Origin: Nitrospiraceae bacterium
GTDB lineage: Bacteria > Nitrospirota > Nitrospiria > Nitrospirales > Nitrospiraceae
Assembly: GCA_039920585.1 (NCBI GenBank)
Contig: JBDSDL010000084.1
Span: forward strand, 184 to 64,183
Length of the DNA stretch: 64,000 nt
Reading direction: 5' to 3'
The notes under the pieces were generated by a model. It searched no databases. It was given only the letters and a program-made list of their open reading frames with translations, and had not been told where the DNA came from. Both the position numbers and the translations under genes were made by a program. Shown piece by piece: positions 1-64,000 of the stretch; positions within the stretch are counted from its first letter, which is position 1; each line of letters starts with the position of its first letter.

Positions 1-1
1 T

Positions 2-649
2 TTGATCGTGCTGCTCATCGACGAGCGGCCGGAAGAAGTTACTGACTGGCAGCGGCAGGTGAAGGCCGAAGTTATCAGCTCTACGTTCGACGAGCCGGCC
101 CAGCGCCATGCTCAAGTGGCTGAAATGGTGCTCGAGAAGGCTAAGCGGCTGGTCGAACATAAGAAAGATGTCGTGGTACTGCTGGATAGCATCACCAGGC
201 TGGCGCGTGCCTACAATACCATTGCACCGCCAAGCGGCAAGGTGTTGTCGGGAGGCCTGGATTCAAATGCGCTCCAACGACCAAAGCGGTTCTTTGGGGC
301 GGCCCGGAACATCGAAAATGGCGGGAGTCTCACCATCATGGCGACCGCGCTAGTCGATACCGGCAGCCGGATGGACGATGTGATTTTTGAGGAATTCAAA
401 GGGACCGGCAACATGGAAGTCCATCTCGATCGCCGTCTGGCCGACAAGCGGCTCTTCCCGGCCATCGATATTGCCCAATCCGGGACGAGAAAAGAAGAAT
501 TGTTGGTGGACAAGGATCGTCTCAACAAGATGTGGATTCTGCGCAAAGTGCTAAGTCCGCTTGGGACGATGGAAGCCATGGAGTTTCTGATGGACAAGCT
601 GCATGGCACCAAGACCAATCAGGAATTTCTGCAGTCGATGAATCGATAA
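2..649 (+). CDS. rho: Transcription termination factor Rho, C-terminal part (5' truncated by window edge)
   Basis: ORF is open to the 5' edge. Translation carries Rho ATPase/C-terminal motifs ([32 protein letters not shown]). TAA stop at 647-649. Confidence 0.95.
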
Positions 650-743
650 TATCCAGCTTGTATCCGGTCATTGAGACAGGGTACAGTGGCTGGCCTTCGA
701 ATAGGCGAAGGCCGATGACTGTGATGGCGGGGGAGCGTGAAAT

Positions 744-950
744 ATGAAGAAGGGTATCCATCCCGTGTATCGGGAAGTTGCGGTGCATTGTGCCTGCGGC
801 AACAAATATAAGACCAGATCGACAGGCGGCGATATCAATGTCGATATCTGCTCAAACTGCCATCCGTTTTTTACTGGGACGCAGAAGATCATTGATACCG
901 AAGGGCGCGTTGAACGGTTCAAGAAGAAGTACGCGAAGAAAGCCAAGTAG
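744..950 (+). CDS. rpmE: 50S ribosomal protein L31
   Basis: 68 aa, MKKGIHPVY... N-terminus, Cys motifs (CAC...[10 protein letters not shown]) typical of Zn-type L31. Confidence 0.95.
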
Positions 951-970
951 CTCGAGAAAAGGCCATACGA

Positions 971-1010
971 GGGACCCTGCTTCGCTGAGGGGCAGGGTCT
1001 CTTTGTTTTT
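971..1010 (+). terminator. Rho-independent terminator candidate after rpmE
   Basis: GACCCTGC (973-980) pairs with GCAGGGTC (992-999), followed by TCTTTGTTTTT. Confidence 0.6.
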
Positions 1011-1055
1011 GTGCGGGGCTAGGGGTCTAAGAGCGAATCTGAAGGAAGTAGTGTT

Positions 1056-2132
1056 ATGGAAGCAGTGCTGCTGAAAAAATGGGAAGTGCTAGCCACCCGA
1101 TACGATGAGTTGACGAATCAGCTCATGGATCCGTCTATGATGAGTCAACCTTCGCAGTTGCACAAGGTGAATAAAGAGCGAACGGATATCGAGCCGGCGG
1201 CCAGACTTCTTGCCACCTATCGAGACAACGCACGGCAGCTAGAGGAAGCCGCTCAAATTCTTGCAGACCCCGCGGCCGGGGTTGAATTGCACAAGATGGC
1301 GATGGAGGAAAGCTCCACCCTCGAACACCTGCAGCACGAGATTGAACAGCAGGCCCAAGAGCTGCTTATTCCTAAAGACCCGCGAGACGAGAAGAGTCTA
1401 CTTCTCGAAATCCGCGCCGGGACAGGCGGCGACGAGGCGGCACTCTTTGCCGGAGAATTGTTCCGCATGTACGGCAAATACGCAGAGATCAAAGGATTCA
1501 AGGTGGATATAGTCGAAGCCACAGAAACCACAGGCGGAGGCTACAAGGGGGTCGTTGCGCTAATCGAAGGCAAGGGGGCCTATAGCCATTTCAAATTCGA
1601 GGCTGGGGTCCACCGAGTACAGCGTGTTCCCGTCACTGAGGCCAGTGGCCGGATTCATACGTCGACCGTCACTGTCGCCGTGATGCCTGAGGTAGATGAG
1701 GTCGATGTGCATATCGATCCCATGGATCTCAGGATCGACACCTTCTGCTCATCCGGCGCCGGAGGCCAGAGCGTCAATACGACAAAATCAGCGGTGCGGA
1801 TCACCCATATTCCGACCGGTGTGGTGGTGAGTTGCCAAGACGAACGGTCGCAGCTGAAAAACCGTACTAAGGCGATGAGAACCCTGCGGGCCAGAATCGT
1901 CGAGGCGGAGCGGGAGCGGCATGAGGCGGAAATCGCGCAGAATCGTAAGGCTCAGGTGGGCACGGGCGAGCGAAGCGAGAAGATTCGCACCTACAATTTC
2001 CCTCAAAATCGTGTAACAGATCATCGTGTCGGTGTGACCTTGCATAAGTTGGAACAGGTGCTCGAGGGCGACCTCGGTGAACTCGTTCAGGCCTTGAAGG
2101 CGCAACGTCAGCAAGAAGTGGGCGCGGCGTAA
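1056..2132 (+). CDS. prfA: Peptide chain release factor 1
   Basis: 358 aa with GGQ motif (SGAGGQSVNTT) and RF1-type PVT tripeptide (RVPVTEASGRIHTS). Confidence 0.97.
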   Translation: MEAVLLKKWEVLATRYDELTNQLMDPSMMSQPSQLHKVNKERTDIEPAARLLATYRDNARQLEEAAQILADPAAGVELHKMAMEESSTLEHLQHEIEQQAQELLIPKDPRDEKSLLLEIRAGTGGDEAALFAGELFRMYGKYAEIKGFKVDIVEATETTGGGYKGVVALIEGKGAYSHFKFEAGVHRVQRVPVTEASGRIHTSTVTVAVMPEVDEVDVHIDPMDLRIDTFCSSGAGGQSVNTTKSAVRITHIPTGVVVSCQDERSQLKNRTKAMRTLRARIVEAERERHEAEIAQNRKAQVGTGERSEKIRTYNFPQNRVTDHRVGVTLHKLEQVLEGDLGELVQALKAQRQQEVGAA

Positions 2133-2133
2133 C

Positions 2134-3039
2134 ATGGATGCGGTTGCCCCCATCCCGCAGTCAACGAAACGGGCGACGCTCGGTGAGGTGATCGCCGAGG
2201 CACGACGGATGCTGGAACAGGCCGGGATCGACAGTGCAGAGCAGGAAGTGTTGTGGATCGTGGAGCATGTGCTCCGGCTTCCTGTGCATCATGTGCTTAC
2301 CAATCGAGACCGAGTATTGTCTCGTACCGAACTCACAGCCACGAGAGGGCTTCTTGAGCGGCGGGTCGGTCGTGAGCCCTTGCAATATATTTTTGGGACA
2401 CAGGAATTTTGCGGGCTGGAGTTTGATGTGAACCCGGCGGTGCTCATCCCGAGGCCGGAGACCGAGCTGCTGGTGGAGTATGTCGCGCAACGGATTCCCA
2501 CCGAGCGACAGGCGACCATCGTCGATGTCTGTACGGGATCCGGGTGCATTGCCGTGGCGATTGCTCGGCTGAGACCTCGTGCGCGGGTGATCGCAACCGA
2601 TCTATCAAGCCCCTCCCTCGATGTCGCCAGGCAGAATGCCATGCGCCATGAGGTTGGTGAGCGCATCACATGGCTGGAAGGTGACTTGCTGAGTCCATTA
2701 GCTGAGAAGGGGTTGGAAGGGTGCGTTGACGTCATTGTTTCAAATCCCCCCTATATTGCGGAGGCTGATTGGACGACACTCCAGCCGGAAGTGCGACTGT
2801 TTGAACCGCGCAGTGCATTGGTAGCTGGGCCTCAGGGAACGGAGCTGCACGAACGGTTACTGCAAGAGGCCGGTCGATATCTGTCTCCCGGCGGTGCCCT
2901 GATTATGGAAATCGGCGCAGGTCAGGCTCGTGCGATGCGCAGGATTGTCGAGCAGATACACGGGTATCGGTTTCACCGGCTGGTCTATGACGAAGCGGGA
3001 CTTGAGCGCGTGGTGATTGTCGAGCGAGCAGGCAGGTAG
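2134..3039 (+). CDS. prmC: Release-factor glutamine N5-methyltransferase (HemK/PrmC)
   Basis: 301 aa SAM-methyltransferase with NPPY motif (VSNPPYI). Starts 2 nt after the prfA stop, the classic prfA-prmC pair. Confidence 0.9.
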   Translation: MDAVAPIPQSTKRATLGEVIAEARRMLEQAGIDSAEQEVLWIVEHVLRLPVHHVLTNRDRVLSRTELTATRGLLERRVGREPLQYIFGTQEFCGLEFDVNPAVLIPRPETELLVEYVAQRIPTERQATIVDVCTGSGCIAVAIARLRPRARVIATDLSSPSLDVARQNAMRHEVGERITWLEGDLLSPLAEKGLEGCVDVIVSNPPYIAEADWTTLQPEVRLFEPRSALVAGPQGTELHERLLQEAGRYLSPGGALIMEIGAGQARAMRRIVEQIHGYRFHRLVYDEAGLERVVIVERAGR

Positions 3040-3045
3040 CAGGCG

Positions 3046-4323
3046 ATGGATCGTACAATTATCACCGGCGGGGCGCCGCTTCGAGGAGAGGTTCAGATCA
3101 GTGGGGCGAAGAATGCCGCGTTGCCGATCTTAGCCTCTACCATTCTGGGCGGCGGAGAGTGCGTGATCACCAACGTGCCTCGCGTGGTGGATGTTGTCAC
3201 CATGGGCAAGTTGTTGGGCATCTTGGGCGCCAAGGTTCATTATGAGGAGAATCGCGCGGTCATCAATGCGGCGGTGATCACTGGGACTCAGGCTCCATAC
3301 GATCTTGTGAAGACCATGCGGGCCTCCGTACTGGTGCTGGGACCGCTATTGGCTCGATGGGGAGAAGCCACCGTGTCTATGCCCGGCGGCTGCGCGATCG
3401 GGTCACGCCCTGTCAATCTGCATCTCGCCGGATTGGCGAAAATGGGTGCGGAAGTTTCGATGGAACATGGGTATATTCGGGCCAAAGCGAAGCGGCTGAC
3501 AGGCGCACAGATTTATTGCGACACGCCGACGGTCACCGGAACGGAAAATTTGATGATGGCGGCGTCACTCGCCCAGGGGACGACGATTATTGAAAACGCC
3601 GCGAAGGAACCGGAGATCGTGGACCTTGCGGAATTTCTCGTAAAGCGAGGGGCTCGCATCGACGGCGCCGGCTCGGATGTCATCACGATCGAGGGTGTCC
3701 GTGAGTTGCATGGGAGCGATCACGACGTCATCCCAGATCGTATTGAAGCCGGCACGTACCTGGTGGCCGGAGCCATTACTCGAGGAGCGGTCACGCTCAA
3801 TCGGTGCCGTCCGCACCACTTGGACGCCTTGTTGCTGAAGCTGCGGGAAGCCGGTGTCGAGATGCAGGTGGAGAAGGAACGGATTCATCTCAACGCGGCA
3901 TCGCGGCTCAAGGGGATCGACATCCGGACGTTGCCCTATCCAGGGTTCCCCACCGACATGCAGGCGCAGATGGTGGCTTTGATGACGGCCGCCGAGGGCA
4001 CGAGTGTGATCACCGAGACGGTGTTCGAAAGCCGCTTTATGCATGTTGAGGAGTTGCGACGGATGGGGGCCGATATTAAGGTCGAGGGCAATCGGGCGGT
4101 GGTGACTGGACCGACTAGGTTGACTGGGGCTCCGGTGATGGCGTCCGATCTTCGTGCGAGCGCAGGGTTGGTCTTGGCTGGTCTTGCAGCGGATGGCACG
4201 ACGGAGATTCTCCGTGTCTACCATCTGGATCGTGGCTATGAGCGGATGGAAGAGAAGTTGCGTGGGTTGGGTGCGACGATCACCCGTCATAAAGAGGGAG
4301 CGGCTCTGGCCGGAACTCGTTGA
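3046..4323 (+). CDS. murA: UDP-N-acetylglucosamine 1-carboxyvinyltransferase
   Basis: 425 aa with a MurA-type N-terminus (GEVQISGAKNAALPILAS) and full-length MurA-like sequence. Confidence 0.97.
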   Translation: MDRTIITGGAPLRGEVQISGAKNAALPILASTILGGGECVITNVPRVVDVVTMGKLLGILGAKVHYEENRAVINAAVITGTQAPYDLVKTMRASVLVLGPLLARWGEATVSMPGGCAIGSRPVNLHLAGLAKMGAEVSMEHGYIRAKAKRLTGAQIYCDTPTVTGTENLMMAASLAQGTTIIENAAKEPEIVDLAEFLVKRGARIDGAGSDVITIEGVRELHGSDHDVIPDRIEAGTYLVAGAITRGAVTLNRCRPHHLDALLLKLREAGVEMQVEKERIHLNAASRLKGIDIRTLPYPGFPTDMQAQMVALMTAAEGTSVITETVFESRFMHVEELRRMGADIKVEGNRAVVTGPTRLTGAPVMASDLRASAGLVLAGLAADGTTEILRVYHLDRGYERMEEKLRGLGATITRHKEGAALAGTR

Positions 4324-4327
4324 CAGC

Positions 4328-5032
4328 ATGCTGACAATTGCCTTGTCGAAAGGAAAAATGTTGGATCTCACGATGGACGTTTTTCGCCGGGCTGGGTATG
4401 CCATAGGGAGCCTCTCTACCGAAAGCCGCAGGTTGGTGTTTCCCTGCCCTGAGATCGGCATGACCTTCCTGATCGTGCGGCCGACCGACGTGCCGACTTA
4501 TGTCGAATATGGCGCTGCAGATGTCGGGATTGTCGGGAAAGACGTCTTGATGGAGCAGGATAGCGACGTTTATGAGCCATTGGATTTAGGGATCGGAGCG
4601 TGTAGAATCGCCGTCGCTGCGCTTAAGGGGCAGGCCTCGCGCGACCGGCTGTCCTCGAAAATTCGGGTGGCGACCAAGTATCCGAAGATCACCGAGCGGT
4701 ATTTCAATCAGCGCGGCGTCTCGGTCGAGATCGTCAAGTTGTACGGCTCGATTGAACTGGCGCCGTTGGTTGGCCTGGCTGATCGGATCGTGGATCTGGT
4801 CGAAACGGGCAACACGCTCAAGGCGCATGATCTTGTCGAAGTGGAGTGCATCGCGCAGTCCACGGCTCGGTTGGTCGTCAATCGGGCGAGTTTGAAGCTG
4901 AAGCATGCGGTGATTACAGCGCTGATCAAAAAGCTCCGGGCCGTGAGCAATACTCCAGCCGGGTCTCGAACACCTACTCCGCGCAAGTCGGCGCTCGGGG
5001 CACGTCGAACGGTCAGACGGACGCGCACATGA
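4328..5032 (+). CDS. hisG: ATP phosphoribosyltransferase, short (HisG-S) form with basic/Pro-rich C-terminal tail
   Basis: In-frame ATG at 4328 gives MLTIALSKGKMLD..., the usual HisG N-terminus. The upstream part of ORF 4154.. overlaps murA and was dropped. The stop overlaps the hisD ATG (ATGA). Confidence 0.9.
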   Translation: MLTIALSKGKMLDLTMDVFRRAGYAIGSLSTESRRLVFPCPEIGMTFLIVRPTDVPTYVEYGAADVGIVGKDVLMEQDSDVYEPLDLGIGACRIAVAALKGQASRDRLSSKIRVATKYPKITERYFNQRGVSVEIVKLYGSIELAPLVGLADRIVDLVETGNTLKAHDLVEVECIAQSTARLVVNRASLKLKHAVITALIKKLRAVSNTPAGSRTPTPRKSALGARRTVRRTRT

Positions 5033-6312
5033 AGATTGTAGCCTCCACCGAGCGAGCCTTTCTCCCCGTACTCAAGAAAGTGGCGTTGCGTGCTCGTGTG
5101 CAAGGCGCTGCCGTTGAGAAGACGGTCAAGTCGATTTTGCAATCCGTGGAGCGGGGGGGTGATAAGGCCGTCCTCCGCTATACGAAACAGTTCGACCGTG
5201 TCTCTATGAAAGACACGGAGCTGCGTATCACCCCCGAAGAAATCAAAGAAGCCTACTTTCACATCCGGAAAGACGAGGGCGACGCACTCAGGTTTGCGGC
5301 TCAACGGATCACGTCATTTCACGAACGCCAGCGCATCAAGACCTGGATGTATCAAGACAACGAAGCGACGCTGGGACAGGTGGTCACGCCGGTCGATGCG
5401 GTCGGAGTGTATGTGCCGGGTGGAAAAGCGGTGTACCCATCGTCGGTCTTGATGTGCGCGATTCCTGCCAAGGTCGCGGGCGTCTCCCGCGTGGTGATGT
5501 GTACACCGCCGCAAAAGGGCCCGATCAATCCCTATTTACTGGTCGCAGCCGATATCGCCGGGGTGACGGAGATCTATCTCGTCGGGGGCGTGCAAGCTGT
5601 TGGAGCGATGGCCTATGGGACCAAGACGATCCAACGCGTCGACAAAATTGTGGGCCCCGGCAATATTTATGTCGCGACGGCCAAGCGGCTCCTCTATGGC
5701 ACGGTCGGGATCGACATGGTGGCAGGTCCAAGCGAACTGCTCGTCGTCGCAGATGGCGATGCCAAGCCGGCGCATGTCGCAGCCGATCTTCTCTGCGAAG
5801 CAGAGCATGACGAAGACGCGCAGGTCTACCTCGTCACCACCTCGGCCCAGTTGGCAAAGGACGTAGTGAGGCTCATTGGCAGCCAGCTGAAGGGGCTACA
5901 ACGGGAGAAGATCGCGGCGAAGTCCATTGCGCGCCATTCAGTGGCTTTCGTGGTCGCCACGATGGACGAAGCCATTGATGTGGCCAACCAGATTGCCCCG
6001 GAACATTTGACGCTCTCGGTCGATGAACCGTTCGACTATCTAGAAAAAATTCGGCACGCGGGGGCGCTCTTTTTAGGCCGATACACTCCCCCATCGGTCG
6101 CGGATTACATCGCCGGTCCGAATCACGTCTTGCCGACAGGCGGGACGGCGCGTTTCTTTTCGGCACTCTCCGTCCACGATTACATCAAGGTGAGCAACAT
6201 CGTGCATTATACGAAAGAGGAGCTGAGCAAGGTAAAAGATCATCTTGTTCGGTTGGCCCACATTGAAGGGTTCGACGCCCACGCGAAATCAGCCCAAAGC
6301 AGGTTTTCATGA
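5029..6312 (+). CDS. hisD: Histidinol dehydrogenase
   Basis: ATG at 5029 (MKIVASTER...). HisD-like throughout ([29 protein letters not shown]). The upstream 61 codons of the ORF overlap hisG. Confidence 0.95.
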
Positions 6313-6917
6313 AAAAGAACGGATCAGCACCCAGGCAGGCATCGATTCATCGGGCCACGAAGGAAACAGATATCCATGTCGAATGGACGCTTGACGGCAG
6401 CGGGCAGGGAAAGATCGACACCGGCATTCGTTTTTTTGATCACATGTTGGAGTTGCTGTCCAAGCATGGTTTCTTCGATCTGACCGTACGGGCGAAAGGC
6501 GACATCGATATCGACGAACACCATACGGTCGAAGATGTTGGAATCGTCATGGGCAAGGCATTGCATCAAGCCTTGGTCGAGAAGGCGGGAATTAAGCGAT
6601 TTGGATTTGCCTCAGCCCCACTCGACGAAACGCTGGCGCAAGTCACGGTGGATCTCAGCGGCCGGCCCTACCTTGTCTACAATGTGAATCTTCCGGATCG
6701 GAAGATCAAGGCGTTCGATTTAGGCCTGTTCGAAGACTTCTTCCAAGCCTTTGTGACGCATGGTGGGCTCAACATGCACGTGAATCTCATGTACGGCCGC
6801 AACCCGCACCACATCATGGAAGCCATCTTCAAGGCACTGGCCAAGGCGCTCGATCAAGCGACTATGCTGGAGGAGCGGTTGGCGGGTAAAGTATTGTCGA
6901 CGAAGGGGATGCTGTAG
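6309..6917 (+). CDS. hisB: Imidazoleglycerol-phosphate dehydratase
   Basis: 202 aa with IGPD motifs ([26 protein letters not shown]). ATGA overlap with hisD. Confidence 0.95.
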
Positions 6918-6951
6918 CTCAAAGAGGACGCTCAAAATGTGTTGGTCTAAT

Positions 6952-6984
6952 GGGGCAGGTTTCTGAGAAGGAGCCTGCCCTTTG
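6952..6984 (+). terminator. Stem-loop after hisB (weak terminator candidate)
   Basis: GGGCAGG (6953-6959) pairs with CCTGCCC (6974-6980), followed only by a short TTT run. Confidence 0.35.
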
Positions 6985-7043
6985 TATTCCATCGGCAACT
7001 CGGGAATTTTTTCGATTGCAGAGTTGAAACGTATTTTGCTGCC

Positions 7044-8012
7044 ATGAACAAGAAACGTCATCATTACATCCCGAAATCCTATCTGAAATTCTTCTGTGAC
7101 GAGGCAGGGCAAGTTCGTGTCTATCGTAAGGATGACCCGGGCAAAGTAATTCAGCTGTCGCCGGACAACGTAGGCTTTCACAAGTACTACTACTCTCAGC
7201 CGAGACCTGATGGTGGGAAAGACCACAATGCTCTCGAGGATTGCTTTTCAAGTATGGAAGCTAAGTGGCCGGGGATCGTAGAGCGACTTCATCGCCGAGA
7301 GAACGTCAATGATTCTCTTGAAGAGATCTTTCAATTCATGGCATTGCAGCGGGCGCGCGTCCCCGCCAGTCGCGATGTAACAGAGAGGATACATGCGGAA
7401 GGTGTAATGGCTACGGCTCGGCAGTTGGATGCGGAAGGGAAACTATCCACGAAGCCTGAGGGCGTAGAAGACATTCTTGACCATGTTGAAGTGTCGATCA
7501 ATCCCCACCAATCCATTCACGCCATGGTTACCGTGATGCAAGCCACTGGGCAGGTGTTCGATCAGATTGGCTTCTATGCGACGCATAACAAGACCGATGT
7601 TCCATTTTTGACCAGTGATAATCCGGTAATCTGGTTCGACCCTTCTGTTCAGGATACTGATCTGCGGCCATATGTTCTTCAGCCTGATGGGCCGGTTGTC
7701 TTGCTCTTTCCGGTTAGTCCGTCACTCCTTATCTATGGGCACTCGTCATGGCGGGACCGGTTTGTGTCAGAGGGGTTGGGAATAGCGGATTTGTCGGACA
7801 CTGGTTTAGTCGAGATGATTAATCGGCAAGTCTGTCGTTTTGGGTCCCAGGCCATCTTTGCGCAAAAGCAAGGACAGGAACGACTTATAGGTGAACACGC
7901 CGAGTTGTCGCCAACCATACGTTTCGACAGAATTGCGGTAGGAGAAGATGAGTCTATCGTCTTTGAGCTGGTTTTCGGAAAGCGAGAACGCAAGCCAAAG
8001 TGGGTGGAATAA
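7044..8012 (+). CDS. DUF4238-like protein of unknown function (accessory insertion in his operon)
   Basis: 322 aa. N-terminal HHYIPKSYLKFF and internal FLTSDNPV match my recollection of the DUF4238 family signature. Hand counts of sampled stretches give roughly 45% GC versus about 60% in a hisB sample. Confidence 0.75.
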   Translation: MNKKRHHYIPKSYLKFFCDEAGQVRVYRKDDPGKVIQLSPDNVGFHKYYYSQPRPDGGKDHNALEDCFSSMEAKWPGIVERLHRRENVNDSLEEIFQFMALQRARVPASRDVTERIHAEGVMATARQLDAEGKLSTKPEGVEDILDHVEVSINPHQSIHAMVTVMQATGQVFDQIGFYATHNKTDVPFLTSDNPVIWFDPSVQDTDLRPYVLQPDGPVVLLFPVSPSLLIYGHSSWRDRFVSEGLGIADLSDTGLVEMINRQVCRFGSQAIFAQKQGQERLIGEHAELSPTIRFDRIAVGEDESIVFELVFGKRERKPKWVE

Positions 8013-8253
8013 CCGGAGTCGCCAGCATTAGTTCGTGAGTGGCCCGATATATTGATTAGGCTTTGAGCTATACCTGAAACCTTCCACGTCTGCCTGCTCA
8101 TTTTTCGTTATAGCCGAATGGACTCAAGCGTCATTCTAAGTTTTAGGCCCTCGCAGTTCTTCTTGTTCAGTTTGGCAGTGGCAGGAAGGCGTTGGTTGCG
8201 GTATTGTACCCGCCTACGGTCAAACTGTGGAACGGTAGGAGTGGGCAACGGTA

Positions 8254-8422
8254 GGATGCTCAAAAAGGCCGTTCAGCAAGGCCGCAGGCGAGTCGAAACC
8301 GGAGGCGTACCCTCAGGGGTACGTTGAGGATTTCGATGAGCCGAGAACGATGCATGGGAAAAGGCGCGTCTCGGCGCGCCTGGGTTGGGCGGGTGAGAAG
8401 GGCGACTTTTTCAGCATCCTGC
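8254..8422 (-). repeat. Long-stem palindromic intergenic repeat, copy A (long variant, core inverted relative to the other copies)
   Basis: Left part is the reverse complement of copy B from arm through core (GGATGCTCAAAAAGGCCGTTCAGC AAGGCCGCAGGCGAG...CGTACCC-TCAG-GGGTACG...GAGAACGA). Right end is TTTTTCAGCATCCTGC. It carries the 38-nt module at 8363-8400. Confidence 0.85.
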
Positions 8423-8433
8423 AAGAAAGTGAC

Positions 8434-9045
8434 ATGATTGCGATCATCGATTACGGTATGGGCAATCTCCGCAGTGTCTCCAAGGCTTTTGAGGCGGTGG
8501 GGCATCAGGCGGTGGTGACGCGTGATGCTAAGGTCATTGGAAACGCGAGTCATGTTGTCCTGCCTGGTGTCGGAGCCTTTGGTGATTGCATGACCAACGT
8601 TGAGCGTTATGGGCTGGCGGAACCGATTCGCACAGCGATCCAATCGGGAAAACCATTTCTGGGAATCTGTTTGGGGCTTCAATTATTATTTGAGGAAAGT
8701 GAGGAATTTGGGACGCACAAGGGTCTCGGCATTATTCCCGGCAGGGTTAAAAGGTTCGCTGTCGGCCAGGGGCTGAAGGTGCCGCACATGGGTTGGAACA
8801 ACGTCACAATTGAGCGGCCCTGTCCCTTGTTCGAAGGGATTGCCAACGGGTCGTACTGGTATTTTGTGCATTCGTTCTATGTCAACCCCTCTGACGCGAC
8901 CGTTGCGGCTACTATGACGGATTACGGGACGAGGTTTGTGTCGAGTATCTGGCGGGACAATGTGGTGGCCTGTCAGTTCCATCCCGAAAAGAGCCAGGCC
9001 GTCGGGTTGCAACTCATTAAGAACTTTGGATCCTGGCAGACATAG
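8434..9045 (+). CDS. hisH: Imidazole glycerol phosphate synthase, glutamine amidotransferase subunit
   Basis: ATG at 8434 gives the canonical MIAIIDYGMGNLRSV N-terminus, with the GICLGLQ Cys nucleophile and a C-terminal QFHPEKS. Confidence 0.93.
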   Translation: MIAIIDYGMGNLRSVSKAFEAVGHQAVVTRDAKVIGNASHVVLPGVGAFGDCMTNVERYGLAEPIRTAIQSGKPFLGICLGLQLLFEESEEFGTHKGLGIIPGRVKRFAVGQGLKVPHMGWNNVTIERPCPLFEGIANGSYWYFVHSFYVNPSDATVAATMTDYGTRFVSSIWRDNVVACQFHPEKSQAVGLQLIKNFGSWQT

Positions 9046-9076
9046 ATGTCAGGGGTAAGGCATGAGGGGTGAACTG

Positions 9077-9835
9077 GTGAAAATACAAAACAAGGGAACC
9101 GTCGCCTTACGCCTGACACTTCACACGCTCACGCTGACGGTTCTCGCACTGGTGGTTGCCGGCTGCAGCGGGTCGAAAGTGACCACGAAATCGTCCGCGG
9201 AATTGCCGCGCTATCAGATTCGTACCATCGCATTGGTGTCGTTTACGACTCTCGCGACGCCACAGGTGAGGGACGTTGCCGATCAGATGTTCTCAGTACC
9301 GCCTGAGGTTCGCAGGTCCGATATGGCAATGGCGGTGCCGCCGAATATCGAACACACTCTCAGGCAAACGGTCACAGTGCCGTCTGGCGCTGGAGATATC
9401 GTCACGCAGCTCCTGTGGAACCGGTTAAAGACAAGGCAGGGGATAACCGTGCTCTCGCCTGGTGAAGCAGCGAGAGCATTGGGGGCTCCGGCAACGCCGC
9501 AACCTCCCACCAATCAGTCACCGGCGGTGGCAATCGCCAAACAGCTCAAAGCGGATGCTTCGCTGATCGGCCAAGTGTTGGTGTATCAGGAGCGAGTCGG
9601 TGGTCGCTTCGGCGCCAGCCCACCGGCCACGGTGGGGTTTGAAGCCAAGGTGGTCGCGGCTGACGGGCAAGTCCTGTGGGAAGGAAATTACTATGAGAAA
9701 CAGAGGCCGATGAACGAAGACGTGATGGGATTTATCCAGCGCAGGGGTATGTTCGTCACGGCGGAGGAGCTGGCGGCGTATGGAGTTGAGCATATGCTTC
9801 AAGAGTTTCCGTTTGGAACAGTCGGGGAACACTGA
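9077..9835 (+). CDS. Putative lipoprotein of unknown function
   Basis: Signal peptide plus lipobox (LALVVAGC|SGS). GTG at 9077 lies 7 nt after GAGGGG; ATG at 9062 is the alternative start. No family recognised. Confidence 0.65.
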   Translation: MKIQNKGTVALRLTLHTLTLTVLALVVAGCSGSKVTTKSSAELPRYQIRTIALVSFTTLATPQVRDVADQMFSVPPEVRRSDMAMAVPPNIEHTLRQTVTVPSGAGDIVTQLLWNRLKTRQGITVLSPGEAARALGAPATPQPPTNQSPAVAIAKQLKADASLIGQVLVYQERVGGRFGASPPATVGFEAKVVAADGQVLWEGNYYEKQRPMNEDVMGFIQRRGMFVTAEELAAYGVEHMLQEFPFGTVGEH

Positions 9836-9853
9836 GAGGAAGCGGTTCTTTGT

Positions 9854-10579
9854 ATGCTCGTTATTCCTGCTATTGATTTAAAAGATGGCCGTTGTGTTCG
9901 ATTGCGCCAGGGCGACATGGCGGCTGAAACGGTCTATTCCGACGACGTGCCGGCTGTCGCGAGGCAATGGCAGCAAGGCGGTGCCTCGCTGATTCATGTG
10001 GTGGATCTGAACGGAGCCGTAGATGGAGCGCCGCGCAATTTTCCTCAGATTGAAGCGATCGTTCGCACTGTGAGCCTCAATATACAGGTCGGGGGAGGGA
10101 TCCGATCGATTGAGACGGTGCGGCGCTATCTCGGGACGGGCGTGACCAGAGTGGTGCTCGGCACTTCGGCCTTGGCCGATCGGTTGTTCTTGGAGAAGGC
10201 CTGTCGGGAATTTCCAAGACGGATTCTGTTGGGACTGGATGCGCGGGATGGGAAGGTGGCGGTCAAGGGTTGGACGGCGGTATCGGAGACGCAGGCGACT
10301 GAATTGCTGAAGGAGCTGGCAGGCTACGCCTTGGGCGCTGTGATCTATACGGACATAGCCCGCGATGGTATGTTGGGCGGACCGAATCTTGTGGCGTTGC
10401 AGGAGGTGGTTGAGTTGTCGTCCTTCCCCGTGATCGCCTCTGGAGGTATTTCGCGCATCGAAGACTTGCGGGCCGTGCAGGCGCTCGGCCCACGGGTTGA
10501 AGGCGCGATTGTGGGGAAAGCGCTGTACGACGGGAAACTTGATTATCGAACCGCTCTTGCGGCTCTCCGCGAGGCGTAA
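9854..10579 (+). CDS. hisA: ProFAR isomerase
   Basis: 241 aa, MLVIPAIDLKDGRCVRL... and HisA-like throughout. Confidence 0.95.
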   Translation: MLVIPAIDLKDGRCVRLRQGDMAAETVYSDDVPAVARQWQQGGASLIHVVDLNGAVDGAPRNFPQIEAIVRTVSLNIQVGGGIRSIETVRRYLGTGVTRVVLGTSALADRLFLEKACREFPRRILLGLDARDGKVAVKGWTAVSETQATELLKELAGYALGAVIYTDIARDGMLGGPNLVALQEVVELSSFPVIASGGISRIEDLRAVQALGPRVEGAIVGKALYDGKLDYRTALAALREA

Positions 10580-10584
10580 GGCGT

Positions 10585-10641
10585 AGGGGTAAGGGGTGAA
10601 GCGCACGACAATGCGAGTGTTTCACCTCACGCCTTACCCCT
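10585..10641. repeat. Imperfect G-rich/C-rich hairpin made of two inverted short repeat units between hisA and hisF
   Basis: AGGGGTAAGGGGTGAA (10585-10600) faces TTCACCTCACGCCTTACCCCT (10621-10641). The same unit occurs at 9051-9073. Confidence 0.5.
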
Positions 10642-10662
10642 CACCCCTCTAACGGTTTAAGC

Positions 10663-11424
10663 ATGTTGACCAAACGCATTATCCCTTGCCTCGATGTCAA
10701 AGATGGCCGCGTCGTCAAAGGCGTGAGCTTTGTGAACTTGCGTGACGCAGGAGATCCGGTCGAAGTGGCAACCGTCTATGATCGCGAAGGGGCCGATGAA
10801 CTCTGCTTCCTGGACATTACCGCCTCTCATGAGAACCGTAAAACTATCATTGACGTGGTCGAGCAGACGGCGGCGCGAGTGTTCATGCCGCTGACCGTCG
10901 GCGGAGGCGTGAGAACGCTTGAAGACATCCGGGCCTTGTTGAAGGCGGGGGCGGACAAGGTGAGCATCAACACGGCGGCAGTCCAACGGCCTGGATTTGT
11001 GAAGGAAGCGGCGGAGCGATTCGGGACGCAATGTATCGTCGTGGCGATCGACGCCAAGCGTCGCGTTGCGCCGGCGGCAGGGTGGGAAGTGTTCACCCAC
11101 GGCGGCCGGAAGTCGACCGGTCTCGACGTCGTCGAATGGGTGAAGACGATGGCACAGTACGGAGCAGGTGAGATTTTGCTCACGAGCATGGATCAAGATG
11201 GGCAACAGCAGGGGTATGACCTTGCGTTGACGGCCACCGTGTCAGAAGCTGTGTCAATTCCGGTGATTGCGTCGGGCGGTGTGGGGAATTTGGACCACCT
11301 CTATGACGGATTCGTCAGGGGCAAGGCCGATGCGGTGCTGGCCGCGTCTATTTTCCATTTCCGGACTCACACGATTCCAGAGGCGAAAGCCTATCTTCGT
11401 CAGAAGGGAGTGGCGGTTCGATAA
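10663..11424 (+). CDS. hisF: Imidazole glycerol phosphate synthase, cyclase subunit
   Basis: 253 aa, [20 protein letters not shown]... canonical HisF. Confidence 0.96.
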
Positions 11425-12077
11425 TGGATATGGGGCGATTGAAATTCGATGCGCAAGGGCTGATTCCGGCGGTCGTGCAGGATTGGCGGGATGGCACGGT
11501 GCTGATGGTGGCCTTCATGAACCAGGAGGCCTTGCAAAAGACTGTCGAGACGAAGTCCGTGCATTTCTGGAGCCGGTCGCGCCAAACGTTGTGGGAAAAG
11601 GGTGAGACTTCCGGGCACAGGCTGCAGCTCAAGGATCTATTTCTCGATTGTGATGGCGATGCCCTTCTCGTGAAGGTCGAGCCGGTCGGCCCGACGTGCC
11701 ACACGGGGGAGCGGGCCTGCTTCTTTTCTCGTCTGGATTCTCCGGAGACGAAGACGTCCGAATCTTGGGGAGGAATTCTCGAACGTCTCTATCAGACGAT
11801 CCAAGAGCGGAAGCAGCAGCCTTCGAGCGAATCCTATACTTCCAAACTGCTGGAAGGTGGTGTCGATCGTATTCTGAAGAAAGTCGTGGAGGAAGCCGGC
11901 GAGGTGGCGATTGCAGGGAAGGGCGGGAAGAAAGACGAAATTGTCTACGAAACGGCGGACCTGTTGTTCCATATCTTGGTGGCGCTGGGATACCACGGCA
12001 TCACGCCGCAAGAAGTCTATCAGGAGTTGGCGACTCGGTTCGGGAAGTCGGGCTTGAGAAAAGGGTCCAGCTCATGA
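11424..12077 (+). CDS. hisIE: Bifunctional phosphoribosyl-AMP cyclohydrolase / phosphoribosyl-ATP pyrophosphatase
   Basis: N-terminal half is HisI-like (FWSRSRQTLWEKGETSGH...CHTGERACFF) and the C-terminal half HisE-like (SYTSKLLEGGVDRILKKVVEEAGE). 1-nt overlap with the hisF stop. Confidence 0.93.
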   Translation: MDMGRLKFDAQGLIPAVVQDWRDGTVLMVAFMNQEALQKTVETKSVHFWSRSRQTLWEKGETSGHRLQLKDLFLDCDGDALLVKVEPVGPTCHTGERACFFSRLDSPETKTSESWGGILERLYQTIQERKQQPSSESYTSKLLEGGVDRILKKVVEEAGEVAIAGKGGKKDEIVYETADLLFHILVALGYHGITPQEVYQELATRFGKSGLRKGSSS

Positions 12078-12418
12078 GCGAGTGCATGTTTTGCAAAATC
12101 GTCGGGAGAACCATTCCGGCGGCGCTCATCTATGAAGACGATCTGTTCGTCGCGTTCGACGACATTAATCCTCAGGCGCCGACTCATACGCTTGTCATCC
12201 CTCGGAAACATGTGACTTCGATTGCCGAACTGCAAGGTTCGGATGTTGAGCTACTCGGACATTTGATGCTGGCCGGCAACAAGATTGCGAAATTGAAGGG
12301 GATTGCCGATACCGGGTACCGTTTTGTCGTCAATACCGGTGAGCACGGTGGCCAGAGCGTGTTTCACCTTCATCTCCATGTTTTGGGCGGACGACACATG
12401 GCCTGGCCTCCCGGCTAG
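12074..12418 (+). CDS. HIT family (histidine triad) protein
   Basis: ATG at 12074 gives MSECMFCKIVGRTIPA..., with the histidine triad HLHLHVLGG near the C-terminus. ATGA overlap with hisIE. Confidence 0.9.
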   Translation: MSECMFCKIVGRTIPAALIYEDDLFVAFDDINPQAPTHTLVIPRKHVTSIAELQGSDVELLGHLMLAGNKIAKLKGIADTGYRFVVNTGEHGGQSVFHLHLHVLGGRHMAWPPG

Positions 12419-12445
12419 CAGTCCGAACTTTTTGAGCCTCCTACG
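12418..12445 (+). repeat. Remnant (solo right arm) of the long-stem repeat family
   Basis: GCAG|TCCGAACTTTTTGAGCCTCCTACG matches copy C's right arm GTCTGGACTTTTTGAGCATCCTGCG at 22 of 25 positions by hand alignment. It starts in the TAG stop of the HIT gene. Confidence 0.5.
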
Positions 12446-12643
12446 AGGTCATGTCTCGTTGTCCCAGACATGTGGGCCAGTGGACTTTCGGCGGCCCGCC
12501 ATCGTTTTTCTGCAACTGGCTAGTGCCCTACCGCCACGTTGACAGATTTCTTTCCCGTCTGTTACCTTTACCGGTCCATTCTCGACCACTTACGTTTATC
12601 TTTCTCACCGGTGCCAGGTGGGGAAATAGGAGCCGCGACTCCC

Positions 12644-14458
12644 GTGGGCCGAGGTCTGATTTCTGAAGACGTGATTAACCAAGTCAGGGATCGGGTCGAT
12701 ATCGCCGAGGTGGTTGGCCATCACGTGAGCTTGGCCAGGGCTGGCCAGAACCTGAAGGGGCTCTGTCCCTTCCATCAGGAAAAATCGCCTTCCTTTACTG
12801 TCAGTTCTTCCCGCCAGATTTTTCATTGTTTCGGATGCGGTGCGGGCGGCAACGTGTTTACGTTTTTGATGCGGATCACCGGCGCGAGTTTTCCTGAGAC
12901 GGTCCGTGAGCTTGGACAGAAACTTGGGATTGACGTGCCGGACAGCAAGCCGAGCGCGGGGCCTCACGCAGCGCAGGCGAGTCGCCTTGAACCGCTCAAT
13001 CGGGCAGTCACGGCGTGGTTCCAACAGAATTTGCGGGATGAGGTAATCGGTGCGACGGCACGGGACTATCTGGCCGGCCGGGGCATTCAGGCTGGGACAA
13101 TCGAGCGATTTGAAATCGGTTGTGCGCCGGCTGAGTGGGACGGGCTGATCAAGGCGCTGAGCAAGCAGGGATTTACACAGAGCGACTTGGCCGCCGCTGG
13201 ATTGACGGTGGCGCGCGAACAGGCGTCTGGGACCTATGATCGTTTTCGTGCCCGCGTGATGTTCCCGATCACGGATCTGCGTAAGCGGGTCGTCGGGTTT
13301 GGAGGGCGTATCCTCGGCGAGGGGACTCCGAAGTACCTGAATTCGCCGGATACTCCCTTGTTCAAGAAGGGGCAGACGCTCTACGCATTGGATCTTGCAC
13401 GGGAAGCCGTGGCTCGACTGAAGACCGTGATTGTGGTGGAAGGGTATTTCGATGCGGTCGCGCTTCATCAAGCGGGGCTGACCCACACGGTTGCAACGTT
13501 GGGGACGGCTCTGACGGCAGAGCATATTCAGATGTTGAGACGGTTTGCCTCGAAGGTTGTGCTCTTGTTCGACCCAGATCAGGCCGGAGTTCGTGCTGCG
13601 CTGCGAGGGCTCGATCTGTTTGTGAACAGCGGGCTCGGTGTGAAAGTCGTCACCTTGCCGACAGGAGAGGACCCCGATACCTATGTGCGAAAGGAAGGAC
13701 CGGAAGCCTTCACCCGGTTGGAAGAGCAGGCTCCGAGCCTCTTGGATTTTGCCCTTGAGCATCGTTTGAGCACGGCGGAGTCCAGTACGATCGAAGGGCG
13801 TATCCGTAGTGCAGATGATGTGCTGCGGATTCTGCAAAAGAGCGAACATCCGATCGAACGAGAAGAACGGATTCGCATGGTTGCAGAACGACTGGGGGTC
13901 AACCAACAACGGTTGATCGAACGGTATCCGGCGCTGGCACAGCCGGAGGGACGTCGACCGGCGCCCGCTCAATCGGCCACCTCTACACCGGCAACATTTA
14001 AGGGTGCGAGCGAAGAGCGGGATCTGATGTATTTGCTGTTGCATGGGCACCTGACGCCCGCCGATGTGCAACGACTGCGATCCGAGGCTTTCTCGGTTCC
14101 GGCCTGTCGGTCCCTCGTCGAGGCGGCATTGAAACACCTCGATCGAGACGGCCGAGTCGGGCTCAGGTTGCTGCTGGATGCAGTGGTGAACGATCCGGAT
14201 TGCGGGTCGCTGGCGACTGAGTTGTCCATGCGGGAGGACCATTTCGACGACGTGAGAGCTCATGTCACGGGATGCTTAGAGACCTTGGATCGGAAGCAAG
14301 CTGAGGCCGTATTTCGAGATCTGATCGTGCGACTCAAGGCTGCCGAACGGGAAGGCCGCCTGGAGGATGCGCGGACGTTGAACGCACAAGTAAATGAAAT
14401 GAGATTGCAAAAGGCCGGTCGGCCTTCCGTCGGGATGTTGTCCTTAGTGAAGGAGTAG
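12644..14458 (+). CDS. dnaG: DNA primase
   Basis: Zn-ribbon ([14 protein letters not shown]...HCFGCGAGG) and TOPRIM region (VIVVEGYFD). Start set at the in-frame GTG 12644 (AGGAG 11 nt upstream). The ORF-track TTG at 12539 looks like a -35 box, so the start is uncertain. Confidence 0.9.
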
Positions 14459-14460
14459 TC

Positions 14461-16296
14461 ATGGCGAAACCAGAGTTGCTTGGCGAAGTGAAGAAGCTGA
14501 TCTCGATGGGGAAAGAGAAAGGATTTTTGACGTACGACGAGCTGAATAGCACGTTGCCCGCTGAAGTGGTGTCCTCCGAGCAGTTCGGCAGCATCATGAC
14601 GATGTTCGGCGAAATGGACATCGAGATTGTCGATGCGCCCGAGGGGGAGCGGATCAGAAAAGCTCGGGACACTGAAGACTCAAATGAGGACGCTGAGGAC
14701 GCCGAGGTCGAGTCCGGTGCCGGGGAAGAGAATGAGAAAGAAGAAAAAGAAGAGAAGGAGATCGATCTCACTCCCGGCGCACTCAGCCGGACCGACGACC
14801 CAGTCCGACTCTATCTCAAAGAGATGGGAAGTGTGGCGCTGTTAAGTCGTGAAGGGGAAATCGAGATCGCGAAACGCATCGAAGAAGGAAAGAAGGATAT
14901 TGCCTCGGTTATCTACGGGATGCCGATGACGATCGAGTTTGTTCTCGCACTGTACGATCAGCTTAAAAACGGGACTATCGATGTGCGTGAGATCGTCCCG
15001 ATCGTTGAGACCGAGGAGGAGTTTGAGGAAGAACAAATCCAGCGGGACTACGAAGAGCTCCGGGTGAAGACGCTTGAAGGACTGAATTCGGTTCGGAAAA
15101 TCTCGACCTCGCTCAAGAGTCTCTATGAAGTGGCGCGGCATGCCAACAGCGATCCCGCGAAGCAGAAGAAGATCAAGAAGCAGATCGATACGATTCGCGA
15201 TCAAGTCGTAGAGAAGATGGAGTCCGTCAACCTGCATGGTGTGCTGAAGGATCGGATGGTGCAGCGTGTGCGGGAATTGGCGATTCAGATCCGGACGTCG
15301 GAGCGGGAGATCGTCAGTTGTCAGCGGCGGCTTGGAATCAGCGGTGAGGCCGGTGTTGAAGCTCTCAAGAAGCTCTGCCGCGATCGGAAAGCCTTCCTCG
15401 CCGTCAAACGCAAAACGAGCTGCTCGGAGGAGGCGCTCACCGAGATAAAAAAGGTGTATCAGGCGGCGAAGGGCCGGATTCGAACACTCGAGACCGAAGA
15501 GGCTCTTGTGTCCGCGGAAGAGATCAAAGATGCGGTCAAGCATCTGGATGTGGCGGAGGACAAGGTCAAGCGCGGGAAAGCCGAGCTGGTCGAGGCGAAT
15601 CTTCGTCTCGTTGTCAGTATTGCCAAGAAGTACACGAACCGTGGTCTCCAGTTTCTCGACTTGATCCAGGAAGGCAATATCGGCCTGATGAAGGCTGTCG
15701 ACAAGTTCGAATACAAGCGCGGCTACAAGTTCAGTACCTATGCCACTTGGTGGATCCGCCAGGCGATTACCCGCGCGATTGCCGATCAAGCCCGGACGAT
15801 CCGTATCCCCGTACATATGATCGAGACGATCAACAAATTGATCCGAACTTCCCGCCATCTGGTTCAGAAACTCGGACGCGAACCGACGCCGGAAGAAATT
15901 GCCGAGCGCATGGATCTACCCCTTGACAAAGTGCGGAAGATCCTAAAAATCGCGCGTGAGCCGATTTCTCTGGAGACCCCGATCGGCGAAGAAGAAGACA
16001 GCCATTTGGGCGACTTTATCGAGGACAAGAAGGCGGTTTCTCCTCTGGAGGCGGCGATTCGGTACGATCTCCAGCGCCAGATCAACAGCGCATTGGAAAC
16101 GCTCACGCCACGGGAAGAGAAGGTATTACGGAAACGGTTCGGTATCGGCGAAGCCACCGACCATACCCTCGAAGAGGTTGGCCAGGATTTCGAAGTGACC
16201 CGCGAACGTATCCGGCAGATCGAAGCCAAGGCTTTGCGCAAGCTGCGTCATCCGAGCAGGAGTAAGAAGCTTCGCAGTTTCGTGGAAAGTCTATGA
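14461..16296 (+). CDS. rpoD: RNA polymerase sigma factor RpoD (sigma-70)
   Basis: 611 aa with an acidic region 1, [27 protein letters not shown] in region 2, and region 4 [20 protein letters not shown]. Confidence 0.97.
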
Positions 16297-16323
16297 CGCG
16301 CCATGGAGTGTTCCCATCGGGAT

Positions 16324-16352
16324 TTGACTCCCCTTCCTGGGCAGCCTAAAAT
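16324..16352 (+). promoter_or_regulatory. Sigma70-like promoter candidate for the tRNA
   Basis: TTGACT (16324-16329), 17 nt spacer, TAAAAT (16347-16352), about 50 nt upstream of the tRNA. Confidence 0.5.
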
Positions 16353-16401
16353 TGGCTGCGCGTGTCTGCGGGTCAGGCACGAGAGAGTCATCCGCCTGAT
16401 C

Positions 16402-16478
16402 GGGCCCATAGCTCAGGTGGTTAGAGCGGCTGACTCATAATCAGCTGGTCCTAGGTTCAAGTCCTAGTGGGCCCACCA
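16402..16478 (+). tRNA. tRNA with CAT anticodon (elongator Met or lysidine-modified Ile2), CCA encoded
   Basis: Hand-folded cloverleaf: acceptor GGGCCCA/TGGGCCC, D arm GCTCAGGTGGTTAGAGC, anticodon stem-loop GCTGA-CTCATAA-TCAGC, T arm CTAGG-TTCAAGT-CCTAG, then A+CCA. Confidence 0.9.
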
Positions 16479-16491
16479 GCGCAGTCGCGGA

Positions 16492-17316
16492 ATGCATCGG
16501 TTTAAAATCGTTGTTCGGAGCAACAGCTACAGGAGTGCGTTGAACCAGAACCTTTTCCCCCTGATTGAACTGCAGAAGCTGGATCTCCGTATTGCGGAGG
16601 TCAAGGACCAGCGCCGAAAAATTCCTGAGCGACTCCAAGCGGTTGATACCCCGCTTCGAGAGGCCCGGCAGCAACATCAACAGACCAGTGTTTCCGTGGA
16701 GACTCTCATCAAAGAGCGGCGGTCGCATGAACAGGATCTTGAAGCGCATGAAGCGCACACAGAAAAAATGAAGTCGCGGCTGTCCGAGTTGAAGTCCAAT
16801 AAGGAATATCAAGCCCACCTCTTTGAGATCGAGATTGCCAATAATAAGAAAGGGGATATCGAGGAGAAGATCTTGTTGTGTATGGAGAAGATCGAACAAC
16901 TGCAGCGGACGGCGAAAGAAGCACAAGAGAAGCTCAGCGCCATCGAAAAGGCCTTTACGCAGGAAAAACAGGCGCTCGATGAGCTGGAACGCACACTCTC
17001 AACGGAACTGGCCGATCTCGAAACACAGCAGCAAGCTCATTCGGGTCATGTCGAGAAAGGGCTGCTTGGTCGGTATAATTCGATCAAAGCGTTGCGCAAG
17101 GATCACGCTCTCGCTGAAATCAAAGAGGGGATCTGTTCTGGATGCCGTCTGCAGCTTCCTCCGCAACTGATTTCAGAAGTCAAACGCGCGGAAGATCTCC
17201 ACACTTGCCCATACTGTCGTCGGATGCTCTATTGGGATGGGCAAGTTCCTGTTGAAACCACGCCAGGCCCCGATCTTGATAAGACGTCGGTCCTTGAGAT
17301 CGGCGAGTCGGTCTAG
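16492..17316 (+). CDS. Coiled-coil protein with C-terminal C4 zinc ribbon (COG1579-like)
   Basis: Long coiled-coil region, then CSGCRLQLPP...CPYCRRMLYW. In-frame TTG at 16540 is an alternative start. Confidence 0.75.
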   Translation: MHRFKIVVRSNSYRSALNQNLFPLIELQKLDLRIAEVKDQRRKIPERLQAVDTPLREARQQHQQTSVSVETLIKERRSHEQDLEAHEAHTEKMKSRLSELKSNKEYQAHLFEIEIANNKKGDIEEKILLCMEKIEQLQRTAKEAQEKLSAIEKAFTQEKQALDELERTLSTELADLETQQQAHSGHVEKGLLGRYNSIKALRKDHALAEIKEGICSGCRLQLPPQLISEVKRAEDLHTCPYCRRMLYWDGQVPVETTPGPDLDKTSVLEIGESV

Positions 17317-17981
17317 TCTGTTTTCCCCAACACAGCCTGAGTTGTTTTGAAGTGCAGTTTGGCGACCGACCCCAGTCGTTCCTCTCCATGCTTTTTTACG
17401 ATCATGCGTCCGGCCAGTTCAACGGCAGGCGACGCCCCTTTGGGCAATGTTGTACCGATCTCATCCGAGAGTCGTTTCAATCGCAAGAGGAGTTCCGCGC
17501 GGGCCAGGATCGAGGCGGCAGCCACGGCCAGATCGGATTCGGCCTTATGCCGTTGTTCCAATACGATCGTGCGCCCCTTCTCCTGTAGTGCGTTCAGAAT
17601 CAATCGTTCATCGCCGAACTGATCCGCGATAGCGCGCCCACACGAGACCTTTTCCAGCAGAGTTTCCAGTGCCTTGGCATGGCCCCAGGCCAGCAGGCGA
17701 TTCAAGTTCCGGATCTTCGCGTACAGTTCGTTGTATCGTTGCGGGCCGATCGCAATAATACTGTGGGGGCACAGCATCCGGATGTCGGGCGCCATCTCGA
17801 GAATACGGCCGTCTGATATTTTCTTGCTGTCCCGAACATTCATGAGAGTCAACTCGTTCTGGGTGGTCGCGTCGACGAAGACAGCGGCGATGACGAGAGG
17901 ACCAAAATAGTCTCCCTTGCCGGACTCATCGATGCCGATGCGTTCGATGGAGGTGTGCGGCGTCTTGTCGGTCACAGGCAA
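17313..17981 (-). CDS. rnhC: Type 2 ribonuclease H with RNase HIII-type motif, short form
   Basis: 222 aa. GIDESGKGDYFGPLV catalytic motif (HIII-type, versus DEAGRGP in HII) and a C-terminal LPKGAS...KLHFKT. No N-terminal extension. Confidence 0.8.
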   Translation of the reverse strand: MPVTDKTPHTSIERIGIDESGKGDYFGPLVIAAVFVDATTQNELTLMNVRDSKKISDGRILEMAPDIRMLCPHSIIAIGPQRYNELYAKIRNLNRLLAWGHAKALETLLEKVSCGRAIADQFGDERLILNALQEKGRTIVLEQRHKAESDLAVAAASILARAELLLRLKRLSDEIGTTLPKGASPAVELAGRMIVKKHGEERLGSVAKLHFKTTQAVLGKTD

Positions 17982-18090
17982 GTAGTCCTAGTAGAAAATC
18001 TCAGTGTGGCGCGGTAATCTAACAGACCGATCTGGGGTGGTCAATTTGATCGGAGTCGACAGAATCGAATCGAGAAGGGGGGGTCATTTG

Positions 18091-18954
18091 ATGTGTGCAG
18101 TAAAATCGTATGCACGGTTGGCGGTCGTGCTGGTGATGAGTGTGGCACTCGCCTCGCTGGTGGGATGTGAAACCAATCCCTACACCGGACGGTCGCAGTT
18201 GCTCATGACCTCCGTGTCGCAAGAAATGCAAATGGGTGCGCAGGCTTATGATCAGGTCAAGAGTGACCCCAAGATGCGCCCCTCGCAAGATCCGCGCGAG
18301 ATCGAACCTGTCAAGCGCGTGGCAGCCCGCATCGTCGAAGCGGCCAAGCGTTCAAAGTATGCCGAGATGGCAAATCAGTTTCAGTGGGAAGTGACGGTCA
18401 TCAAAGACGATAAGACGCCGAATGCTTTTGCGCTGCCTGGAGGCAAGATGGCGGTGTATACCGGCATTTTTCCCATGGCCAAGACTGAAGCAGGGCTGGC
18501 CGCCGTTATGGGGCACGAAGTTGTTCACGCCTTGGCCCGACACGGCGCCGAACGGATGAGCCAAGGCCAGCTGACGGATGTCGGGCTCCAGGCTATTGGC
18601 ACGGCAGCCGGAGCGGCAGGCGGGGGCGGGATATTGGGGCAAGCGGCGATGGCGGCGCTTGGCGTCGGTGCAAAGGTTGGTGTGTTGCTGCCTTTCAGCC
18701 GAAAGCATGAATCGGAAGCGGATTATGTTGGGATTTTGCTTGCGGCGGATGCCGGCTATGACCCGCGAGAAGCTGTAGCTTTGTGGGAACGGATGGGGCA
18801 GATGTCCCGTGGCGGCGGGCCATCAGAGTTTATGTCCACGCACCCAAGCCACGAGACCCGGATCGATCAGCTGAAAAAGTGGATGCCTGAAGCCATGGCT
18901 ATTTATCAGGCCAAGCCGCCAGTGCCTGAGGCGCTCTTGCCGACCGTGCAGTAA
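18091..18954 (+). CDS. M48 family zinc metallopeptidase, lipoprotein
   Basis: ATG 18091 after GAAGGGGGGG. Lipobox LASLVGC. HExxH (GHEVVHALARH) and a downstream ESEADYVG. Confidence 0.85.
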   Translation: MCAVKSYARLAVVLVMSVALASLVGCETNPYTGRSQLLMTSVSQEMQMGAQAYDQVKSDPKMRPSQDPREIEPVKRVAARIVEAAKRSKYAEMANQFQWEVTVIKDDKTPNAFALPGGKMAVYTGIFPMAKTEAGLAAVMGHEVVHALARHGAERMSQGQLTDVGLQAIGTAAGAAGGGGILGQAAMAALGVGAKVGVLLPFSRKHESEADYVGILLAADAGYDPREAVALWERMGQMSRGGGPSEFMSTHPSHETRIDQLKKWMPEAMAIYQAKPPVPEALLPTVQ

Positions 18955-18977
18955 GCCGAAGCATCCGGAGTGTGCCC

Positions 18978-19006
18978 TTGAAAGTGCGGCTCTCCAGTCC
19001 TATAGT
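18978..19006 (+). promoter_or_regulatory. Sigma70-like promoter candidate for rnpB
   Basis: TTGAAA (18978-18983), 17 nt spacer, TATAGT (19001-19006), about 13 nt before the P1 stem. Confidence 0.6.
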
Positions 19007-19019
19007 ATTCTGGCGCGAG

Positions 19020-19444
19020 GGAGAAGACTGGGTGATCGCTCGTGGCGGTGATGCTGCGAGAGGAAAGTCCGGACTTCATGGGTAGGGCGCTGGGTAATTC
19101 CCAGGCGGAGCGATCCGACACCAGCACCACAGAGAACAAACCGCCGATGGCCAAGGCGATGAGACCTCAAATCTTGTCGTTGCGGATCAGGTAAGGGTGA
19201 AACGGTGGGGTAAGAGCCTACCGCGGTGGTGGTAACATCACTGGCAGGGTAAGCGTCGCCCGATGCAAGGCCAAATAGGGAGACACCTGCCGGTTTTCTT
19301 CGGAAAGTCGGCAACCGGCTGGCCCGGCCGAGGTCTCCGGGTAGGTCGCTTGAGGTTCGAGGTAACTCGAATCCTAGAGAAATGATCGCCCCCGTGTGGG
19401 AGCATATCCCAGGCGGGACAGAATCCGGCTTATCGGTCTTCTCC
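19020..19444 (+). ncRNA. rnpB: RNase P RNA (bacterial type A)
   Basis: Universally conserved GAGGAAAGTCCGGAC near the 5' end, GGTAAGGGTGAAA, and ACAGAATCCGGCTTATCG near the 3' end. P1 pairing is GGAGAAGAC (19020-19028) with GTCTTCTCC (19436-19444). Confidence 0.93.
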
Positions 19445-19693
19445 ACCGCGCTTTTTTATCGCTCGACGCAGTTCCTCTTCTGTCACACTCCCTGCGAAGT
19501 GTTCGATCTCGTCGAGCAAGACGATAGGAACCCTCGCCCCGTAGCGCTCTGCTAAAGAACTGTCACTGTCAACATCCACGATGTTTATTTCAATGTGCAG
19601 TTCTGGCTGAAGATGAGTTGCAATTCGGTAGATGACATCGCATAGATGGCAACCTTCACGAGACAAAATGGTTACGCGGATTGGCATGCTCAT
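19430..19693 (-). CDS. Glutaredoxin-like thioredoxin-fold protein (CxxC)
   Basis: MSMPIRVTILSREGCHLCD... with a CHLC redox motif, small size, and VPIVLLD typical of glutaredoxin-like proteins. Start is uncertain (19693, 19687 or 19738). The 3' end overlaps the rnpB 3' end by about 15 nt on the opposite strand. Confidence 0.6.
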   Translation of the reverse strand: MSMPIRVTILSREGCHLCDVIYRIATHLQPELHIEINIVDVDSDSSLAERYGARVPIVLLDEIEHFAGSVTEEELRRAIKKRGGEDR

Positions 19694-19970
19694 AGAGGCG
19701 CGATCCGAGCCAATGAGTTGGAGTGCTGAAGATATCATGTGCGAAGGCGGACTGTCAGGGAAGGAGGCTCTCAGACCGGCACAACTATTGACGCGTGGAA
19801 ACGCGTGGTGATAGGATCAGCCATATTTATATTTCTCCCTGATTTTTCAGAATGTTCTGAACAATCGTGAGAGTCGTGTCTCGTCTAAACTTTGCCGAGT
19901 TGCAGCGTAGCCTAGATTGTGCCGACTCCGCTACCTGGTTTTCACCGGTGGTATGGAGGGAGGTTCTGTC

Positions 19971-21746
19971 ATGAAGCTTACAGGGGCTGAGATCCTCATC
20001 GAATGTCTCAAACGAGAAGGCGTAAAGACGATTTTTGCGCTTCCTGGTGGCGTCGTTCTGAAGATTTTTGACATGCTTCATCAGCAGAAGGACATTGAAG
20101 TGGTCCTGACTCGCCATGAACAGGGAGCGGGCCATATGGCGGAAGGTTACGCCAAGGCGACCGGCAAAGCCGGGGTGTGCCTTGTGACCTCCGGACCCGG
20201 TATGACGAATGTGATCACGGCGTTGGCGGATGCCTACATGGATTCCGTTCCGTTGGTCTGTTTTAGCGGACAAGTTCCCACCAGCTTGATTGGGAATGAT
20301 GCGTTCCAAGAAGCGGATAACGTGGGGTTGAGTCGTCCCTGTACCAAATACAACTTCCTAGTGAAAGACGTAAAAGATCTGGCGATGACGATCAAAGAAG
20401 CTTTCTACATTGCGACGACGGGGCGTCCAGGCCCTGTGTTGGTGGATATTCCGAAAGACGTATCCATGGAGAAGGCGGAGTTTGTCTATCCGAGTTCCAT
20501 CTTTATCCGTAGCTACAATCCGGTGTATGAAGGGAATAAGTGGCAGATCAAGCAAGCGGCTGAGGCCATGACGAAAGCAAAGAAGCCGGTGCTGTATGTC
20601 GGCGGTGGTGTCGTCTTCTCCGGTGCGTCGCAAGAATTGATGGAGTTGGCTGAACTAACTCATATGCCGGTCGACATGACATTGATGGGGTTGGGCGCTT
20701 TCCCCGGCGAACATCCTCAGTCTATGGGCATGTTGGGGATGCACGGTACTTATTGGGCGAATATGGTCATGCATTATTCCGATCTTGTGGTGGCCATCGG
20801 AGCACGGTTTGACGATCGCGTGACCGGAAAAGTCTCCGAGTTTTGCCCGCATGCCAAGGTCATCCACATCGACATCGATCCGACCTCGATTCGGAAGAAC
20901 GTCAATGTCGACATTCCGATCGTCGGTGACTGCAAGATGGTGCTTCGTGAGTTGATTCAAATTCTTCGTGCCACGGTGAACGGCGACCAACGGGAATTGC
21001 GCAAGCCCTGGTGGAATCAGATTCGCGAATGGCAACAGGCACATCCTCTGGCATATCAACAAGAGGCGGATGGGCCGATCAAGCCGCAACATGTCATCAG
21101 TCGGCTTTATGACCTCACGAAAGATCGGGACCCGATCGTGTCGACCGATGTCGGGCAGCACCAAATGTGGGCCGCCCAATACTTTAAGTTGGCGAAGCCG
21201 AATCGCTGGCTAACCTCGGGAGGTCTTGGGACCATGGGTTTTGGATTTCCCGCCGCCATGGGAGCACAGGCGGCGTTTCCAGGACGGTTAGTTCTCTGCA
21301 TCGCGGGCGACGGCAGTATCCAGATGAATATGCAAGAAATGGCAACGGCGGTGGTGCATAAGCTGCCGGTGAAGATCATCATTCTGAACAACCGATTCCA
21401 CGGGATGGTCAGGCAATGGCAGGATCTCTTCTACGAAGGACGGTATGCATCAAGTTATCTGGAAACCACGCCGGACTTTGTCAAGTTGGCGGAGGCGTAT
21501 GGAGCGGTGGGGCTCAGGGCCAGCAAGCCATCTGAGATCGATGCTGTCCTCAAAGAAGCGATTGCGGTGAATACACCGGTCATCGTTGATGTGCCGACGT
21601 ATCCGTATGAAAACGTCTATCCCATGATTCCCGCCGGTGGCTGCAACCATGAGATGATTTTGGAAGATCCACCGGCCTTGAAAAACAAGCAGTCTGGAGC
21701 GGGGCAAGCGGCTTCGAAAGATTCAGACACGATCCTTACGGCTTAA
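19971..21746 (+). CDS. ilvB: Acetolactate synthase large subunit
   Basis: ATG 19971 after GGAGGGAGG. MKLTGAEILIECLKREGVKTIFALPGG... with ThDP motif GGLGTMGFGFPAAMGA...GDGS. Confidence 0.96.
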   Translation: MKLTGAEILIECLKREGVKTIFALPGGVVLKIFDMLHQQKDIEVVLTRHEQGAGHMAEGYAKATGKAGVCLVTSGPGMTNVITALADAYMDSVPLVCFSGQVPTSLIGNDAFQEADNVGLSRPCTKYNFLVKDVKDLAMTIKEAFYIATTGRPGPVLVDIPKDVSMEKAEFVYPSSIFIRSYNPVYEGNKWQIKQAAEAMTKAKKPVLYVGGGVVFSGASQELMELAELTHMPVDMTLMGLGAFPGEHPQSMGMLGMHGTYWANMVMHYSDLVVAIGARFDDRVTGKVSEFCPHAKVIHIDIDPTSIRKNVNVDIPIVGDCKMVLRELIQILRATVNGDQRELRKPWWNQIREWQQAHPLAYQQEADGPIKPQHVISRLYDLTKDRDPIVSTDVGQHQMWAAQYFKLAKPNRWLTSGGLGTMGFGFPAAMGAQAAFPGRLVLCIAGDGSIQMNMQEMATAVVHKLPVKIIILNNRFHGMVRQWQDLFYEGRYASSYLETTPDFVKLAEAYGAVGLRASKPSEIDAVLKEAIAVNTPVIVDVPTYPYENVYPMIPAGGCNHEMILEDPPALKNKQSGAGQAASKDSDTILTA

Positions 21747-21772
21747 TCGACGGCGTCAGGAGTTGCGTGGGC

Positions 21773-22291
21773 ATGGAACACATTATTTCGGTCACCGTCG
21801 AAAACAAGTTTGGGTCGCTATCTCGCATCGCCGGCCTGTTCAGCGGTCGGGGATTCAACATCGAAAGTCTCTCGGTGGCGCCGACGCTCGATCCATCCAT
21901 GTCGCAAATGACCATCGTGACGTCCGGAGACGAGCGGATTATCGAGCAGATCGTCAAACAGCTCAATAAATTAATCGACGTCATTAAGGTTGTGGATCTG
22001 AACGAGAGCGATTTTGTTTCGCGGGAGACGGCGCTCATCAAGGTGCATACGCGGACGGAAGATCGGGCGGAAGCATTGCGGATCGCCGATATTTTCCGGG
22101 CCAACGTCATCGACTCCACACCGGCGACGTACACGATCGAGGTGACCGGAGACCCGCGAAAAATCGAAGCGATCATCAATCTGCTGCAGCCTCTTGGAAT
22201 CAAAGAACTCACACGTACCGGACGGGTTGCAGTCGCCCGCGAGTCGATTCGGTCAACGGACGTGCAGGCCAAGAAGATTGCCCACGAATAG
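21773..22291 (+). CDS. ilvN: Acetolactate synthase small (regulatory) subunit
   Basis: MEHIISVTVENKFGSLSRIAGLFSGRGFNIESL ACT domain. ATG 21773 is 10 nt after CAGGAG; GTG 21767 is the alternative. Confidence 0.93.
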   Translation: MEHIISVTVENKFGSLSRIAGLFSGRGFNIESLSVAPTLDPSMSQMTIVTSGDERIIEQIVKQLNKLIDVIKVVDLNESDFVSRETALIKVHTRTEDRAEALRIADIFRANVIDSTPATYTIEVTGDPRKIEAIINLLQPLGIKELTRTGRVAVARESIRSTDVQAKKIAHE

Positions 22292-23368
<1,077 letters not shown>

Positions 23369-23382
23369 GGATTGAGGATTCT

Positions 23383-24033
23383 GTGGCGGATCGTGCCGTC
23401 GGCATCCCGTTTGCCAAAGAAGGAATTCCCTTCATCGGGGCCGCTGTCGGCGTTACACTACTGGCAGGATGGCTTGGCTGGATGGTTGTGGCGGTCGGGG
23501 CGGCGCTCCTGACGCTCTTTGTCTCTTGGTTCTTTCGTAATCCATCCCGGGTGGTCCCTCAAGGTTCTCGTCTTGTCGTGGCGTCCGGTGACGGGAAAGT
23601 CGTCGCCATTGAGGAAGAGTTCGAGCCCCGATTCATCAAGGATCGTAGTATCAGGATCAGCATCTTCTTGAACGTATTCGATGTGCATATTAACCGGGTT
23701 CCCTGTGAAGGGGTCATTGAGGATGTCCAGTACCAACCAGGTTTGTTTTTGGTTGCCAGCAAACCGGATGCAACGTTGAGGAACGAGCAAAACGCCTTGA
23801 TGATTAAAACGGTGCAGGGTCCAAAAGTATTGTGTGTGCAGGTTGCCGGGTTGATTGCTAGACGGATCGTGTGTTGGATCTCGCCGGGAGATCGGGCTGT
23901 ATGCGGTGAACGGTTCGGTTTGATTCGATTTGGGTCGCGAATGGATACGTTTCTTCCTATCGGGACGGCTGTAAGAGTTGCAGTCGGCGACCGGGTCAAA
24001 GGTGGGGAAACCATCCTGGGAGAATTACCATGA
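23383..24033 (+). CDS. psd: Phosphatidylserine decarboxylase proenzyme (short type)
   Basis: 216 aa, GTG start after GAGGATTGAGGA. FGSRMD self-cleavage-type motif near the C-terminus. Confidence 0.85.
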   Translation: MADRAVGIPFAKEGIPFIGAAVGVTLLAGWLGWMVVAVGAALLTLFVSWFFRNPSRVVPQGSRLVVASGDGKVVAIEEEFEPRFIKDRSIRISIFLNVFDVHINRVPCEGVIEDVQYQPGLFLVASKPDATLRNEQNALMIKTVQGPKVLCVQVAGLIARRIVCWISPGDRAVCGERFGLIRFGSRMDTFLPIGTAVRVAVGDRVKGGETILGELP

Positions 24034-24836
24034 AACCCATGGGACTTCGGCAATCATTCGGGAAGGATGGGAAGCGGCGTAAAGCCGCCATGCACTTGAT
24101 CCCGAATCTTTTTACGACGGGGAATCTACTGTGTGGCGTGTTTTCGATGCTGTCCGTGTTCAATGCAGACTACATGGTTGCCGCGGTCGCCATCCTGGTG
24201 GCGATGGTCTTCGACATACTCGATGGAAAGTCCGCGCGGTTGACGAACAGTACTAGCCATTTTGGATTTGAATACGACTCGTTGTCCGATGTGGTGTCGT
24301 TCGGAGTTGCTCCGGGCCTCTTGATTTATTCCTGGGCACTGAGCGGACAGGGCATGTTCGGTATGGCGGTGATGTTCGCTTACGTGGCGATGGGTGCGGT
24401 TCGGTTAGCCAGGTTTAATTCGACGACGTCCGTGCCGGACGGCAAGTATTTTACCGGCTTAGCTATTCCTGCAGCGGCAGGGGTTGTGGCGTCGCTTGTA
24501 ATTTTCGACCACTATAGCGTCAGGATTGGAACGGAAGTGAAACCCCTCCTTGTCCTGATTATTACGCTGACCCTTTCGTTCTTGATGGTGAGCACCATCA
24601 AGTATCGGAGCTTTAAAGACATGAAGTTCCGCGGTGGTCAGCACATTACGTATCTCGTCTGGGGAATTTTGGCGCTCATGCTCGTCGCCGCCTGGCCCCA
24701 AGTTATGCTATTTGTCATCTTTGCCGGGTACGCCTTGCTCGGCCCGGCAGAACGGCTTATCGGATTTTTGTCCAAGGTGGCAGGGAAGCGCCCATCGCCT
24801 AAGACCGAGCAGTCGGTGACGGAATCGAAATTCTAA
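24030..24836 (+). CDS. pssA: CDP-diacylglycerol--serine O-phosphatidyltransferase
   Basis: CDP-alcohol phosphatidyltransferase motif DILDGKSARL...G...DSLSD. Multi-TM. ATGA overlap with psd. Confidence 0.88.
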   Translation: MKPMGLRQSFGKDGKRRKAAMHLIPNLFTTGNLLCGVFSMLSVFNADYMVAAVAILVAMVFDILDGKSARLTNSTSHFGFEYDSLSDVVSFGVAPGLLIYSWALSGQGMFGMAVMFAYVAMGAVRLARFNSTTSVPDGKYFTGLAIPAAAGVVASLVIFDHYSVRIGTEVKPLLVLIITLTLSFLMVSTIKYRSFKDMKFRGGQHITYLVWGILALMLVAAWPQVMLFVIFAGYALLGPAERLIGFLSKVAGKRPSPKTEQSVTESKF

Positions 24837-24903
24837 TAGACTGTTGAAACACTATTTCGGCATGCAAGGACGAAGCTAGTAGACGTTTGAGTATTTTGCT
24901 AAT

Positions 24904-25159
24904 GGCTGCGACGAGGAGTAGTAGACGATACGCACAGCAGCGAGAGAGCTGGTGAATGGTGCAAACCAGCCTGTGCGGCGCCGAACTCGCCTCTGAGCCA
25001 GAATCCGTGAACCTCGAGTAATGGATTCCGCCTCGCCCCCGTGACAGGGCGTAATGAAGGGCTGCGAGCATCGTACGTTGCTCATGGCTAAATCAGGGTG
25101 GTACCACGGAGCTTCTCAAAGCCTCCGTCCCTGGGCGTAGGGATGGAGGCTTTTGTTTT
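24904..25159 (+). promoter_or_regulatory. T-box riboswitch leader, Leu (CUC) specifier, upstream of leuA
   Basis: Stem I base and GA motif GGCTGCGACGAGGAGTAGTA (24904-24923). AGCGAGAGAG and GGTGCAAA distal motifs. Specifier loop GAA-CTC-G (CTC = 24986-24988). T-box sequence AATCAGGGTGGTACCACGG (25091-25109). Terminator GCCTCCGTCCCT/AGGGATGGAGGC followed by TTTTGTTTT. Confidence 0.85.
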
Positions 25160-25162
25160 GTC

Positions 25163-25283
25163 GGCTGCTGAAAGCGGTTGCCAGCTTCGCTCTCGGCTCG
25201 AAAACATCCTAAACGTACCCTGAGGGGACGCTTGCGGTGTTTTACTCGCTTATGGCCTTGCTGGACAACCGCTTTGAGCAGCC
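25163..25283 (+). repeat. Long-stem palindromic intergenic repeat, copy E (short variant, most diverged)
   Basis: Arms GGCTGCTGAAAGCGGTTGCCAGC and GCTGGACAACCGCTTTGAGCAGCC. Core ...CTCGGCTCGAAAACATCCTAAACGTACCCTGAGGGGACGC...CTCGCTTATGGCCTTGC aligns to the other copies. Confidence 0.8.
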
Positions 25284-25311
25284 TCAATGCAATAGGGAGA
25301 AGGAGGAAGTC

Positions 25312-26859
25312 ATGACCAGGATGATCCGAATTTTCGATACGACCTTGCGGGACGGCGAGCAATCGCCAGGGGCTAGCATGAATGTGGAAGAGAAAATCAT
25401 GGTTGCGAAGCAGTTGGCACGTTTGGGGGTCGATATCATCGAGGCAGGATTTGCCTATAGCTCTCCTGGAGATTTTGAGGCAGTGCGGCGGATTGCGCAA
25501 GAAGTTGAAGGACCGACGATTTGCAGCTTAGCGCGGGCGCGTTCGGAAGATATCGATCGAGCCTGGGAGGCATTGAAGGGGGCTCCGAAGATCCGCATTC
25601 ATACGTTTCTCTCAACTTCGGATATTCACTTGAAGCACCAGTTCCGCATGACGCGCGAGGAGGCGAAGAAGCGCGCGGTTGAGATGGTGCAGCGGGCGAG
25701 GGGTTATGTAGACGATGTGGAGTTTTCACCCATGGATGCCAGTCGTTCCGATCCGGCCTATCTCTATGAAGTAATCGAGGCAGTGATTGCCGCAGGAGCT
25801 GGGACAATCAATATTCCTGATACGGTCGGCTATGCAGTGCCACAAGAATTCGGCAGGCTTATTCGTGGCATTCGCGAGCAAGTATCAAATAGTGCCAAGG
25901 CGGTGATCTCCGTCCATTGCCACAATGACCTGGGCCTGGCCGTGGGGAACAGTTTGGCGGCGGTGTTTGAAGGGGCAGGCCAAGTCGAATGCACGATCAA
26001 CGGAATTGGCGAACGAGCAGGGAATACGGCATTGGAAGAAATTGTCATGGGGCTTCGGACCAGGAAGGATTTCTATCAAGCAGACACGAAGATTCACACC
26101 GAAGAGATTTCGAAGACCAGCCGATTGGTCAGCAAGATTACCGGCATGGTGGTGCAGCCGAACAAAGCGATCGTCGGGGCGAACGCCTTTGCCCATACGT
26201 CCGGCATTCACCAAGACGGTATACTGAAGGACAAGACGACCTACGAAATCATACGGCCGGAATCGATTGGGCTGGTTGAGAGCAAGATGGTCATGGGAAA
26301 GCTCTCAGGCCGGCATGCATTTCGCCAGCGGCTCGAGGAGTTAGGGTATACGCTCTCGGACGAGGAGGTAAACCATGCGTTCGAGCGGTTCAAAAAGTTG
26401 GCCGATCAGAAGAAGGAGATCTACGAAGAGGATATTGAAGTCATTGTCTCCGAAGAATTGGCCAAGATGGCCGATCGGATCGCCTTGAAGTCGTTCCATG
26501 TGGCCAGCGGGACGGATCAGGTGCCGACCGCCACGGTCGAACTCGAAATCGATGGACAAACGATCTCGCAGACCGGAACAGGCGATGGGCCGGTTGATGC
26601 GGTCTATCGGACGATTGCCGCCATCACGCAGACAAAGAGTACGCTGCTCATGTATGTCGTGAAGGCGATCACCGGTGGGACTGACGCCCAGGGCGAAGTC
26701 TCAGTTCGGGTTCAAGAAGATGGACGCACCGTCTCAGGCCATGGGGCAGATACGGATATCATCGTGGCCTCAGCGCGGGCCTATCTCAATGCGCTGAATA
26801 AGCTGTCGTACTTGGCTGGAAAACAGGCGCAAGGCGAACATAGGGTAAGCTTGATTTAG
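25312..26859 (+). CDS. leuA: 2-isopropylmalate synthase
   Basis: ATG 25312 after [38 protein letters not shown]... with [10 protein letters not shown]. The upstream 25 codons of the ORF lie inside repeat copy E and were dropped. Confidence 0.96.
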
Positions 26860-26919
26860 GGAAAGTGACCGCGATAGAGTCAGCGGCTCCGGCCTGAGAC
26901 CGGAAAGAACCTGTCGGCT

Positions 26920-27294
26920 GTGAGGTACGCTGTGGTTCATGTTACCTTGGAAGATCGGTCTAAGTTTCTGGCTGGCGACCATACCCTCCTGCGAGAGCTG
27001 CTCCATCCTGGGAAACAACCGCTCGCGCTTGGGTATAGTATGGCGCACGGAACGTTGGCTCCCAGCGCTCGGTCGAAACGGCATAGGCTCACGTCGTCAG
27101 AGGTCTATTACATCATTGCCGGTCAGGGACGATTGACCGTAGACGACTCGGTCATCGAAGTGGAAGCTGGCTCCGTCGTCTATGTGCCTCCTGGAGGCAC
27201 GCAGTTTCTGGAAAATAGCGGACTCACTGCCATCGAGTTTCTCTGCTTGGTCGATCCTGCTTGGCGACTAGAGGATGAGGAAGTGCTGGAATAG
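26920..27294 (+). CDS. Cupin domain protein
   Basis: 124 aa. Cupin-like H...E and G..VYVPPGG..F motifs. GTG start, uncertain. Confidence 0.6.
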   Translation: MRYAVVHVTLEDRSKFLAGDHTLLRELLHPGKQPLALGYSMAHGTLAPSARSKRHRLTSSEVYYIIAGQGRLTVDDSVIEVEAGSVVYVPPGGTQFLENSGLTAIEFLCLVDPAWRLEDEEVLE

Positions 27295-27333
27295 AGCTGG
27301 TGTGGTTGTAATTCATAAAGAGGAGAGTGGCCT

Positions 27334-28407
27334 GTGAAGGCGACAATTGCCGTACTAGCTGGTGATGGAGTAGGCCAGGAGATCGTTCCTGAGGCCGTGA
27401 AGGTGCTGAAAGCTGTGGCCGAGAAGTTCCAGCACACATTCGAGTTTCTGTCCGGTGATGTTGGCGGGAAGGCTATCGACATAGTGGGCGTCCCGCTCCC
27501 TCAGGAGACGCTGACGTTGGCCAAACAGAGCGATGCTGTCTTACTCGGAGCGGTCGGCGGCCCTAAATGGGAGGGGTTGGAGTATAGCCTGCGTCCAGAA
27601 CGCGCGTTGTTGGGATTGCGAGAGCAACTGGGCCTCTACGCGAATTTACGGCCGGCGAAGTTGTACCCGATGTTGGCCGATGCCTCCACGCTGAAACGTG
27701 ACGTGATCGAAGGGATCGATATCCTCGTCATCCGGGAACTGACCGGCGGCATCTACTTTGGGAAACCAAAAGGGATCGAGAAGCTGCCGAATGGGAGTGA
27801 GCGGGGTGTCAACACCGAGGTCTATACCACTGAAGAAATCCAACGCATTGCGAAAATCGCGTTCGAGGCAGCGAGAAAACGCCGGAAAAAAGTGATGTCC
27901 GTCGATAAAGCGAACGTGCTGGAGTCATCCGAACTGTGGCGTCGTGTCGTAACCGACGTTCACAAGGATTATCGAGATATAGAGTTGAGTCATATCTATG
28001 TTGACAATGCGGCGATGCAACTCGTGCGCAACCCGCGGCAGTTCGATGTGATGCTGTGCAACAACATATTCGGTGATATTTTGAGCGATGAGGCCGCGAT
28101 GTTGACCGGGTCCATCGGTATGCTGCCGTCGGCTAGTATTGGCGCGCAGGTCGGACTGTTCGAGCCGATTCACGGCAGCGCGCCGGACATTGCAGGGAGG
28201 AATGTGGCGAATCCCATTGCGACGATTGCCTCGGCGGCGATGATGCTGTCTTATGGATTCAAGTTGGACAAGGAAGCCACTGCCATCGAGCAAGCGATCA
28301 TGAAGACCCTGGATCTCGGCTATCGCACGAAAGATATTCATAGTCCGGGTACTCGCCTGGTCAGCACGACAGAAATGGGCGAGGCCATTCTGCGAAATCT
28401 GAGCTGA
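27334..28407 (+). CDS. leuB: 3-isopropylmalate dehydrogenase
   Basis: 357 aa, [17 protein letters not shown]..., [28 protein letters not shown] start after AAGAGGAGAG. Confidence 0.96.
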
Positions 28408-28425
28408 GCGAGATTCTCGATACAG

Positions 28426-29631
28426 ATGAAGACCGATCTCAAAACTCGATTGATCCAGACCGTTGCCGGTACCGGAGACTCAGGCTGGTCCGGTGATGGA
28501 GCTGCGGCCTATGCGGCTTGTCTGAATGAGCCGAAGAGTCTCACCTTCGACGCAGAGGGAAACCTCTTTATCGCTGACTCTGAGAACCACGTCGTTCGGA
28601 GGATCGACTGGAAGACCAACCGTATCAGGACGATTGCTGGCCACATTCAGGCGTTTGAAACAGGAGCGAAACCTGTTTCGCCTGATCCGATGACTGAAGG
28701 AGTGGATAGCGATCCTTTTGCCGAAAGCGATGCGGTCAATTTGCACACCGTCACCCAACAGACGGACCTGAGTGGGACCGTGCGTTACATTGCGACCGGT
28801 ACAGCACCGGCCACACGATTCAGTGGTGATGGTGGTCCTGCGGAGCATGCCCTGTTGAATTTTCCGACAGCGGTGGTGGTCGATCGGGCAGGGCATCTCT
28901 ACATTGCGGATACGCTAAACCACCGGGTGCGGCGTGTGGACGCGGTGACAGGGGTGATCACGACAGTTGCGGGCATGGGCCGGCCTCGGGACTTTGGTGA
29001 CGGGGGATTGGCCACGGAGGCCGGGTTGAACGAACCGGCTGCCTTAGCATTGAGCGAGAGAGGCATCCTCTATATTGCCGATCAGAACAACAACCGCGTG
29101 AGGGCGGTGGATTTGGCCACCGGAGTGGTTTCTACGGTCGCAGGGACAGGAACAGCAGCCTATAATGGAGACGATGCGGCTGCGACAGAAACCGACCTGG
29201 CCGGTCCCAGCGGATTGGCACTGGCATCAGATGGCACGCTATTCATTGCCGATTGCTTCAATGGAAGGATCCGCGCTGTCGATCCTGTCACTGGTCTCAT
29301 ACGAACTGTGGTGGGGGACGGCGGTGAGTATCGGTACCAGGGGCCGGATGAACCACTCAGTAGCAGTCTCTCACGGCCATCGGGAATTGCGTTGGATGAA
29401 GAGGGGAATCTCTACGTAACTGACTCGGACAATCATCTGGTCCGGCGATGGAACCGAATCACCGGACGTATTGAGCGCATTGCCGGTGTGGGTGTGGCTA
29501 CCTATGGGGGTGACGGCGGCGCGGCCCTCGAGGCCGGATTGAGCTACCCGTTTGGGATCGTGATGGATTGTGCGGGGCATGTGCTCGTGGCCGATACGTT
29601 CAATCATCGTATTCGCGAGATCGCGCAGTAG
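28426..29631 (+). CDS. NHL-repeat six-bladed beta-propeller protein
   Basis: Six repeats of the form ..L(Y/F)(I/V)AD..N(H/N)R(V/I)R..D (ADSENHVVRRID, ADTLNHRVRRVD, ADQNNNRVRAVD, ADCFNGRIRAVD, TDSDNHLVRRWN, ADTFNHRIREI). No obvious signal peptide. Confidence 0.8.
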   Translation: MKTDLKTRLIQTVAGTGDSGWSGDGAAAYAACLNEPKSLTFDAEGNLFIADSENHVVRRIDWKTNRIRTIAGHIQAFETGAKPVSPDPMTEGVDSDPFAESDAVNLHTVTQQTDLSGTVRYIATGTAPATRFSGDGGPAEHALLNFPTAVVVDRAGHLYIADTLNHRVRRVDAVTGVITTVAGMGRPRDFGDGGLATEAGLNEPAALALSERGILYIADQNNNRVRAVDLATGVVSTVAGTGTAAYNGDDAAATETDLAGPSGLALASDGTLFIADCFNGRIRAVDPVTGLIRTVVGDGGEYRYQGPDEPLSSSLSRPSGIALDEEGNLYVTDSDNHLVRRWNRITGRIERIAGVGVATYGGDGGAALEAGLSYPFGIVMDCAGHVLVADTFNHRIREIAQ

Positions 29632-29646
29632 GTAGGATCGAGGCTC

Positions 29647-30663
29647 ATGGTGAAAAAACAATCTGGGTATGTCGTGGCGGTCGTCGGCGCCACCGGGGCA
29701 GTCGGCACCGAGATGATCGCGGTGCTCGAGGAGCGAAAGTTTCCCGTCGCACGCCTGCTACCGCTCGCATCGACTCGGTCGGCCGGCGGTACGGTGATAT
29801 TTGAAGGAAACGAGGTTACCGTCGAGGTGTTGACGAAGGACTCGTTTGCCGGCGTGGATATCGCACTTTTTTCTGCCGGTGCGGATCTCAGTCGAGAGTT
29901 TGCTCCGATCGCGGTGAAGGCCGGTGCGGTGGTGATCGATAATAGTGCCGCCTGGAGGATGACTCCTGAGGTGCCGCTTGTGGTACCGGAGGTGAATGCG
30001 CATGACATTCAACGGCACAAGGGTATCATCGCCAATCCGAATTGTTCTACGATTCAAATGGTCGTGGCGCTGAAACCCCTGCATGATGAGGCCAGGATCA
30101 AACGGATTGTCGTCACGACCTTTCAATCGGTCTCCGGCACCGGGAAGGACGCCATGGATGAGCTGATGACGGAATGCCAAGATCTGTTGAGCTTTAAGTC
30201 GGCGAATCCCAAGGTCTATCCCTATCAGATCGCCTTCAATTGTTTGCCGCAGATCGACGATTTTCTGCCGTCAGGGTATACGAAGGAAGAGATGAAGATG
30301 GTCCATGAGACGAGAAAGATCATGGGCGACCAGTCGATTCATGTAACAGCGACGACTGTGCGGGTTCCGGTGTATGTCGGACATTCGGAAGCCGTCAACA
30401 TTGAGACGGAGCGAAAGTTATCGGCCAACGATGCCCGCGCCATTCTTTCCACCGCGCCAGGCGTGCTGCTCTACGATGATCCGGCACACAAGATCTATCC
30501 CATGCCGTTGGAGGTGGCCGGGAAGGACGAGGTCTATGTCGGCCGCGTTCGCGAAGATGAATCGATCGCTAACGGGCTCAATCTGTGGGTGGTAGCGGAT
30601 AATTTGCGCAAAGGGGCCGCGCTCAATGCGGTACAAATCGCAGAACATTTAGCTCAAGGCTGA
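29647..30663 (+). CDS. asd: Aspartate-semialdehyde dehydrogenase
   Basis: 338 aa, VAVVGATGAVG, active-site region IANPNCSTIQMV, and a C-terminal DNLRKGAALNAVQIAE. Confidence 0.96.
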   Translation: MVKKQSGYVVAVVGATGAVGTEMIAVLEERKFPVARLLPLASTRSAGGTVIFEGNEVTVEVLTKDSFAGVDIALFSAGADLSREFAPIAVKAGAVVIDNSAAWRMTPEVPLVVPEVNAHDIQRHKGIIANPNCSTIQMVVALKPLHDEARIKRIVVTTFQSVSGTGKDAMDELMTECQDLLSFKSANPKVYPYQIAFNCLPQIDDFLPSGYTKEEMKMVHETRKIMGDQSIHVTATTVRVPVYVGHSEAVNIETERKLSANDARAILSTAPGVLLYDDPAHKIYPMPLEVAGKDEVYVGRVREDESIANGLNLWVVADNLRKGAALNAVQIAEHLAQG

Positions 30664-30917
30664 TGGCTGAGTGGGGACATCTAGGCAAGGTCTTCATCGG
30701 AGTCGGGCTATGCGTGGTGTTGGTTGGCCTGTTGCTGCTGATCGCAGATCGCGTTCCAGGAATTGGGAATCTCTTGGGATGGTTCGGCAAGCTCCCCGGC
30801 GACATTTCCATTCGACGAGATAACTTTAGCTTCTCATTTCCCCTTGCAACCAGCCTGCTCCTCAGCATCATCTTAAGTCTGGTATTCTACTTGATAGCAT
30901 GGATATTTCGCCGGTGA
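30663..30917 (+). CDS. DUF2905-like small membrane protein
   Basis: 84 aa, two TM segments, and a central GKLPGDISIRRDNFSFSFPL motif that I recall as the DUF2905 signature. Confidence 0.7.
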   Translation: MAEWGHLGKVFIGVGLCVVLVGLLLLIADRVPGIGNLLGWFGKLPGDISIRRDNFSFSFPLATSLLLSIILSLVFYLIAWIFRR

Positions 30918-32128
30918 AGCAATTGAGGATCGAATTGTGCCGAGCGATCGTGGCGGGAGCATGTGTTTTTGTTCTGTATTCGGGGGTCGAGGCGGCGCAG
31001 TCGATCAGAGTTCTGCTATCGGCCGATGTGCTAGGGCTTGATATGCGTGCAGACAGTCCGTTGTGGGTGACGGATGCAAAAGGCCATAGTCAGACTCTGC
31101 GTGGGCTGGTCCAGGTTGCAGCAGCAGAAACGGGGTTTTTGTTGAACGGTGTCCGCATGCAGACGAATCAGTTGACGCTGCAGGGTGGAGAGCAAGGCCT
31201 CACACTGACCTTTCCACGGCTTTCTCGGAAACCAAACGGGGCGGCAGTGTCATCGGGTGACTCCGGCACAGAGATCTCGGTGAGCGGTGTTGTCTATCTA
31301 GTGAGAAGAGGGAAGGGGTTTCTAGTCATTAATCGTGTGGATGTTGAAGAATACGTCAAAGGGGTGGTTCCCGCCGAGGTCAGTTCAACCTGGCATCCGG
31401 AGATGTTGAAAGCACAGGCGGTCGCAGCCAGGACCTATGCACTCTATCAGCAGATGCTGAGCGCTGCGCGAGAGTACGACGTCGTGGCTACGGTGCAAGA
31501 CCAGGTCTACCGCGGGAAGCAGGGGGTTGATGCCGGAATTCTACGTGCGGTCGAAGAAACGCGTGGGCTGGTCGTGACCTACCAGGATGCGCCGATCTAC
31601 GCAGCGTTCTCATCGACGGCCGCCGGACTGACGGAAGATGCCATGAATGTGTGGTCGAAAGAGTATCCTTATCTCAAGGGCGTGGAGTGCCCCTTTGACA
31701 TTATGTCGCCCTACTATCAATGGAGGTCCTCCTTCAAACTCGATACCCTCGAGCAGAGTTTGCGGCTGCAAGGGTTTTCCGTTGGTACCATCGCAACGAT
31801 GACGCCTTTGTCGTTCAGCCGTGGGGGGCGAGTCGCGAAGCTGCGTATTCTCCACTCTGGTGGAGAATTGGTTCTTCGCGGAGAGGAGTTACGGAAAGCC
31901 GTCGGCTACACCATCATTCCCAGCACGCAGTTTGCCATCGAATCGATCGGCCGCGACGTGGTGCTTTCCGGCTTCGGCGCGGGGCATGCCGTCGGCATGT
32001 GCCAATGGGGTGCGAAGGAACTGGCTGAATTGGGCTATCCATTCTCCACGATTCTTCAGTATTATTATCCAGGGACAGAAATACAGAATATGACGCTGAC
32101 TAAAGCTCCGATCCCGCCGTCTTCCTGA
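30899..32128 (+). CDS. SpoIID/LytB domain protein
   Basis: EEYVKGVVPAEV..WHPEMLKAQAVAARTYAL motif region typical of the SpoIID domain. N-terminal hydrophobic segment. Confidence 0.8.
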   Translation: MDISPVKQLRIELCRAIVAGACVFVLYSGVEAAQSIRVLLSADVLGLDMRADSPLWVTDAKGHSQTLRGLVQVAAAETGFLLNGVRMQTNQLTLQGGEQGLTLTFPRLSRKPNGAAVSSGDSGTEISVSGVVYLVRRGKGFLVINRVDVEEYVKGVVPAEVSSTWHPEMLKAQAVAARTYALYQQMLSAAREYDVVATVQDQVYRGKQGVDAGILRAVEETRGLVVTYQDAPIYAAFSSTAAGLTEDAMNVWSKEYPYLKGVECPFDIMSPYYQWRSSFKLDTLEQSLRLQGFSVGTIATMTPLSFSRGGRVAKLRILHSGGELVLRGEELRKAVGYTIIPSTQFAIESIGRDVVLSGFGAGHAVGMCQWGAKELAELGYPFSTILQYYYPGTEIQNMTLTKAPIPPSS

Positions 32129-33147
32129 TGCAGCTCTCAGAATTCGACTTCCCGTTCGACCCCTCGCTGATTGCCACTCACCCAACCCTCCCGCGCGATC
32201 ACGCTAGGCTGCTCGTTCTGCAGCGTGTCGACCGCTCGCTCGCTCATCGCCGCGTCGACGAGTTACCCGATCTTCTTCAGCCAGGCGATCTCTTTGTGGT
32301 CAACGACACAAAGGTATTGGCCGCGCGCGTAGCTGGATTAAGGCGTCCTTCCGGCGCGGAAGTCGAGATCCTCTTTGTGAAGGATCTCGGCGATGCGATA
32401 TGGGAAGTGTTGATCAAGGGAACGTTTCGTCCTGGACAACTTATTGAGATGCGTCCAGAGGCTGTTGCTGTGGTGGTTGAGCGTGGCGCGACCAGAACGA
32501 CGGTTCGGGTCGAGAGTCCGATTCCGTTGTCTGAATGGTTGCGGCAACATGGTCGAATGCCGCTCCCCCCCTACATGAAACGGGCACCTACTGACCAGGA
32601 TCGCGAATGGTACCAGACCCTGTTCGCGCAGCATGAGGGCGCAATTGCGGCACCGACCGCCGGGCTCCATTTCACACCGAAGCTGCTGGCACGGCTGCAA
32701 CAGCGAGGGATAGGTCTTACGACTGTCACGCTCCATGTTGGCGTTGGAACCTTCAAACCGGTGACGGTCGATCGGATCGAAGACCATCGGATGGGCGCAG
32801 AATGGATTGAGGTCGGAGCAGAGGCGGTGCGTGCCATCAAGCAGGTGCGAGCAACAGGGAAACGAATTGTCGCTGTCGGGACCACCGTCGTGCGCGCACT
32901 CGAAACTGCAGCTTGCGCGGACGGCCAGATTCGGCCCTATCGTGGAGAGACAGATATGTTTATGACACCAGGGTTTCCGTTCAAGGTAGTCAATGCCCTC
33001 CTCACGAATTTTCACTTGCCACGTACCACGTTGTTGATGCTGGTCTCCGCATTGGCCGGGACAGAATGTCTTCGACAGGCCTATGCAGAAGCGGTTCGCG
33101 AACGGTACCGTTTCTATAGTTATGGCGATGCGATGTTGATTCTTTAG
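32128..33147 (+). CDS. queA: S-adenosylmethionine:tRNA ribosyltransferase-isomerase
   Basis: 339 aa, MQLSEFDFPFDPSLIA..., GAIAAPTAGLHFT, and a C-terminal YRFYSYGDAMLIL. Confidence 0.95.
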   Translation: MQLSEFDFPFDPSLIATHPTLPRDHARLLVLQRVDRSLAHRRVDELPDLLQPGDLFVVNDTKVLAARVAGLRRPSGAEVEILFVKDLGDAIWEVLIKGTFRPGQLIEMRPEAVAVVVERGATRTTVRVESPIPLSEWLRQHGRMPLPPYMKRAPTDQDREWYQTLFAQHEGAIAAPTAGLHFTPKLLARLQQRGIGLTTVTLHVGVGTFKPVTVDRIEDHRMGAEWIEVGAEAVRAIKQVRATGKRIVAVGTTVVRALETAACADGQIRPYRGETDMFMTPGFPFKVVNALLTNFHLPRTTLLMLVSALAGTECLRQAYAEAVRERYRFYSYGDAMLIL

Positions 33148-33273
33148 CATGATGCTCAAAAAGGCCGCCAGCTGCGTTCTCGCATCGTTCAGATCCTCAA
33201 CGTACCCCAGAGGGTACGCCTCCGGGTCTTCACTCGCTGCGGCCTTGCTGGACGGCCTTTTTGAGCATCCTGC
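33147..33273 (+). repeat. Long-stem palindromic intergenic repeat, copy B (short variant, reference copy)
   Basis: Arms GATGCTCAAAAAGGCCGCCAGC and GCTGGACGGCCTTTTTGAGCATC (22 bp, one bulge). Apical hairpin CGTACCC-CAGA-GGGTACG. The first base is the G of the queA TAG stop. Confidence 0.9.
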
Positions 33274-33372
33274 AGCTATTTTTTTCGGGAAATTCTGTCA
33301 GATCCCAACGATGTATTGTGCATAAACTGAGGTTTTCCGCAGACTGCTGACAGAGTCTGAAAGTCATTTGTC

Positions 33373-33425
33373 CTTCAAGTCCGAAAGCTCGGACTGAAGA
33401 TCGCCTGAGACTTTCGGACTTGAAG
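33373..33425. terminator. Perfect 15-bp inverted repeat between convergent queA and the PpiD-like gene (bidirectional terminator candidate)
   Basis: CTTCAAGTCCGAAAG (33373-33387) and CTTTCGGACTTGAAG (33411-33425) with a 23-nt loop. Confidence 0.45.
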
Positions 33426-33449
33426 ACTTGATGACTTCTAGTAGAGGTA

Positions 33450-34148
33450 CTAGAGCAACTCTCGGTTGATCTTGATGGGGATGGCTGTTTTGAGCGACTC
33501 AGTGTAGGCCATCAGTGCGCGTTGTTGTTTTTGGAAGAGGACGTCCTGCACGGCTCGGTCCTTCCCTGCTGCGGCCTTTGCCGGGTCTGATTCCGTTTGC
33601 CGTAGCGTAAGAGCTTGCGCCTCGGCAAGCTCGGCAGGGGTGAGGGCCACGGCGTCGCGGATGATCATCTTGGCTTTATTGCTCAGTACTTCTTTCGCTT
33701 CCATTGCTTCGAATATCGCGGGTGTCAGATGATTCGCTGCCAGGAGTCGTTGGTAGACCTCCGGATCGAACGTGCCGTTTTTTTGAAAGTCCGGGATCCG
33801 CATGATGACTTCACGCAGATCGGCGTCAGCCACGGTGAGACCCATGTTTTTTGCCGCAATAAGCCAGGTCCTATTGTCAATGAGTTGATCCACTACTAAT
33901 TGCTTGATCGTTTCGTCTTTGAATTCTCCGGGGACTTTGTCCTTATAGAATCGATAAGTGTTCTCATAGGCGCGTCGGAACTCATCGCGGGACACGGTGA
34001 GATCTCCGACTGAGGCGACGACGGTGCCGGTTTGTTCGTCGAAACCCCACCAGCCCATGGTGATGACGAAGGCGAGGGCGATGATCCCCATGATGGACTT
34101 GAGAAGCCACGGATAGCTATGCGACGCTTCACGCATCAATTTGAGCAT
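33450..34148 (-). CDS. PpiD/SurA-N-like periplasmic chaperone domain protein, no parvulin domain visible
   Basis: 232 aa, N-terminal TM anchor, then VASVGDLTVSRDEFRRAYENTYRFYKDK..., which resembles PpiD N-terminal regions. Confidence 0.6.
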   Translation of the reverse strand: MLKLMREASHSYPWLLKSIMGIIALAFVITMGWWGFDEQTGTVVASVGDLTVSRDEFRRAYENTYRFYKDKVPGEFKDETIKQLVVDQLIDNRTWLIAAKNMGLTVADADLREVIMRIPDFQKNGTFDPEVYQRLLAANHLTPAIFEAMEAKEVLSNKAKMIIRDAVALTPAELAEAQALTLRQTESDPAKAAAGKDRAVQDVLFQKQQRALMAYTESLKTAIPIKINRELL

Positions 34149-34339
34149 GACAACCTTTCGAAAAGTTCGTGTGGACGAATTCTACTCAGGGATCTGTCCA
34201 AAGGCAAGAGACGAACTTTTCTCCAAGCTACGGTATCGTGATCGAGTAGAGTTGTCAGTTCGTGAAGACGAGAAATATCACTCATAAGGCCTGATCTGTC
34301 GAAGAATGGTCTTTGTTTGTGCTAGGTAATCCGATTTGT

Positions 34340-34345
34340 TATACT
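34340..34345 (+). promoter_or_regulatory. Extended -10 candidate (TGTTATACT) upstream of the RDD-mreB genes
   Basis: TG at 34337-34338 followed by TATACT at 34340-34345. No convincing -35. Confidence 0.3.
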
Positions 34346-34370
34346 TTGCCACTAATTGTAAGGAGATCCC

Positions 34371-34829
34371 TTGGCGGAGGAGGTCAGCGGGGTTCATTCA
34401 ATCGGTGCCGGGATTTATCCCAAGGCGCAGGTTCTGAACCGTGGTATCGCTAAGTTGATCGATCTGCTCATCGTCGCGGCAGCTGCTCAAATGTTCATGC
34501 CGGTAGGTTTTCTTGGTGGATTGGCGTATATACTGATCGCTGATGGATTCGCCGGTGGGCGCAGCATCGGTAAACGGTTGATCGGCCTTCAGACGGTGCA
34601 TCCAGATCGGCGCGAGGCAGCAGGGTTTCGGGAATCCATTATCCGTAATCTGCCCCTTGCAGTAGCTCAGGCAGCCTTCGCCGTCCCGTATGTGGGATGG
34701 CTTGTGTCGGTAGCAATCATTGCGTTTGAAGCGGTATTGATTATCGGGAACGAACAGGGGCGGCGTCTTGGTGATGAAGTGGCCGGTACCCAAGTGTTGG
34801 ATGTCGGGCGCCTGGCGTTGCCTGACTGA
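34371..34829 (+). CDS. RDD family membrane protein
   Basis: 152 aa, TTG start. R..AKLIDLLIV then TM segments and GGRSIGKRLIGL, as I recall for RDD proteins. Confidence 0.55.
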   Translation: MAEEVSGVHSIGAGIYPKAQVLNRGIAKLIDLLIVAAAAQMFMPVGFLGGLAYILIADGFAGGRSIGKRLIGLQTVHPDRREAAGFRESIIRNLPLAVAQAAFAVPYVGWLVSVAIIAFEAVLIIGNEQGRRLGDEVAGTQVLDVGRLALPD

Positions 34830-35918
<1,089 letters not shown>

Positions 35919-35940
35919 GGTTCCATCCCGAACTCCCTTT

Positions 35941-36828
35941 ATGTGGATGGCTCACTCTAGTTCTCCCTACGGTGCCAGACGTATTGCGCTTGCCTGCTTT
36001 GCCCTCCTATTGGTGGCTCTTTTTCTGTTTCCCAGTCAAATTCAAGGACTCTTGCAGTATCTGGGTGGGCCGGTCGGATACGCGGTGCGTATTCCTCTTG
36101 AAACCATTGCGTCCATCGATGCCGGCATTGCCGATCGCTGGGAGCGGTACGTGGTGTTGCAAGGGGTACAGGAAGAGAACCAACAATTGCGCAAAGAAAT
36201 TGAGTGGCTGCGCGGGCAACATAGCCAGTTGCGCGAATCGGCTGCCGCAACAGAACGATTGACGGCCTTGCTGCACTTTAAGGAGCAGGCGCTTCCTACG
36301 ATGATAGCCGCTCAAGTCATCGGGCGCGATGCCACAAATCGGTATCGTGCCATTATTCTCAATAAGGGCGAGAGCGATGGGATCAAGCCGGACATGGGAG
36401 TAGTCACGCCTGCCGGTGTCGTCGGGCGTGTCGTGAAAACGACAGGGGCGTCCTCGGTGGTGCTCTTGGTGACTGATCCGAACAACGCCATCGCGGGTCT
36501 CATTCAGCGGACGAGAGATGAAGGGATTGTGCAGGGGACTCAACAAGGGTTGGCCCAGCTGAAGTATATTCCGTTGTTGTCGACGCTTCGAGACGGTGAT
36601 CGGGTCGTGACCTCTGGCCTTATCGGAGATTTCCCCCGAGGGCTCGTGATCGGTACGATTACGAGCATCGATAAACAGGAGGGCGCCCTCTTCCAGTCTG
36701 CTGAACTCATACCGGAGGTCGATGTCGGTCGTGTAGAGGAAGTGTTGGTAATTCAGACGTCCTATGGACAGTCTACGAAGGCTGGGGTTGGGGCGGGAGC
36801 GGATCCGATCGAGAAGTCAGCACCATGA
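35941..36828 (+). CDS. mreC: Rod shape-determining protein MreC
   Basis: 295 aa, N-terminal TM, coiled coil (ENQQLRKEIEWLR), then beta-rich domains. Position follows mreB. Confidence 0.9.
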   Translation: MWMAHSSSPYGARRIALACFALLLVALFLFPSQIQGLLQYLGGPVGYAVRIPLETIASIDAGIADRWERYVVLQGVQEENQQLRKEIEWLRGQHSQLRESAAATERLTALLHFKEQALPTMIAAQVIGRDATNRYRAIILNKGESDGIKPDMGVVTPAGVVGRVVKTTGASSVVLLVTDPNNAIAGLIQRTRDEGIVQGTQQGLAQLKYIPLLSTLRDGDRVVTSGLIGDFPRGLVIGTITSIDKQEGALFQSAELIPEVDVGRVEEVLVIQTSYGQSTKAGVGAGADPIEKSAP

Positions 36829-37316
36829 AATTCCTCTTCTATATAATTCTCATGCTGCTGCTCGTCCCCTTGCAGACGACGCTGTTGCCACATCTGAGCG
36901 TATGGAATATCAAACCTGATTTAGGGCTTGTGGCCGCCGCACTCGTCGGGCTTTTTGCTGCTGAACTGGAAGGCCTTCTTGTAGGACTCGCGATCGGATG
37001 GGTCCTGAGTCTGTTCTCAGCCGGCGAACTTTGGCTGAGTCTTCTCACGAACGGTGGCGTTGGCCTCTTGGCAGGATTTCTGGTGCGGCAAGTGTCGCAG
37101 GTGACCGCGATTTCACTGGGTGCAGGGTTGCTGCTGGTATCGTTGGTGAGCGGGCTGCTTGCCGCAATGAGTTTCAAGGATTTCGATATGTCTCAGATGT
37201 GGTGGATGGTCCAGTCCATTGTCTTTCCGCAAGCATGTTTCGACGGGGTGATGGGGGCGGGGCTCTATTGGCTCCTCTCCCGACGATTTGATCTCAACCG
37301 CCTGAGGACTGAATAG
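36825..37316 (+). CDS. mreD: Rod shape-determining protein MreD
   Basis: 163 aa polytopic membrane protein. ATGA overlap with mreC. Called from conserved mreBCD order. Confidence 0.8.
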   Translation: MKFLFYIILMLLLVPLQTTLLPHLSVWNIKPDLGLVAAALVGLFAAELEGLLVGLAIGWVLSLFSAGELWLSLLTNGGVGLLAGFLVRQVSQVTAISLGAGLLLVSLVSGLLAAMSFKDFDMSQMWWMVQSIVFPQACFDGVMGAGLYWLLSRRFDLNRLRTE

Positions 37317-37356
37317 CAGGTCTGTAATGGGCGTGGTGGAACGTTGATTGTGACAC

Positions 37357-39231
37357 ATGGCAACAGCTGGTTTGCACGATTCTGAACTTGGGGAACTCCA
37401 ACGCCGGCTGATCATCCTCCGCGTCGGCTTGTTGCTCGTCGTGGCGTTACTGGGGCTGCAGCTCTGGAACTTACAGATTCGTGAGGGCCCCTACTACCGG
37501 GATCTCTCGGAGAACAATCGAACGCGTTCTGTCATCATGGAGCCGGCTCGGGGGCTCATCTACGATCGCAACGGGGTGTTGTTGGCGAACAATGTTCCCA
37601 GCTTCACACTCTATGTTTCGCTCGAAGACGTCAAAGACCGCGACCTGCTCATCGAACAACTCAGCAATCTCCTGGGGCTAGACGAGGCGCTCGTGAGGAA
37701 GAAGCTCACGGCTCGCGGTAGTAAGCAACTGCCGCGCAAGGTGAAGGATCGCTTAACCCTTCGAGAAGCGACGTTGATCGAGTCTCACCGGCTGGACTTG
37801 CCCGGGGTGATGGTGCAGGTCGAATCGCAACGGAACTATCCGAGCGGAATGACAGCCTCGCATATATTGGGTTATGTCGGGGAGGTGTCGCCTGAGCAAT
37901 TGGAGAAGCCTGAATTTGCCGACCTGCACCAGGGCAGCATTGTCGGGCAATATGGTGTGGAGAAGTTTTTCGACCGTCTCATGCGTGGTCAGGCCGGAGA
38001 GAAAAGCATAGAAGTCGATGCGGTGGGGCATGAAAAGCGAACCGTGGTTGTGGAACAGCCCCATGCAGGGGATAATTTGTATCTTACGATCGATGCCCGG
38101 CTACAAAAAGTAGCCGAAAATCTGTTGGGGGAGGAAACCGGCGCAATTGTCGCGCTTGATCCGAGGACAGGCGACGTGCTGGCTATGGCCAGCCGCCCTG
38201 GCTTCGATCCGAACATTCTCTCGCGCGAACTGACACCGAAACAATGGGCCGAGATCGTGCAAGACGAGGGGCGCCCCTTGAACAATCGAGCCTCGCAAGG
38301 GCAATACCCGCCTGGTTCGGTTTTCAAAGTGATGATGGCTGCCGCAGCGTTGGAAACGAAGACCGTAACACCGTCGACTTCTATCTACTGCAATGGAGGG
38401 TATCAGTTCGGTCGCCGCGTGTATCATGACTGGAAAGCCGGTGGGCATGGTTCGGTGGATCTTCGGCACGCGCTCGTACACTCGTGCGATGTCTATTTCT
38501 ATACCGTTGGTCAGCGGATGGGGATCGAGACGATGGCTTCCTTTGCCCATCAGTTTGGATTGGGAGAGGAGACGGGGATTGAGTTGCCATCTGAACGGGT
38601 TGGGATCGTGCCTTCCGAAGCCTGGAAAAAAAAGGTGAAGAATGAGGCTTGGTTGCCGGGTGAAACGATTTCTGCAGCAATTGGACAGGGCTATGTGAAT
38701 GTGACTCCGTTGCAGATGGCAACCTTGATCGGCACCGTCGCAAACGATGGGGTGATGTTTCGTCCGCGATTGGTTCAGGCTGTGATGGATCGAGCGACAG
38801 GAGAACTGCAGCAGCGGTCTGTGGTTCCCAAGCGTACCTTGAATCTGAGACCTGGGATCTTACCGGTGATAAAAGAAGCGCTGGCGGGGGTGGTCAAGGA
38901 AGGAACGGCTACGAAAGCGCAGTCGGCACTGGTGACGATCGCCGGGAAAACCGGCACGGCCCAGATGACGGCATTGCGCACCGGCCCGGAGAAAGATATT
39001 CCGAAGAAGTTCCGCGATCATGCCTGGTTTGTCGCATTCGCTCCTGTTGAGGCGCCCACCATTGCCGTTGCGGTGATCGGTGAGCATATGGGTCACGGGG
39101 GGTCTGCCTCCGCGCCTCTCGCCAAAGAGCTGATCGAGACCTATGTGAAATTGAACCTCTCCGCTCCTTCCAGTGTGAAGGACGGTGCTGTCGCGCGGAT
39201 AGGGGACGCTGGAGAACAGGGAGCAAGATGA
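37357..39231 (+). CDS. mrdA: Penicillin-binding protein 2 (elongasome transpeptidase)
   Basis: 624 aa with SxxK (PGSVFKV), SxN (HSCDVYFY region) and KTG (GKTGTAQ) motifs. Confidence 0.94.
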   Translation: MATAGLHDSELGELQRRLIILRVGLLLVVALLGLQLWNLQIREGPYYRDLSENNRTRSVIMEPARGLIYDRNGVLLANNVPSFTLYVSLEDVKDRDLLIEQLSNLLGLDEALVRKKLTARGSKQLPRKVKDRLTLREATLIESHRLDLPGVMVQVESQRNYPSGMTASHILGYVGEVSPEQLEKPEFADLHQGSIVGQYGVEKFFDRLMRGQAGEKSIEVDAVGHEKRTVVVEQPHAGDNLYLTIDARLQKVAENLLGEETGAIVALDPRTGDVLAMASRPGFDPNILSRELTPKQWAEIVQDEGRPLNNRASQGQYPPGSVFKVMMAAAALETKTVTPSTSIYCNGGYQFGRRVYHDWKAGGHGSVDLRHALVHSCDVYFYTVGQRMGIETMASFAHQFGLGEETGIELPSERVGIVPSEAWKKKVKNEAWLPGETISAAIGQGYVNVTPLQMATLIGTVANDGVMFRPRLVQAVMDRATGELQQRSVVPKRTLNLRPGILPVIKEALAGVVKEGTATKAQSALVTIAGKTGTAQMTALRTGPEKDIPKKFRDHAWFVAFAPVEAPTIAVAVIGEHMGHGGSASAPLAKELIETYVKLNLSAPSSVKDGAVARIGDAGEQGAR

Positions 39232-40343
39232 TCGACCGGGTGTTCATGAGCCGGGGCTTCGACAATTTCGATTTCCGTTTTATCGGACTGATCTTTTCCA
39301 TCTTGGGAATTGGCGTCTTGTCGATTTATAGCGTGACGCATGACCAAGTGGTTGCCTACCCGTTTTATGCCAAACAGATCGTGTGGATTTTGCTAGGTAC
39401 GGTCGCGTTTCTCGTTATGTGGCTCTCGGACTATCATCGTATCGCACGGTTAGCGTATCCTGCCTATGTAATTATCTTAATCTTACTCGCCGTTGTGCTC
39501 TTTGAGGGCAAGAGCAGTCGAGGGGCGCAACGATGGATTCCGATGGGGCCATTTGCATTTCAGCCATCGGAATTCGCAAAGCTGATTCTCATTTTGACCT
39601 TGGCGCACTACTATTCGCAAGCGCCGCGGATAGGCTGGCTCCAGCGAGTGGTGCTCCCGGGGCTGTTGGTGCTGCCGGGGTTGCTCCTGATCTTGAAACA
39701 GCCGGATCTCGGGAGTGGGTTGAGCTTCTTGGCAGTCTATGCGGCGATGTTGCTGATGGTGGGCATGCGGTCGAAGGCAATAGGTGTCATCCTCCTGTTT
39801 TCGTTGATGCTATTTCCCTTCGCCTGGGAGATGATGTGGGGGTCATTGCATGATTATCAGCGGCAGCGCATTATGACGTTTGTCGATCCAGTCTACGATA
39901 CGGGAGGCAAGGGATATCATGCGCTCCAATCTCGGATTGCCATTGGAGCGGGGGAGTTGACGGGGAAGGGGCTCTACGGAGGGACGCAAAGCCAGTTGAA
40001 GTTTTTGCCTGAGGGGCATACTGACTTTGTCTTTTCGGTGTTTGCAGAGGAATGGGGATTTCTCGGAGTGCTGGTTCTCTTGCTGTTGTTTGTCGGGTTG
40101 ATCTGGCTGTCGTTAGAAATTGTGGCGCGCGCGAAGGATCAGCTCGGAGCGCTGCTGGCAGTCGGCATCCTCTGCATGTTGTCTTTTTGCGTTGTGATCA
40201 ATATCGGCATGACGGCGGGTATGTTCCCCATCGTGGGGATTCCCCTCCCGCTCATGAGTTACGGCGGGAGTGCGACGATTATGACGATGGCGTCGTTGGG
40301 TCTGCTGTTGAACGTCAAACGCCGTCGATTAAGTTTTTTTTAG
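39228..40343 (+). CDS. rodA: SEDS glycosyltransferase RodA
   Basis: 371 aa polytopic. QPSEFAKL and PLPLMSYGGSA SEDS motifs. ATGA overlap with mrdA. Confidence 0.94.
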   Translation: MIDRVFMSRGFDNFDFRFIGLIFSILGIGVLSIYSVTHDQVVAYPFYAKQIVWILLGTVAFLVMWLSDYHRIARLAYPAYVIILILLAVVLFEGKSSRGAQRWIPMGPFAFQPSEFAKLILILTLAHYYSQAPRIGWLQRVVLPGLLVLPGLLLILKQPDLGSGLSFLAVYAAMLLMVGMRSKAIGVILLFSLMLFPFAWEMMWGSLHDYQRQRIMTFVDPVYDTGGKGYHALQSRIAIGAGELTGKGLYGGTQSQLKFLPEGHTDFVFSVFAEEWGFLGVLVLLLLFVGLIWLSLEIVARAKDQLGALLAVGILCMLSFCVVINIGMTAGMFPIVGIPLPLMSYGGSATIMTMASLGLLLNVKRRRLSFF

Positions 40344-40498
40344 CGAGTAGGGGCATCGCACGGTCTCGAATGAATCGGGATTGAGGCAAGAGGTTAAAAT
40401 TAGGGTGCGAACCGTCTGATCGACGAGTTGTCGAGTGGAGGCCGAAACCTGAGGATTTCCCGCGTTCGTCCTGCACATCGGCATGATGGTTCTACTGA

Positions 40499-42034
40499 AT
40501 GGAAGGAGTGGGTATGGGAGTAGAAATTGCGATTACAGTCGCACGCGAGGAAACTCGTGTCGCAGTGTTGGACGGCGGAGTCGTCACGGATCTCTTTGGG
40601 GATCGTGCGAAGCACAAGGACTTTGTCGGGAACATTTATAAAGGAAAAGTAGCGAAAGTATTGCCTGGCATGCAGGCGGCATTTGTGGATATCGGCCTCG
40701 CGAAGGCAGCCTTCATGCATGTGTCTGATTTGTCGTTGGATTCCGAGCCAGGCGACACGCTTGTGGATGCGGTTGAGGACGACAAGGAAGCCGACAAGGA
40801 TGGGGATATGCTGAGCCCTCGGCGCCAAAGCTCCAAGCCGATCGAGCAGTTGCTGAGTGAGGGGCAGGAGCTGATGGTGCAGATTTCCAAAGGGCCTATC
40901 GGCACGAAAGGCTCGCGGGTCACGACCTATGTGTCGCTCCCTGGCCGGTATCTCGTGTTCATGCCCAATGTGGAACATATCGGTGTGTCCCGCCGCATTG
41001 CCCGAGACGAGGAACGGGCTCGACTCAAGGACATTATGAAGCGGGTGCGGCAACCAGGCTGCGGGTACATCGTCCGCACGGTGAGCGAAGGGGTCAAAGA
41101 AGACGAGCTGCGATCCGACGTCGATTTTTTACATGTGCTCTGGCAAGACATTTTGGCGAAGCGAGAACAGAAGGGGGCGCCGGCATTGCTCCACGCCGAT
41201 CTGAGCCTGAGCTTTCGTGTTGTGCGCGATCTTTTCGGAAAGAAAGTCGATCGGTTATGGATCGACTCGCGTGAGGAGTACCAGGCGGTCCGAGATTTCG
41301 TGCAGCGATTTTCTCCGGAGCAAACGTCACGCATTCATTTGTACGATAAAGATGAAAGTCTCTTCGATCATCTGGGGGTCGAGCAGGAGATGGCGCGGGC
41401 TCTCAGTCGCAAAGTCTGGCTCAAGTCCGGTGGGCATCTCGTCATCGATCATACGGAAGCGATGACCGTCATCGACGTCAACACCGGACGGTTCGTGGGA
41501 AAGCGCGATCAGGAGGAGACCATTCTCAGGAACAATCTGGAGGCGGCAAAAGAAGTGGCGTATCAGATGAAGCTGCGCGGGATCGGCGGCATCATCATCG
41601 TTGACTTTATCGACATGGAGAGAGAGAAGAATCGTGACAAGGTGTATCACGCGTTACTCGACGCGATGTCAACCGACAAGGCCCGCACCAGAGTGTCCAG
41701 AATCTCTGACTTAGGGCTGATCGAGATCTCTCGTGAGCGGGTAAGGGAGGATCTCCTCCGTTCACTGTCCGAGCCCTGTCACTATTGCGAAGGGCGGGGC
41801 TATACGAAATCTCCAACCACAGTAGTCTATGAGATATTCCGCGATGTCCGCCGGATCGGCAGCAGTCCTGAGATGCAGCGAATCGTCATCGGCGCTCACC
41901 CCTCGGTTGTCGGACTGCTCCAAGATGAGGAGCGCCAAGGTCTGGAGGCCGTGGAGCGCGAGTGTGCCGCGAAAATCATTGTCATGCCGGATGAGCAGTT
42001 GCATCTGGAGCAGTACGACCTCGCGGTTCTCTAG
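40499..42034 (+). CDS. rng: Ribonuclease G (RNase E/G family)
   Basis: S1 domain GNIYKGKVAKVLPGMQAAFVDIG, VIDVNTGRFVG, and Zn-link CHYCEGRG. ATG 40514 is the alternative start. Confidence 0.93.
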   Translation: MEGVGMGVEIAITVAREETRVAVLDGGVVTDLFGDRAKHKDFVGNIYKGKVAKVLPGMQAAFVDIGLAKAAFMHVSDLSLDSEPGDTLVDAVEDDKEADKDGDMLSPRRQSSKPIEQLLSEGQELMVQISKGPIGTKGSRVTTYVSLPGRYLVFMPNVEHIGVSRRIARDEERARLKDIMKRVRQPGCGYIVRTVSEGVKEDELRSDVDFLHVLWQDILAKREQKGAPALLHADLSLSFRVVRDLFGKKVDRLWIDSREEYQAVRDFVQRFSPEQTSRIHLYDKDESLFDHLGVEQEMARALSRKVWLKSGGHLVIDHTEAMTVIDVNTGRFVGKRDQEETILRNNLEAAKEVAYQMKLRGIGGIIIVDFIDMEREKNRDKVYHALLDAMSTDKARTRVSRISDLGLIEISRERVREDLLRSLSEPCHYCEGRGYTKSPTTVVYEIFRDVRRIGSSPEMQRIVIGAHPSVVGLLQDEERQGLEAVERECAAKIIVMPDEQLHLEQYDLAVL

Positions 42035-42202
42035 CAGGATGCTAAAAAAGCCCACCAGCGGCGTTCTCGCATCGCTCAGACGCTCAACGTACCGAAGCGT
42101 ACGCCTCGCCTCTTCGCTCGCTGCGGCCTTGCCCGCGGAACGGCGCGTCTTGACGCGCCGGGGTTGGGCGGGTGAGAAGTCTGGACTTTTTGAGCATCCT
42201 GC
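42034..42202 (+). repeat. Long-stem palindromic intergenic repeat, copy C (long variant with 38-nt module)
   Basis: GCAGGATGCTAAAAAAGCCCACCAGC...CTCAACGTACCGAAGCGTACGCCTCG...CTCGCTGCGGCCTTGC, the module at 42142-42179, then GTCTGGACTTTTTGAGCATCCTGC. The first base is the G of the rng TAG stop. Confidence 0.88.
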
Positions 42203-42381
42203 GCGAGGTTTGTCTGTTGTCCTAGATGTGCGGGCCATTGAATTTCCACCGTGCCACAATAGTTTTTTCGCAGCCTGCTAAAGATTGTGGCTCTCATGCG
42301 ACAAGACGTATGCAATCGTTCAGCAAGTCTGTAGGTGTGGATTCCTCTGCTGAGGTCGCGGATCCTGCCTCCGTTCAACCC

Positions 42382-43500
42382 ATGACAAGACAGGTGTTAG
42401 AGTCATGGCTCCGCCTGCAGGCGATCGATGGAGTGGGAGACCTGACGGTGCTTCGATTAGTGCGCGCCTGGCATTCTCCCGATGCCGTTCTGCATGCTTC
42501 CCGTGATGAGTTGATTCAAAAGGGATGCAGTTCGCAGCTGGCGGATGCGATCCAACGCGGGCCTGATCGTTCTGCTTGTCGGAGCATCGAACGGGAACTG
42601 AAGGCGATCGAACGTGGGCGCATTGAAGTCCGGAGCCTCTTGGATCCTGGGTATCCCGCGCGGCTGAAGATGATTGCGGACCCTCCGCCGCTCCTGTACA
42701 TCACAGGCACATTGACTGAACAGGATGAGCTGGCGGTGGCCATCGTGGGCGCCCGGCGTGCGACGCCAGCCGGACGTGCCATGACAGAAGAGTTGAGCCG
42801 CGATTTAGCTGGAGCAGGTATGACGGTGGTGAGTGGGCTGGCGCGTGGGGTCGATGCAGCGGCCCATCGAGGCGCGCTCGCCGCACAGGGGCGCACCATT
42901 GCGGTGCTGGGCTGCGGGATCGATCGGACCTATCCGCCGGAGCATGAACGATTGCGCCGGCAGATTGAGGAGCAGGGGGCGGTTGTATCCGAGGTGCCGA
43001 TGGGTGCGCCGCCCCACAGCCATCACTTTCCTCGGCGAAATCGCATCATCAGTGGGTTATCGCTGGGCGTGATTGTGACAGAGGCGGCCATCAGCAGCGG
43101 ATCGCTGATTACCGCGAAGTTGGCCGCTGAGCAGGGCCGAGAGGTGTTTGCCGTTCCTGGTTTTGTGAAGGAAGATACCAGCCGCGGGACGAACGCACTG
43201 CTCAAGGAGGGTGCGGCCTTAATCGAACGCGCGCAGGATGTCATCGACGCGATCCTGCCGCAGCTGGAACCGGCGTTGCGCCTGCGCGTGCAGCCTTCTC
43301 GGGAGAAGCACGAACGCGGTGATCAGTTGGGCAAAGAGGAACAACAAGTGTATGACGCCCTGTCGTATGACCCGTTCACCGTGGACGACGTGATTGTTGC
43401 CACAGGGTTGTCGGTATCCATTGTGATGGCGGCGCTCTTGTCTCTTGAGCTTCGACAGCGAGTCAGGCAGCTGCCGGGACAGCGGTATCTTCGAACATAA
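42382..43500 (+). CDS. dprA: DNA processing protein DprA (Smf)
   Basis: ATG 42382. GARRATPAGR...VVSGLARGVDAAAHRGAL...AVLGCGIDRTYPPEH Rossmann-like DprA core. The upstream ORF portion lies in repeat C and was dropped. Confidence 0.92.
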   Translation: MTRQVLESWLRLQAIDGVGDLTVLRLVRAWHSPDAVLHASRDELIQKGCSSQLADAIQRGPDRSACRSIERELKAIERGRIEVRSLLDPGYPARLKMIADPPPLLYITGTLTEQDELAVAIVGARRATPAGRAMTEELSRDLAGAGMTVVSGLARGVDAAAHRGALAAQGRTIAVLGCGIDRTYPPEHERLRRQIEEQGAVVSEVPMGAPPHSHHFPRRNRIISGLSLGVIVTEAAISSGSLITAKLAAEQGREVFAVPGFVKEDTSRGTNALLKEGAALIERAQDVIDAILPQLEPALRLRVQPSREKHERGDQLGKEEQQVYDALSYDPFTVDDVIVATGLSVSIVMAALLSLELRQRVRQLPGQRYLRT

Positions 43501-43575
43501 TCGTCGAACAGTTGCACAGACTTGTATTATTTGATACGGATGAGTGGGCAATCCTTCTAGCGAACCGGAGTCTTC

Positions 43576-45927
43576 ATGGCCAAGGCACTTATTATTGTCG
43601 AGTCCCCGACGAAAGCGCGCACCATCAGCAAGTATCTGGGGCGTGGTTATACCGTCATGGCCTCGGTCGGCCATATTAAGGATCTTCCCACCAGCAAGCT
43701 CGGTGTTGACCTGGAGCACGATTTCGAGCCGCAATATGTGACGATCAAGGGAAAATCGAAGGTTCTGGCGGAGATTAAGAAAAAGGCAGAAGAGGTCGAC
43801 AAGGTGTTTCTCGCGCCGGACCCTGACCGGGAAGGCGAAGCCATTGCGTGGCATCTCGAGCAAGAATTGCTGGGCAAATCCAAGCCCAAGTCCAAGAAAA
43901 AGACCGAAGGCAAGGTTTTTCGGGTACTGTTTAACGAAATCACGGAATCGGCCATCAAGCGCGCGCTGCAGTCGCCGGGCCAGGTCGATATGAAATTGGT
44001 GAATGCGCAGCAGGCTCGCCGGGTGCTTGACCGGATTGTGGGGTACCAAGGCAGCCAGCTGCTCTGGACCAAGGTGCGCCGTGGGCTCAGCATGGGCCGG
44101 GTTCAGTCCGTGGCGATGCGGCTGATTTGCGAACGTGAACAAGAACGAGAAGCCTTTCGCGCTGAGGAATACTGGTCGATTGCGGTGATGTTGTCCGGGA
44201 CCAATCCCCCGCCATTCGAAGCCAAACTGCATAGCATTAATGGGCAGGATGCGTCGATTACGACAGAGATCGATGCCCAGCGCATTGTCTCGGCTGTTCA
44301 AGGGAAGGAGTTTGTCGTTGACTCGATTGAACGAAAAGAAAAGAAACGGAACCCTGTCGCCCCGTTCATCACCAGCCGGCTCCAACAGGAAGCGGCTCGC
44401 AAGCTGCATTTCTCATCAAAGAAAACGATGACCCTCGCGCAAAAGCTATACGAGGGGATCGAAATCGGAGCGGAAGGTCAGACCGGTCTCATTACCTATA
44501 TGAGGACCGACTCCCCGCGTATTTCGAATGAGGCGATGACAGAAGCGCGACAGGTGATCCAGGAGCGGTTTGGCGCAGAATATTTACCTGCCACGCCAAA
44601 CGTGTACAAGACGCAGAAAGCGGCTCAAGAAGCGCACGAAGCAATTCGCCCCACATCGGCGGCGCGCGATCCTGAGTCGATCCGGCAATACTTGGAGCCG
44701 GATATCTATAAGTTGTACCAGTTGATCTGGAACCGGTTTATCGCATCGCAGATGGTTCCTGCGATCCTCGACGTCACGCGAGTGGAGTCGAGCCCCGTCG
44801 AGACGAATGAGAAGTTTCTTTTCCGCTCAACCGGCACCGTGGTGAAGTTTCCCGGCCATACGATCGTCTACATGGAGGGGAGCGACAAGGAACTCTTTGC
44901 GCAGAAGCAAAAGAGCGAGCAGGAGGTCGAGGATGAGGCCGAGCGCCAGTTACCGGTTCTGAGCGAGGGAGAGCAGCTGCGGCTTGTATCCCAGGAGGGG
45001 CAGACGGTCTTCGGCGTGCTGTCGAAACAACACTTCACGCAGCCCCCGCCTCGGTATAACGAAGCCTTATTGATTAAGGAATTGGAAGAAAAAGGCATCG
45101 GCAGGCCATCCACCTATGCGAGCATCATTTCGACAATTCAAGACCGCAAATATGCTGAAAAGACGGAGGGACGGTTCGCTCCCACCGAAACGGGGCGAAC
45201 CGTGAACGATTTCCTGATGAAGGGATTTCCGGACCTGATCAACGTCGATTTCACCTCACATATGGAAATGGAACTGGACGAAGTCGAGGAAGGCAACAAA
45301 CCGTGGGTGACGGCGGTGCGGGAGTTTTACGGGACGTTCGCGACGGATCTGGAGAAGGCGAAGACGATTCCTGGCCCCAAGGACACCGTGGAGCCGCCGA
45401 CGGATATTGCTTGCGAGAAATGCGGTCGAATGATGGAGATTAAATGGGGGCGTAACGGCAAGTTTCTCGCCTGCCCTGCGTATAAGGACAAGCCTCCCTG
45501 CAAGAATACACAGAATTTTGAGAAACTCGAGGATGGCACCATTAAAATCGTTCCGAAGATTGAGTTGACGACGGATGAGAAGTGCGAGAAGTGCGGCAGT
45601 CCGATGGTGGTGAAGACCGGGCGGTTTGGAAAGTTCATCGCGTGCTCCGCCTATCCGGAGTGCAAGACCACCAAACCGCTCTCGCTTGGCGTGAAGTGCC
45701 CCCAGCCAGGCTGTGGCGGAGATCTTGTCCAGAAGCGTACGAGAAAAGGCCGTTCGTTCTTTGCTTGCAGTAAGTATCCGGCGTGCGAATATGCCTTGTG
45801 GGATCGCCCTATCAACAAGACCTGTCCGACCTGCAGCGCCCCGTTTCTCATCGAGAAAGTGAGCAAACAAGTCGGCCGCAGTGTCCAATGCCGTAGCGAA
45901 GAGTGTGGCTACCGCGAGGCAGGGTAA
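43576..45927 (+). CDS. topA: DNA topoisomerase I
   Basis: 783 aa. TOPRIM N-terminus (LIIVESPTKARTISKYLG), active-site region (ITYMRTDS), and four C-terminal C4 zinc ribbons. Confidence 0.97.
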   Translation: MAKALIIVESPTKARTISKYLGRGYTVMASVGHIKDLPTSKLGVDLEHDFEPQYVTIKGKSKVLAEIKKKAEEVDKVFLAPDPDREGEAIAWHLEQELLGKSKPKSKKKTEGKVFRVLFNEITESAIKRALQSPGQVDMKLVNAQQARRVLDRIVGYQGSQLLWTKVRRGLSMGRVQSVAMRLICEREQEREAFRAEEYWSIAVMLSGTNPPPFEAKLHSINGQDASITTEIDAQRIVSAVQGKEFVVDSIERKEKKRNPVAPFITSRLQQEAARKLHFSSKKTMTLAQKLYEGIEIGAEGQTGLITYMRTDSPRISNEAMTEARQVIQERFGAEYLPATPNVYKTQKAAQEAHEAIRPTSAARDPESIRQYLEPDIYKLYQLIWNRFIASQMVPAILDVTRVESSPVETNEKFLFRSTGTVVKFPGHTIVYMEGSDKELFAQKQKSEQEVEDEAERQLPVLSEGEQLRLVSQEGQTVFGVLSKQHFTQPPPRYNEALLIKELEEKGIGRPSTYASIISTIQDRKYAEKTEGRFAPTETGRTVNDFLMKGFPDLINVDFTSHMEMELDEVEEGNKPWVTAVREFYGTFATDLEKAKTIPGPKDTVEPPTDIACEKCGRMMEIKWGRNGKFLACPAYKDKPPCKNTQNFEKLEDGTIKIVPKIELTTDEKCEKCGSPMVVKTGRFGKFIACSAYPECKTTKPLSLGVKCPQPGCGGDLVQKRTRKGRSFFACSKYPACEYALWDRPINKTCPTCSAPFLIEKVSKQVGRSVQCRSEECGYREAG

Positions 45928-46090
45928 GCCGACTCTCCTCCATACGTCAAATTCCTTCCTACTATTCTAGCCCTGTCAACACAATCGATTGCCGAGCACC
46001 CCCCCGAGGCTCGCGTTCCGTTGTCCGCGAGATTGAGAACCAGTGTCGCCAGTGATGAAAATCAAACTCAAGGAGACTCGACCAACCAAG

Positions 46091-46119
46091 TTGACGAAGG
46101 CCTCGGACGTGTTGATAAT
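46091..46119 (+). promoter_or_regulatory. Sigma70-like promoter candidate for bfr with a half Fur-box over the -10
   Basis: TTGACG (46091-46096), 17 nt spacer, GATAAT (46114-46119). The -10 sits inside the palindrome TGTTGATAATGAAACAACA. Confidence 0.45.
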
Positions 46120-46204
46120 GAAACAACATGGAGCCGTTGGCAGTGAAAGTCTCTTCACCCAAAGCGCGTCCGAGGGCCTGGCAAATTTGAGAAAGGGGGA
46201 CACT

Positions 46205-46681
46205 ATGAAAGCGAAAGAAGGCGTCGTCAACATCCTCAATAAGATCCTGACCGCAGATCTGACGGCGATCAATCAATACTTCGTGCATGCCAAGATGTGC
46301 GAGAACTGGGGCTATGAACGACTCCATCACAAAGTGCGGGAGCGGAGCATCGCTGAGATGAAAGACGCCGACGAACTCATCGGCCACATTCTCTATCTTG
46401 ATGGTGTGCCGAACGTGCAACGTATGAATACTGTGCAGGTAGGAGAGACTGTTCCTGAGCAGCTCAAACTGGATCTGAAAGCCGAGCAAGAAATGCTCGC
46501 TTTGCTAAACGATGGCGTCGTGCATTGTACGAAGGTGACCGATTTCACCACGCGACACATGTTTGAGGACATGGCCAAAGACGTGGACCAACACATCGAT
46601 TGGATCGAGACGCAACTGGAAACGATCAAGCAGGTGGGCGTGGAGAACTACCTGGCGGAACAGATCAAAAAAGAGGCGTAA
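46205..46681 (+). CDS. bfr: Bacterioferritin
   Basis: ATG 46205 after GAAAGGGGGA. MKAKEGVVNILNKILTADLTAINQYFVHAKMCENWGY is a canonical Bfr N-terminus. Confidence 0.93.
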   Translation: MKAKEGVVNILNKILTADLTAINQYFVHAKMCENWGYERLHHKVRERSIAEMKDADELIGHILYLDGVPNVQRMNTVQVGETVPEQLKLDLKAEQEMLALLNDGVVHCTKVTDFTTRHMFEDMAKDVDQHIDWIETQLETIKQVGVENYLAEQIKKEA

Positions 46682-46765
46682 GCGTCCCACCACGTATCCC
46701 ACATTCTCCAATCCGTGTTTATCTGGGGAAAGTAAGGCGGGGAAGAAGAGAAGGCCTCCGCCAGC

Positions 46766-46795
46766 GGAGTGGGAGGGCACCACCCTTCCCACTCC
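46766..46795. terminator. 9-bp stem hairpin between convergent bfr and the CCP-like gene
   Basis: GGAGTGGGA (46766-46774) and TCCCACTCC (46787-46795). Confidence 0.4.
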
Positions 46796-46846
46796 GGTAC
46801 CAGTGTATCGGGCACCGCTGATTGTTCCTGATATTGATGGTTCTCC

Positions 46847-48613
46847 TTATTGATAGTCTTCATTCAGCGACTTGAGGAACGCCACAAGCGCCGCGACGTC
46901 GCCGGTTGCGAGTGCGATACCTTGGAGTTGCACCGCTCCGTTACGTAACGTTCCCGCACGGGCTAGATTCGAGGCATCGATATAAAAATTAATAATGTCA
47001 GTCAATGTGGCGAATTGACCGTTGTGCATATAGGGAGCGGAATGGCTTAAGTCGCGAAGGCCCGGTGTTTTGAATCTGGCGATAGCCCGATCCAGGAGGT
47101 CTGCATCGGATAGCGTGCACGGCACTTGGTCATCGCACAAGATAGTCTTAATTTTTTCTTGCGGGTTCGGCATATCTGGGTTAGCGAAGATGTTCCAGAG
47201 CCCCAAATCGGTCAGCGTAGTTCCTGCCGTGGGGATGGATCGGAACCGTTCGCTTGCGCCGGGATGTAACTCCGTTGCGGGGAGGTCATTGGCCGTTCTT
47301 ACGGGCGTAAGGATTAGGTGAGGGATGGGGAGTGCCGCGAATGACCCAGCTGCATGGCCTGCCCCTACCGAGGGATCGTCATACTCGCGTTGTGTGACGC
47401 CTGTATTGTGAAGCTTGAAGTCCGTAAAATTTGGTGCGGCATGGCAGGCGAGGCAGTTGCCGATTGCTCCTGCGGCCACTTCTGGCAGTGAGGCGGTTGG
47501 CGGAGTAGCCGGTTCCGCAAGAAATATCTTGAGTCCTGCTAATTCCGTCGCTCCAAATACGAATGGTTGAGTATGGAATTGGAATAGGCCGTTTCCTCGA
47601 TTTGGATTAGACGTCACGAACTGAGGACTAACTAATCCGTTCACGAGCGTCAGGAGGCGGCGGCTGTAATCGAGCGGAGTTTCGCCACTGGTCGGCTGAT
47701 GTGGGAGGCCGTTGCGACTCAAGAATACGTTGAACGGAGAGCGGATAAGATTGCCGGCATCGTCAGATTGCGAGAAGAGTAAGCCGTTGACGTAGGCCGC
47801 GACTACTTTCACAACCGCGTTGAAGATCTCCTGGTCGCTGGCTGATGCGATGAACACACGAAATTCAGGAGGCAGACGAAGTTCATCCGGAATGGATGGG
47901 TCGGCTCCGGTGAACAGGACGCGATAGGATAGTCCGTCGAATTGCTGAGCGATGTCTCCGCTGCCGTCGTCGTTCCGCATGACTTGTGCAATGTGATGGA
48001 TCGCTTCCGCTTTTTGCCCCGGTAACCAGCCGAAGTTCCGACCGGTGAATGTCCCGACGATGAGATCCTCCAACGTCGAAAATTCCCCATCAAAGTGAAA
48101 TAACGTTCCACCGGGTCTAGCGAGCGAGGCATTCACCAGCGGAGGAGAGTTGCGCGGCGCCATGAGTTTGCCATCCGGACGAGATGGAATTGGACTGCGG
48201 GAGGCGAAGTCTGTGTAGGTACGCATACCTCCACCAGAAATTCCCACAAATTCGTCAACGAAGTGGCAGGATCGACAATTCATGGACATTCCAGCAAATG
48301 GACTAGCGACGCCGGACGGATTACCACCGGGGAGTAACACCTTGGCTACGACAGGGTCGCCGACAGGGAGAGGATCATTCACGTTCCCGCCTGGCGGGAG
48401 ATGTGCCTTAAAGAATTGAGCAAAGCGGGTTTCGACGAACAGCCGTTCGCCGACGTCGGCTTGGGCTCCGGGTGTTCCTGTGGCTGCAACTGAAGGCGGC
48501 GGAGCACTGCTGTTTCCGGATCCACATCCGACGAGGAGAAGAGCGATGAAGATCCAAGATGATCTTCCGACGGCATGTGCGAGGACCGTGTGGCGACGGC
48601 AAAAAGGAAACAT
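46847..48613 (-). CDS. Di-haem cytochrome c peroxidase (CCP/MauG)-like lipoprotein, enlarged
   Basis: ATG 48613 lies 7 nt after GGGAGG. Lipobox LLVGC. Two CxxCH motifs (NCRSCH, NCLACH). CCP-type motif SAPYMHNGQFATL. Confidence 0.8.
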   Translation of the reverse strand: MFPFCRRHTVLAHAVGRSSWIFIALLLVGCGSGNSSAPPPSVAATGTPGAQADVGERLFVETRFAQFFKAHLPPGGNVNDPLPVGDPVVAKVLLPGGNPSGVASPFAGMSMNCRSCHFVDEFVGISGGGMRTYTDFASRSPIPSRPDGKLMAPRNSPPLVNASLARPGGTLFHFDGEFSTLEDLIVGTFTGRNFGWLPGQKAEAIHHIAQVMRNDDGSGDIAQQFDGLSYRVLFTGADPSIPDELRLPPEFRVFIASASDQEIFNAVVKVVAAYVNGLLFSQSDDAGNLIRSPFNVFLSRNGLPHQPTSGETPLDYSRRLLTLVNGLVSPQFVTSNPNRGNGLFQFHTQPFVFGATELAGLKIFLAEPATPPTASLPEVAAGAIGNCLACHAAPNFTDFKLHNTGVTQREYDDPSVGAGHAAGSFAALPIPHLILTPVRTANDLPATELHPGASERFRSIPTAGTTLTDLGLWNIFANPDMPNPQEKIKTILCDDQVPCTLSDADLLDRAIARFKTPGLRDLSHSAPYMHNGQFATLTDIINFYIDASNLARAGTLRNGAVQLQGIALATGDVAALVAFLKSLNEDYQ

Positions 48614-48632
48614 GATGAAACCTCCCGCACTT

Positions 48633-49349
48633 CTATTGTGAATCAAAGCAGTTTCTCGTCGTTGGTTCGACAAGATCTGAGCCTGGAATAGATTTCTGTA
48701 ATAGACAGAATGCTTGGACTAACTCCGGGTCAAATTGGGTGCCGGCTGCTACTCGGATAATTCTGAGGGCGATCCTGTTCCGCGTGACTCGGTTTGAAAC
48801 TTCGGGGATGCGGATGGCGTCGAAGGCGTCGGCAATCGAGAGTATTCTGGATCCAAGGGGGATGAATCTCCCCCTGATGCCGTACGGATAACCAGATCCG
48901 TCCCATCGTTCGTGATGGTGGGCAATGAGGACGGTAGCCTCTCGGAGGAAAAAGAACGGTTCGAGTAGCGACGCGCCAAGCCGAGGGTGGTTCTGCACGG
49001 TGACATAGGACTCTGGATTGAGATGGTTCGCTCCAATGGTGAGTTCGTGAGGAAGCATCAAGAGCCCGATGTCGTGGAGGAAGACCGCGAGTTTCAGATC
49101 GTGCAACTTGTCTGTTGTCAGGCCGATCGCTTGCCCGATCAACAATGAGATCGCAGCTGTGCGACGGCCATGACCGGCCTGCCAGGGGAGGGCGTGATCC
49201 AACTCCCTGCTCGCTTGCTGCACAAGGATACTTTGAACATCGCGGCGTGACGCCAAAGGGAGTCGGAGACGGTCGATCTTCTGGAGCAATGTCTGGATCG
49301 TGATGATCCCAGGATGAATGTGTTCAGAGATGTATTGTTGCATCATCAT
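48633..49349 (-). CDS. HD-GYP domain protein (putative c-di-GMP phosphodiesterase), stand-alone
   Basis: HDIGLLMLP and HHERWDGSGYPYG motifs. Start is ambiguous among ATGs at 49343-49349 and 49382. Confidence 0.85.
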   Translation of the reverse strand: MMMQQYISEHIHPGIITIQTLLQKIDRLRLPLASRRDVQSILVQQASRELDHALPWQAGHGRRTAAISLLIGQAIGLTTDKLHDLKLAVFLHDIGLLMLPHELTIGANHLNPESYVTVQNHPRLGASLLEPFFFLREATVLIAHHHERWDGSGYPYGIRGRFIPLGSRILSIADAFDAIRIPEVSNRVTRNRIALRIIRVAAGTQFDPELVQAFCLLQKSIPGSDLVEPTTRNCFDSQ

Positions 49350-49451
49350 TTCTCCAGGAAAACGAAGAGCCCAAAACCACATTGTGTGATCTTGGGCTCT
49401 GGGTGAAAAACCTCTGGCCGCAGTCTGTGTCGAGCGTGAGTGTGCGCTAGT

Positions 49452-49970
49452 TCATTCTTCTTTCCCGTGCTTTCCTGCCATCAGCGGCTGGTTCAAGACC
49501 CACATCTCGTACAGAGGGATGGTCATCATGATGAGAAACCCCACCGTCATAAGGGTATCGCCCGTCAGCATGGTCAAGACGAATATGGGGGAGACGTAGC
49601 TGATGAGCCAGGGAGAGACCAAGTCCAAAGTTACCCCACCGAATGAGATCCAGGTTGTGATGACTTTCAACCTGTTGCCGGCGCTGGTGAGATAGAGCAC
49701 ATGCACGAGAATCATAAACACGACCGGCATCGTAAAGAGGTGGAAGTGGGTTATTTCTGCCAGTTCCCTGAACGACATCGGTTCGCCGAATGTAGCATCC
49801 GACCCCCGGTAGTGACTGGCGATTCCTTGTGGAGACAGCCCGGTCATGCTGTGTGCCCAGAAGAATGAAAAGGTAAAGCCGGCCAGCATCAAGAGGAGAA
49901 AGAAGGTGTAAACCAGGCGGATGTGCCGGTCGGTGTCGCGGAGACGGAAGCGAGTGTTGAAATTGCGCAT
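49452..49970 (-). CDS. His-rich 4-TM membrane protein of unknown function
   Basis: 172 aa with four predicted TM helices. Histidines lie at or in the helices (WAHS, THFHLF, LVHVLY). No family recognised with confidence. Confidence 0.6.
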   Translation of the reverse strand: MRNFNTRFRLRDTDRHIRLVYTFFLLLMLAGFTFSFFWAHSMTGLSPQGIASHYRGSDATFGEPMSFRELAEITHFHLFTMPVVFMILVHVLYLTSAGNRLKVITTWISFGGVTLDLVSPWLISYVSPIFVLTMLTGDTLMTVGFLIMMTIPLYEMWVLNQPLMAGKHGKEE

Positions 49971-49994
49971 GGATGAGAATGTTGGCTACCCCTG

Positions 49995-50678
49995 TCAGTT
50001 TCCGAAGATGGAGCCGAAGATCCCCTGTTCAGATTTCTTTGCGGCCACCGTATCGCTGCCGAGCCCTGCCGGTTTCAAATAGAATTCATCGACGAGGACG
50101 AGCACGCGTTTGACGCCGGCGCTGATCGAACGAACCGACATGGTGGCGCCGCTGATGTTGATGATGTCTTTATTAATGCGAATGGGGTCGGACACCGTTT
50201 TGCCTTCATACTGCGCGTTGAATCGTTTTCTTCCGACATCGCTGCCCCTGGCCTCTCGAAACACCAACAACTCCACATCTGTACAGGCGCCTCTAGTATC
50301 GACCCCAACCATGTAGGTCATGTGTTTGTGTTTCCCAATGGTGTTGTGAACCATGGCGTAGCCGTCGATCTTGTCGCCTGTTTCACCGATATGCACGTCA
50401 AACGATTCTTCCGGGAATTTCCAGCCGATGCGCTGTTCGATCGCATCCTTCTTTTCCTGGCTCAGTCGAATAACGGCTTTGCGGATTCGCTCCGACTTGG
50501 GAAGCATGATTTTGACCGCATCTTCCTCGGTCATGAAGACTTCTGCGTGGTTCGTCTCTTCTTCTGTGAGATAGCGTTTGAGGTCGTTATCCCAGATGCG
50601 CTCGGCGGCGAACGCGTCAGTGGCCAATGCAAGCCCGATGAGTATCAGAAGAGAAGTGAATCTTACGTAAGCGAACAC
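49995..50678 (-). CDS. Exported FMN-binding (FMN_bind) domain protein
   Basis: Signal peptide (..ALATDAFA|AE). NISGATMSVRS matches the (S/T)GAT flavinylation motif of NqrC/RnfG/NosR-type ApbE substrates. GTG start. Confidence 0.8.
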   Translation of the reverse strand: MFAYVRFTSLLILIGLALATDAFAAERIWDNDLKRYLTEEETNHAEVFMTEEDAVKIMLPKSERIRKAVIRLSQEKKDAIEQRIGWKFPEESFDVHIGETGDKIDGYAMVHNTIGKHKHMTYMVGVDTRGACTDVELLVFREARGSDVGRKRFNAQYEGKTVSDPIRINKDIINISGATMSVRSISAGVKRVLVLVDEFYLKPAGLGSDTVAAKKSEQGIFGSIFGN

Positions 50679-51118
50679 CCGTGCTCCTTCAATTTGCTGT
50701 CGAGGCGGCTTTGGACATCGTAGATCACCTCATCTGACGGGTCTGTCGAGGCCCAGCCAAAGAGGCGCGAGCCGCCCCTAAAAACCCACCGTTGCCGCTC
50801 TTCGACAAAACTAATCTTGGTCACATCGTCGAGTCGTTTCACTGTGAGGGTAATACGGGACCGGTCTTTGCTCTCCGACACATCACGTTGAAGAATGCCA
50901 AAGGCTCGTCCTGATATCGGGATTTCCAGCCAGCTGGTGACAATCAGGCCTGCATCTTTATCTTTCGTGTCGATCGCGCGATCTTTCACTGCCTGAAGGG
51001 CAGCCTCCCAGGCATGGTCGTAGCTGCACACGGCAAATCGTTCCTGCATGCCGCCCATGAAGGCGCAGGCTGACAAAATCCCGGCCATTATAAGGAGGCT
51101 GAACTGAGGAATATACAT
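50663..51118 (-). CDS. Small lipoprotein of unknown function
   Basis: 151 aa with lipobox ILSAC. 16-nt overlap with the downstream FMN_bind gene. Confidence 0.6.
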   Translation of the reverse strand: MYIPQFSLLIMAGILSACAFMGGMQERFAVCSYDHAWEAALQAVKDRAIDTKDKDAGLIVTSWLEIPISGRAFGILQRDVSESKDRSRITLTVKRLDDVTKISFVEERQRWVFRGGSRLFGWASTDPSDEVIYDVQSRLDSKLKEHGCSLT

Positions 51119-51180
51119 GAGAAAATGACCAATTCTTGTCTGGTGCTCCCCACCAGGATGGTGAGGAGCACCAACGACGT

Positions 51181-52635
51181 CTAGAAGTATGTTGCCATTT
51201 GAACCAAGAAACCATTTCCATTCAGTGGGGAATTGGCATTAGTTGAGAAATCGCCTACGTTCACCAGACCTTTAGCATTTTGTTGAGTGTTAAACTGCCA
51301 GTCGAATTTGAACACTGTGTCTTCGATCGGCCTGAAGTTCAATCCGAGTGTCAGCCGCTCCAACTCTCTTCGATTCCCTGCAGTATTCGACGTGATCTGA
51401 GTGCGGTTGTCGGTGTCGGTGTCCACCTGCTCCCAGCGCACAACCGCGGTGAAGGTCGAGGCATGCGTGAAGTGGCTTGGCGCCCATTTTTTCAGGAACT
51501 CCGGCATGAAATGATAGTTGCCCTGAATGTAGTAGCCTTGCATGCCGGCCGGACCGATCCCACTTCCCGTGACGCCGGTCGCATCGTTGTTGCTGATTCG
51601 CGACCAGGCCGACTCTCCAATGATTTCAAATGGGCCTCGCTGCAGAGTCCAGTCGAGCGCGAATATGCTGATGCGTCCGGTCCCGACTGATCCCGCTGAC
51701 GGTTTGTATGTGCCATGAAAACCAGACCCCGCGACTTCGATCCCCAGCATGGGACTGAGGGCGACGCGGCCCACAACGGCCTTGTTATCGTCACGGTCCC
51801 TGGACACGCTGCCTCGCGCGCTTCGCACTCCCAAGTCGGTGATGCCGCCTGCAGTTTGGCTCATGCCGTTGACCGCGTAGACTTCATAGTCCAGCTTGGA
51901 CTGGGAGGAAGGATAGAGGCTGCCGTAGATGCCGGCCCCTGCTTCAAACCAGGTGCTGGGGATGATAATCCTGGATACCATCGGTCGATCGACCAAGTCA
52001 TTCAACGGCGAGTCGTGCAGTAAGTTGAACTTGCCGACCGGCATCAGGAGGAGACCAGCACGTGTGTTGATAGCCTCTTTGACCAGGTAGTCGATTTGTG
52101 CGAACTCAATGGTCATGGAGCCATCACCTTGTGCAGCATTGGTCCCGCCCCGCTCGAACTCAAGTTCCGCTGCGAATTTGATGCGGTCGGTGATGTCCGC
52201 ATAGATAAAGGGCACCAATCGTTGTTGACCGAATGAGTGACGGCTTGGGTTGTCCAGGTTTTGGCGAGAGAGATTGTTATACATCACGTCGACATAACCG
52301 CCGACGATGGCCTTCGGCGCGCTCAAGAAGGGCTTAGCGTAGATCAGTTTTCCTGACCCTGTCGACCCGAAACCTAGGGGGATCGCTTCCTCTCCTTTTC
52401 GCTCGGCTCTGATGTCAACTATGGGACCAATTGGAGTGGGTGTTTGTGTGGCGGCCGGAGGAGCGTCTTCTTTGCGCTCCATAGCCCCTTCGCGCTTTTC
52501 ATGTTCTTGCATTTTCTTGTTCACTGCCTCGTCGACTAGTTTCTGAATGTCCTCCGGGGTCAAGTTGTCAGCCCAAACCGAAGTAAACGGCATAGCTGCA
52601 ATCACGAGAGCCCCGAGGATTGACCGGATCTTCAT
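51181..52635 (-). CDS. Outer-membrane beta-barrel porin-like protein
   Basis: ATG 52635 after GGAGGA. Signal peptide (..FTSVWA|DN), short coiled-coil, alternating beta-strand pattern, and a C-terminal ...LVQMATYF with terminal Phe. Confidence 0.75.
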   Translation of the reverse strand: MKIRSILGALVIAAMPFTSVWADNLTPEDIQKLVDEAVNKKMQEHEKREGAMERKEDAPPAATQTPTPIGPIVDIRAERKGEEAIPLGFGSTGSGKLIYAKPFLSAPKAIVGGYVDVMYNNLSRQNLDNPSRHSFGQQRLVPFIYADITDRIKFAAELEFERGGTNAAQGDGSMTIEFAQIDYLVKEAINTRAGLLLMPVGKFNLLHDSPLNDLVDRPMVSRIIIPSTWFEAGAGIYGSLYPSSQSKLDYEVYAVNGMSQTAGGITDLGVRSARGSVSRDRDDNKAVVGRVALSPMLGIEVAGSGFHGTYKPSAGSVGTGRISIFALDWTLQRGPFEIIGESAWSRISNNDATGVTGSGIGPAGMQGYYIQGNYHFMPEFLKKWAPSHFTHASTFTAVVRWEQVDTDTDNRTQITSNTAGNRRELERLTLGLNFRPIEDTVFKFDWQFNTQQNAKGLVNVGDFSTNANSPLNGNGFLVQMATYF

Positions 52636-52771
52636 CGGTATCCTCCGTGGTGAGTGAGATGGTTGAGGTCTGACTCGGGACTCAATGGTCTCTGGCCTTC
52701 TTGAAGAAATGAATAGTCCGCACAAAGGAACTGCGTGTTGATGTTTCGAGTGCCTCCTTTCGTTTAGGGAA

Positions 52772-52951
52772 TCATGATGCAACTGAGCCCCATCCTTCGA
52801 TTGAAGAAAACGGGATGACAACAATGCGTTTACAGCGCTTGCACTTGAGCTCTAGCCCTTGTCCTCGCACTTTAGCGATCAGTTGACCGCACTCGCAGCG
52901 GGTCTCGCCGCAGTCGGCGGAGTGACTACGAGAAGATGTGGCGTTAACCAT
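52772..52951 (-). CDS. 59-aa Com-like zinc-ribbon protein (below the ORF-track size cutoff)
   Basis: Hand translation: MVNATSSRSHSADCGETRCECGQLIAKVRGQGLELKCKRCKRIVVIPFSSIEGWGSVAS. GAGGAA lies 9 nt upstream of the ATG. The segment CxC..LIAKV...LELKCKRCKRIVVI resembles phage Mu Com (C..C.KLLFKA...IEIRCPRCKR.I). Confidence 0.55.
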   Translation of the reverse strand: MVNATSSRSHSADCGETRCECGQLIAKVRGQGLELKCKRCKRIVVIPFSSIEGWGSVAS

Positions 52952-52981
52952 CGCGAGAGGTTCCTCTTTTCAAATGAAATT

Positions 52982-53022
52982 GAGAACGATTATTAATATC
53001 TCAATCGACGTTTGAAAGTCAA
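52982..53022 (-). promoter_or_regulatory. Fur box overlapping the -10 of a sigma70-like promoter for the minus-strand operon
   Basis: Minus strand reads TTGACT (53017-53022), 17 nt spacer, ATATTA (52994-52999). GATATTAATAATCGTTCTC (52982-53000) matches GATAATGATAATCATTATC at 15 of 19 positions by hand and is flanked by ATTGAGA/TCTCAAT arms. Confidence 0.7.
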
Positions 53023-53124
53023 GGCTTATCATGGCGCTCAACTCATCGAGAAAGGGATGTATTCAGCGTAGTCCTGACCTATAATTCATCGTCTCTTTGA
53101 TATAGGGGAGCGAGAGAAGACTGC

Positions 53125-54159
53125 ATGCATTCCAACCTGCTCAATCATTTATTTCGTATCCAGACATGCTTCCTGACGCTGTTGTGTACCGTCTTCGCTG
53201 GCTGTGTGGGGGTACCCCCTGCCCAGGAGCGGGCCGTCGTCACCAGAGTCCAGATGCAGATGGGCACGCTAGTCAAGATTACGGTGGTGGCGAGGAGTGA
53301 GTCTTTCGCGCAAGCTGCGGCCACCGCAGGATTTGCTGAGATCCGTCGTCTGGAAGAGCTTATGAGCACCTGGATTCCGACGAGCGAACTTTCTCGCGTG
53401 AATACCTCGGCGGGCGTAATGCCGGTCTCTGTGAGTCCTGAAACGATGACGGTTGTCCAAGGTTCGATTCAGGTTGCGGAGATGACTTATGGTGGATTCA
53501 ATATTGCCATTGGCCCAGCGGTGGATGCCTGGAATGTGATTGAAGGTAGACGAATACCGACAGAATCTGAGCTGGCAGCTCTCCGTCCCTTGGTCGATCT
53601 GAAGTCGGTTCATGTTGATGTGGGGGAGCGAACAATCTTTCTTGGGAAAGCAGGGATGCGGATTGATGTAGGGGGAATCGGCAAAGGTTACGCTGCGGAT
53701 CAAGCGGTGATGGCGATGAAGAAAGCCGGAGCGTCAGCTGGAGTCGTGGCTCTCTCCGGGGATATCAAAACATTCGGACAGTTGCCGGGAGGGAGGAAAT
53801 TTCCTGTCGGTATTCAGCATCCGCGCAAAGAGGGAGAGGTGCTTGTCTTCATCGACTTGGAAGATGAGGCGATCTCAACGGCCGGTGACTACGAACGATT
53901 TTTCGAGCGCGATGGCGTTCGGTATCATCATATTCTTGACCCGAAGACGCTTCAACCTGCGCGCGGTTGCCAGGCTGTCACGGTGGTTGCCCGTGAAGGC
54001 ATCTGGGCAGATGGGTTGGACACAGGGATATTTGTGATGGGCGCTGAATCGGGAATGCAACTTGTCGAAGCATTGCCGGATGTGGAGGCCATCATCGTAG
54101 ACCATGAAGGTTCGGTCCACGTATCCTCGGGGTTACGGAATCGGATCCGAAAACCGTGA
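53125..54159 (+). CDS. apbE: FAD:protein FMN transferase (ApbE), lipoprotein
   Basis: 344 aa, lipobox VFAGC. ApbE-like motifs (MGT.V.I, GGIGKGYAAD, ISTAGDYERFF..DG.RYHHILDP). Confidence 0.9.
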   Translation: MHSNLLNHLFRIQTCFLTLLCTVFAGCVGVPPAQERAVVTRVQMQMGTLVKITVVARSESFAQAAATAGFAEIRRLEELMSTWIPTSELSRVNTSAGVMPVSVSPETMTVVQGSIQVAEMTYGGFNIAIGPAVDAWNVIEGRRIPTESELAALRPLVDLKSVHVDVGERTIFLGKAGMRIDVGGIGKGYAADQAVMAMKKAGASAGVVALSGDIKTFGQLPGGRKFPVGIQHPRKEGEVLVFIDLEDEAISTAGDYERFFERDGVRYHHILDPKTLQPARGCQAVTVVAREGIWADGLDTGIFVMGAESGMQLVEALPDVEAIIVDHEGSVHVSSGLRNRIRKP

Positions 54160-54168
54160 AGCAGAAGG

Positions 54169-55092
54169 TTATCGGTCCAACCGATAACTCATGGGAATCT
54201 TAATCGTCATGCGTGGCTGCCCTAACGGACGAGGCAAGTGGAAGGGGGCGGCCTGCCGCAGGGTTTCAATCGCAGCTTTGTCGAGGCCGGGGTGTCCCGA
54301 ACTCTGAAAAACCTCCACTTCACCGATGCTCCCATCCTCGTCGATCATGGCTCTCACTACGACTTTCCCCTCGGCTCGATCCACCCGAGCCGAGGCGGGG
54401 TAGCGTTTGAGTTCTTCCACGCGACGTAAAATCGCTTCAGAGAGCCACCCGTAGTCGCGTTTCGTCGGCGCGTTCGATGGTGCCGGGGAAATAGCGGCCA
54501 TCTGCATTAGTGCCGGAGGCTGATCAGATTGTGCGGTGTGTCCGGGGATCGCAGACTGCGCGCTCAAGGGCGCCACCTGGGCATCAGATTCCGCAGAGAC
54601 TACTGTCGGCGCGTTGGCTGGTTTCACAGTAGTTGTAGGCTCGGCGGCCATCGGCGTCACAGTCTCAGGCCTGATGAATTCGTCCGGTTGTGCTGTGGGA
54701 GCTGTTGGCTGAGGTGGAGGAGGTTCAGTGACCACCGGAGTATCGGTCCGCCCAGAAATCGATGGAGTCGTCTGTTGCGCAATCGGCTGGGGCGCTGGAA
54801 GCATCTCTGCCGACGCAGGCTGCTGTGGGGAGGGATAGGGAGCCGATGTCGTTGACGGTATGGATCGAGACGGTGTTTGGTTTGGGGATGATGCCGTTAG
54901 TTGAGCTGGCTGACTCGGCGAGACCATGGCGACATTCCACTTGAACGCTTCGTCCTGCGGCGCGAGTTGAATTTGCTTCACAGTGAGGATCGCTGTGAGG
55001 GCCACGGTACTGTGCAAGAGGATGGAGACGAGCCAGCCTTGGACGTGCGCTTCTTTCTGGCCTCCGAGGCGATGCGGCCCAGCAGCGATCAT
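54169..55092 (-). CDS. tonB: Energy transducer TonB
   Basis: N-terminal TM (SILLHS), a long Pro-rich spacer, and a C-terminal TonB domain (YPASARVDRAEGKVVV...). ATGA overlap with exbD. Confidence 0.88.
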   Translation of the reverse strand: MIAAGPHRLGGQKEAHVQGWLVSILLHSTVALTAILTVKQIQLAPQDEAFKWNVAMVSPSQPAQLTASSPNQTPSRSIPSTTSAPYPSPQQPASAEMLPAPQPIAQQTTPSISGRTDTPVVTEPPPPQPTAPTAQPDEFIRPETVTPMAAEPTTTVKPANAPTVVSAESDAQVAPLSAQSAIPGHTAQSDQPPALMQMAAISPAPSNAPTKRDYGWLSEAILRRVEELKRYPASARVDRAEGKVVVRAMIDEDGSIGEVEVFQSSGHPGLDKAAIETLRQAAPFHLPRPLGQPRMTIKIPMSYRLDR

Positions 55093-55463
55093 AGTCGAAT
55101 GACCTCCAGGCTGACTTGTTGAAATCCCAACCCGCGCACTTCATCGACCACCGAAACGAATCGTTCCAGCAAGGTGACTTTATCCGCCCGCACGATCACC
55201 GACGATGCTCGAGGTTCCGCAGCCAGTGCTCCTTGGAGCCCTCCTTCGGGAACGGTTCGGTTGTTGAGAAAGAGCGCGCCGTCGGCAGTCAGGGTGATGA
55301 CGATGGGCGCTTCTTTACGATTGCCGACTTCCTTCGCTTGTGCCAAATTGACCGGAATCTGTCCGCTGCTGATAAAGGTGGCGGTGGTCAGCACGATGAC
55401 CAACAGGACCAGCATGACGTCCACGAGGGGGATGACGTTGATTTGGTCAATGTCCCGCTGCAT
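55089..55463 (-). CDS. exbD: Biopolymer transport protein ExbD/TolR
   Basis: 124 aa, INVIPLVDVMLVLLVIVL N-terminal TM typical of ExbD. Confidence 0.9.
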   Translation of the reverse strand: MQRDIDQINVIPLVDVMLVLLVIVLTTATFISSGQIPVNLAQAKEVGNRKEAPIVITLTADGALFLNNRTVPEGGLQGALAAEPRASSVIVRADKVTLLERFVSVVDEVRGLGFQQVSLEVIRL

Positions 55464-55878
55464 GCTGCTCCTTGTGTCGGGCCAGGAGTTCCGCCACCTT
55501 CCGCCGGAGTACGTTGTTCATGACGACGCAGGGAATGGCAACCATCAGTCCGACCGCCGTGGCTTTCAGCGCAAGGCTGAGCCCGATCATGATGGCATTG
55601 ACGGCCATGGTACCAGAGGTTCCCATCGTATGGAAGGTGAGCATGATACCGAGCACAGTGCCCAGCAACCCGATATACGGAGCATTTGCGGCCACCGTGC
55701 CGATGATGACCAGGTGTTTGGTCAAAGCCATCTCCAATCCCAGACTGTTGGGATATTGAGCAAGATCGACACGGCGGTAAAAGAGCCACCGCTCCACCGC
55801 GATGGCGACCGTCCAGACGCTGAGCACTATGAGGAGCCCGATGACTCCATAATCGACTAGGTCTTGCAGCGCGTTCAT
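55447..55878 (-). CDS. exbB: MotA/TolQ/ExbB proton channel protein
   Basis: 143 aa, three TM segments. APYIGLLGTVLGIM motif. Confidence 0.9.
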   Translation of the reverse strand: MNALQDLVDYGVIGLLIVLSVWTVAIAVERWLFYRRVDLAQYPNSLGLEMALTKHLVIIGTVAANAPYIGLLGTVLGIMLTFHTMGTSGTMAVNAIMIGLSLALKATAVGLMVAIPCVVMNNVLRRKVAELLARHKEQHAAGH

Positions 55879-56007
55879 AGGCGAGGCCTCAGTTTCTTAG
55901 TAATTCACAGACCGGTAGGCTAAGGACCGTCGTGAGGGTCTATCAATGCCAGATCGTGAAAAAGCCTGTCAATGCTTTCGTGCGATCGGTCGAACCGCCT
56001 GCCTGAC

Positions 56008-57189
56008 TTACCCGGTGGATTCCTCTCGCCGAAAGAGCACCGTATGGGTAGCCAAGACACGGAGTTCCACCGTTGTGCCTGCCTGATAGACGCTCGTGGA
56101 GCCCTGACTACTATGAACGATCTGACCGGAGGGGAGGCTGACCGTGTACAGATTCTCCGATCCATGGAATTGGCGAGAAAGGACGCGCGAGCGGGCACCC
56201 TCCATGGGAACGAGATGAATGTCGTCCGGTCGAATCATGACGACCACGGCGGTGCCGTCTTTGCAGTCGATCGTATCGGGGAACTCTCCCAGTTCGGTGT
56301 GGACCATGCCGTGGGACACGGTTCCAGGAATAAAGTCTGCCTGACCAACAAAATCGGCCACGAAGGGCGTGGCCGGCATGTGGTACATCATTTCCGGCGT
56401 ATCGAATTGTTCCAAGCGGCCCTGGTTGAGCACAGCAATTCGGTCGGCCATGGCAAAGGCTTCGTCATGATCGTGCGTGACAAGCACGGTCGTGGTCTTC
56501 GTCCGGCGTAACAGGTCGTGCAACTCTTGGCGCATGCGTCCGGCCATGTCAGGGTCCAAATTGCTGAACGGCTCATCAAGCAGCAGCACGACGGGATGTT
56601 GAACGAGGGCGCGAGCCAGCGCGACCCGCTGTTGTTGGCCACCCGATAATTCGTGCGGGTACCGCCGTTCGAATCCCTCCAGTCCTGTGAGGCGCAGCAT
56701 CTCCTGGACACGCTCGGAGCGAACGCTTCGAGCGAGGTGGCGGAGGCCGAAGGCAATGTTATCCTGTACGCGCAGGTGGGGAAATAGCGCATATTCTTGA
56801 AAGACCATCCCGACGCGCCTGTTCTCTGTAGGGGTCATCATGTCCGGTGACGACACGAGTTGGCCGGATAAGAAAATCTGGCCGGAGCGAACCGGCTCAA
56901 ATCCGGCGATCGCCCGCAGAATCGTCGTTTTTCCGCATCCAGAGGGGCCGAGCAGGCAGAGAATTTCCCCCTCCCTTGCCGCGAACGAGATTTCCTGGAC
57001 CGCGGGGCGTCCGGTTTCATAGGCGCAGGAAACATAGCGTAGCTCCAGGACCGAGGAGGCTGGTGTAAAGAGGTTACCCTGGAATGTGTTCTCTCCAGAT
57101 GGGCGTGGCGCAGTGGAGTGGTCTGAGATCACAGAGTCACGATCCTTCCTCTTGCAGACTGAGGTCGAGCAAGGTTGAGTGAAGACCAA
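56008..57189 (-). CDS. fbpC: Iron(III)-type ABC transporter ATP-binding protein (FbpC/AfuC-like)
   Basis: Walker A GPSGCGKTT, signature LSGGQQQRVALARAL, Walker B LLLDEP, and a C-terminal TOBE-like region. The N-terminal roughly 50 aa (TTG start) is doubtful. Confidence 0.88.
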   Translation of the reverse strand: MVFTQPCSTSVCKRKDRDSVISDHSTAPRPSGENTFQGNLFTPASSVLELRYVSCAYETGRPAVQEISFAAREGEILCLLGPSGCGKTTILRAIAGFEPVRSGQIFLSGQLVSSPDMMTPTENRRVGMVFQEYALFPHLRVQDNIAFGLRHLARSVRSERVQEMLRLTGLEGFERRYPHELSGGQQQRVALARALVQHPVVLLLDEPFSNLDPDMAGRMRQELHDLLRRTKTTTVLVTHDHDEAFAMADRIAVLNQGRLEQFDTPEMMYHMPATPFVADFVGQADFIPGTVSHGMVHTELGEFPDTIDCKDGTAVVVMIRPDDIHLVPMEGARSRVLSRQFHGSENLYTVSLPSGQIVHSSQGSTSVYQAGTTVELRVLATHTVLFRREESTG

Positions 57190-57233
57190 ATTTTCTTCAT
57201 CGGAGCCTCAACCGTAGTCTCCAATGATACGGG

Positions 57234-58817
57234 CTACGCTGCGCGCCAATCTTTCGAGACCAACAAAGCCAGTGCCGGGAGACTGAGTAAGACAATGAGG
57301 AGCGCGGAGGGGGCGGCGAGTTGATAATATTCCTCGCTCGCTTCCATCCAGACACGAATGGCCAGAGTGTCGAATCCTACCGGCCGCAACAAGAGCGTCG
57401 CAGGGAGTTCCTTCATCGTCTGTAGAAATATTAAAACCCAAGCTACGACAAATCCGTTCCGAATGAGTGGCAATGTGACCTGTCGCCATGTGTCACGCAT
57501 TCCAAGGCCCAGTGTGCGCGCAACCTCTTCCAGATTCGGCGACATATGCTGGAGCGCCGGCTCTAGAGACTGGAGCCCGGCTGGGAGAAAATGGATCACG
57601 TAGGCCACGATGAGGATCAGTACTGAGCCGTAGAATACAGGGGCCAGCTTGGTAAAGAGGACAAGGACGGCCAGCGCTGCCACCGGTCCTGGGAGCACAT
57701 AGCCGGCATAGGCGGCTTGAAGGCAACCCAGATTCAGCACAGTCGGGCGGCGGCTGGCCAGGTAGGCAAGCGGCAAGCCGATCAATACGCCTCCAGTGGC
57801 AGCACAGGCAGCCAGGATGCCGCTGTTCCAGACGAACCCGAAGAATCGGCTGTCGAGTGTCGCCTGAGCCTCTGGCGACAGGCTCCAGTGAATCAACAGC
57901 AAGGTTGGGAGCGCGAAGGCTGTACCAATGATCAGCCCGAGATAGCCGGTGATGGCGGCGGTGCCGAGCCAGCCATATTGACGCCGTTGAGGAGCTCGGT
58001 AGCGGCCGGTGGTCTGATAAAACCGGCTCCGTTGTCGGAACCACCGTTCAGTAATGAGAAAAACCAGCGCGAGCACGACCAGTAAGAGGCTCAAGATACT
58101 TGCCGCAGTATTGTCGGATCGTCCGGTCATCTGTTGGAATACGGCGTAGGTGAGTGTTTGGTAGCGAAGCAATGATACCGCGCCGAAATCCGACACGACA
58201 TATAAGATAACGAGCGCAACCCCGGCGGCAATCGAGGGGCGCATCAGCGGCAGCGTCACGCGCCAGAGAGTCGAGAGACGGGAAACGCCACTGGCCCGTG
58301 CCACCTCCTCGAACGACACGTTCATGCTGAGAAGCGCACTCCGGCTGAGGAGATAGACGAAGGGAAAGGTATCCAATGCCATCACGAGCGTCGCGCCCCA
58401 ATAACTATGGGGAGAAAAGATTCTGGCCTGAGGACCAGCCACGAGTTGCCAAAGATGTTCGACAGGGCCGCCAAATCCCAAGAGGTAGGAATACACATAG
58501 GCCAGCACGTAGGTCGGCATTGCCAATGGAAGGACTAAGGCGCCTTCCCACAGTCTGCGACCGGGAAACTCTACACGTGTCACCAGCCAGGCAGTCGAGA
58601 CGCCCAGGACTAGCGTGATGACCGACACGCTGCCGGCCAGCGAGACGGTGTTGAACAGCAGCTCGGGAATACGAGTCGCCCACAAACGGCTCCAGACGGC
58701 CGGATCGGCTGAGAGGGCTTGTGCGGTGACATAGCCGAGTGGGAGCAGGATAATTCCGGCAGTCGCCAAGGCAACGAGTTGCAGTGGCGAAGCAAGTTGG
58801 TGGCGACTCGTGTTCAC
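57234..58817 (-). CDS. fbpB: Iron(III) ABC transporter permease, fused double domain (FbpB/AfuB-like)
   Basis: 527 aa, about 12 TM segments, and two EAA-loop regions (EEVARASGVSRL..., EEVARTLGLGMR...). Confidence 0.88.
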   Translation of the reverse strand: MNTSRHQLASPLQLVALATAGIILLPLGYVTAQALSADPAVWSRLWATRIPELLFNTVSLAGSVSVITLVLGVSTAWLVTRVEFPGRRLWEGALVLPLAMPTYVLAYVYSYLLGFGGPVEHLWQLVAGPQARIFSPHSYWGATLVMALDTFPFVYLLSRSALLSMNVSFEEVARASGVSRLSTLWRVTLPLMRPSIAAGVALVILYVVSDFGAVSLLRYQTLTYAVFQQMTGRSDNTAASILSLLLVVLALVFLITERWFRQRSRFYQTTGRYRAPQRRQYGWLGTAAITGYLGLIIGTAFALPTLLLIHWSLSPEAQATLDSRFFGFVWNSGILAACAATGGVLIGLPLAYLASRRPTVLNLGCLQAAYAGYVLPGPVAALAVLVLFTKLAPVFYGSVLILIVAYVIHFLPAGLQSLEPALQHMSPNLEEVARTLGLGMRDTWRQVTLPLIRNGFVVAWVLIFLQTMKELPATLLLRPVGFDTLAIRVWMEASEEYYQLAAPSALLIVLLSLPALALLVSKDWRAA

Positions 58818-58833
58818 GATGGGTCCCTTCGAG

Positions 58834-59874
58834 TTACCGGAGACCCACTTGTTCGATCAGGGTGAGCGTCGGTTCGCGCAGTTCGGCGAGTTTGGAGAGA
58901 GGGACCAGCGCCGCACGGAAACTCTTTCGGTCTACCAGCGCCGGGTCTGCCTTCACGTCTTGGTGGAGAGGATACTCTTTGTCGAGATCTGCAAATAGCT
59001 TTTGCCCCGCTTGAGCGACTAAGAACTCTACGAGCAGCTTGGCGCTGTCGAGGCGCTTGGTCGACTTGATGACGCCGACCCCGGCGACGTTCATGATCGC
59101 TCCCATGCCGCCCTCTTGCTGGTCAGGCATCACTACTGCGATCGGCGTCCCCGGCTGAGCGGAAAGATGACGGTACACGTAGTAGTGATTCACGATACCC
59201 AGGGCGACTTGTCCCTTGGCGACGGCATCCACGATCTGCGAGCTTTTCTGGTAGACCTGGTTGTCCGCATTGGTCTTGAGGCCTTGCAGGAACTGCTTGG
59301 TCTTCTCCTCGCCGTAAGTGGCGCGGATGACCGACACGCCCGCTTGCAGATACTCGCTGCCGGAATTCGGAATTGCAATCTTGTCTTTCCACTTTGGATC
59401 AGCAAGATCGAGAAGCGACTTGACTTGGTCCGGCTTCACCATTGTGGTGTTATACACCACAATCCAGAATCGACCGGAGAGTCCCACCCAGGCATTATCC
59501 GACGCACGAAACTGCGACGGAATGGCTCGTTCGACTTCCCGCATATTCAACGGGTGGAGGAGCCCAGCTGTCCGGGCCAGCTCCAAACTGCCGGCATCAT
59601 TGGTGATCAGGAGATCTGCCGACGTGCGATCACCCTCAGCCTTCAGCCGATTGACCAATTCCGTCGTGCCTGACGACAACAGCTCTATTTGAATGCCGGT
59701 ATTAGCCGTGAAGGCATCGAGTACCGGCTTGATGAGCCGCTCCGAGCGACCGGAGTAAATTGTGAGTGAATCGGCGGCAGAGGCGGAGGGCGCGAAGATC
59801 CCTGCCGCAAAGAGTAGAAGAAAACTTGCGAGGATCGCTCGGGACAACGTCGGAAGAGAATATACGAATGACAT
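58834..59874 (-). CDS. fbpA: Periplasmic iron(III)-binding protein (FbpA/AfuA-like)
   Basis: ATG 59874 after GAGGGG. Signal peptide ..APSASA|AD, then LTIYSGRSERLIKPVLDAFTANTGIQIE typical of FbpA. Confidence 0.85.
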   Translation of the reverse strand: MSFVYSLPTLSRAILASFLLLFAAGIFAPSASAADSLTIYSGRSERLIKPVLDAFTANTGIQIELLSSGTTELVNRLKAEGDRTSADLLITNDAGSLELARTAGLLHPLNMREVERAIPSQFRASDNAWVGLSGRFWIVVYNTTMVKPDQVKSLLDLADPKWKDKIAIPNSGSEYLQAGVSVIRATYGEEKTKQFLQGLKTNADNQVYQKSSQIVDAVAKGQVALGIVNHYYVYRHLSAQPGTPIAVVMPDQQEGGMGAIMNVAGVGVIKSTKRLDSAKLLVEFLVAQAGQKLFADLDKEYPLHQDVKADPALVDRKSFRAALVPLSKLAELREPTLTLIEQVGLR

Positions 59875-59917
59875 GGGAGTGCCCCTCATGGAATTGAAAT
59901 TGATAAACTGTCTCAAA

Positions 59918-59946
59918 ATGATACTAAAAAAAAGTTGGTACGTCAA
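59918..59946 (-). promoter_or_regulatory. Sigma70-like promoter candidate for fbpABC, with the -35 overlapping the fur stop codon
   Basis: Minus strand reads TTGACG (59941-59946), 17 nt spacer, TATCAT (59918-59923). Downstream TTTGAGACAGTTTATCAAT contains TGATAA and AATGATA half-sites (weak Fur-like operator, 11 of 19 by hand). Confidence 0.4.
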
Positions 59947-60353
59947 TGACGGCAGCGAGAACAGAGGCCGTAGAGCTCAAGTCGGTGGGTTTTGATCGCA
60001 AATCCGTTCCGGGCTGCCACTTCTTCCTGGAGCCGCTCAATTTCTTCGTTTTCGAATTCCACGATCTTCTCGCAGCCGGTGCAGATGAGATGATCGTGGT
60101 GGCCCTTGTGCGAGACGTTGTCGTACTTTGTCTGAGAACCGAAATGCCGGGCTTGTGCAAGGCCGGCATCGCAGAACAGATTGAGTGTCCGATAGATAGT
60201 CGCGAGCCCCAGATGAGGATCGGACTTCGCCAGCTGGTGATACATGGCCTCCGCGGTAATGTGTTCCTGCCGGAGGAAGGCGTTCAGAATCAATTCACGT
60301 TGGCGGGTGAGCTTGAGCTGATGCTTGCCCAGGTGTTCCTTCAAGGCCTGCAT
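59943..60353 (-). CDS. fur: Ferric uptake regulator family protein
   Basis: LKLTRQRELILNAF..., ATIYRTLNLF winged helix, HHDHLICTGCEKIVEF and a C-terminal CSRC. ATG 60353 gives 136 aa; the ORF-track TTG at 60428 gives 161 aa. Confidence 0.88.
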   Translation of the reverse strand: MQALKEHLGKHQLKLTRQRELILNAFLRQEHITAEAMYHQLAKSDPHLGLATIYRTLNLFCDAGLAQARHFGSQTKYDNVSHKGHHDHLICTGCEKIVEFENEEIERLQEEVAARNGFAIKTHRLELYGLCSRCRH

Positions 60354-60463
60354 TTCCTTTACATGTGTCTGTGCCAAGACGGGCCTCCGATGGGGCTCAT
60401 TAAAGACGAAACTTACCCGACTGGTCAAGGGGCTTCAAGCCGCACGTGCTTTAAAGGGAGGAA

Positions 60464-60493
60464 TTGACGGAGATCTCCGCCGCTGTCTATAGT
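60464..60493 (+). promoter_or_regulatory. Sigma70-like promoter candidate for the DUF4065-like gene
   Basis: TTGACG (60464-60469), 18 nt spacer, TATAGT (60488-60493). The ORF-track TTG start coincides with the -35. Confidence 0.5.
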
Positions 60494-60532
60494 GCAGCCC
60501 TCCAAACGCAGAACGTTCGCGCGACTACCAGT

Positions 60533-61096
60533 ATGAGACAACCCAATCAGATTACGGTTGACCGGGCCCTCTTGCTCTACGTGCTGCATCTAGCGGGGCC
60601 CCATGGACTGCTCAGCGATGTGAAGCTGCAGCAACTGTGTTTTCTGTGCGAGCTGCAGATGTTCGGCAAGGGCTTTAAAGGCTTTCACTTCGAGTTCTTC
60701 AGGTTTGCCTATGGGGCCTTCAGCAAGGATCTCGATAACGACCTCATGTCGCTACGCCGGAAAGAACGGGTAGAGAACTTTATGCTGACCGACCAGTCAC
60801 AGGAAGAGGTCATTCCATTGCTGGAAAATGGCATTGAGGGGATTGAGACGAACGAGAAGATCGTGGAGATTCTGAAGGCGGTGGTGGCGGTCTATGCGCC
60901 TCAAGATAGTGGATTGATTACCCAATCGGTCGAGTCAGTTGAGTTGAGCACCCCTCAGCAACCGGAGTTCAAGATCCCGATCCGCGATATTGTCTTCCAC
61001 ACGACGCTTTTGGTGCCGTCTCGCATTGAGGTGCATGCGGAGTTCACATTGCCTGCCGCAGTGCTGACCAAGCTGAATCAGGCAATGGGATATTGA
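60533..61096 (+). CDS. Panacea/DUF4065-like (SocA/GepA-type) protein, orphan
   Basis: ATG 60533. VKLQQLCFLCELQMFG...FEFFRFAYGAFSKDL resembles the KLQKLLY...F.AW.YGPV pattern I recall for DUF4065. No SD seen. Confidence 0.45.
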   Translation: MRQPNQITVDRALLLYVLHLAGPHGLLSDVKLQQLCFLCELQMFGKGFKGFHFEFFRFAYGAFSKDLDNDLMSLRRKERVENFMLTDQSQEEVIPLLENGIEGIETNEKIVEILKAVVAVYAPQDSGLITQSVESVELSTPQQPEFKIPIRDIVFHTTLLVPSRIEVHAEFTLPAAVLTKLNQAMGY

Positions 61097-61194
61097 CACA
61101 GCCCAGGGGCCTGTGAGTCCTGAGTTTTGAGTTATGAATTCTGACTTGTAGCCATGACTCTCGATTCATTACTCAGAACTCAGAACAACTCCCC

Positions 61195-62727
61195 CTAGAG
61201 CTTGTAGAGTTCGCCATATTTCCGTTCCACATAGGACAAGAACGGTTCAGGGTCGAGGCTCTTTCCCGTTACTCGCCGGGAGAGGTGATCTGGCGTGAAC
61301 ATCCGGCCCCAGCGATGAATCTTTTGTCCGAGCCAACGCTGCAGCACCATCAATTGTCCTGCCGCAATTTCATCCTCCAGATGGGGGATTTCGAGTTTGG
61401 CCTGTTCATAGAATTGAACGGAGTAGAGATTCCCGAGCGTATACGTCGGGAAATAGCCGAAGGCGCCAAACGACCAGTGGACGTCTTGCAGCACGCCTTC
61501 CGCATCGTTGGAGGGGACGATGCCGAGGTATTCCTCCATTTTCTGGTTCCAGATCCCCGGCAAGTCTTCCGGGCGCGTCCGCCCTTCAATGAGATCCTGC
61601 TCGATTTCGAACCGCAGCATGATGTGGAGATTGTAGGTGAGCTCATCGGCCTCGACTCGGATCAGCGATGGCTTGACGCGATTGATGGCCGCGTAGAATT
61701 GTTCCACGTCGAGGGAACGTAATTGATGATGAAACGTCTGCTGCAGCATGGGGTAAAAGAAACGCCAGAACGGTCGAGATCGACCCACGCAGTTTTCCCA
61801 CATGCGCGATTGGCTCTCATGAATGCCGAGCGAGACCGAATCGCCCAGCGGCGTGCCGAAGTAGCGGGGGTCGAGGCCTTGGTCGTACAGCCCATGGCCG
61901 CCTTCATGAATACAACTGAACAGGCAGGATTGGAGATCGTGCTCGTGCACACGGGTGGTGACGCGCACATCCGTCGGATGGAATGACGTCGTGAATGGGT
62001 GTGCCGACAGATCGAGGCGCCCCCGTTCGTAGTCGTACCCCATGGCAATCAACACCATCCGGCCGAACTCCAGTTGGCGCGCTTGATCGTAGGTGTGAAA
62101 GAGAATCGTATCGTCGATCTGAACCGAACTCTGTTGAATTTTTTTGAGCAGCGGCACAAGACGCCCCTTGATTTGTGCGAACAACGGACGCAATGCCGCG
62201 ATGGTGGAGTCCGGCTCGTAGACATCGAGTAAGGCATTGTAGGGCGAGTCTCGGTAGCCGAGGTACTCGGCCTCTTCTCGCTTGAGCGACAGGACCGTGC
62301 GGAGATTCGGGAGAAATTGCGAGAAGGCCTGATTTTCCTTCGCTTCGGCCCACACCTGCTGCGCCAGCGAACATTCCCGGCTGAGTTTGATGACAAAATC
62401 CGAGGGCAGTTTTTTCGCGCGGCTATAGTCACGCCACACTTCGCGGAGCAACGACCGTGAGGGCTCGTCCCAGGTCTCCCCTGGGCTGTCACGGATCTCA
62501 CCGGTCTCTGGATCGACCCAGGTGGCGAGCAACCGGTCAATTTCCGGCGAGACGAACTTCTGATGTGCGATGCCCTGGAGCGTTGAAATCTGTTCGGCGC
62601 GGGCCTCGCCCCCGCCGGCAGGCATGTAGGTTTCCTGGTCCCACGAGAGGAGCGCAGCCGCGCTGTTAATGCGTTGGATCTCCAAGAGTCTGGCCGTCAA
62701 GGCTTCCACAGTCTTCAGGGTTTTCAC
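61195..62727 (-). CDS. M32 carboxypeptidase (Taq-type)
   Basis: 510 aa with HEGGHGLYDQG zinc motif, HESQSRMWEN and DVHWS..FGYFPTY motifs. Confidence 0.93.
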   Translation of the reverse strand: MKTLKTVEALTARLLEIQRINSAAALLSWDQETYMPAGGGEARAEQISTLQGIAHQKFVSPEIDRLLATWVDPETGEIRDSPGETWDEPSRSLLREVWRDYSRAKKLPSDFVIKLSRECSLAQQVWAEAKENQAFSQFLPNLRTVLSLKREEAEYLGYRDSPYNALLDVYEPDSTIAALRPLFAQIKGRLVPLLKKIQQSSVQIDDTILFHTYDQARQLEFGRMVLIAMGYDYERGRLDLSAHPFTTSFHPTDVRVTTRVHEHDLQSCLFSCIHEGGHGLYDQGLDPRYFGTPLGDSVSLGIHESQSRMWENCVGRSRPFWRFFYPMLQQTFHHQLRSLDVEQFYAAINRVKPSLIRVEADELTYNLHIMLRFEIEQDLIEGRTRPEDLPGIWNQKMEEYLGIVPSNDAEGVLQDVHWSFGAFGYFPTYTLGNLYSVQFYEQAKLEIPHLEDEIAAGQLMVLQRWLGQKIHRWGRMFTPDHLSRRVTGKSLDPEPFLSYVERKYGELYKL

Positions 62728-62965
62728 AGTAGAGTGTTTCCTTCAGGAATCATCATGCTATGATCGTGCCGATCTACATCCTGTTACGTAGTGTACGCAA
62801 CGAGTGATCCTTTATCAAACTGGTTCGTATGATTGATGAACGTTTCTCTTACAACCGCCGATGCCTGACTCAAGGGAGACGGACGAGACTGGCAGAGGCA
62901 GGGCTCACACGTCACGCGAGTCTCGTTCCTCGCGCTTGTCACGTGCCACTTCGCAGGCATTGTCT

Positions 62966-63862
62966 ATGACACCTCGGACAAACCGTCTGGCCTATGGAGC
63001 GATTATCGCTGCCGCTGTGTTTTGGGGTGGATCAATCGTGGCCCAGAAGCTGGCCTTGAGCGGATTCTCAGCCGTTGAGGCGTCGGTCCTGCGGGACATC
63101 GGCGGGTTGGCGATTCTCCTGAGCATCTGGTGGTGGCAGGAAGGCACCTTGGTCAAGCTGTCCAAGGCGGATGTGCGTCTGTTGGGACTGCTCGGGCTCG
63201 GTGTGTTGGGCAACCACCTGCTCATTATGATGGGGCTCAAGTATGTGAGCGGGGCTGTGGGTGGGGTGATCATCGGATCGAGTCCGGTGGTGACTGCGCT
63301 GCTCTCGGCGCTGTTGATTCAGGATGTTCCGCTGCGCGCTGTGTGGGCGGGCGGTCTCCTGTCATTTGCAGGGGTGGGGCTGGTCTCCGTGGCGGGGTTT
63401 CAGGCCGCGGGCGATCAGCCCTTGCTCGGCAGCCTACTGGTCTTTGGCGGCGTGGTGAGCTGGGCTCTCTACAGTATCGGCAGCCGGAAGCTCATGGAGC
63501 GCCACTCGGCTCTCACCGTCAATTGGACGACATTGCTTGTCGCCACCGTCCTTCAAGTTCCCCTCTTGTGGATGGATCGCAAGATGCTGGATGCGGGACT
63601 CGGGTCCGTGTCGCTGGCGGATTGGATGGCGCTGGGGTATCTGGTCCTGTTCGCTACGGCGATCGCACAACAGGCCTGGTTGTATGGTGTGAAAGGTATT
63701 GGGCCTTCGCGCGCCTCTGTCTTTGGCAATCTGACTCCTGTGGCCGCCATCGTCCTGTCTGCGGTGCTGTTGAACGAATCAGTGGGTATGAGTGAAATCA
63801 TCGGCATTGCACTGATCTTGGCCGGAGTGTGGGTGGTAGATCGGCAAACCTCCCGTCTTTAG
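62966..63862 (+). CDS. DMT superfamily (EamA-like) transporter
   Basis: About 10 TM segments in two EamA-like halves. ATG 62966 chosen because the upstream 35 codons are low-complexity R/S-rich. Confidence 0.8.
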   Translation: MTPRTNRLAYGAIIAAAVFWGGSIVAQKLALSGFSAVEASVLRDIGGLAILLSIWWWQEGTLVKLSKADVRLLGLLGLGVLGNHLLIMMGLKYVSGAVGGVIIGSSPVVTALLSALLIQDVPLRAVWAGGLLSFAGVGLVSVAGFQAAGDQPLLGSLLVFGGVVSWALYSIGSRKLMERHSALTVNWTTLLVATVLQVPLLWMDRKMLDAGLGSVSLADWMALGYLVLFATAIAQQAWLYGVKGIGPSRASVFGNLTPVAAIVLSAVLLNESVGMSEIIGIALILAGVWVVDRQTSRL

Positions 63863-63988
63863 CAGACTGCTGAAAAATCCCGCCAGCGGCGTTCTCCCCT
63901 CGAAAGCATCCTCAACGTAGCCCAGAGGCTACGCCTCCGGTGCTTTCATCGGCTGCGGCCTTGCTGGCGGGATTTTTGAGCAGTCTGC
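63862..63988 (+). repeat. Long-stem palindromic intergenic repeat, copy D (short variant)
   Basis: Arms GCAGACTGCTGAAAAATCCCGCCAGC and GCTGGCGGGATTTTTGAGCAGTCTGC (25 of 26 paired). Apical hairpin CGTAGCC-CAGA-GGCTACG. The first base is the G of the EamA TAG stop. Confidence 0.9.
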
Positions 63989-64000
63989 AAGATCGAATTT

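Follow-up and report, generated by a model that had tools for sequence, protein, structure and literature searches.

The 64,000-nucleotide stretch of Nitrospiraceae DNA analysed here (the window) contains a dispersed family of long palindromes, one of them lying directly behind queA, and the question raised by this locus is what kind of genetic entity they represent. The earlier note likened them to ERIC- or Correia-type elements, or else to a structured RNA. We conclude that the repeats are, with good probability, the left, hairpin-forming portion of a Nitrospira MITE, i.e. a non-autonomous DNA transposon, approximately 200 nt in length. The family is new, but elements of this kind are familiar, and no new kind of biology is involved.

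All five copies recognized previously are present in the window, each within 1-3 nt of the coordinates first assigned to it, and a second remnant joins the one already reported (Table 1), although its basis is weak, as it was read by eye from a match to positions 43-81 of the module X profile (E 8.5e-4). The repetition is not due to chance, since a 25-base core pattern gave four matches in the window and none in 100 shuffled sequences. The palindromes had been correctly located, but they constitute only part of the element: copies B and C extend approximately 80 nt further to the right. This extension, the 4-bp duplication flanking the element and the junction of its left end with the stop codon of the upstream gene had all escaped the earlier note. 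The upstream genes concerned (queA, the RNase G gene, and those of the EamA and HIT families) are real and complete, with Pfam profiles matched to their ends.

Table 1. Members of the repeat family in the 64-kb window.
Feature	Position	Strand	Structure	Context
Copy A	8252..8421	-	hairpin module (arm1-core-arm2), core inverted; extra hairpin-bearing insert of ~45 nt adjoining arm1 (about 8350-8400 on the + strand); no second module, no duplication	12 nt upstream of the hisH ATG (8434)
Remnant 1	12415..12523	+	CTAG 12415-12418; core-deleted element 12419-12519 (arm2 remnant, module X, arm3); CTAG 12520-12523	left CTAG holds the stop codon of a HIT-family gene
Remnant 2	24833..24879 (element 24837-24875)	-	CTAA; arm-like TAGACTGTTGAAACAC and ~25 nt of the module X end; CTAG	CTAA holds the stop codon of a CDP-alcohol phosphatidyltransferase gene
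Copy E	about 25160-25286	+	most diverged hairpin module; no second module	after the terminator of the T-box leader, before the leuA start (25313)
Copy B	33144..33350	+	complete long form: TTAG 33144-33147; hairpin module 33148-33272; module Y and arm3 33273-33346; CTGA 33347-33350	left TTAG includes the queA stop codon; between convergent genes
Copy C	42031..42281	+	complete long form: CTAG 42031-42034; hairpin module 42035-42201, with an insert of ~45 nt adjoining arm2; module X and arm3 42202-42277; CTAA 42278-42281	left CTAG includes the RNase G (rng) stop codon
Copy D	63859..63987	+	TTAG 63859-63862; hairpin module 63863-63987; any continuation to the right would lie beyond the window end	left TTAG includes the stop codon of an EamA transporter gene

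Comparison of the copies revealed a modular structure. In the complete unit of ~200 nt, a left terminal arm (arm1, CAGGATGCTGAAAAAG...) is followed by an asymmetric, conserved core whose apex is a hairpin; the arm sequence then recurs inside the element in inverted form (arm2), and a 76-nt second module, which exists in two types (X and Y), closes the unit with a third arm (arm3, ...TTTTTCCGCAGCCTG) as its right terminal inverted repeat. When reverse-complemented, arm3 (CAGGCTGCGGAAAAAC) matches arm1 at 13 of 16 positions. Single arms are not self-complementary; it is only arm1 and arm2 that pair with each other, forming the palindrome of 122-126 nt (the hairpin module). Entirely different cores were found between the same arms, i.e. 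cores are exchangeable, and element lengths differ by non-multiples of three. The second module and the duplication are both missing from 68 of the 96 copies, and these short forms probably arose by truncation.

The duplication itself is a property of the long forms (n=28), whose flanking 4-mers were identical in 15 cases and differed by one base in a further 5, while 10,000 permutations gave a mean of 4.9 identities and a maximum of 12. The duplicated 4-mers (CTAG, CTAA, TTAA and TTAG) conform to the consensus YTAR. That they might simply extend the inverted repeat is ruled out by non-palindromic direct matches, which include CTAA/CTAA (three times), TTAG/TTAG, CTAC/CTAC and TTCG/TTCG. The left 4-mer reappears to the right of arm2 exclusively at offsets 75-79; a duplication placed directly after arm2, or at another offset, was sought in the short forms and not found.

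Empty and filled sites were compared by anchoring on the flanks and by using closer relatives, as MAFFT pairwise alignments among distant species proved unreliable. In locus L120, whose RNase G is 98% identical to that encoded in the window, the rng site is empty and reads CTT TAA AGATTG, compared with CTC TAG[element]CTAA AGATTG in the window. The uninterrupted sequence at this copy C site is ...CTT TAA AGATTGTG, and that at the copy B site of the same relative is ...CTC TGA CAGAGTCTG. Both sites are also empty in L121 and L123, and that of copy C in L122, where the B site is not covered. A single TTAG is present in L125 and L126 at the HIT-dnaG site, where the window carries CTAG[element]CTAG (remnant 1), and a different member of the family occupies the same TTAG in L124. 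The site of copy A is empty in L124 and L126 and filled in L125 by an orthologous copy still equipped with module X, while for copy E an orthologous filled counterpart was seen in L030 and an unoccupied site, reading CTAG, in L046. Two details of this comparison are less regular: at site B the left TTAG differs at three of four positions from the CTGA seen both on the right and in the empty site, and at the rng site a duplication of 2 bp (TA), with each terminal repeat longer by one base, gives a slightly better fit than a 4-bp one.

The target sequence also accounts for the close association of the element with the ends of genes. The left 4-mer is a YTAR in 57 of 96 copies, and TAG (46 copies) or TAA (19) directly precedes the element in 65 of them, as a consequence of this target choice. 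TGA, the commonest stop codon in the Nitrospira genomes sampled, occupies the left flank only once in 96 copies, which shows that the preference is for YTAR and not for stop codons as such.

Taken together, the 4-bp YTAR duplication and the single-YTAR empty sites in close relatives point to a MITE mobilized by a DDE transposase with an IS5-like choice of target; the type of transposase is what we infer from these features. IS5 is known to duplicate YTAR (PMC5009759), and the arms CAGGCTGTTGAAAAA and CAGGCTGCGGAAAAA resemble, by eye only, the published ends of the IS5-family elements ISPg4 (GAGACTGTTGCA) and ISNme1 (GAGACCTTTGCAAAA) (PMC4596501). The MITE-like half of the initial proposal, i.e. 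an ERIC/Correia-type element, is thus supported by the 4-bp duplication, the terminal inverted arms, presence or absence at orthologous sites and the lack of coding capacity. Neither the 30 proteins scanned in the window, in line with the previous observation, nor the surroundings of the arms in ~0.8 Mb of loci included a transposase with matching ends. A search for the parent insertion sequence, covering inverted arm pairs 0.3-3 kb apart and the ORFs adjoining such pairs and lone copies of the second module, returned ordinary genes only.

A plausible history of the family may be outlined as follows. A transposase acting in trans would cut YTAR, which IS5-group elements also target, with a stagger of 4 bp. 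Any YTAR contains TAG or TAA on both strands, and insertions within genes would be lost, so that the survivors would sit largely on gene stop codons, where one copy of the duplicated stop would stay in use. Following insertion, the right module would decay or be deleted, leaving short palindromes such as A, D and E, while the hairpin part would persist with its pairing kept. When transcribed, this part would form a GC-rich stem flanked by A5 and U5, i.e. a very stable 3' structure resembling a bidirectional intrinsic terminator or a 3' stabiliser, and a presumed effect of this kind on the host could explain the preferential retention of sense copies behind genes.

A plain DDE MITE needs no hairpin, yet arm1 and arm2 covary heavily, which counts against the preferred reading. 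In 90 copies from many Nitrospira genomes, double-sided changes were observed at 33 of 44 pairs, as compared with 19.6 in shuffles and 14-20 with slid partners, and the number of double-change cells was 231 versus 75 in shuffles; the signal is strong in four helices. The arm pairs for which covariation was originally proposed (AAGGCCG/CGGCCTT, AATCCCG/CGGGATT and AGCGGTTG/CAACCGCT) all occur in the sequence, as do the apical variants (CGTACCC/GGGTACG and CGTAGCC/GGCTACG) and those of the inner helix, and the pattern described from them holds across the 90 copies. The recurring mismatch in the arm (position S) proved to be a G.G in 83 of 90 copies, and its retention adds to the difficulty. Moreover, the unpaired core motifs CGTTCTCG, CCTCAACGTA, TACGCCTC and CTGCGGCCTTGCTGG are nearly invariant and common to all subfamilies and species.

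Orientation adds a further dimension. The alignment with flanking transcription, described previously from five copies, was reproduced in tandem gene contexts, with 36 sense versus 15 antisense copies. The bias resides in the short forms (28 versus 6), while long forms in such contexts show none (7 versus 9); those adjoining a stop codon do so with the left end in 11 cases and with the right end in 6. Copies occur in both orientations, in 5' UTR, 3' and convergent contexts. The sense bias of the short forms points to some constraint beyond selfish transposition and, together with the maintenance of pairing through many double changes, makes an adopted RNA-level role (terminator or 3' stabiliser) possible, if unproven.

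Such a role can be conceived in a stronger form, in which the hairpin module is a domesticated element with a defined partner, either an RNA module acting at 3' ends throughout Nitrospira or a hairpin bound by protein in a strand-specific manner, whose unpaired motifs and G.G mismatch would be recognition features and for which the transposon would be the vehicle placing it exactly behind stop codons. We regard this as unlikely. Candidates for a 3'-end RNA module of this type include a bidirectional terminator, an mRNA stabiliser and an RNase E/G processing site.

Somewhat less likely still is that the hairpin module is first and foremost a structured RNA serving the host, which the transposon has merely spread or carries; it would be either an RNA that binds protein or a 3'-end element acting in cis as a terminator, a stabiliser or a site of processing. 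The covariation in four helices, the nearly invariant unpaired motifs and the sense bias, both overall and in the short forms, would all be expected of such an RNA, and the predicted fold is very stable (-70.7 kcal/mol, z = -7.7), but folding of the opposite strand is just as favourable (-72.9 kcal/mol, z = -7.4). In the outer helix of the sense strand G:U pairs are fewer than A:C pairs (29 versus 84), so that the wobble signature of a sense-strand RNA was not found. The hairpin part does outlast the rest of the element, and at orthologous sites it is 87-95% identical compared with ~75-77% for distal intergenic flanks; on the other hand, close relatives lacking copies show no visible compensation, entirely different cores are tolerated between the same arms, and template switching between arms can also generate covariation in long DNA palindromes. 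The contexts are equally varied, since copies lie antisense, upstream of a start codon (A), between convergent genes (B) and in a 5' UTR under T-box control (E). Regarding an existing RNA family, a prospect raised by the earlier note, a known one is ruled out: a scan of the window at Rfam gathering thresholds detected only RNase P and a tRNA, and a permissive scan (E up to 10) of positions 33100-33460 returned nothing relevant. A simple terminator and promoter scan of copies B and C made no calls, and its loop limit of 3-8 nt renders it uninformative for this hairpin. The structured RNA of the original proposal was therefore not established, in view of the missing Rfam match, the lack of a G:U excess, the occurrence in both orientations and varied contexts, and the exchangeable cores.

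Far less probable is a REPIN-like doublet, moved via single-stranded DNA by a RAYT or an IS200/IS605-type Y1 transposase and inserted 3' of a tetranucleotide without duplication. The numerous short copies lacking a duplication and having a conserved YTAR on the left only, the long imperfect hairpin with a conserved mismatch that tells the two strands apart, and the extragenic, orientation-biased location would fit such a mechanism. However, the direct 4-bp duplication in complete elements is statistically solid and the empty sites agree with it, which is why the link to RAYT, IS200 or TnpB suggested previously is not favoured. Furthermore, individual arms are not palindromic REP units, the asymmetry of IS200/IS605-type cleavage (subterminal hairpins at both ends) is absent, and no Y1 transposase was seen in the material scanned (the window and ~0.8 Mb of loci). 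Integron attC sites were also considered and rejected, because the ends are CAGG...CCTG and not R''/R' (RYYYAAC...GTTRRRY), the copies are dispersed among queA, rng, hisH, leuA and dnaG, and there is no integrase among the 30 proteins scanned.

That the repeats encode the annotated "hypothetical proteins" of 42-70 aa starting with MLKKSASGVL... can practically be dismissed: arm1 does contain an ATG, many long forms have a 65-codon frame ending at a stop codon in the right-hand duplication and 870 predicted protein clusters exist, but length differences are not multiples of three, a TGA interrupts the frame in the apical loop of one subfamily, the frame is open in only 42 of 69 ATG-bearing copies, other frames on both strands are open equally often, variation by codon position (0.34/0.19/0.33) shows no third-position excess, and the C-terminal halves derived from modules X and Y are unrelated. 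These 870 clusters derive from the element, which bears out the earlier note's remark that similar sequences had been annotated wrongly as small hypothetical proteins.

Among the closest known systems are the MITEs derived from IS5-family insertion sequences, such as MITEPgRS/BrickBuilt of Porphyromonas gingivalis and, in Neisseria, the ISNme1-linked ATR element. With these the Nitrospira element has in common its small size, its lack of coding capacity, its many intergenic copies bounded by terminal inverted repeats, and the occurrence of modular, mosaic and nested variants; its 4-bp YTAR duplication is the one documented for IS5 (PMC5009759), and its arms resemble published IS5-family ends (PMC4596501). 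It differs in that an internal third copy of the terminal repeat creates a covarying 125-nt hairpin, conservation of the core across species is high, over half of the copies exactly abut a stop codon, the family appears Nitrospira-restricted and the parent insertion sequence was not found. Correia elements (CREE/NEMIS) of Neisseria also measure 100-200 nt, have terminal inverted repeats of ~26 nt, form a long RNA hairpin and adjoin genes in many copies, often co-transcribed, with a known or suspected function as terminator, promoter or processing site. However, they generate a TA duplication, contain an IHF site, are unrelated in sequence and reside in Neisseria, while the present element has a 4-bp YTAR duplication (with non-palindromic matches), three arms plus a second module, and a host from a different phylum.

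ERIC/IRU sequences of enterobacteria and SPRITE of Streptococcus pneumoniae (reviewed by Minnick, PMC10969869) are similar as transcribed intergenic imperfect palindromes of ~100-130 nt, terminator-like, with a GC stem and a U run; they differ in sequence and host range, and neither YTAR duplication nor abutment on stop codons is reported for them. REP/BIME and REPIN-RAYT systems share extragenic palindromes at gene 3' ends, a hairpin doublet, a conserved mismatch and mosaic motifs and linkers, but REP units are palindromes of 20-40 nt with a 5' GTAG-type motif and no duplication, in contrast to the non-palindromic single arms and duplication-flanked complete units of Nitrospira.

Profile searches of the window and 119 loci yielded 101 full-length matches, and the core pattern was identified in at least 119 stretches, almost all from Nitrospira, Nitrospiraceae or Nitrospirota records, and in none of the viral contigs. 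The family appears to be restricted to Nitrospira, and no description of it was found in the literature on Nitrospira MITEs, REPs, IS5 or intergenic repeats.

Bacteria of the genus Nitrospira are the main nitrite oxidisers, and include complete ammonia oxidisers, in soils, waters and treatment plants, and most of what is known of their genomes comes from metagenome bins. A mobile element of high copy number that is confined to the genus and located on stop codons affects assembly breakpoints and gives rise to hundreds of false "hypothetical protein" entries, and it offers a marker of strain-level insertion polymorphism. Many housekeeping transcripts also acquire from it a very stable hairpin at the 3' end, and it further lies in the T-box-regulated leader of leuA and just upstream of the hisH start codon. 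The family would thus represent a YTAR-targeting transposon channelled by selection onto stop codons, one module of which outlasts the rest. If the host does use this hairpin as a terminator or stabiliser, it would be an example of a regulatory structure spread by a transposon.

The repeats represent a MITE family from Nitrospira whose target choice resembles that of IS5, and the palindrome reported in the earlier note is the long-lived hairpin module (arm1, core and arm2) of these elements. MITEs are small, non-coding, multi-copy elements with terminal inverted repeats and a target duplication, whose insertions are polymorphic. It is the combination of all these features, including polymorphism between close relatives, that identifies the repeats as MITEs. 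All five copies (A to E) were found in the sequence where the earlier note had placed them, and a 25-base conserved-core pattern matches the window four times, compared with no match in 100 dinucleotide-preserving shuffles.

Positions of the repeat copies, their parts and neighbouring features in the window
Feature	Position	Strand	Remarks
Copy A	8252-8421		core inverted
Copy E	about 25160-25286		
Copy B, hairpin module	33148-33272		
Copy B, long form	33144-33350		
Copy C, hairpin module	42035-42201		
Copy C, long form	42031-42281		
Copy D	63863-63987		
'Remnant' of the earlier note	12415-12523		core-deleted element, both ends kept, CTAG/CTAG duplication intact
Second small remnant	24833-24879		on a stop codon
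Sub-module (roughly 45 nt) in A	8350-8400		GGCGCGTCTYGRCGCGCC hairpin + GGGTTGGGCGGGTGAGAAG
Sub-module (roughly 45 nt) in C	42130-42179		GGCGCGTCTYGRCGCGCC hairpin + GGGTTGGGCGGGTGAGAAG
T-box leader	24899-25135	+	upstream of leuA; RF00230, 82.2 bits, E 2.3e-18
Separate inverted repeat	33361-33437		27-nt arms; between queA and convergent SurA_N-domain gene
DUF4238 gene	7044-8012		between hisB and hisH, beside copy A
RNase P RNA	19020-19448		class A, 290 bits
tRNA gene	16402-16475		

About a third of copies continue beyond arm2 with a conserved 76-nt module of one of two types (X or Y), which is hardly ever found without a preceding arm2. This module ends in arm3 (...GTTTTTCCGCAGCCTG), an inverted and slightly altered copy of arm1, beyond which the 4-bp motif YTAR is present again. 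Such long forms are represented in the window by B and C. The 4-mers flanking 28 long forms (left of arm1 and right of arm3) are identical in 15 and differ by one base in five, while their random re-pairing gave a mean of 4.9 identical pairs and a maximum of 12 in 10,000 trials; past arm2, the left 4-mer turns up again at offsets 75-79 only. Non-palindromic direct matches (CTAA/CTAA in three cases, TTAG/TTAG, CTAC/CTAC and TTCG/TTCG) exclude a mere extension of the inverted repeat.

Contigs of close relatives were obtained via homologues of RNase G and DnaG (the window proteins are 98% and about 90% identical, respectively, to Nitrospiraceae MAG proteins). In the rng-dprA spacer, L120 (the relative with the 98% identical RNase G) carries one YTAA (...GTGCTT TAA AGATTGTGA), as against two YTAR motifs around the element in the window (...GTTCTC TAG, 247-nt element, CTAA AGATTGTGG). 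Similarly, the HIT-dnaG spacer has a single TTAG in relatives L125 and L126, compared with CTAG, element, CTAG in the window, and a different family member occupies the same TTAG in L124. At the queA site, empty in L120 (...CTC TGA CAGAGTCTG) and filled in the window (...CTT TAG, element, CTGA CAGAGTCTG), the right 4-mer CTGA equals the empty site, whereas the left one (TTAG, 33144-33147) differs at three of four positions, and queA ends in TAG where the site is filled versus TGA where it is empty; a later stop-codon change or conversion from another copy is a possible cause of this discrepancy. Copy A is common to L125, in which module X and arm3 persist, and its site is empty in L124 and L126, where the native hisH ribosome-binding site is kept. 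Filled and empty pairs between more distant relatives are also present among the 119 loci (stretches matching the core pattern, sampled alongside the window).

IS5 duplicates a 4-bp YTAR (PMC5009759), and the printed ends of two IS5-family elements, ISPg4 (GAGACTGTTGCA) and ISNme1 (GAGACCTTTGCAAAA) (PMC4596501), resemble the element arm CAGGCTGTTGAAAAA, which is a lead rather than a test. A transposase was found neither among the 30 window proteins scanned nor between or beside the arms in the loci, and the enzyme is therefore one that we infer. The searchable literature contained no earlier description of this Nitrospira MITE family.

The triplet directly 5' of arm1 is TAG in 46, TAA in 19 and TGA in one of 96 copies, most of the remaining triplets differing from TAG or TAA by a single substitution; together with the preceding base it reads YTAR in 57 copies. 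A long open reading frame terminates exactly on this triplet in 46 copies, and by a greedy gene call the element follows its co-oriented upstream neighbour with no gap (0 nt) in 36 of 55 cases. Four genes of the window (those for queA, RNase G, an EamA transporter and a HIT-family protein) have their stop codon in this triplet; none of them is truncated, since Pfam matches reach the ends of their proteins. Such abutment follows from the target, as TAG or TAA is contained in every YTAR on either strand, and selection purges insertions inside genes. TGA is the commonest stop in these genomes (TGA 348, TAG 271, TAA 241), so it is YTAR that is preferred rather than stop codons in themselves. In the loci, about 22% of YTAR sites in non-coding DNA lie at a stop codon (239 vs 864), compared with about half of the elements, so that a further, roughly 2.5-fold enrichment is needed, which could come from selection against insertions into promoters and leaders. 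The TGA within arm1 (GCTGAAAAA), at offset +8 from the element start, closes a frame of 80 codons or more in 11 copies; these may be genes that lost their last codons to the element, or else spurious frames.

Mis-annotation of such sequences as small hypothetical proteins, mentioned in the earlier note, was borne out. The peptide read from the arm1 ATG matches 870 protein clusters (42-70 residues), all annotated as 'hypothetical protein' and without Pfam domains; the three clusters that bear an organism name are all from Nitrospira (two NCBI 'Nitrospira sp.', one 'Nitrospira sp. SG-bin2'). Many of the 870 are exactly 65 aa long because the frame runs from the arm1 ATG to a stop codon that lies in the duplicated target on the right. 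A protein-coding reading was rejected, as no coding signal is present: element lengths vary by amounts not divisible by three, a stop falls within the loop of one subfamily, the three codon positions vary at 0.34/0.19/0.33, and alternative frames are open equally often.

A scan of one genome per prokaryotic species revealed at least 119 stretches with the core pattern; among the matches listed, nearly all titles are Nitrospira, Nitrospiraceae or Nitrospirota, with three bins labelled otherwise, and viral contigs gave none. A profile search of the window and the 119 loci yielded 188 non-overlapping matches, 101 of them full-length, with a CAGG-to-CCTG span of mostly 122-126 nt. At L087:308-708, three partial core matches (profile positions about 31-119) lie in tandem at a spacing of about 140-170 nt, i.e. 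the core is repeated here with no full arms around it.

Of the 96 copies, 68 have no recognisable arm3 and no duplication. Since module presence differs between orthologous copies (L053 vs L117; L125 vs copy A), these short forms are read as truncated long forms; in many, 10-30 nt from the start of module X or Y survive. Long forms are unbiased in orientation in tandem gene contexts (7 sense, 9 antisense) and lie on a stop codon with 11 left and 6 right ends, in contrast to the strongly biased short forms (28 sense and 6 antisense; 24 left and 2 right ends). Deletion of the right part is free before intergenic DNA and constrained before the stop of a gene, so part of this bias can be neutral. 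The overall ratio (36 sense to 15 antisense) suggests that sense copies are kept longer. Orthologous copies of the hairpin module are 87-95% identical (73% in one old pair), compared with 83-91% for coding and about 75-77% for distal intergenic flanks, which indicates moderate constraint or conversion.

The elements are also mosaic, with other cores between the same arms in L096, L039 and L033. L007:1091-1223 and L033:3621-3724 share an orthologous site, boundaries and arms and have unrelated cores (AGCAAGAAGATCATTATTTGG...), and another type of core (TTTCGGAAGGTTAAG...CTCAGGTTGAGGCTGAG...) is present in L096:7728-7873 and L039. This variety at shared sites suggests cassette-like exchange or repeated insertion: either 'safe' YTAR sites are repeatedly targeted, or segments are swapped by recombination through the arms. 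The hairpin-bearing sub-module, located beside arm1 in A and beside arm2 in C and oriented by its adjoining arm, is found in several loci (L007, L031, L064, L082, L085, L124) and may be a nested small repeat. Some copies carry apical-loop insertions.

No Rfam family falls on the repeats, and loosening the thresholds (over 33100-33460) adds none; the RNase P RNA and one tRNA gene, both ordinary and unrelated to the repeats, were the only Rfam matches in the window at gathering thresholds. The T-box leader, scoring below the gathering score of 93, is thus absent from the default scan; its canonical terminator ends near 25160, and copy E lies within the regulated leader, past this terminator and ahead of the leuA start codon. 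The separate inverted repeat near copy B is conserved in L120, which is without the transposon, and resembles an ordinary bidirectional terminator-like hairpin; it does not belong to the MITE family. The DUF4238 gene has this position, between hisB and hisH, in the window genome only; at the same spot L124 has no extra gene, L126 a different gene without Pfam match, and L125 other genes (a HepT-like toxin gene among them). The hisB-hisH spacer is a variable spot within the histidine operon.

Covariation was counted in an alignment (A2) of 90 copies, with the structure taken from copy B. Paired cells amount to 85.4% (78.6% in shuffles, 34-42% with slid partners) and double-sided changes occur in 33 of 44 pairs (19.6 and 14-20, respectively). 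The covariation claimed in the earlier note is real, with 231 double-change cells against 75 in shuffles and 34-76 with slid partners, and the apical stem and inner helix covary as it stated. Of the 25 pairs in the outer helix, 20 covary (e.g. CAGGCTGC/GCAGCCTG, CAGAATGC/GCATTCTG, CCGGATGC/GCATCCGG and CGGGATCGTG/GACGATCCCG). Several unpaired stretches between helices (CGTTCTCG, CCTCAACGTA, TACGCCTC, CTGCGGCCTTGCTGG) are almost invariant across all subfamilies. The arm position already noticed as mismatched is G.G in 83 of 90 copies, and a second is usually T.C. Copy B folds at -70.7 kcal/mol (z = -7.7) and its complement just as well (-72.9 kcal/mol, z = -7.4). G:U pairs are not in excess over A:C on the sense strand (29 vs 84 in the outer helix), and the pairing constraint is therefore not assignable to the sense RNA.

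The cause of hairpin retention is the least certain part of this picture, and three explanations are compatible with the data. Selection may act on the hairpin as RNA or as DNA: its inner stem, GC-rich and lying between A5 and U5, resembles a bidirectional intrinsic terminator, and the T-box leader shows that the organism uses canonical terminators (the loop limit of a simple terminator scan makes its outcome uninformative for this hairpin). Alternatively, the pattern may be inherited from several master copies. Template switching between the arms of the long palindrome could copy changes across with no need for selection, but the fixed G.G mismatch counts against blind homogenisation. This position is G in arm1 and in the reverse complement of arm3, i.e. 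at the true ends, and C in the reverse complement of arm2. We speculate that the mismatch bars the internal arm from serving as an end, which would explain why the palindrome alone seemingly does not transpose. Adoption of the hairpin as a 3'-end RNA element is rather unlikely; if true, it could raise the value of the find.

Follow-up and report, generated by a model that had tools for sequence, protein, structure and literature searches.

Systems that are flavinylated by ApbE, act as iron reductases, and are controlled by Fur form an established class. Among them, the PepSY-like FoxB/VciB clusters of Gram-negative bacteria (Meheust et al. 2021, PMC8238504; FoxB 7ABW) combine ApbE with an exported flavinylated protein and an inner-membrane partner; Fur represses them in some species, and periplasmic reduction of ferric chelates was proposed as their function (PMC8238504). 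These clusters contain a 3-TM PepSY cytochrome, in which the His pairs sit on different helices, together with a DUF2271 substrate and, as outer-membrane partner, a TonB-dependent receptor. The flavin-based extracellular electron transfer system of Listeria (PplA, FmnB, EetA/EetB, Ndh2, DmkA) also uses an ApbE-type transferase, small membrane proteins, and an exported FMN_bind protein able to reduce Fe(III), together with its own NADH dehydrogenase and genes for quinone biosynthesis. This Gram-positive system includes no porin, and Fur is not known to regulate it. RnfG and NqrC, subunits of Rnf and Na+-NQR, carry the FMN_bind fold and a Thr flavinylation motif. FezC/DUF4405 membrane cytochromes b (Huang et al. 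2024, PMC11334425) are small membrane proteins encoded near apbE or iron genes, and in a homodimeric model of FezC the haem is bound by conserved His (PMC11334425). In addition, Rodionov et al. (2004, PMC545781) predicted a hypothetical Fur-regulated porin, 'psp', in Geobacter metallireducens and Desulfuromonas. Its similarity to Porin_O_P is weak, tandem Fur boxes lie upstream, and both Aquifex and uncultured bacteria have homologues; a role in iron transport was proposed for it (PMC545781).

The Nitrospiraceae locus studied here resembles each of these systems in part. Compared with the FoxB/VciB clusters, however, it has a 4-TM protein of the Aq_1264_TM family with conserved His on one helix, an FMN_bind substrate, and an OprO/P-type porin, and the 4-TM protein shows no sequence or fold similarity to the FoxB/PepSY type. 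Its membrane proteins are unrelated to those of Listeria, and the locus has no NADH dehydrogenase or quinone biosynthesis genes. It also lacks RnfD/NqrB, RnfA/E, and the further subunits of the Rnf and Na+-NQR complexes. The members of the Aq_1264_TM alignment match no DUF4405 or cytochrome family, and their inner His is not universal. The initial annotation considered the arrangement uncharacterised. Indeed, neither the 4-TM membrane component nor the link to a porin is described in the two flavinylation surveys, but the porin had probably been predicted as 'psp' in 2004, as a lone gene without links to FMN_bind, ApbE, or a 4-TM protein (PMC545781).

Gene content and Fur-type operator of the Nitrospira locus

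The window is a 64 kb stretch of a Nitrospiraceae contig. Pfam matches and sequence motifs confirmed that 49452-54159 holds a five-gene minus-strand operon and a lipoprotein ApbE gene diverging on the plus strand. The operon begins with a Cys-rich zinc-ribbon peptide of 59 aa (52772-52951), followed by a porin-like protein (51181-52635) with a signal peptide and a C-terminal Phe, a small lipoprotein (50663-51118, lipobox LSAC), an exported FMN_bind protein (49995-50678, PF04205, E=1.7e-7), and a 4-TM inner-membrane protein of 172 aa (49452-49970). The divergent gene (53125-54159) encodes ApbE, a FAD:protein FMN transferase (PF02424, E=6.5e-81). A terminator-like hairpin on the minus strand 3' of the 4-TM gene (49366-49400), with a 16-pair stem and then a T-rich tail, likely marks the end of the operon; the HD-GYP and MbnH-like genes downstream of it are missing from some Nitrospira loci.

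Also as initially annotated, the surroundings contain tonB (54169-55092), exbD (55089-55463), exbB (55447-55878), a fur-family regulator (59943-60428), and a bacterioferritin gene. An ABC importer (ATPase, permease, and binding protein; 56008-59874) lies between exbB and the regulator gene. All features within 54169-60428 are on the minus strand and were assigned with Pfam, and the synteny of this block is kept in Nitrospira loci. The importer had been called FbpABC, which holds at the level of Pfam families (SBP_bac_6, two BPD_transp_1 domains forming a double permease, and ABC_tran with TOBE_2). However, the binding protein and permease have no equivalog-level match to FbpABC, and their best NCBIfam models, PhnS2 and PhnU2, are far below cut-offs. 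The best NCBIfam match of the regulator is 'ferric iron uptake regulator', which is sub-threshold, with PerR models close behind. In a synteny comparison, the complete arrangement was retained in ~160 Nitrospira-type loci.

A Fur-type operator (52974-53000, minus strand) heads the operon and reads GATATTAATAATCGTTCTCAATTTCAT on the operon strand. It consists of two overlapping boxes shifted by 6 bp, an architecture already known from the Fur sites of delta-proteobacteria (Rodionov et al. 2004, PMC545781). The Fur box GAGAACGATTATTAATATC (52982-53000) shares 15 of its 19 positions with the E. coli Fur 19-mer, and no other site in the window has <=5 mismatches; 20 shuffles of the window gave 0.05 sites per window at <=4 mismatches. 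The operon has a sigma-70-like promoter (52995-53022, minus strand; TTGACT, a 16 nt spacer, and GATATT) whose -10 element lies within the operator, and a TTGAC -35 element with the same spacing is kept across Nitrospira loci. The operator does not vary among 61 distinct upstream regions from Nitrospira, while the flanking sequence does, and its core was found in 98 of 102 Nitrospira-type loci. A second operator-type site, TTGAGACAGTTTATCAATTTC (59895-59916, minus strand), is identical to the operator of the operon at 16 of 21 positions and lies downstream of fur, directly 5' of the ABC importer gene for the solute-binding protein. The 9-mer TCAATTTCA, common to both sites, occurs only three times in the window. 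A Fur-family box alone does not discriminate Fur from its Zur, PerR, or Mur paralogues, and no transcriptome or EMSA records on the module genes were found in the literature.

The porin matches PF07396 (Porin_O_P) with 26.3 bits against a cut-off of 20.9, with only the first half of the profile aligned. Its AF2 model, of moderate confidence (pLDDT 60), shows 16 strands preceded by an N-terminal periplasmic helix and linker, and the top Foldseek matches are OprO/OprP (4rjx, 4rjw, 2o4v; E ~5e-12). The model thus points to an outer-membrane 16-strand barrel of the OprO/OprP type. By the description of psp, namely the Porin_O_P match and the Fur boxes, the porin probably belongs to the psp family. 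The mature part of the lipoprotein comprises 134 aa, with C1, C14, and C131 invariant, and has no relatives in Pfam or PDB. Its identity between loci tracks that of the porin (r=0.92) and not that of the 4-TM protein, and it is a probable outer-membrane partner of the porin.

An exported ApbE and an exported FMN_bind substrate with [S/T]GA[S/T], the hallmarks of an ApbE-dependent extracytosolic flavinylation system, are both encoded at the locus. The N terminus of ApbE carries a lipobox (...LLCTVFAGC). The signal peptide of the FMN_bind protein ends at AFA|AE, and its flavinylation motif is D171-I-I-N-I-S-G-A-T179-M-S, of the general form DI..ISGATxS, in which D171, I172, G177, A178, T179, and S181 are invariant among orthologues from nine distinct loci. 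Covalent FMN is predicted at T179 (codon 50142-50144). RnfG is matched below threshold (24 bits against an NCBIfam cut-off of 205); RnfG/NqrC models are nonetheless the closest in NCBIfam.

The 4-TM protein and the module outside Nitrospira

Precomputed Pfam annotation places relatives 78-95% identical to the 4-TM protein, and all distant relatives, in PF27139 (Aq_1264_TM), a family without known function to which the 4-TM protein probably belongs as well. The concern that it might belong to a family with an unrelated known role was therefore not borne out. The family comprises 498 clusters at 50% identity. No match at E<=1 was found between 49 family members and the NapH-, MsrQ-, PepSY-like, DsbD, NQR/RNF-like, DUF4405, and FezC Pfam families, and the 4-TM protein has no sequence or fold match in PDB. 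It differs from every membrane component so far described for ApbE systems.

The AF2 model of the 4-TM protein shows four long helices (pLDDT 92.5). Both termini lie in the cytoplasm, with Y-Y-R-G and H75-x-H77 at the periplasmic face; the N terminus and the loop between TM2 and TM3 are positively charged. A cytoplasmic C terminus is supported by three independent 4TM-ApbE fusions, because these are joined through a fifth TM helix (4TM-TM5-ApbE), which is needed to put ApbE outside.

The 4-TM protein had been described as His-rich and able to ligate haem b. It does contain seven His, but the description was overstated. Of the His, only H75 and H77 are invariant in the family alignment, as is G56, and H90, deeper in TM2, is mostly conserved and missing from part of the family. 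A conserved Glu also lies along the bundle. The conserved His (H75, H77, and H90) all lie in TM2, and we did not find the two conserved His pairs on at least two helices that characterise dihaem cytochromes b of the FoxB/PepSY, MsrQ, CybB, and NarI type. Since the conserved His lie on a single helix, bis-His coordination of haem b would be possible only in a homodimer, for which the FezC homodimer offers an analogous precedent. Since H90 is absent from part of the family, haem binding by the 4-TM protein and transmembrane electron transfer based on it are uncertain.

The set of genes is not confined to the source genome. The five-gene arrangement belongs to Nitrospira-type loci, but the unit conserved more widely has four parts (porin, FMN_bind, ApbE, and Aq_1264_TM) and recurs in unrelated lineages. 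Outside Nitrospira, Aq_1264_TM adjoins FMN_bind in all contexts with enough flanking DNA, usually with ApbE and a homologous porin alongside, and porin homologues of 26-30% identity adjoin FMN_bind and 4TM. ApbE either shares an operon with FMN_bind or 4TM or is fused to one of them, as FMN_bind-ApbE fusions also exist there.

Fur-type regulation is supported at the sequence level by the operator conserved in Nitrospira and by independent Fur boxes in other lineages. The dFUR box WTGAAAATNATTTTCAW, a published delta-proteobacterial Fur consensus from feoAB and fur promoters (PMC545781), has matches with 1-3 mismatches directly upstream of the module in five separate non-Nitrospira loci, L083, L084, L088, L089, and L090. 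Each match is the best of its locus, and 100 shuffles gave none. No Fur box was seen upstream of the module in L086, L091, L092, and L094. Locus L083 has an extra Fur-boxed protein with a weak Pfam match to Cupredoxin_1, which we take to resemble the N-terminal cupredoxin-like domain of EfeO. In several non-Nitrospira lineages the module is surrounded by housekeeping genes, with no iron transporter nearby, and in L091 it lies beside a molybdopterin oxidoreductase. This neighbour, together with the loci without a Fur box, suggests that the module may be a general periplasmic electron output that was recruited for iron in some lineages.

Proposed function and alternative explanations

The genes present, the conservation of the operator, the synteny of four genes together with their fusions in different lineages, and the membrane topology lead us to infer a Fur-repressed, ApbE-dependent periplasmic flavoprotein module in which electrons passing from quinol to the flavoprotein during iron starvation reduce Fe(III) for uptake, a reading that in our judgement has about an even chance of being right. 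When iron is scarce, Fur would leave the operator over the -10 element and the operon would be transcribed. The lipoprotein ApbE would link FMN covalently to the exported FMN_bind protein at Thr179, and the Aq_1264_TM protein would be the membrane partner of this flavoprotein, drawing electrons from the quinol pool and delivering them to the flavin at the periplasmic face, the site of the invariant Y-Y-R-G and H-x-H. The electrons may come directly from a quinol site, or they may travel through haem b bound in a homodimer between the TM2 helices of its two subunits. Once reduced, the flavoprotein would in turn reduce Fe(III) or Fe(III) chelates arriving in the periplasm through the OprO/P-type porin, which in Nitrospira would work paired with the lipoprotein, and the released iron would supply the neighbouring uptake and storage genes. 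Against reduction stands the adjacent ABC importer, which is of the Fe(III)-binding-protein type at family level; such importers would not need reduced iron. As a whole, the initial interpretation is partly supported. If true, the module represents a new iron-reduction route for uptake that recurs in several lineages.

Fur control of the module would also suit a role in sparing iron, in which the flavoprotein and the 4-TM protein together take over from a haem- or FeS-dependent periplasmic electron carrier in ordinary respiration, as flavodoxin does from ferredoxin. A Fur-regulated flavodoxin is known in Desulfovibrio (PMC545781), flavin/cytochrome redundancy is described in the flavinylation survey, the L091 module adjoins a respiratory Mo-oxidoreductase, and several lineages have no iron transporter nearby. 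However, this leaves unexplained the dedicated outer-membrane porin, which of all neighbours is the most constant and stands first behind the Fur box, and there is no conserved partner oxidoreductase; we consider this role unlikely. It is very improbable that iron is not involved at all, with the operator serving a PerR, Zur, or Mur paralogue and the module acting in periplasmic redox defence or on another metal. Fur-family boxes do resemble each other, and the regulator in the window is under the curated Fur cut-off with PerR models close, but the boxes agree with the consensus from feoAB and fur promoters, the second site precedes the importer beside fur, and the Nitrospira module lies among tonB-exbBD and bacterioferritin genes.

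Two further explanations concern the 4-TM protein itself. The three 4TM-ApbE fusions fit equally well a protein that carries FAD or another flavin over the inner membrane for ApbE, which consumes FAD, with no part in electron transfer; flavin might then leave through the porin and reduce Fe(III) outside the cell. Secretion of flavins is common among bacteria short of iron. Listeria dedicates membrane transporter subunits to flavin traffic for FmnB (PMC9973259). Nevertheless, we doubt this function: no membrane protein of the cluster would be left to donate electrons to the flavoprotein, the 4-helix fold is unlike any known transporter, and, since FMN_bind is also fused to ApbE, the ApbE fusions may merely mirror operon adjacency. 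The invariant H-x-H at the periplasmic mouth, with H90 and the conserved Glu along the bundle, could alternatively line a channel importing Fe(II) or another metal, with the electrons of the flavoprotein coming from proteins encoded elsewhere. A transporter would fit Fur control, and the survey records flavinylated proteins whose clusters have no core membrane system. But the 4-TM protein resembles no metal transporter family, H90 is not universal, and the strict pairing of 4TM with FMN_bind, even in the minimal contexts L092 and L112, argues for a direct protein partnership, so that a channel appears quite improbable.

Zinc-ribbon peptide and porin mRNA leader

The genes for the zinc-ribbon peptide and the lipoprotein were not found in the non-Nitrospira loci examined and are Nitrospira additions to the module. 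The peptide is cytoplasmic, with cysteines at C14, C19, C21, C37, and C40, and its core ETRCECGQLIAKVRGQGLELKCKRCKRIVVIPFSSIEGW is nearly invariant among 102 distinct sequences. It had been called Com-like. Com of phage Mu is a zinc-ribbon translational activator of mom, and we take the two to be alike in being short and Cys-rich and in the pattern R-C-x-C ... L-E-L-K-C-K-R-C-K. The likeness did not extend to a family assignment: no Com family profile in Pfam matched the peptide, and searches of Pfam and NCBIfam returned no family at threshold and, even at E<=10, only sub-threshold DUF6510 and Zn_ribbon_4. Moreover, its first zinc knuckle is C-x-C or C-x4-C, in contrast to C-x2-C in Com.

The resemblance to Com also concerns gene order, as a conserved RNA helix encloses the ribosome-binding site of a gene downstream of the peptide gene. 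RNAalifold predicted this helix in the porin mRNA leader (52608-52683, minus strand), where GAGUCCCGAG (52674-52683) pairs with CUCGGGGCUC (52608-52617) and the helix surrounds the porin Shine-Dalgarno sequence and AUG. Across 20 diverse loci, its 10 pairs are almost invariant, with one compensatory change, and its flanks are conserved as well.

Gene content and conserved core of the module

The initial annotation described a compact minus-strand row of five genes with a divergently transcribed lipoprotein ApbE, and this arrangement was confirmed by ORF listing and profile searches. From its head, the minus-strand row encodes a Cys-rich zinc-ribbon peptide of 59 aa (52772-52951), an exported porin-like protein of 484 aa (51181-52635; Porin_O_P 26.3 bits against a Pfam cut-off of 20.9), a 151-aa lipoprotein with the lipobox LSAC (50663-51118), an exported FMN_bind protein of 227 aa (49995-50678) whose signal peptide ends after AFA and before AE, and a 172-aa membrane protein with four transmembrane helices (4-TM, 49452-49970) that matched nothing in local copies of Pfam and NCBIfam. 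A terminator-like hairpin (49366-49400) follows the 4-TM gene, the last of the operon, and the divergent apbE gene lies at 53125-54159. The expected profiles matched both the flavoprotein (PF04205, E=1.7e-7) and ApbE (PF02424, E=6.5e-81); the flavoprotein is exported and carries the canonical ApbE target motif.

The exbB-exbD-tonB genes (54169-55878, minus strand) adjoin the module in nearly all Nitrospira loci, and no TonB-dependent receptor gene was found beside them in the examined ~37-64 kb of the window. The porin extends into the periplasm with a long N-terminal segment. Profile searches also identified an ABC importer near the operon, consisting of an SBP_bac_6 binding protein, a double permease and an ATPase with TOBE_2, with a Fur-family regulator (59943-60428) as its neighbour. 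The earlier naming of this importer as FbpABC held at the family level only, its best NCBIfam matches falling far under their own cut-offs. The opposite flank of the operon carries genes for an HD-GYP protein, a MauG/MbnH-like dihaem lipoprotein and bacterioferritin. The first two (46847-49382, minus strand) encode an HD-GYP protein without a receiver domain and a 608-aa lipoprotein whose C-terminal part is the MauG/MbnH-like dihaem portion, and they trail the operon in most, not all, Nitrospira loci. The predicted Desulfovibrio Fur regulon also includes an HD-domain gene, 'hdd' (PMC545781).

The gene set is syntenic beyond this genome. By tblastn and HMM mapping, the full arrangement was kept in ~160 Nitrospira-type loci, in the order importer, exbBD, tonB, apbE, zinc-ribbon peptide, porin, lipoprotein, FMN_bind, 4TM, (HD-GYP, MbnH-like), bfr and topA. 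When genome and metagenome contigs were searched with the 4-TM alignment, the best 80 matches were nearly all Nitrospira loci; contexts outside Nitrospira were obtained by exact look-ups of 4-TM cluster representatives, which gave the surroundings of twelve or so distant family members. An FMN_bind gene adjoined the 4-TM gene in every one of these with enough flanking DNA, and ApbE was encoded in the same operon in most, two of them having an FMN_bind-ApbE fusion. The FMN_bind partners were orthologous, with D171, I172, G177, A178, T179 (the predicted FMN attachment residue) and S181 invariant. Eight distant contexts contained a porin homologue of 500-550 aa, 26-30% identical to the window's porin and sharing with it GGYG, ELEFER, PVGRFN..HD, a C-terminal Phe and an N-terminal coiled coil. 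The zinc-ribbon peptide and the lipoprotein were not found in the distant contexts. These recurrent neighbours define the conserved unit as porin, FMN_bind, ApbE and the 4-TM protein, and the four core proteins are functionally linked. In two loci of a 'Deltaproteobacteria'-type lineage, MoeA genes lie on both sides of the module (L088:2569-4332, 8629-9867 and L089:2148-4064, 7720-8958), and one MoeA is a fusion with a PBP_like domain.

The AF2 model of the porin (pLDDT 60, moderate) predicted 16 strands after a long helix and a disordered linker, and its best PDB neighbours were OprO and OprP (E ~5e-12). The mature lipoprotein has three invariant Cys, and it had no detectable relative, including by sequence in the PDB. 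Among 65 Nitrospira loci, both proteins fell into two sequence classes, ~80-90% or ~45-50% identical to the window for the porin and ~70-90% or ~40% for the lipoprotein. The two switched class together (r=0.92), unrelated to 4-TM divergence (r=-0.21), which points to porin and lipoprotein as a physical pair exchanged as a cassette. This pattern in the sequences of loci L003-L082 suggests that the surface-exposed pair may undergo recombinational exchange independent of the FMN_bind/4TM backbone. In one Nitrospira-type metagenome locus, the 4-TM gene is immediately followed by a second, paralogous porin gene (L162:6666-8195). The possibility that the porin is itself a flavinylation substrate, like DUF3570, was rejected since no [S/T]GA[S/T] motif was seen by eye in the window's porin.

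Fur-type operators in Nitrospira and other lineages

A strong Fur box had been proposed at the head of the operon, and the evidence bore this out. The site GAGAACGATTATTAATATC (52982-53000) has 15 of the 19 bases of the E. coli Fur 19-mer and is the sole site in the 64 kb with five or fewer mismatches, while shuffled sequence gave ~0.05 sites per window at four or fewer. On the operon strand it covers the -10 element of a promoter, TTGACT-16-GATATT. No match to the 19-mer was found in the window at three or fewer mismatches, and the 7-1-7 Fur consensus matched twice against 1.15 expected, which is chance level; the case for the operator is made only by the full 19-mer at four mismatches together with phylogenetic footprinting. 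Two Fur-like matches, at 39146 and 41969, fall within coding sequence and were attributed to chance.

For the footprinting, orthologous loci were taken from one genome per species and from metagenomes. The operator element GATATTAATAATCGTTCTCAATTTCAT was identical in 61 distinct upstream regions in which the surrounding sequence varied, the distance from operator to apbE ranged from 134 to >3000 bp, and the operator core was found in 98 of 102 Nitrospira-type loci. The element (52974-53000 in the window) consists of two overlapping boxes with a 6-bp shift, the same layout as in delta-proteobacterial Fur sites (PMC545781). A second operator-type site, TTGAGACAGTTTATCAATTTC (59895-59916), immediately precedes the gene of the importer's binding protein, just past fur; it equals the operon operator at 16 of 21 positions, and the 9-mer that they share has only three occurrences in the window. 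In addition, a site resembling the delta-proteobacterial Fur consensus (dFUR box), ATGAAAATCAAACTCAA (46055-46071, plus strand, three mismatches), is intergenic and ~135 bp upstream of the probable bacterioferritin start. The bacterioferritin ORF as listed starts too early, since the bfr model matches from residue 55, and the probable true start is ~46205.

In several lineages a Fur-type operator precedes the module. The distant loci have a high GC content (59-72%) and are set among housekeeping genes. In five of them (L083, L084, L088-L090), the best match of the whole locus to the dFUR box WTGAAAATNATTTTCAW was directly upstream of the porin gene, and 100 shuffles of each of these loci yielded zero such matches. 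The box had one mismatch in L088 and one in L089, where a second box overlapped it; L090 had two boxes with two mismatches each, L084 had boxes with three and four mismatches, and L083 had two to three mismatches there and a further box before a Cupredoxin_1 gene. This gene (L083:5754-6161), which has a Fur box to itself, lies ahead of the module and encodes a small protein with a weak Pfam match, which we take to resemble the N-terminal cupredoxin-like domain of EfeO. No dFUR box was found in L086, L091, L092 or L094.

The study that defined this consensus (PMC545781) also placed, by prediction, a porin called 'psp' in the Fur regulon of Geobacter metallireducens and Desulfuromonas; psp resembles Porin_O_P weakly, and its homologues were given as 'only in Aquifex aeolicus and uncultured bacteria'. 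This account fits the module's porin, which is probably 'psp', and the name of the 4-TM family comes from a protein of Aquifex. Matches in our porin profile search were mostly from Nitrospira, with no Geobacter or Aquifex sequence among them.

The 4-TM protein and a proposed electron-transfer route

The window's 4-TM protein has relatives of 78-95% identity, all in Nitrospira, whose precomputed Pfam family is PF27139; a context look-up gave the family's name as Aq_1264_TM. The literature search found no mention of PF27139, Aq_1264_TM or aq_1264. An exhaustive search of cluster representatives gave 498 clusters at 50% identity. Membership in DUF4405 or another cytochrome-b-like family, which the initial annotation proposed to check, found no support: 49 family members had no match to Pfam cytochrome b, ferric-reductase, PepSY, DUF4405 or transporter models, and the family profile matched no solved protein. 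AlphaFold2 gave a confident four-helix bundle (pLDDT 92.5) whose fold had no counterpart among PDB entries (best E=1.1). In an alignment of the 49 diverse members, only G56, H75 and H77 were invariant, and H90 was present in most, not all.

The charge distribution places both termini of the protein in the cytoplasm, supported by three independent natural fusions in which 4TM is followed by a fifth TM helix and then ApbE (P0176, P0239, P0246). This puts the Y-Y-R-G loop and the H-x-H motif at the periplasmic face, so that the conserved residues face the periplasm. H90 is on the same helix as H-x-H (TM2), thirteen residues deeper. With all conserved His on TM2, a bis-His haem site would need a homodimer, for which the homodimer model of FezC would be a precedent.

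The flavoprotein needs electrons from the membrane, and among candidate donors only the 4-TM protein is constant; we therefore take the 4-TM protein as the quinol-oxidising partner. It would oxidise quinol, with or without haem, and donate to the periplasmic flavoprotein, the acceptor being Fe(III) or its chelates that would enter via the porin; the same logic has already been proposed for PepSY-like, MsrQ-like and P19-associated flavinylation clusters. A possible, though tentative, form of this scheme is a ferric reductase pathway across the cell envelope that is free of both haem and iron, from the 4-TM protein through FMN to Fe(III) at or in the porin. In it, the 4-TM protein would take both electrons from quinol at the periplasmic face and hand them straight to the covalent FMN, and the flavoprotein, at or in the dedicated porin (with the lipoprotein in Nitrospira), would reduce extracellular or incoming Fe(III). 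Such a 'porin-flavoprotein' counterpart of porin-cytochrome conduits would be built at no iron cost, so that Fur would switch the module on exactly when iron is lacking.

Other functions would fit parts of these data. The module might be an iron-sparing replacement of a haem carrier, but the constant porin counts against this, and we consider it rather unlikely. A role of the 4-TM protein in flavin supply, compatible with the 4TM-ApbE fusions, would leave the cluster without another electron donor and is similarly improbable. The same objection applies to a metal channel, which appears quite doubtful. The operator, in turn, could be used by another Fur-family member; however, the dFUR consensus was built from feoAB and fur promoters (PMC545781), which argues for Fur proper over another paralogue, and with the iron neighbourhood in Nitrospira also counting against it, this alternative is very unlikely. 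In one low-GC metagenome contig (L091:7722-12761), a set of Fer4, NrfD and molybdopterin oxidoreductase genes with a NarJ-like chaperone gene adjoins the 4-TM gene and two FMN_bind genes, and in this lineage the pair may work in respiration instead of iron uptake.

The five-gene arrangement had been regarded as uncharacterised, which agrees with the surveys of ApbE systems and with a targeted literature search, neither of which yielded a description or characterisation of the module. The membrane partners in the two surveys were NapH-, MsrQ- and PepSY-like proteins, DsbD, NQR/RNF-like proteins, DUF4405 and FezC, with no mention of a porin, Nitrospira or Aq_1264_TM (PMC8238504, PMC11334425). 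The 2021 survey supplements that were searched contained no PF07396, Nitrospira or Aquifex entries (PMC8238504). The module would work like the known iron-linked flavinylation clusters, but with a distinct membrane component, a distinct outer-membrane component and, in Nitrospira, two additional genes. In the ApbE flavinylation catalogue, PF27139 would be a further membrane-partner class and the module the first architecture linked to a porin. A family of about 500 sequence clusters would thereby gain a function, and the Fur-regulated 'psp' porin, left open since 2004, an explanation.

Essentially all Nitrospira loci examined had the module. In soils, waters and treatment plants, Nitrospira are the main nitrite oxidisers, and their nitrite oxidoreductase and cytochromes make their iron demand high; to our knowledge, their iron acquisition is poorly known. 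Near-universal in Nitrospira, placed behind a Fur-type operator and recurring in other phyla, the module is a strong candidate for a widespread, unstudied iron-acquisition route.

The zinc-ribbon peptide and a conserved leader helix

The zinc-ribbon peptide is the operon's most conserved product, its core ETRCECGQLIAKVRGQGLELKCKRCKRIVVIPFSSIEGW being nearly invariant in 102 distinct Nitrospira-type sequences. Profile search placed it in no family, and the initial description of it as 'Com-like' was not borne out by any match to the family of Com, the phage Mu translational activator of mom.

RNAalifold on 20 diverse loci revealed a conserved 10-bp long-range helix in which GAGUCCCGAG (52674-52683) pairs with CUCGGGGCUC (52608-52617) on the minus strand, with one compensatory change. 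When the window's leader was folded alone, it was no better than shuffled sequence (z=+1.08), and the comparative fold alone revealed the helix. The helix encloses the Shine-Dalgarno sequence and AUG of the porin gene, and CUCGGGGCUC lies within codons 7-10 of the porin signal peptide; third codon positions are unusually conserved across this stretch of the porin gene. The peptide and the helix together recall Com/mom translational control, a likeness that remains a lead only, given that no Com-family match was found. The leader helix may be the target of the zinc-ribbon peptide, and the two may form a Com-like translational control layer outside phages.
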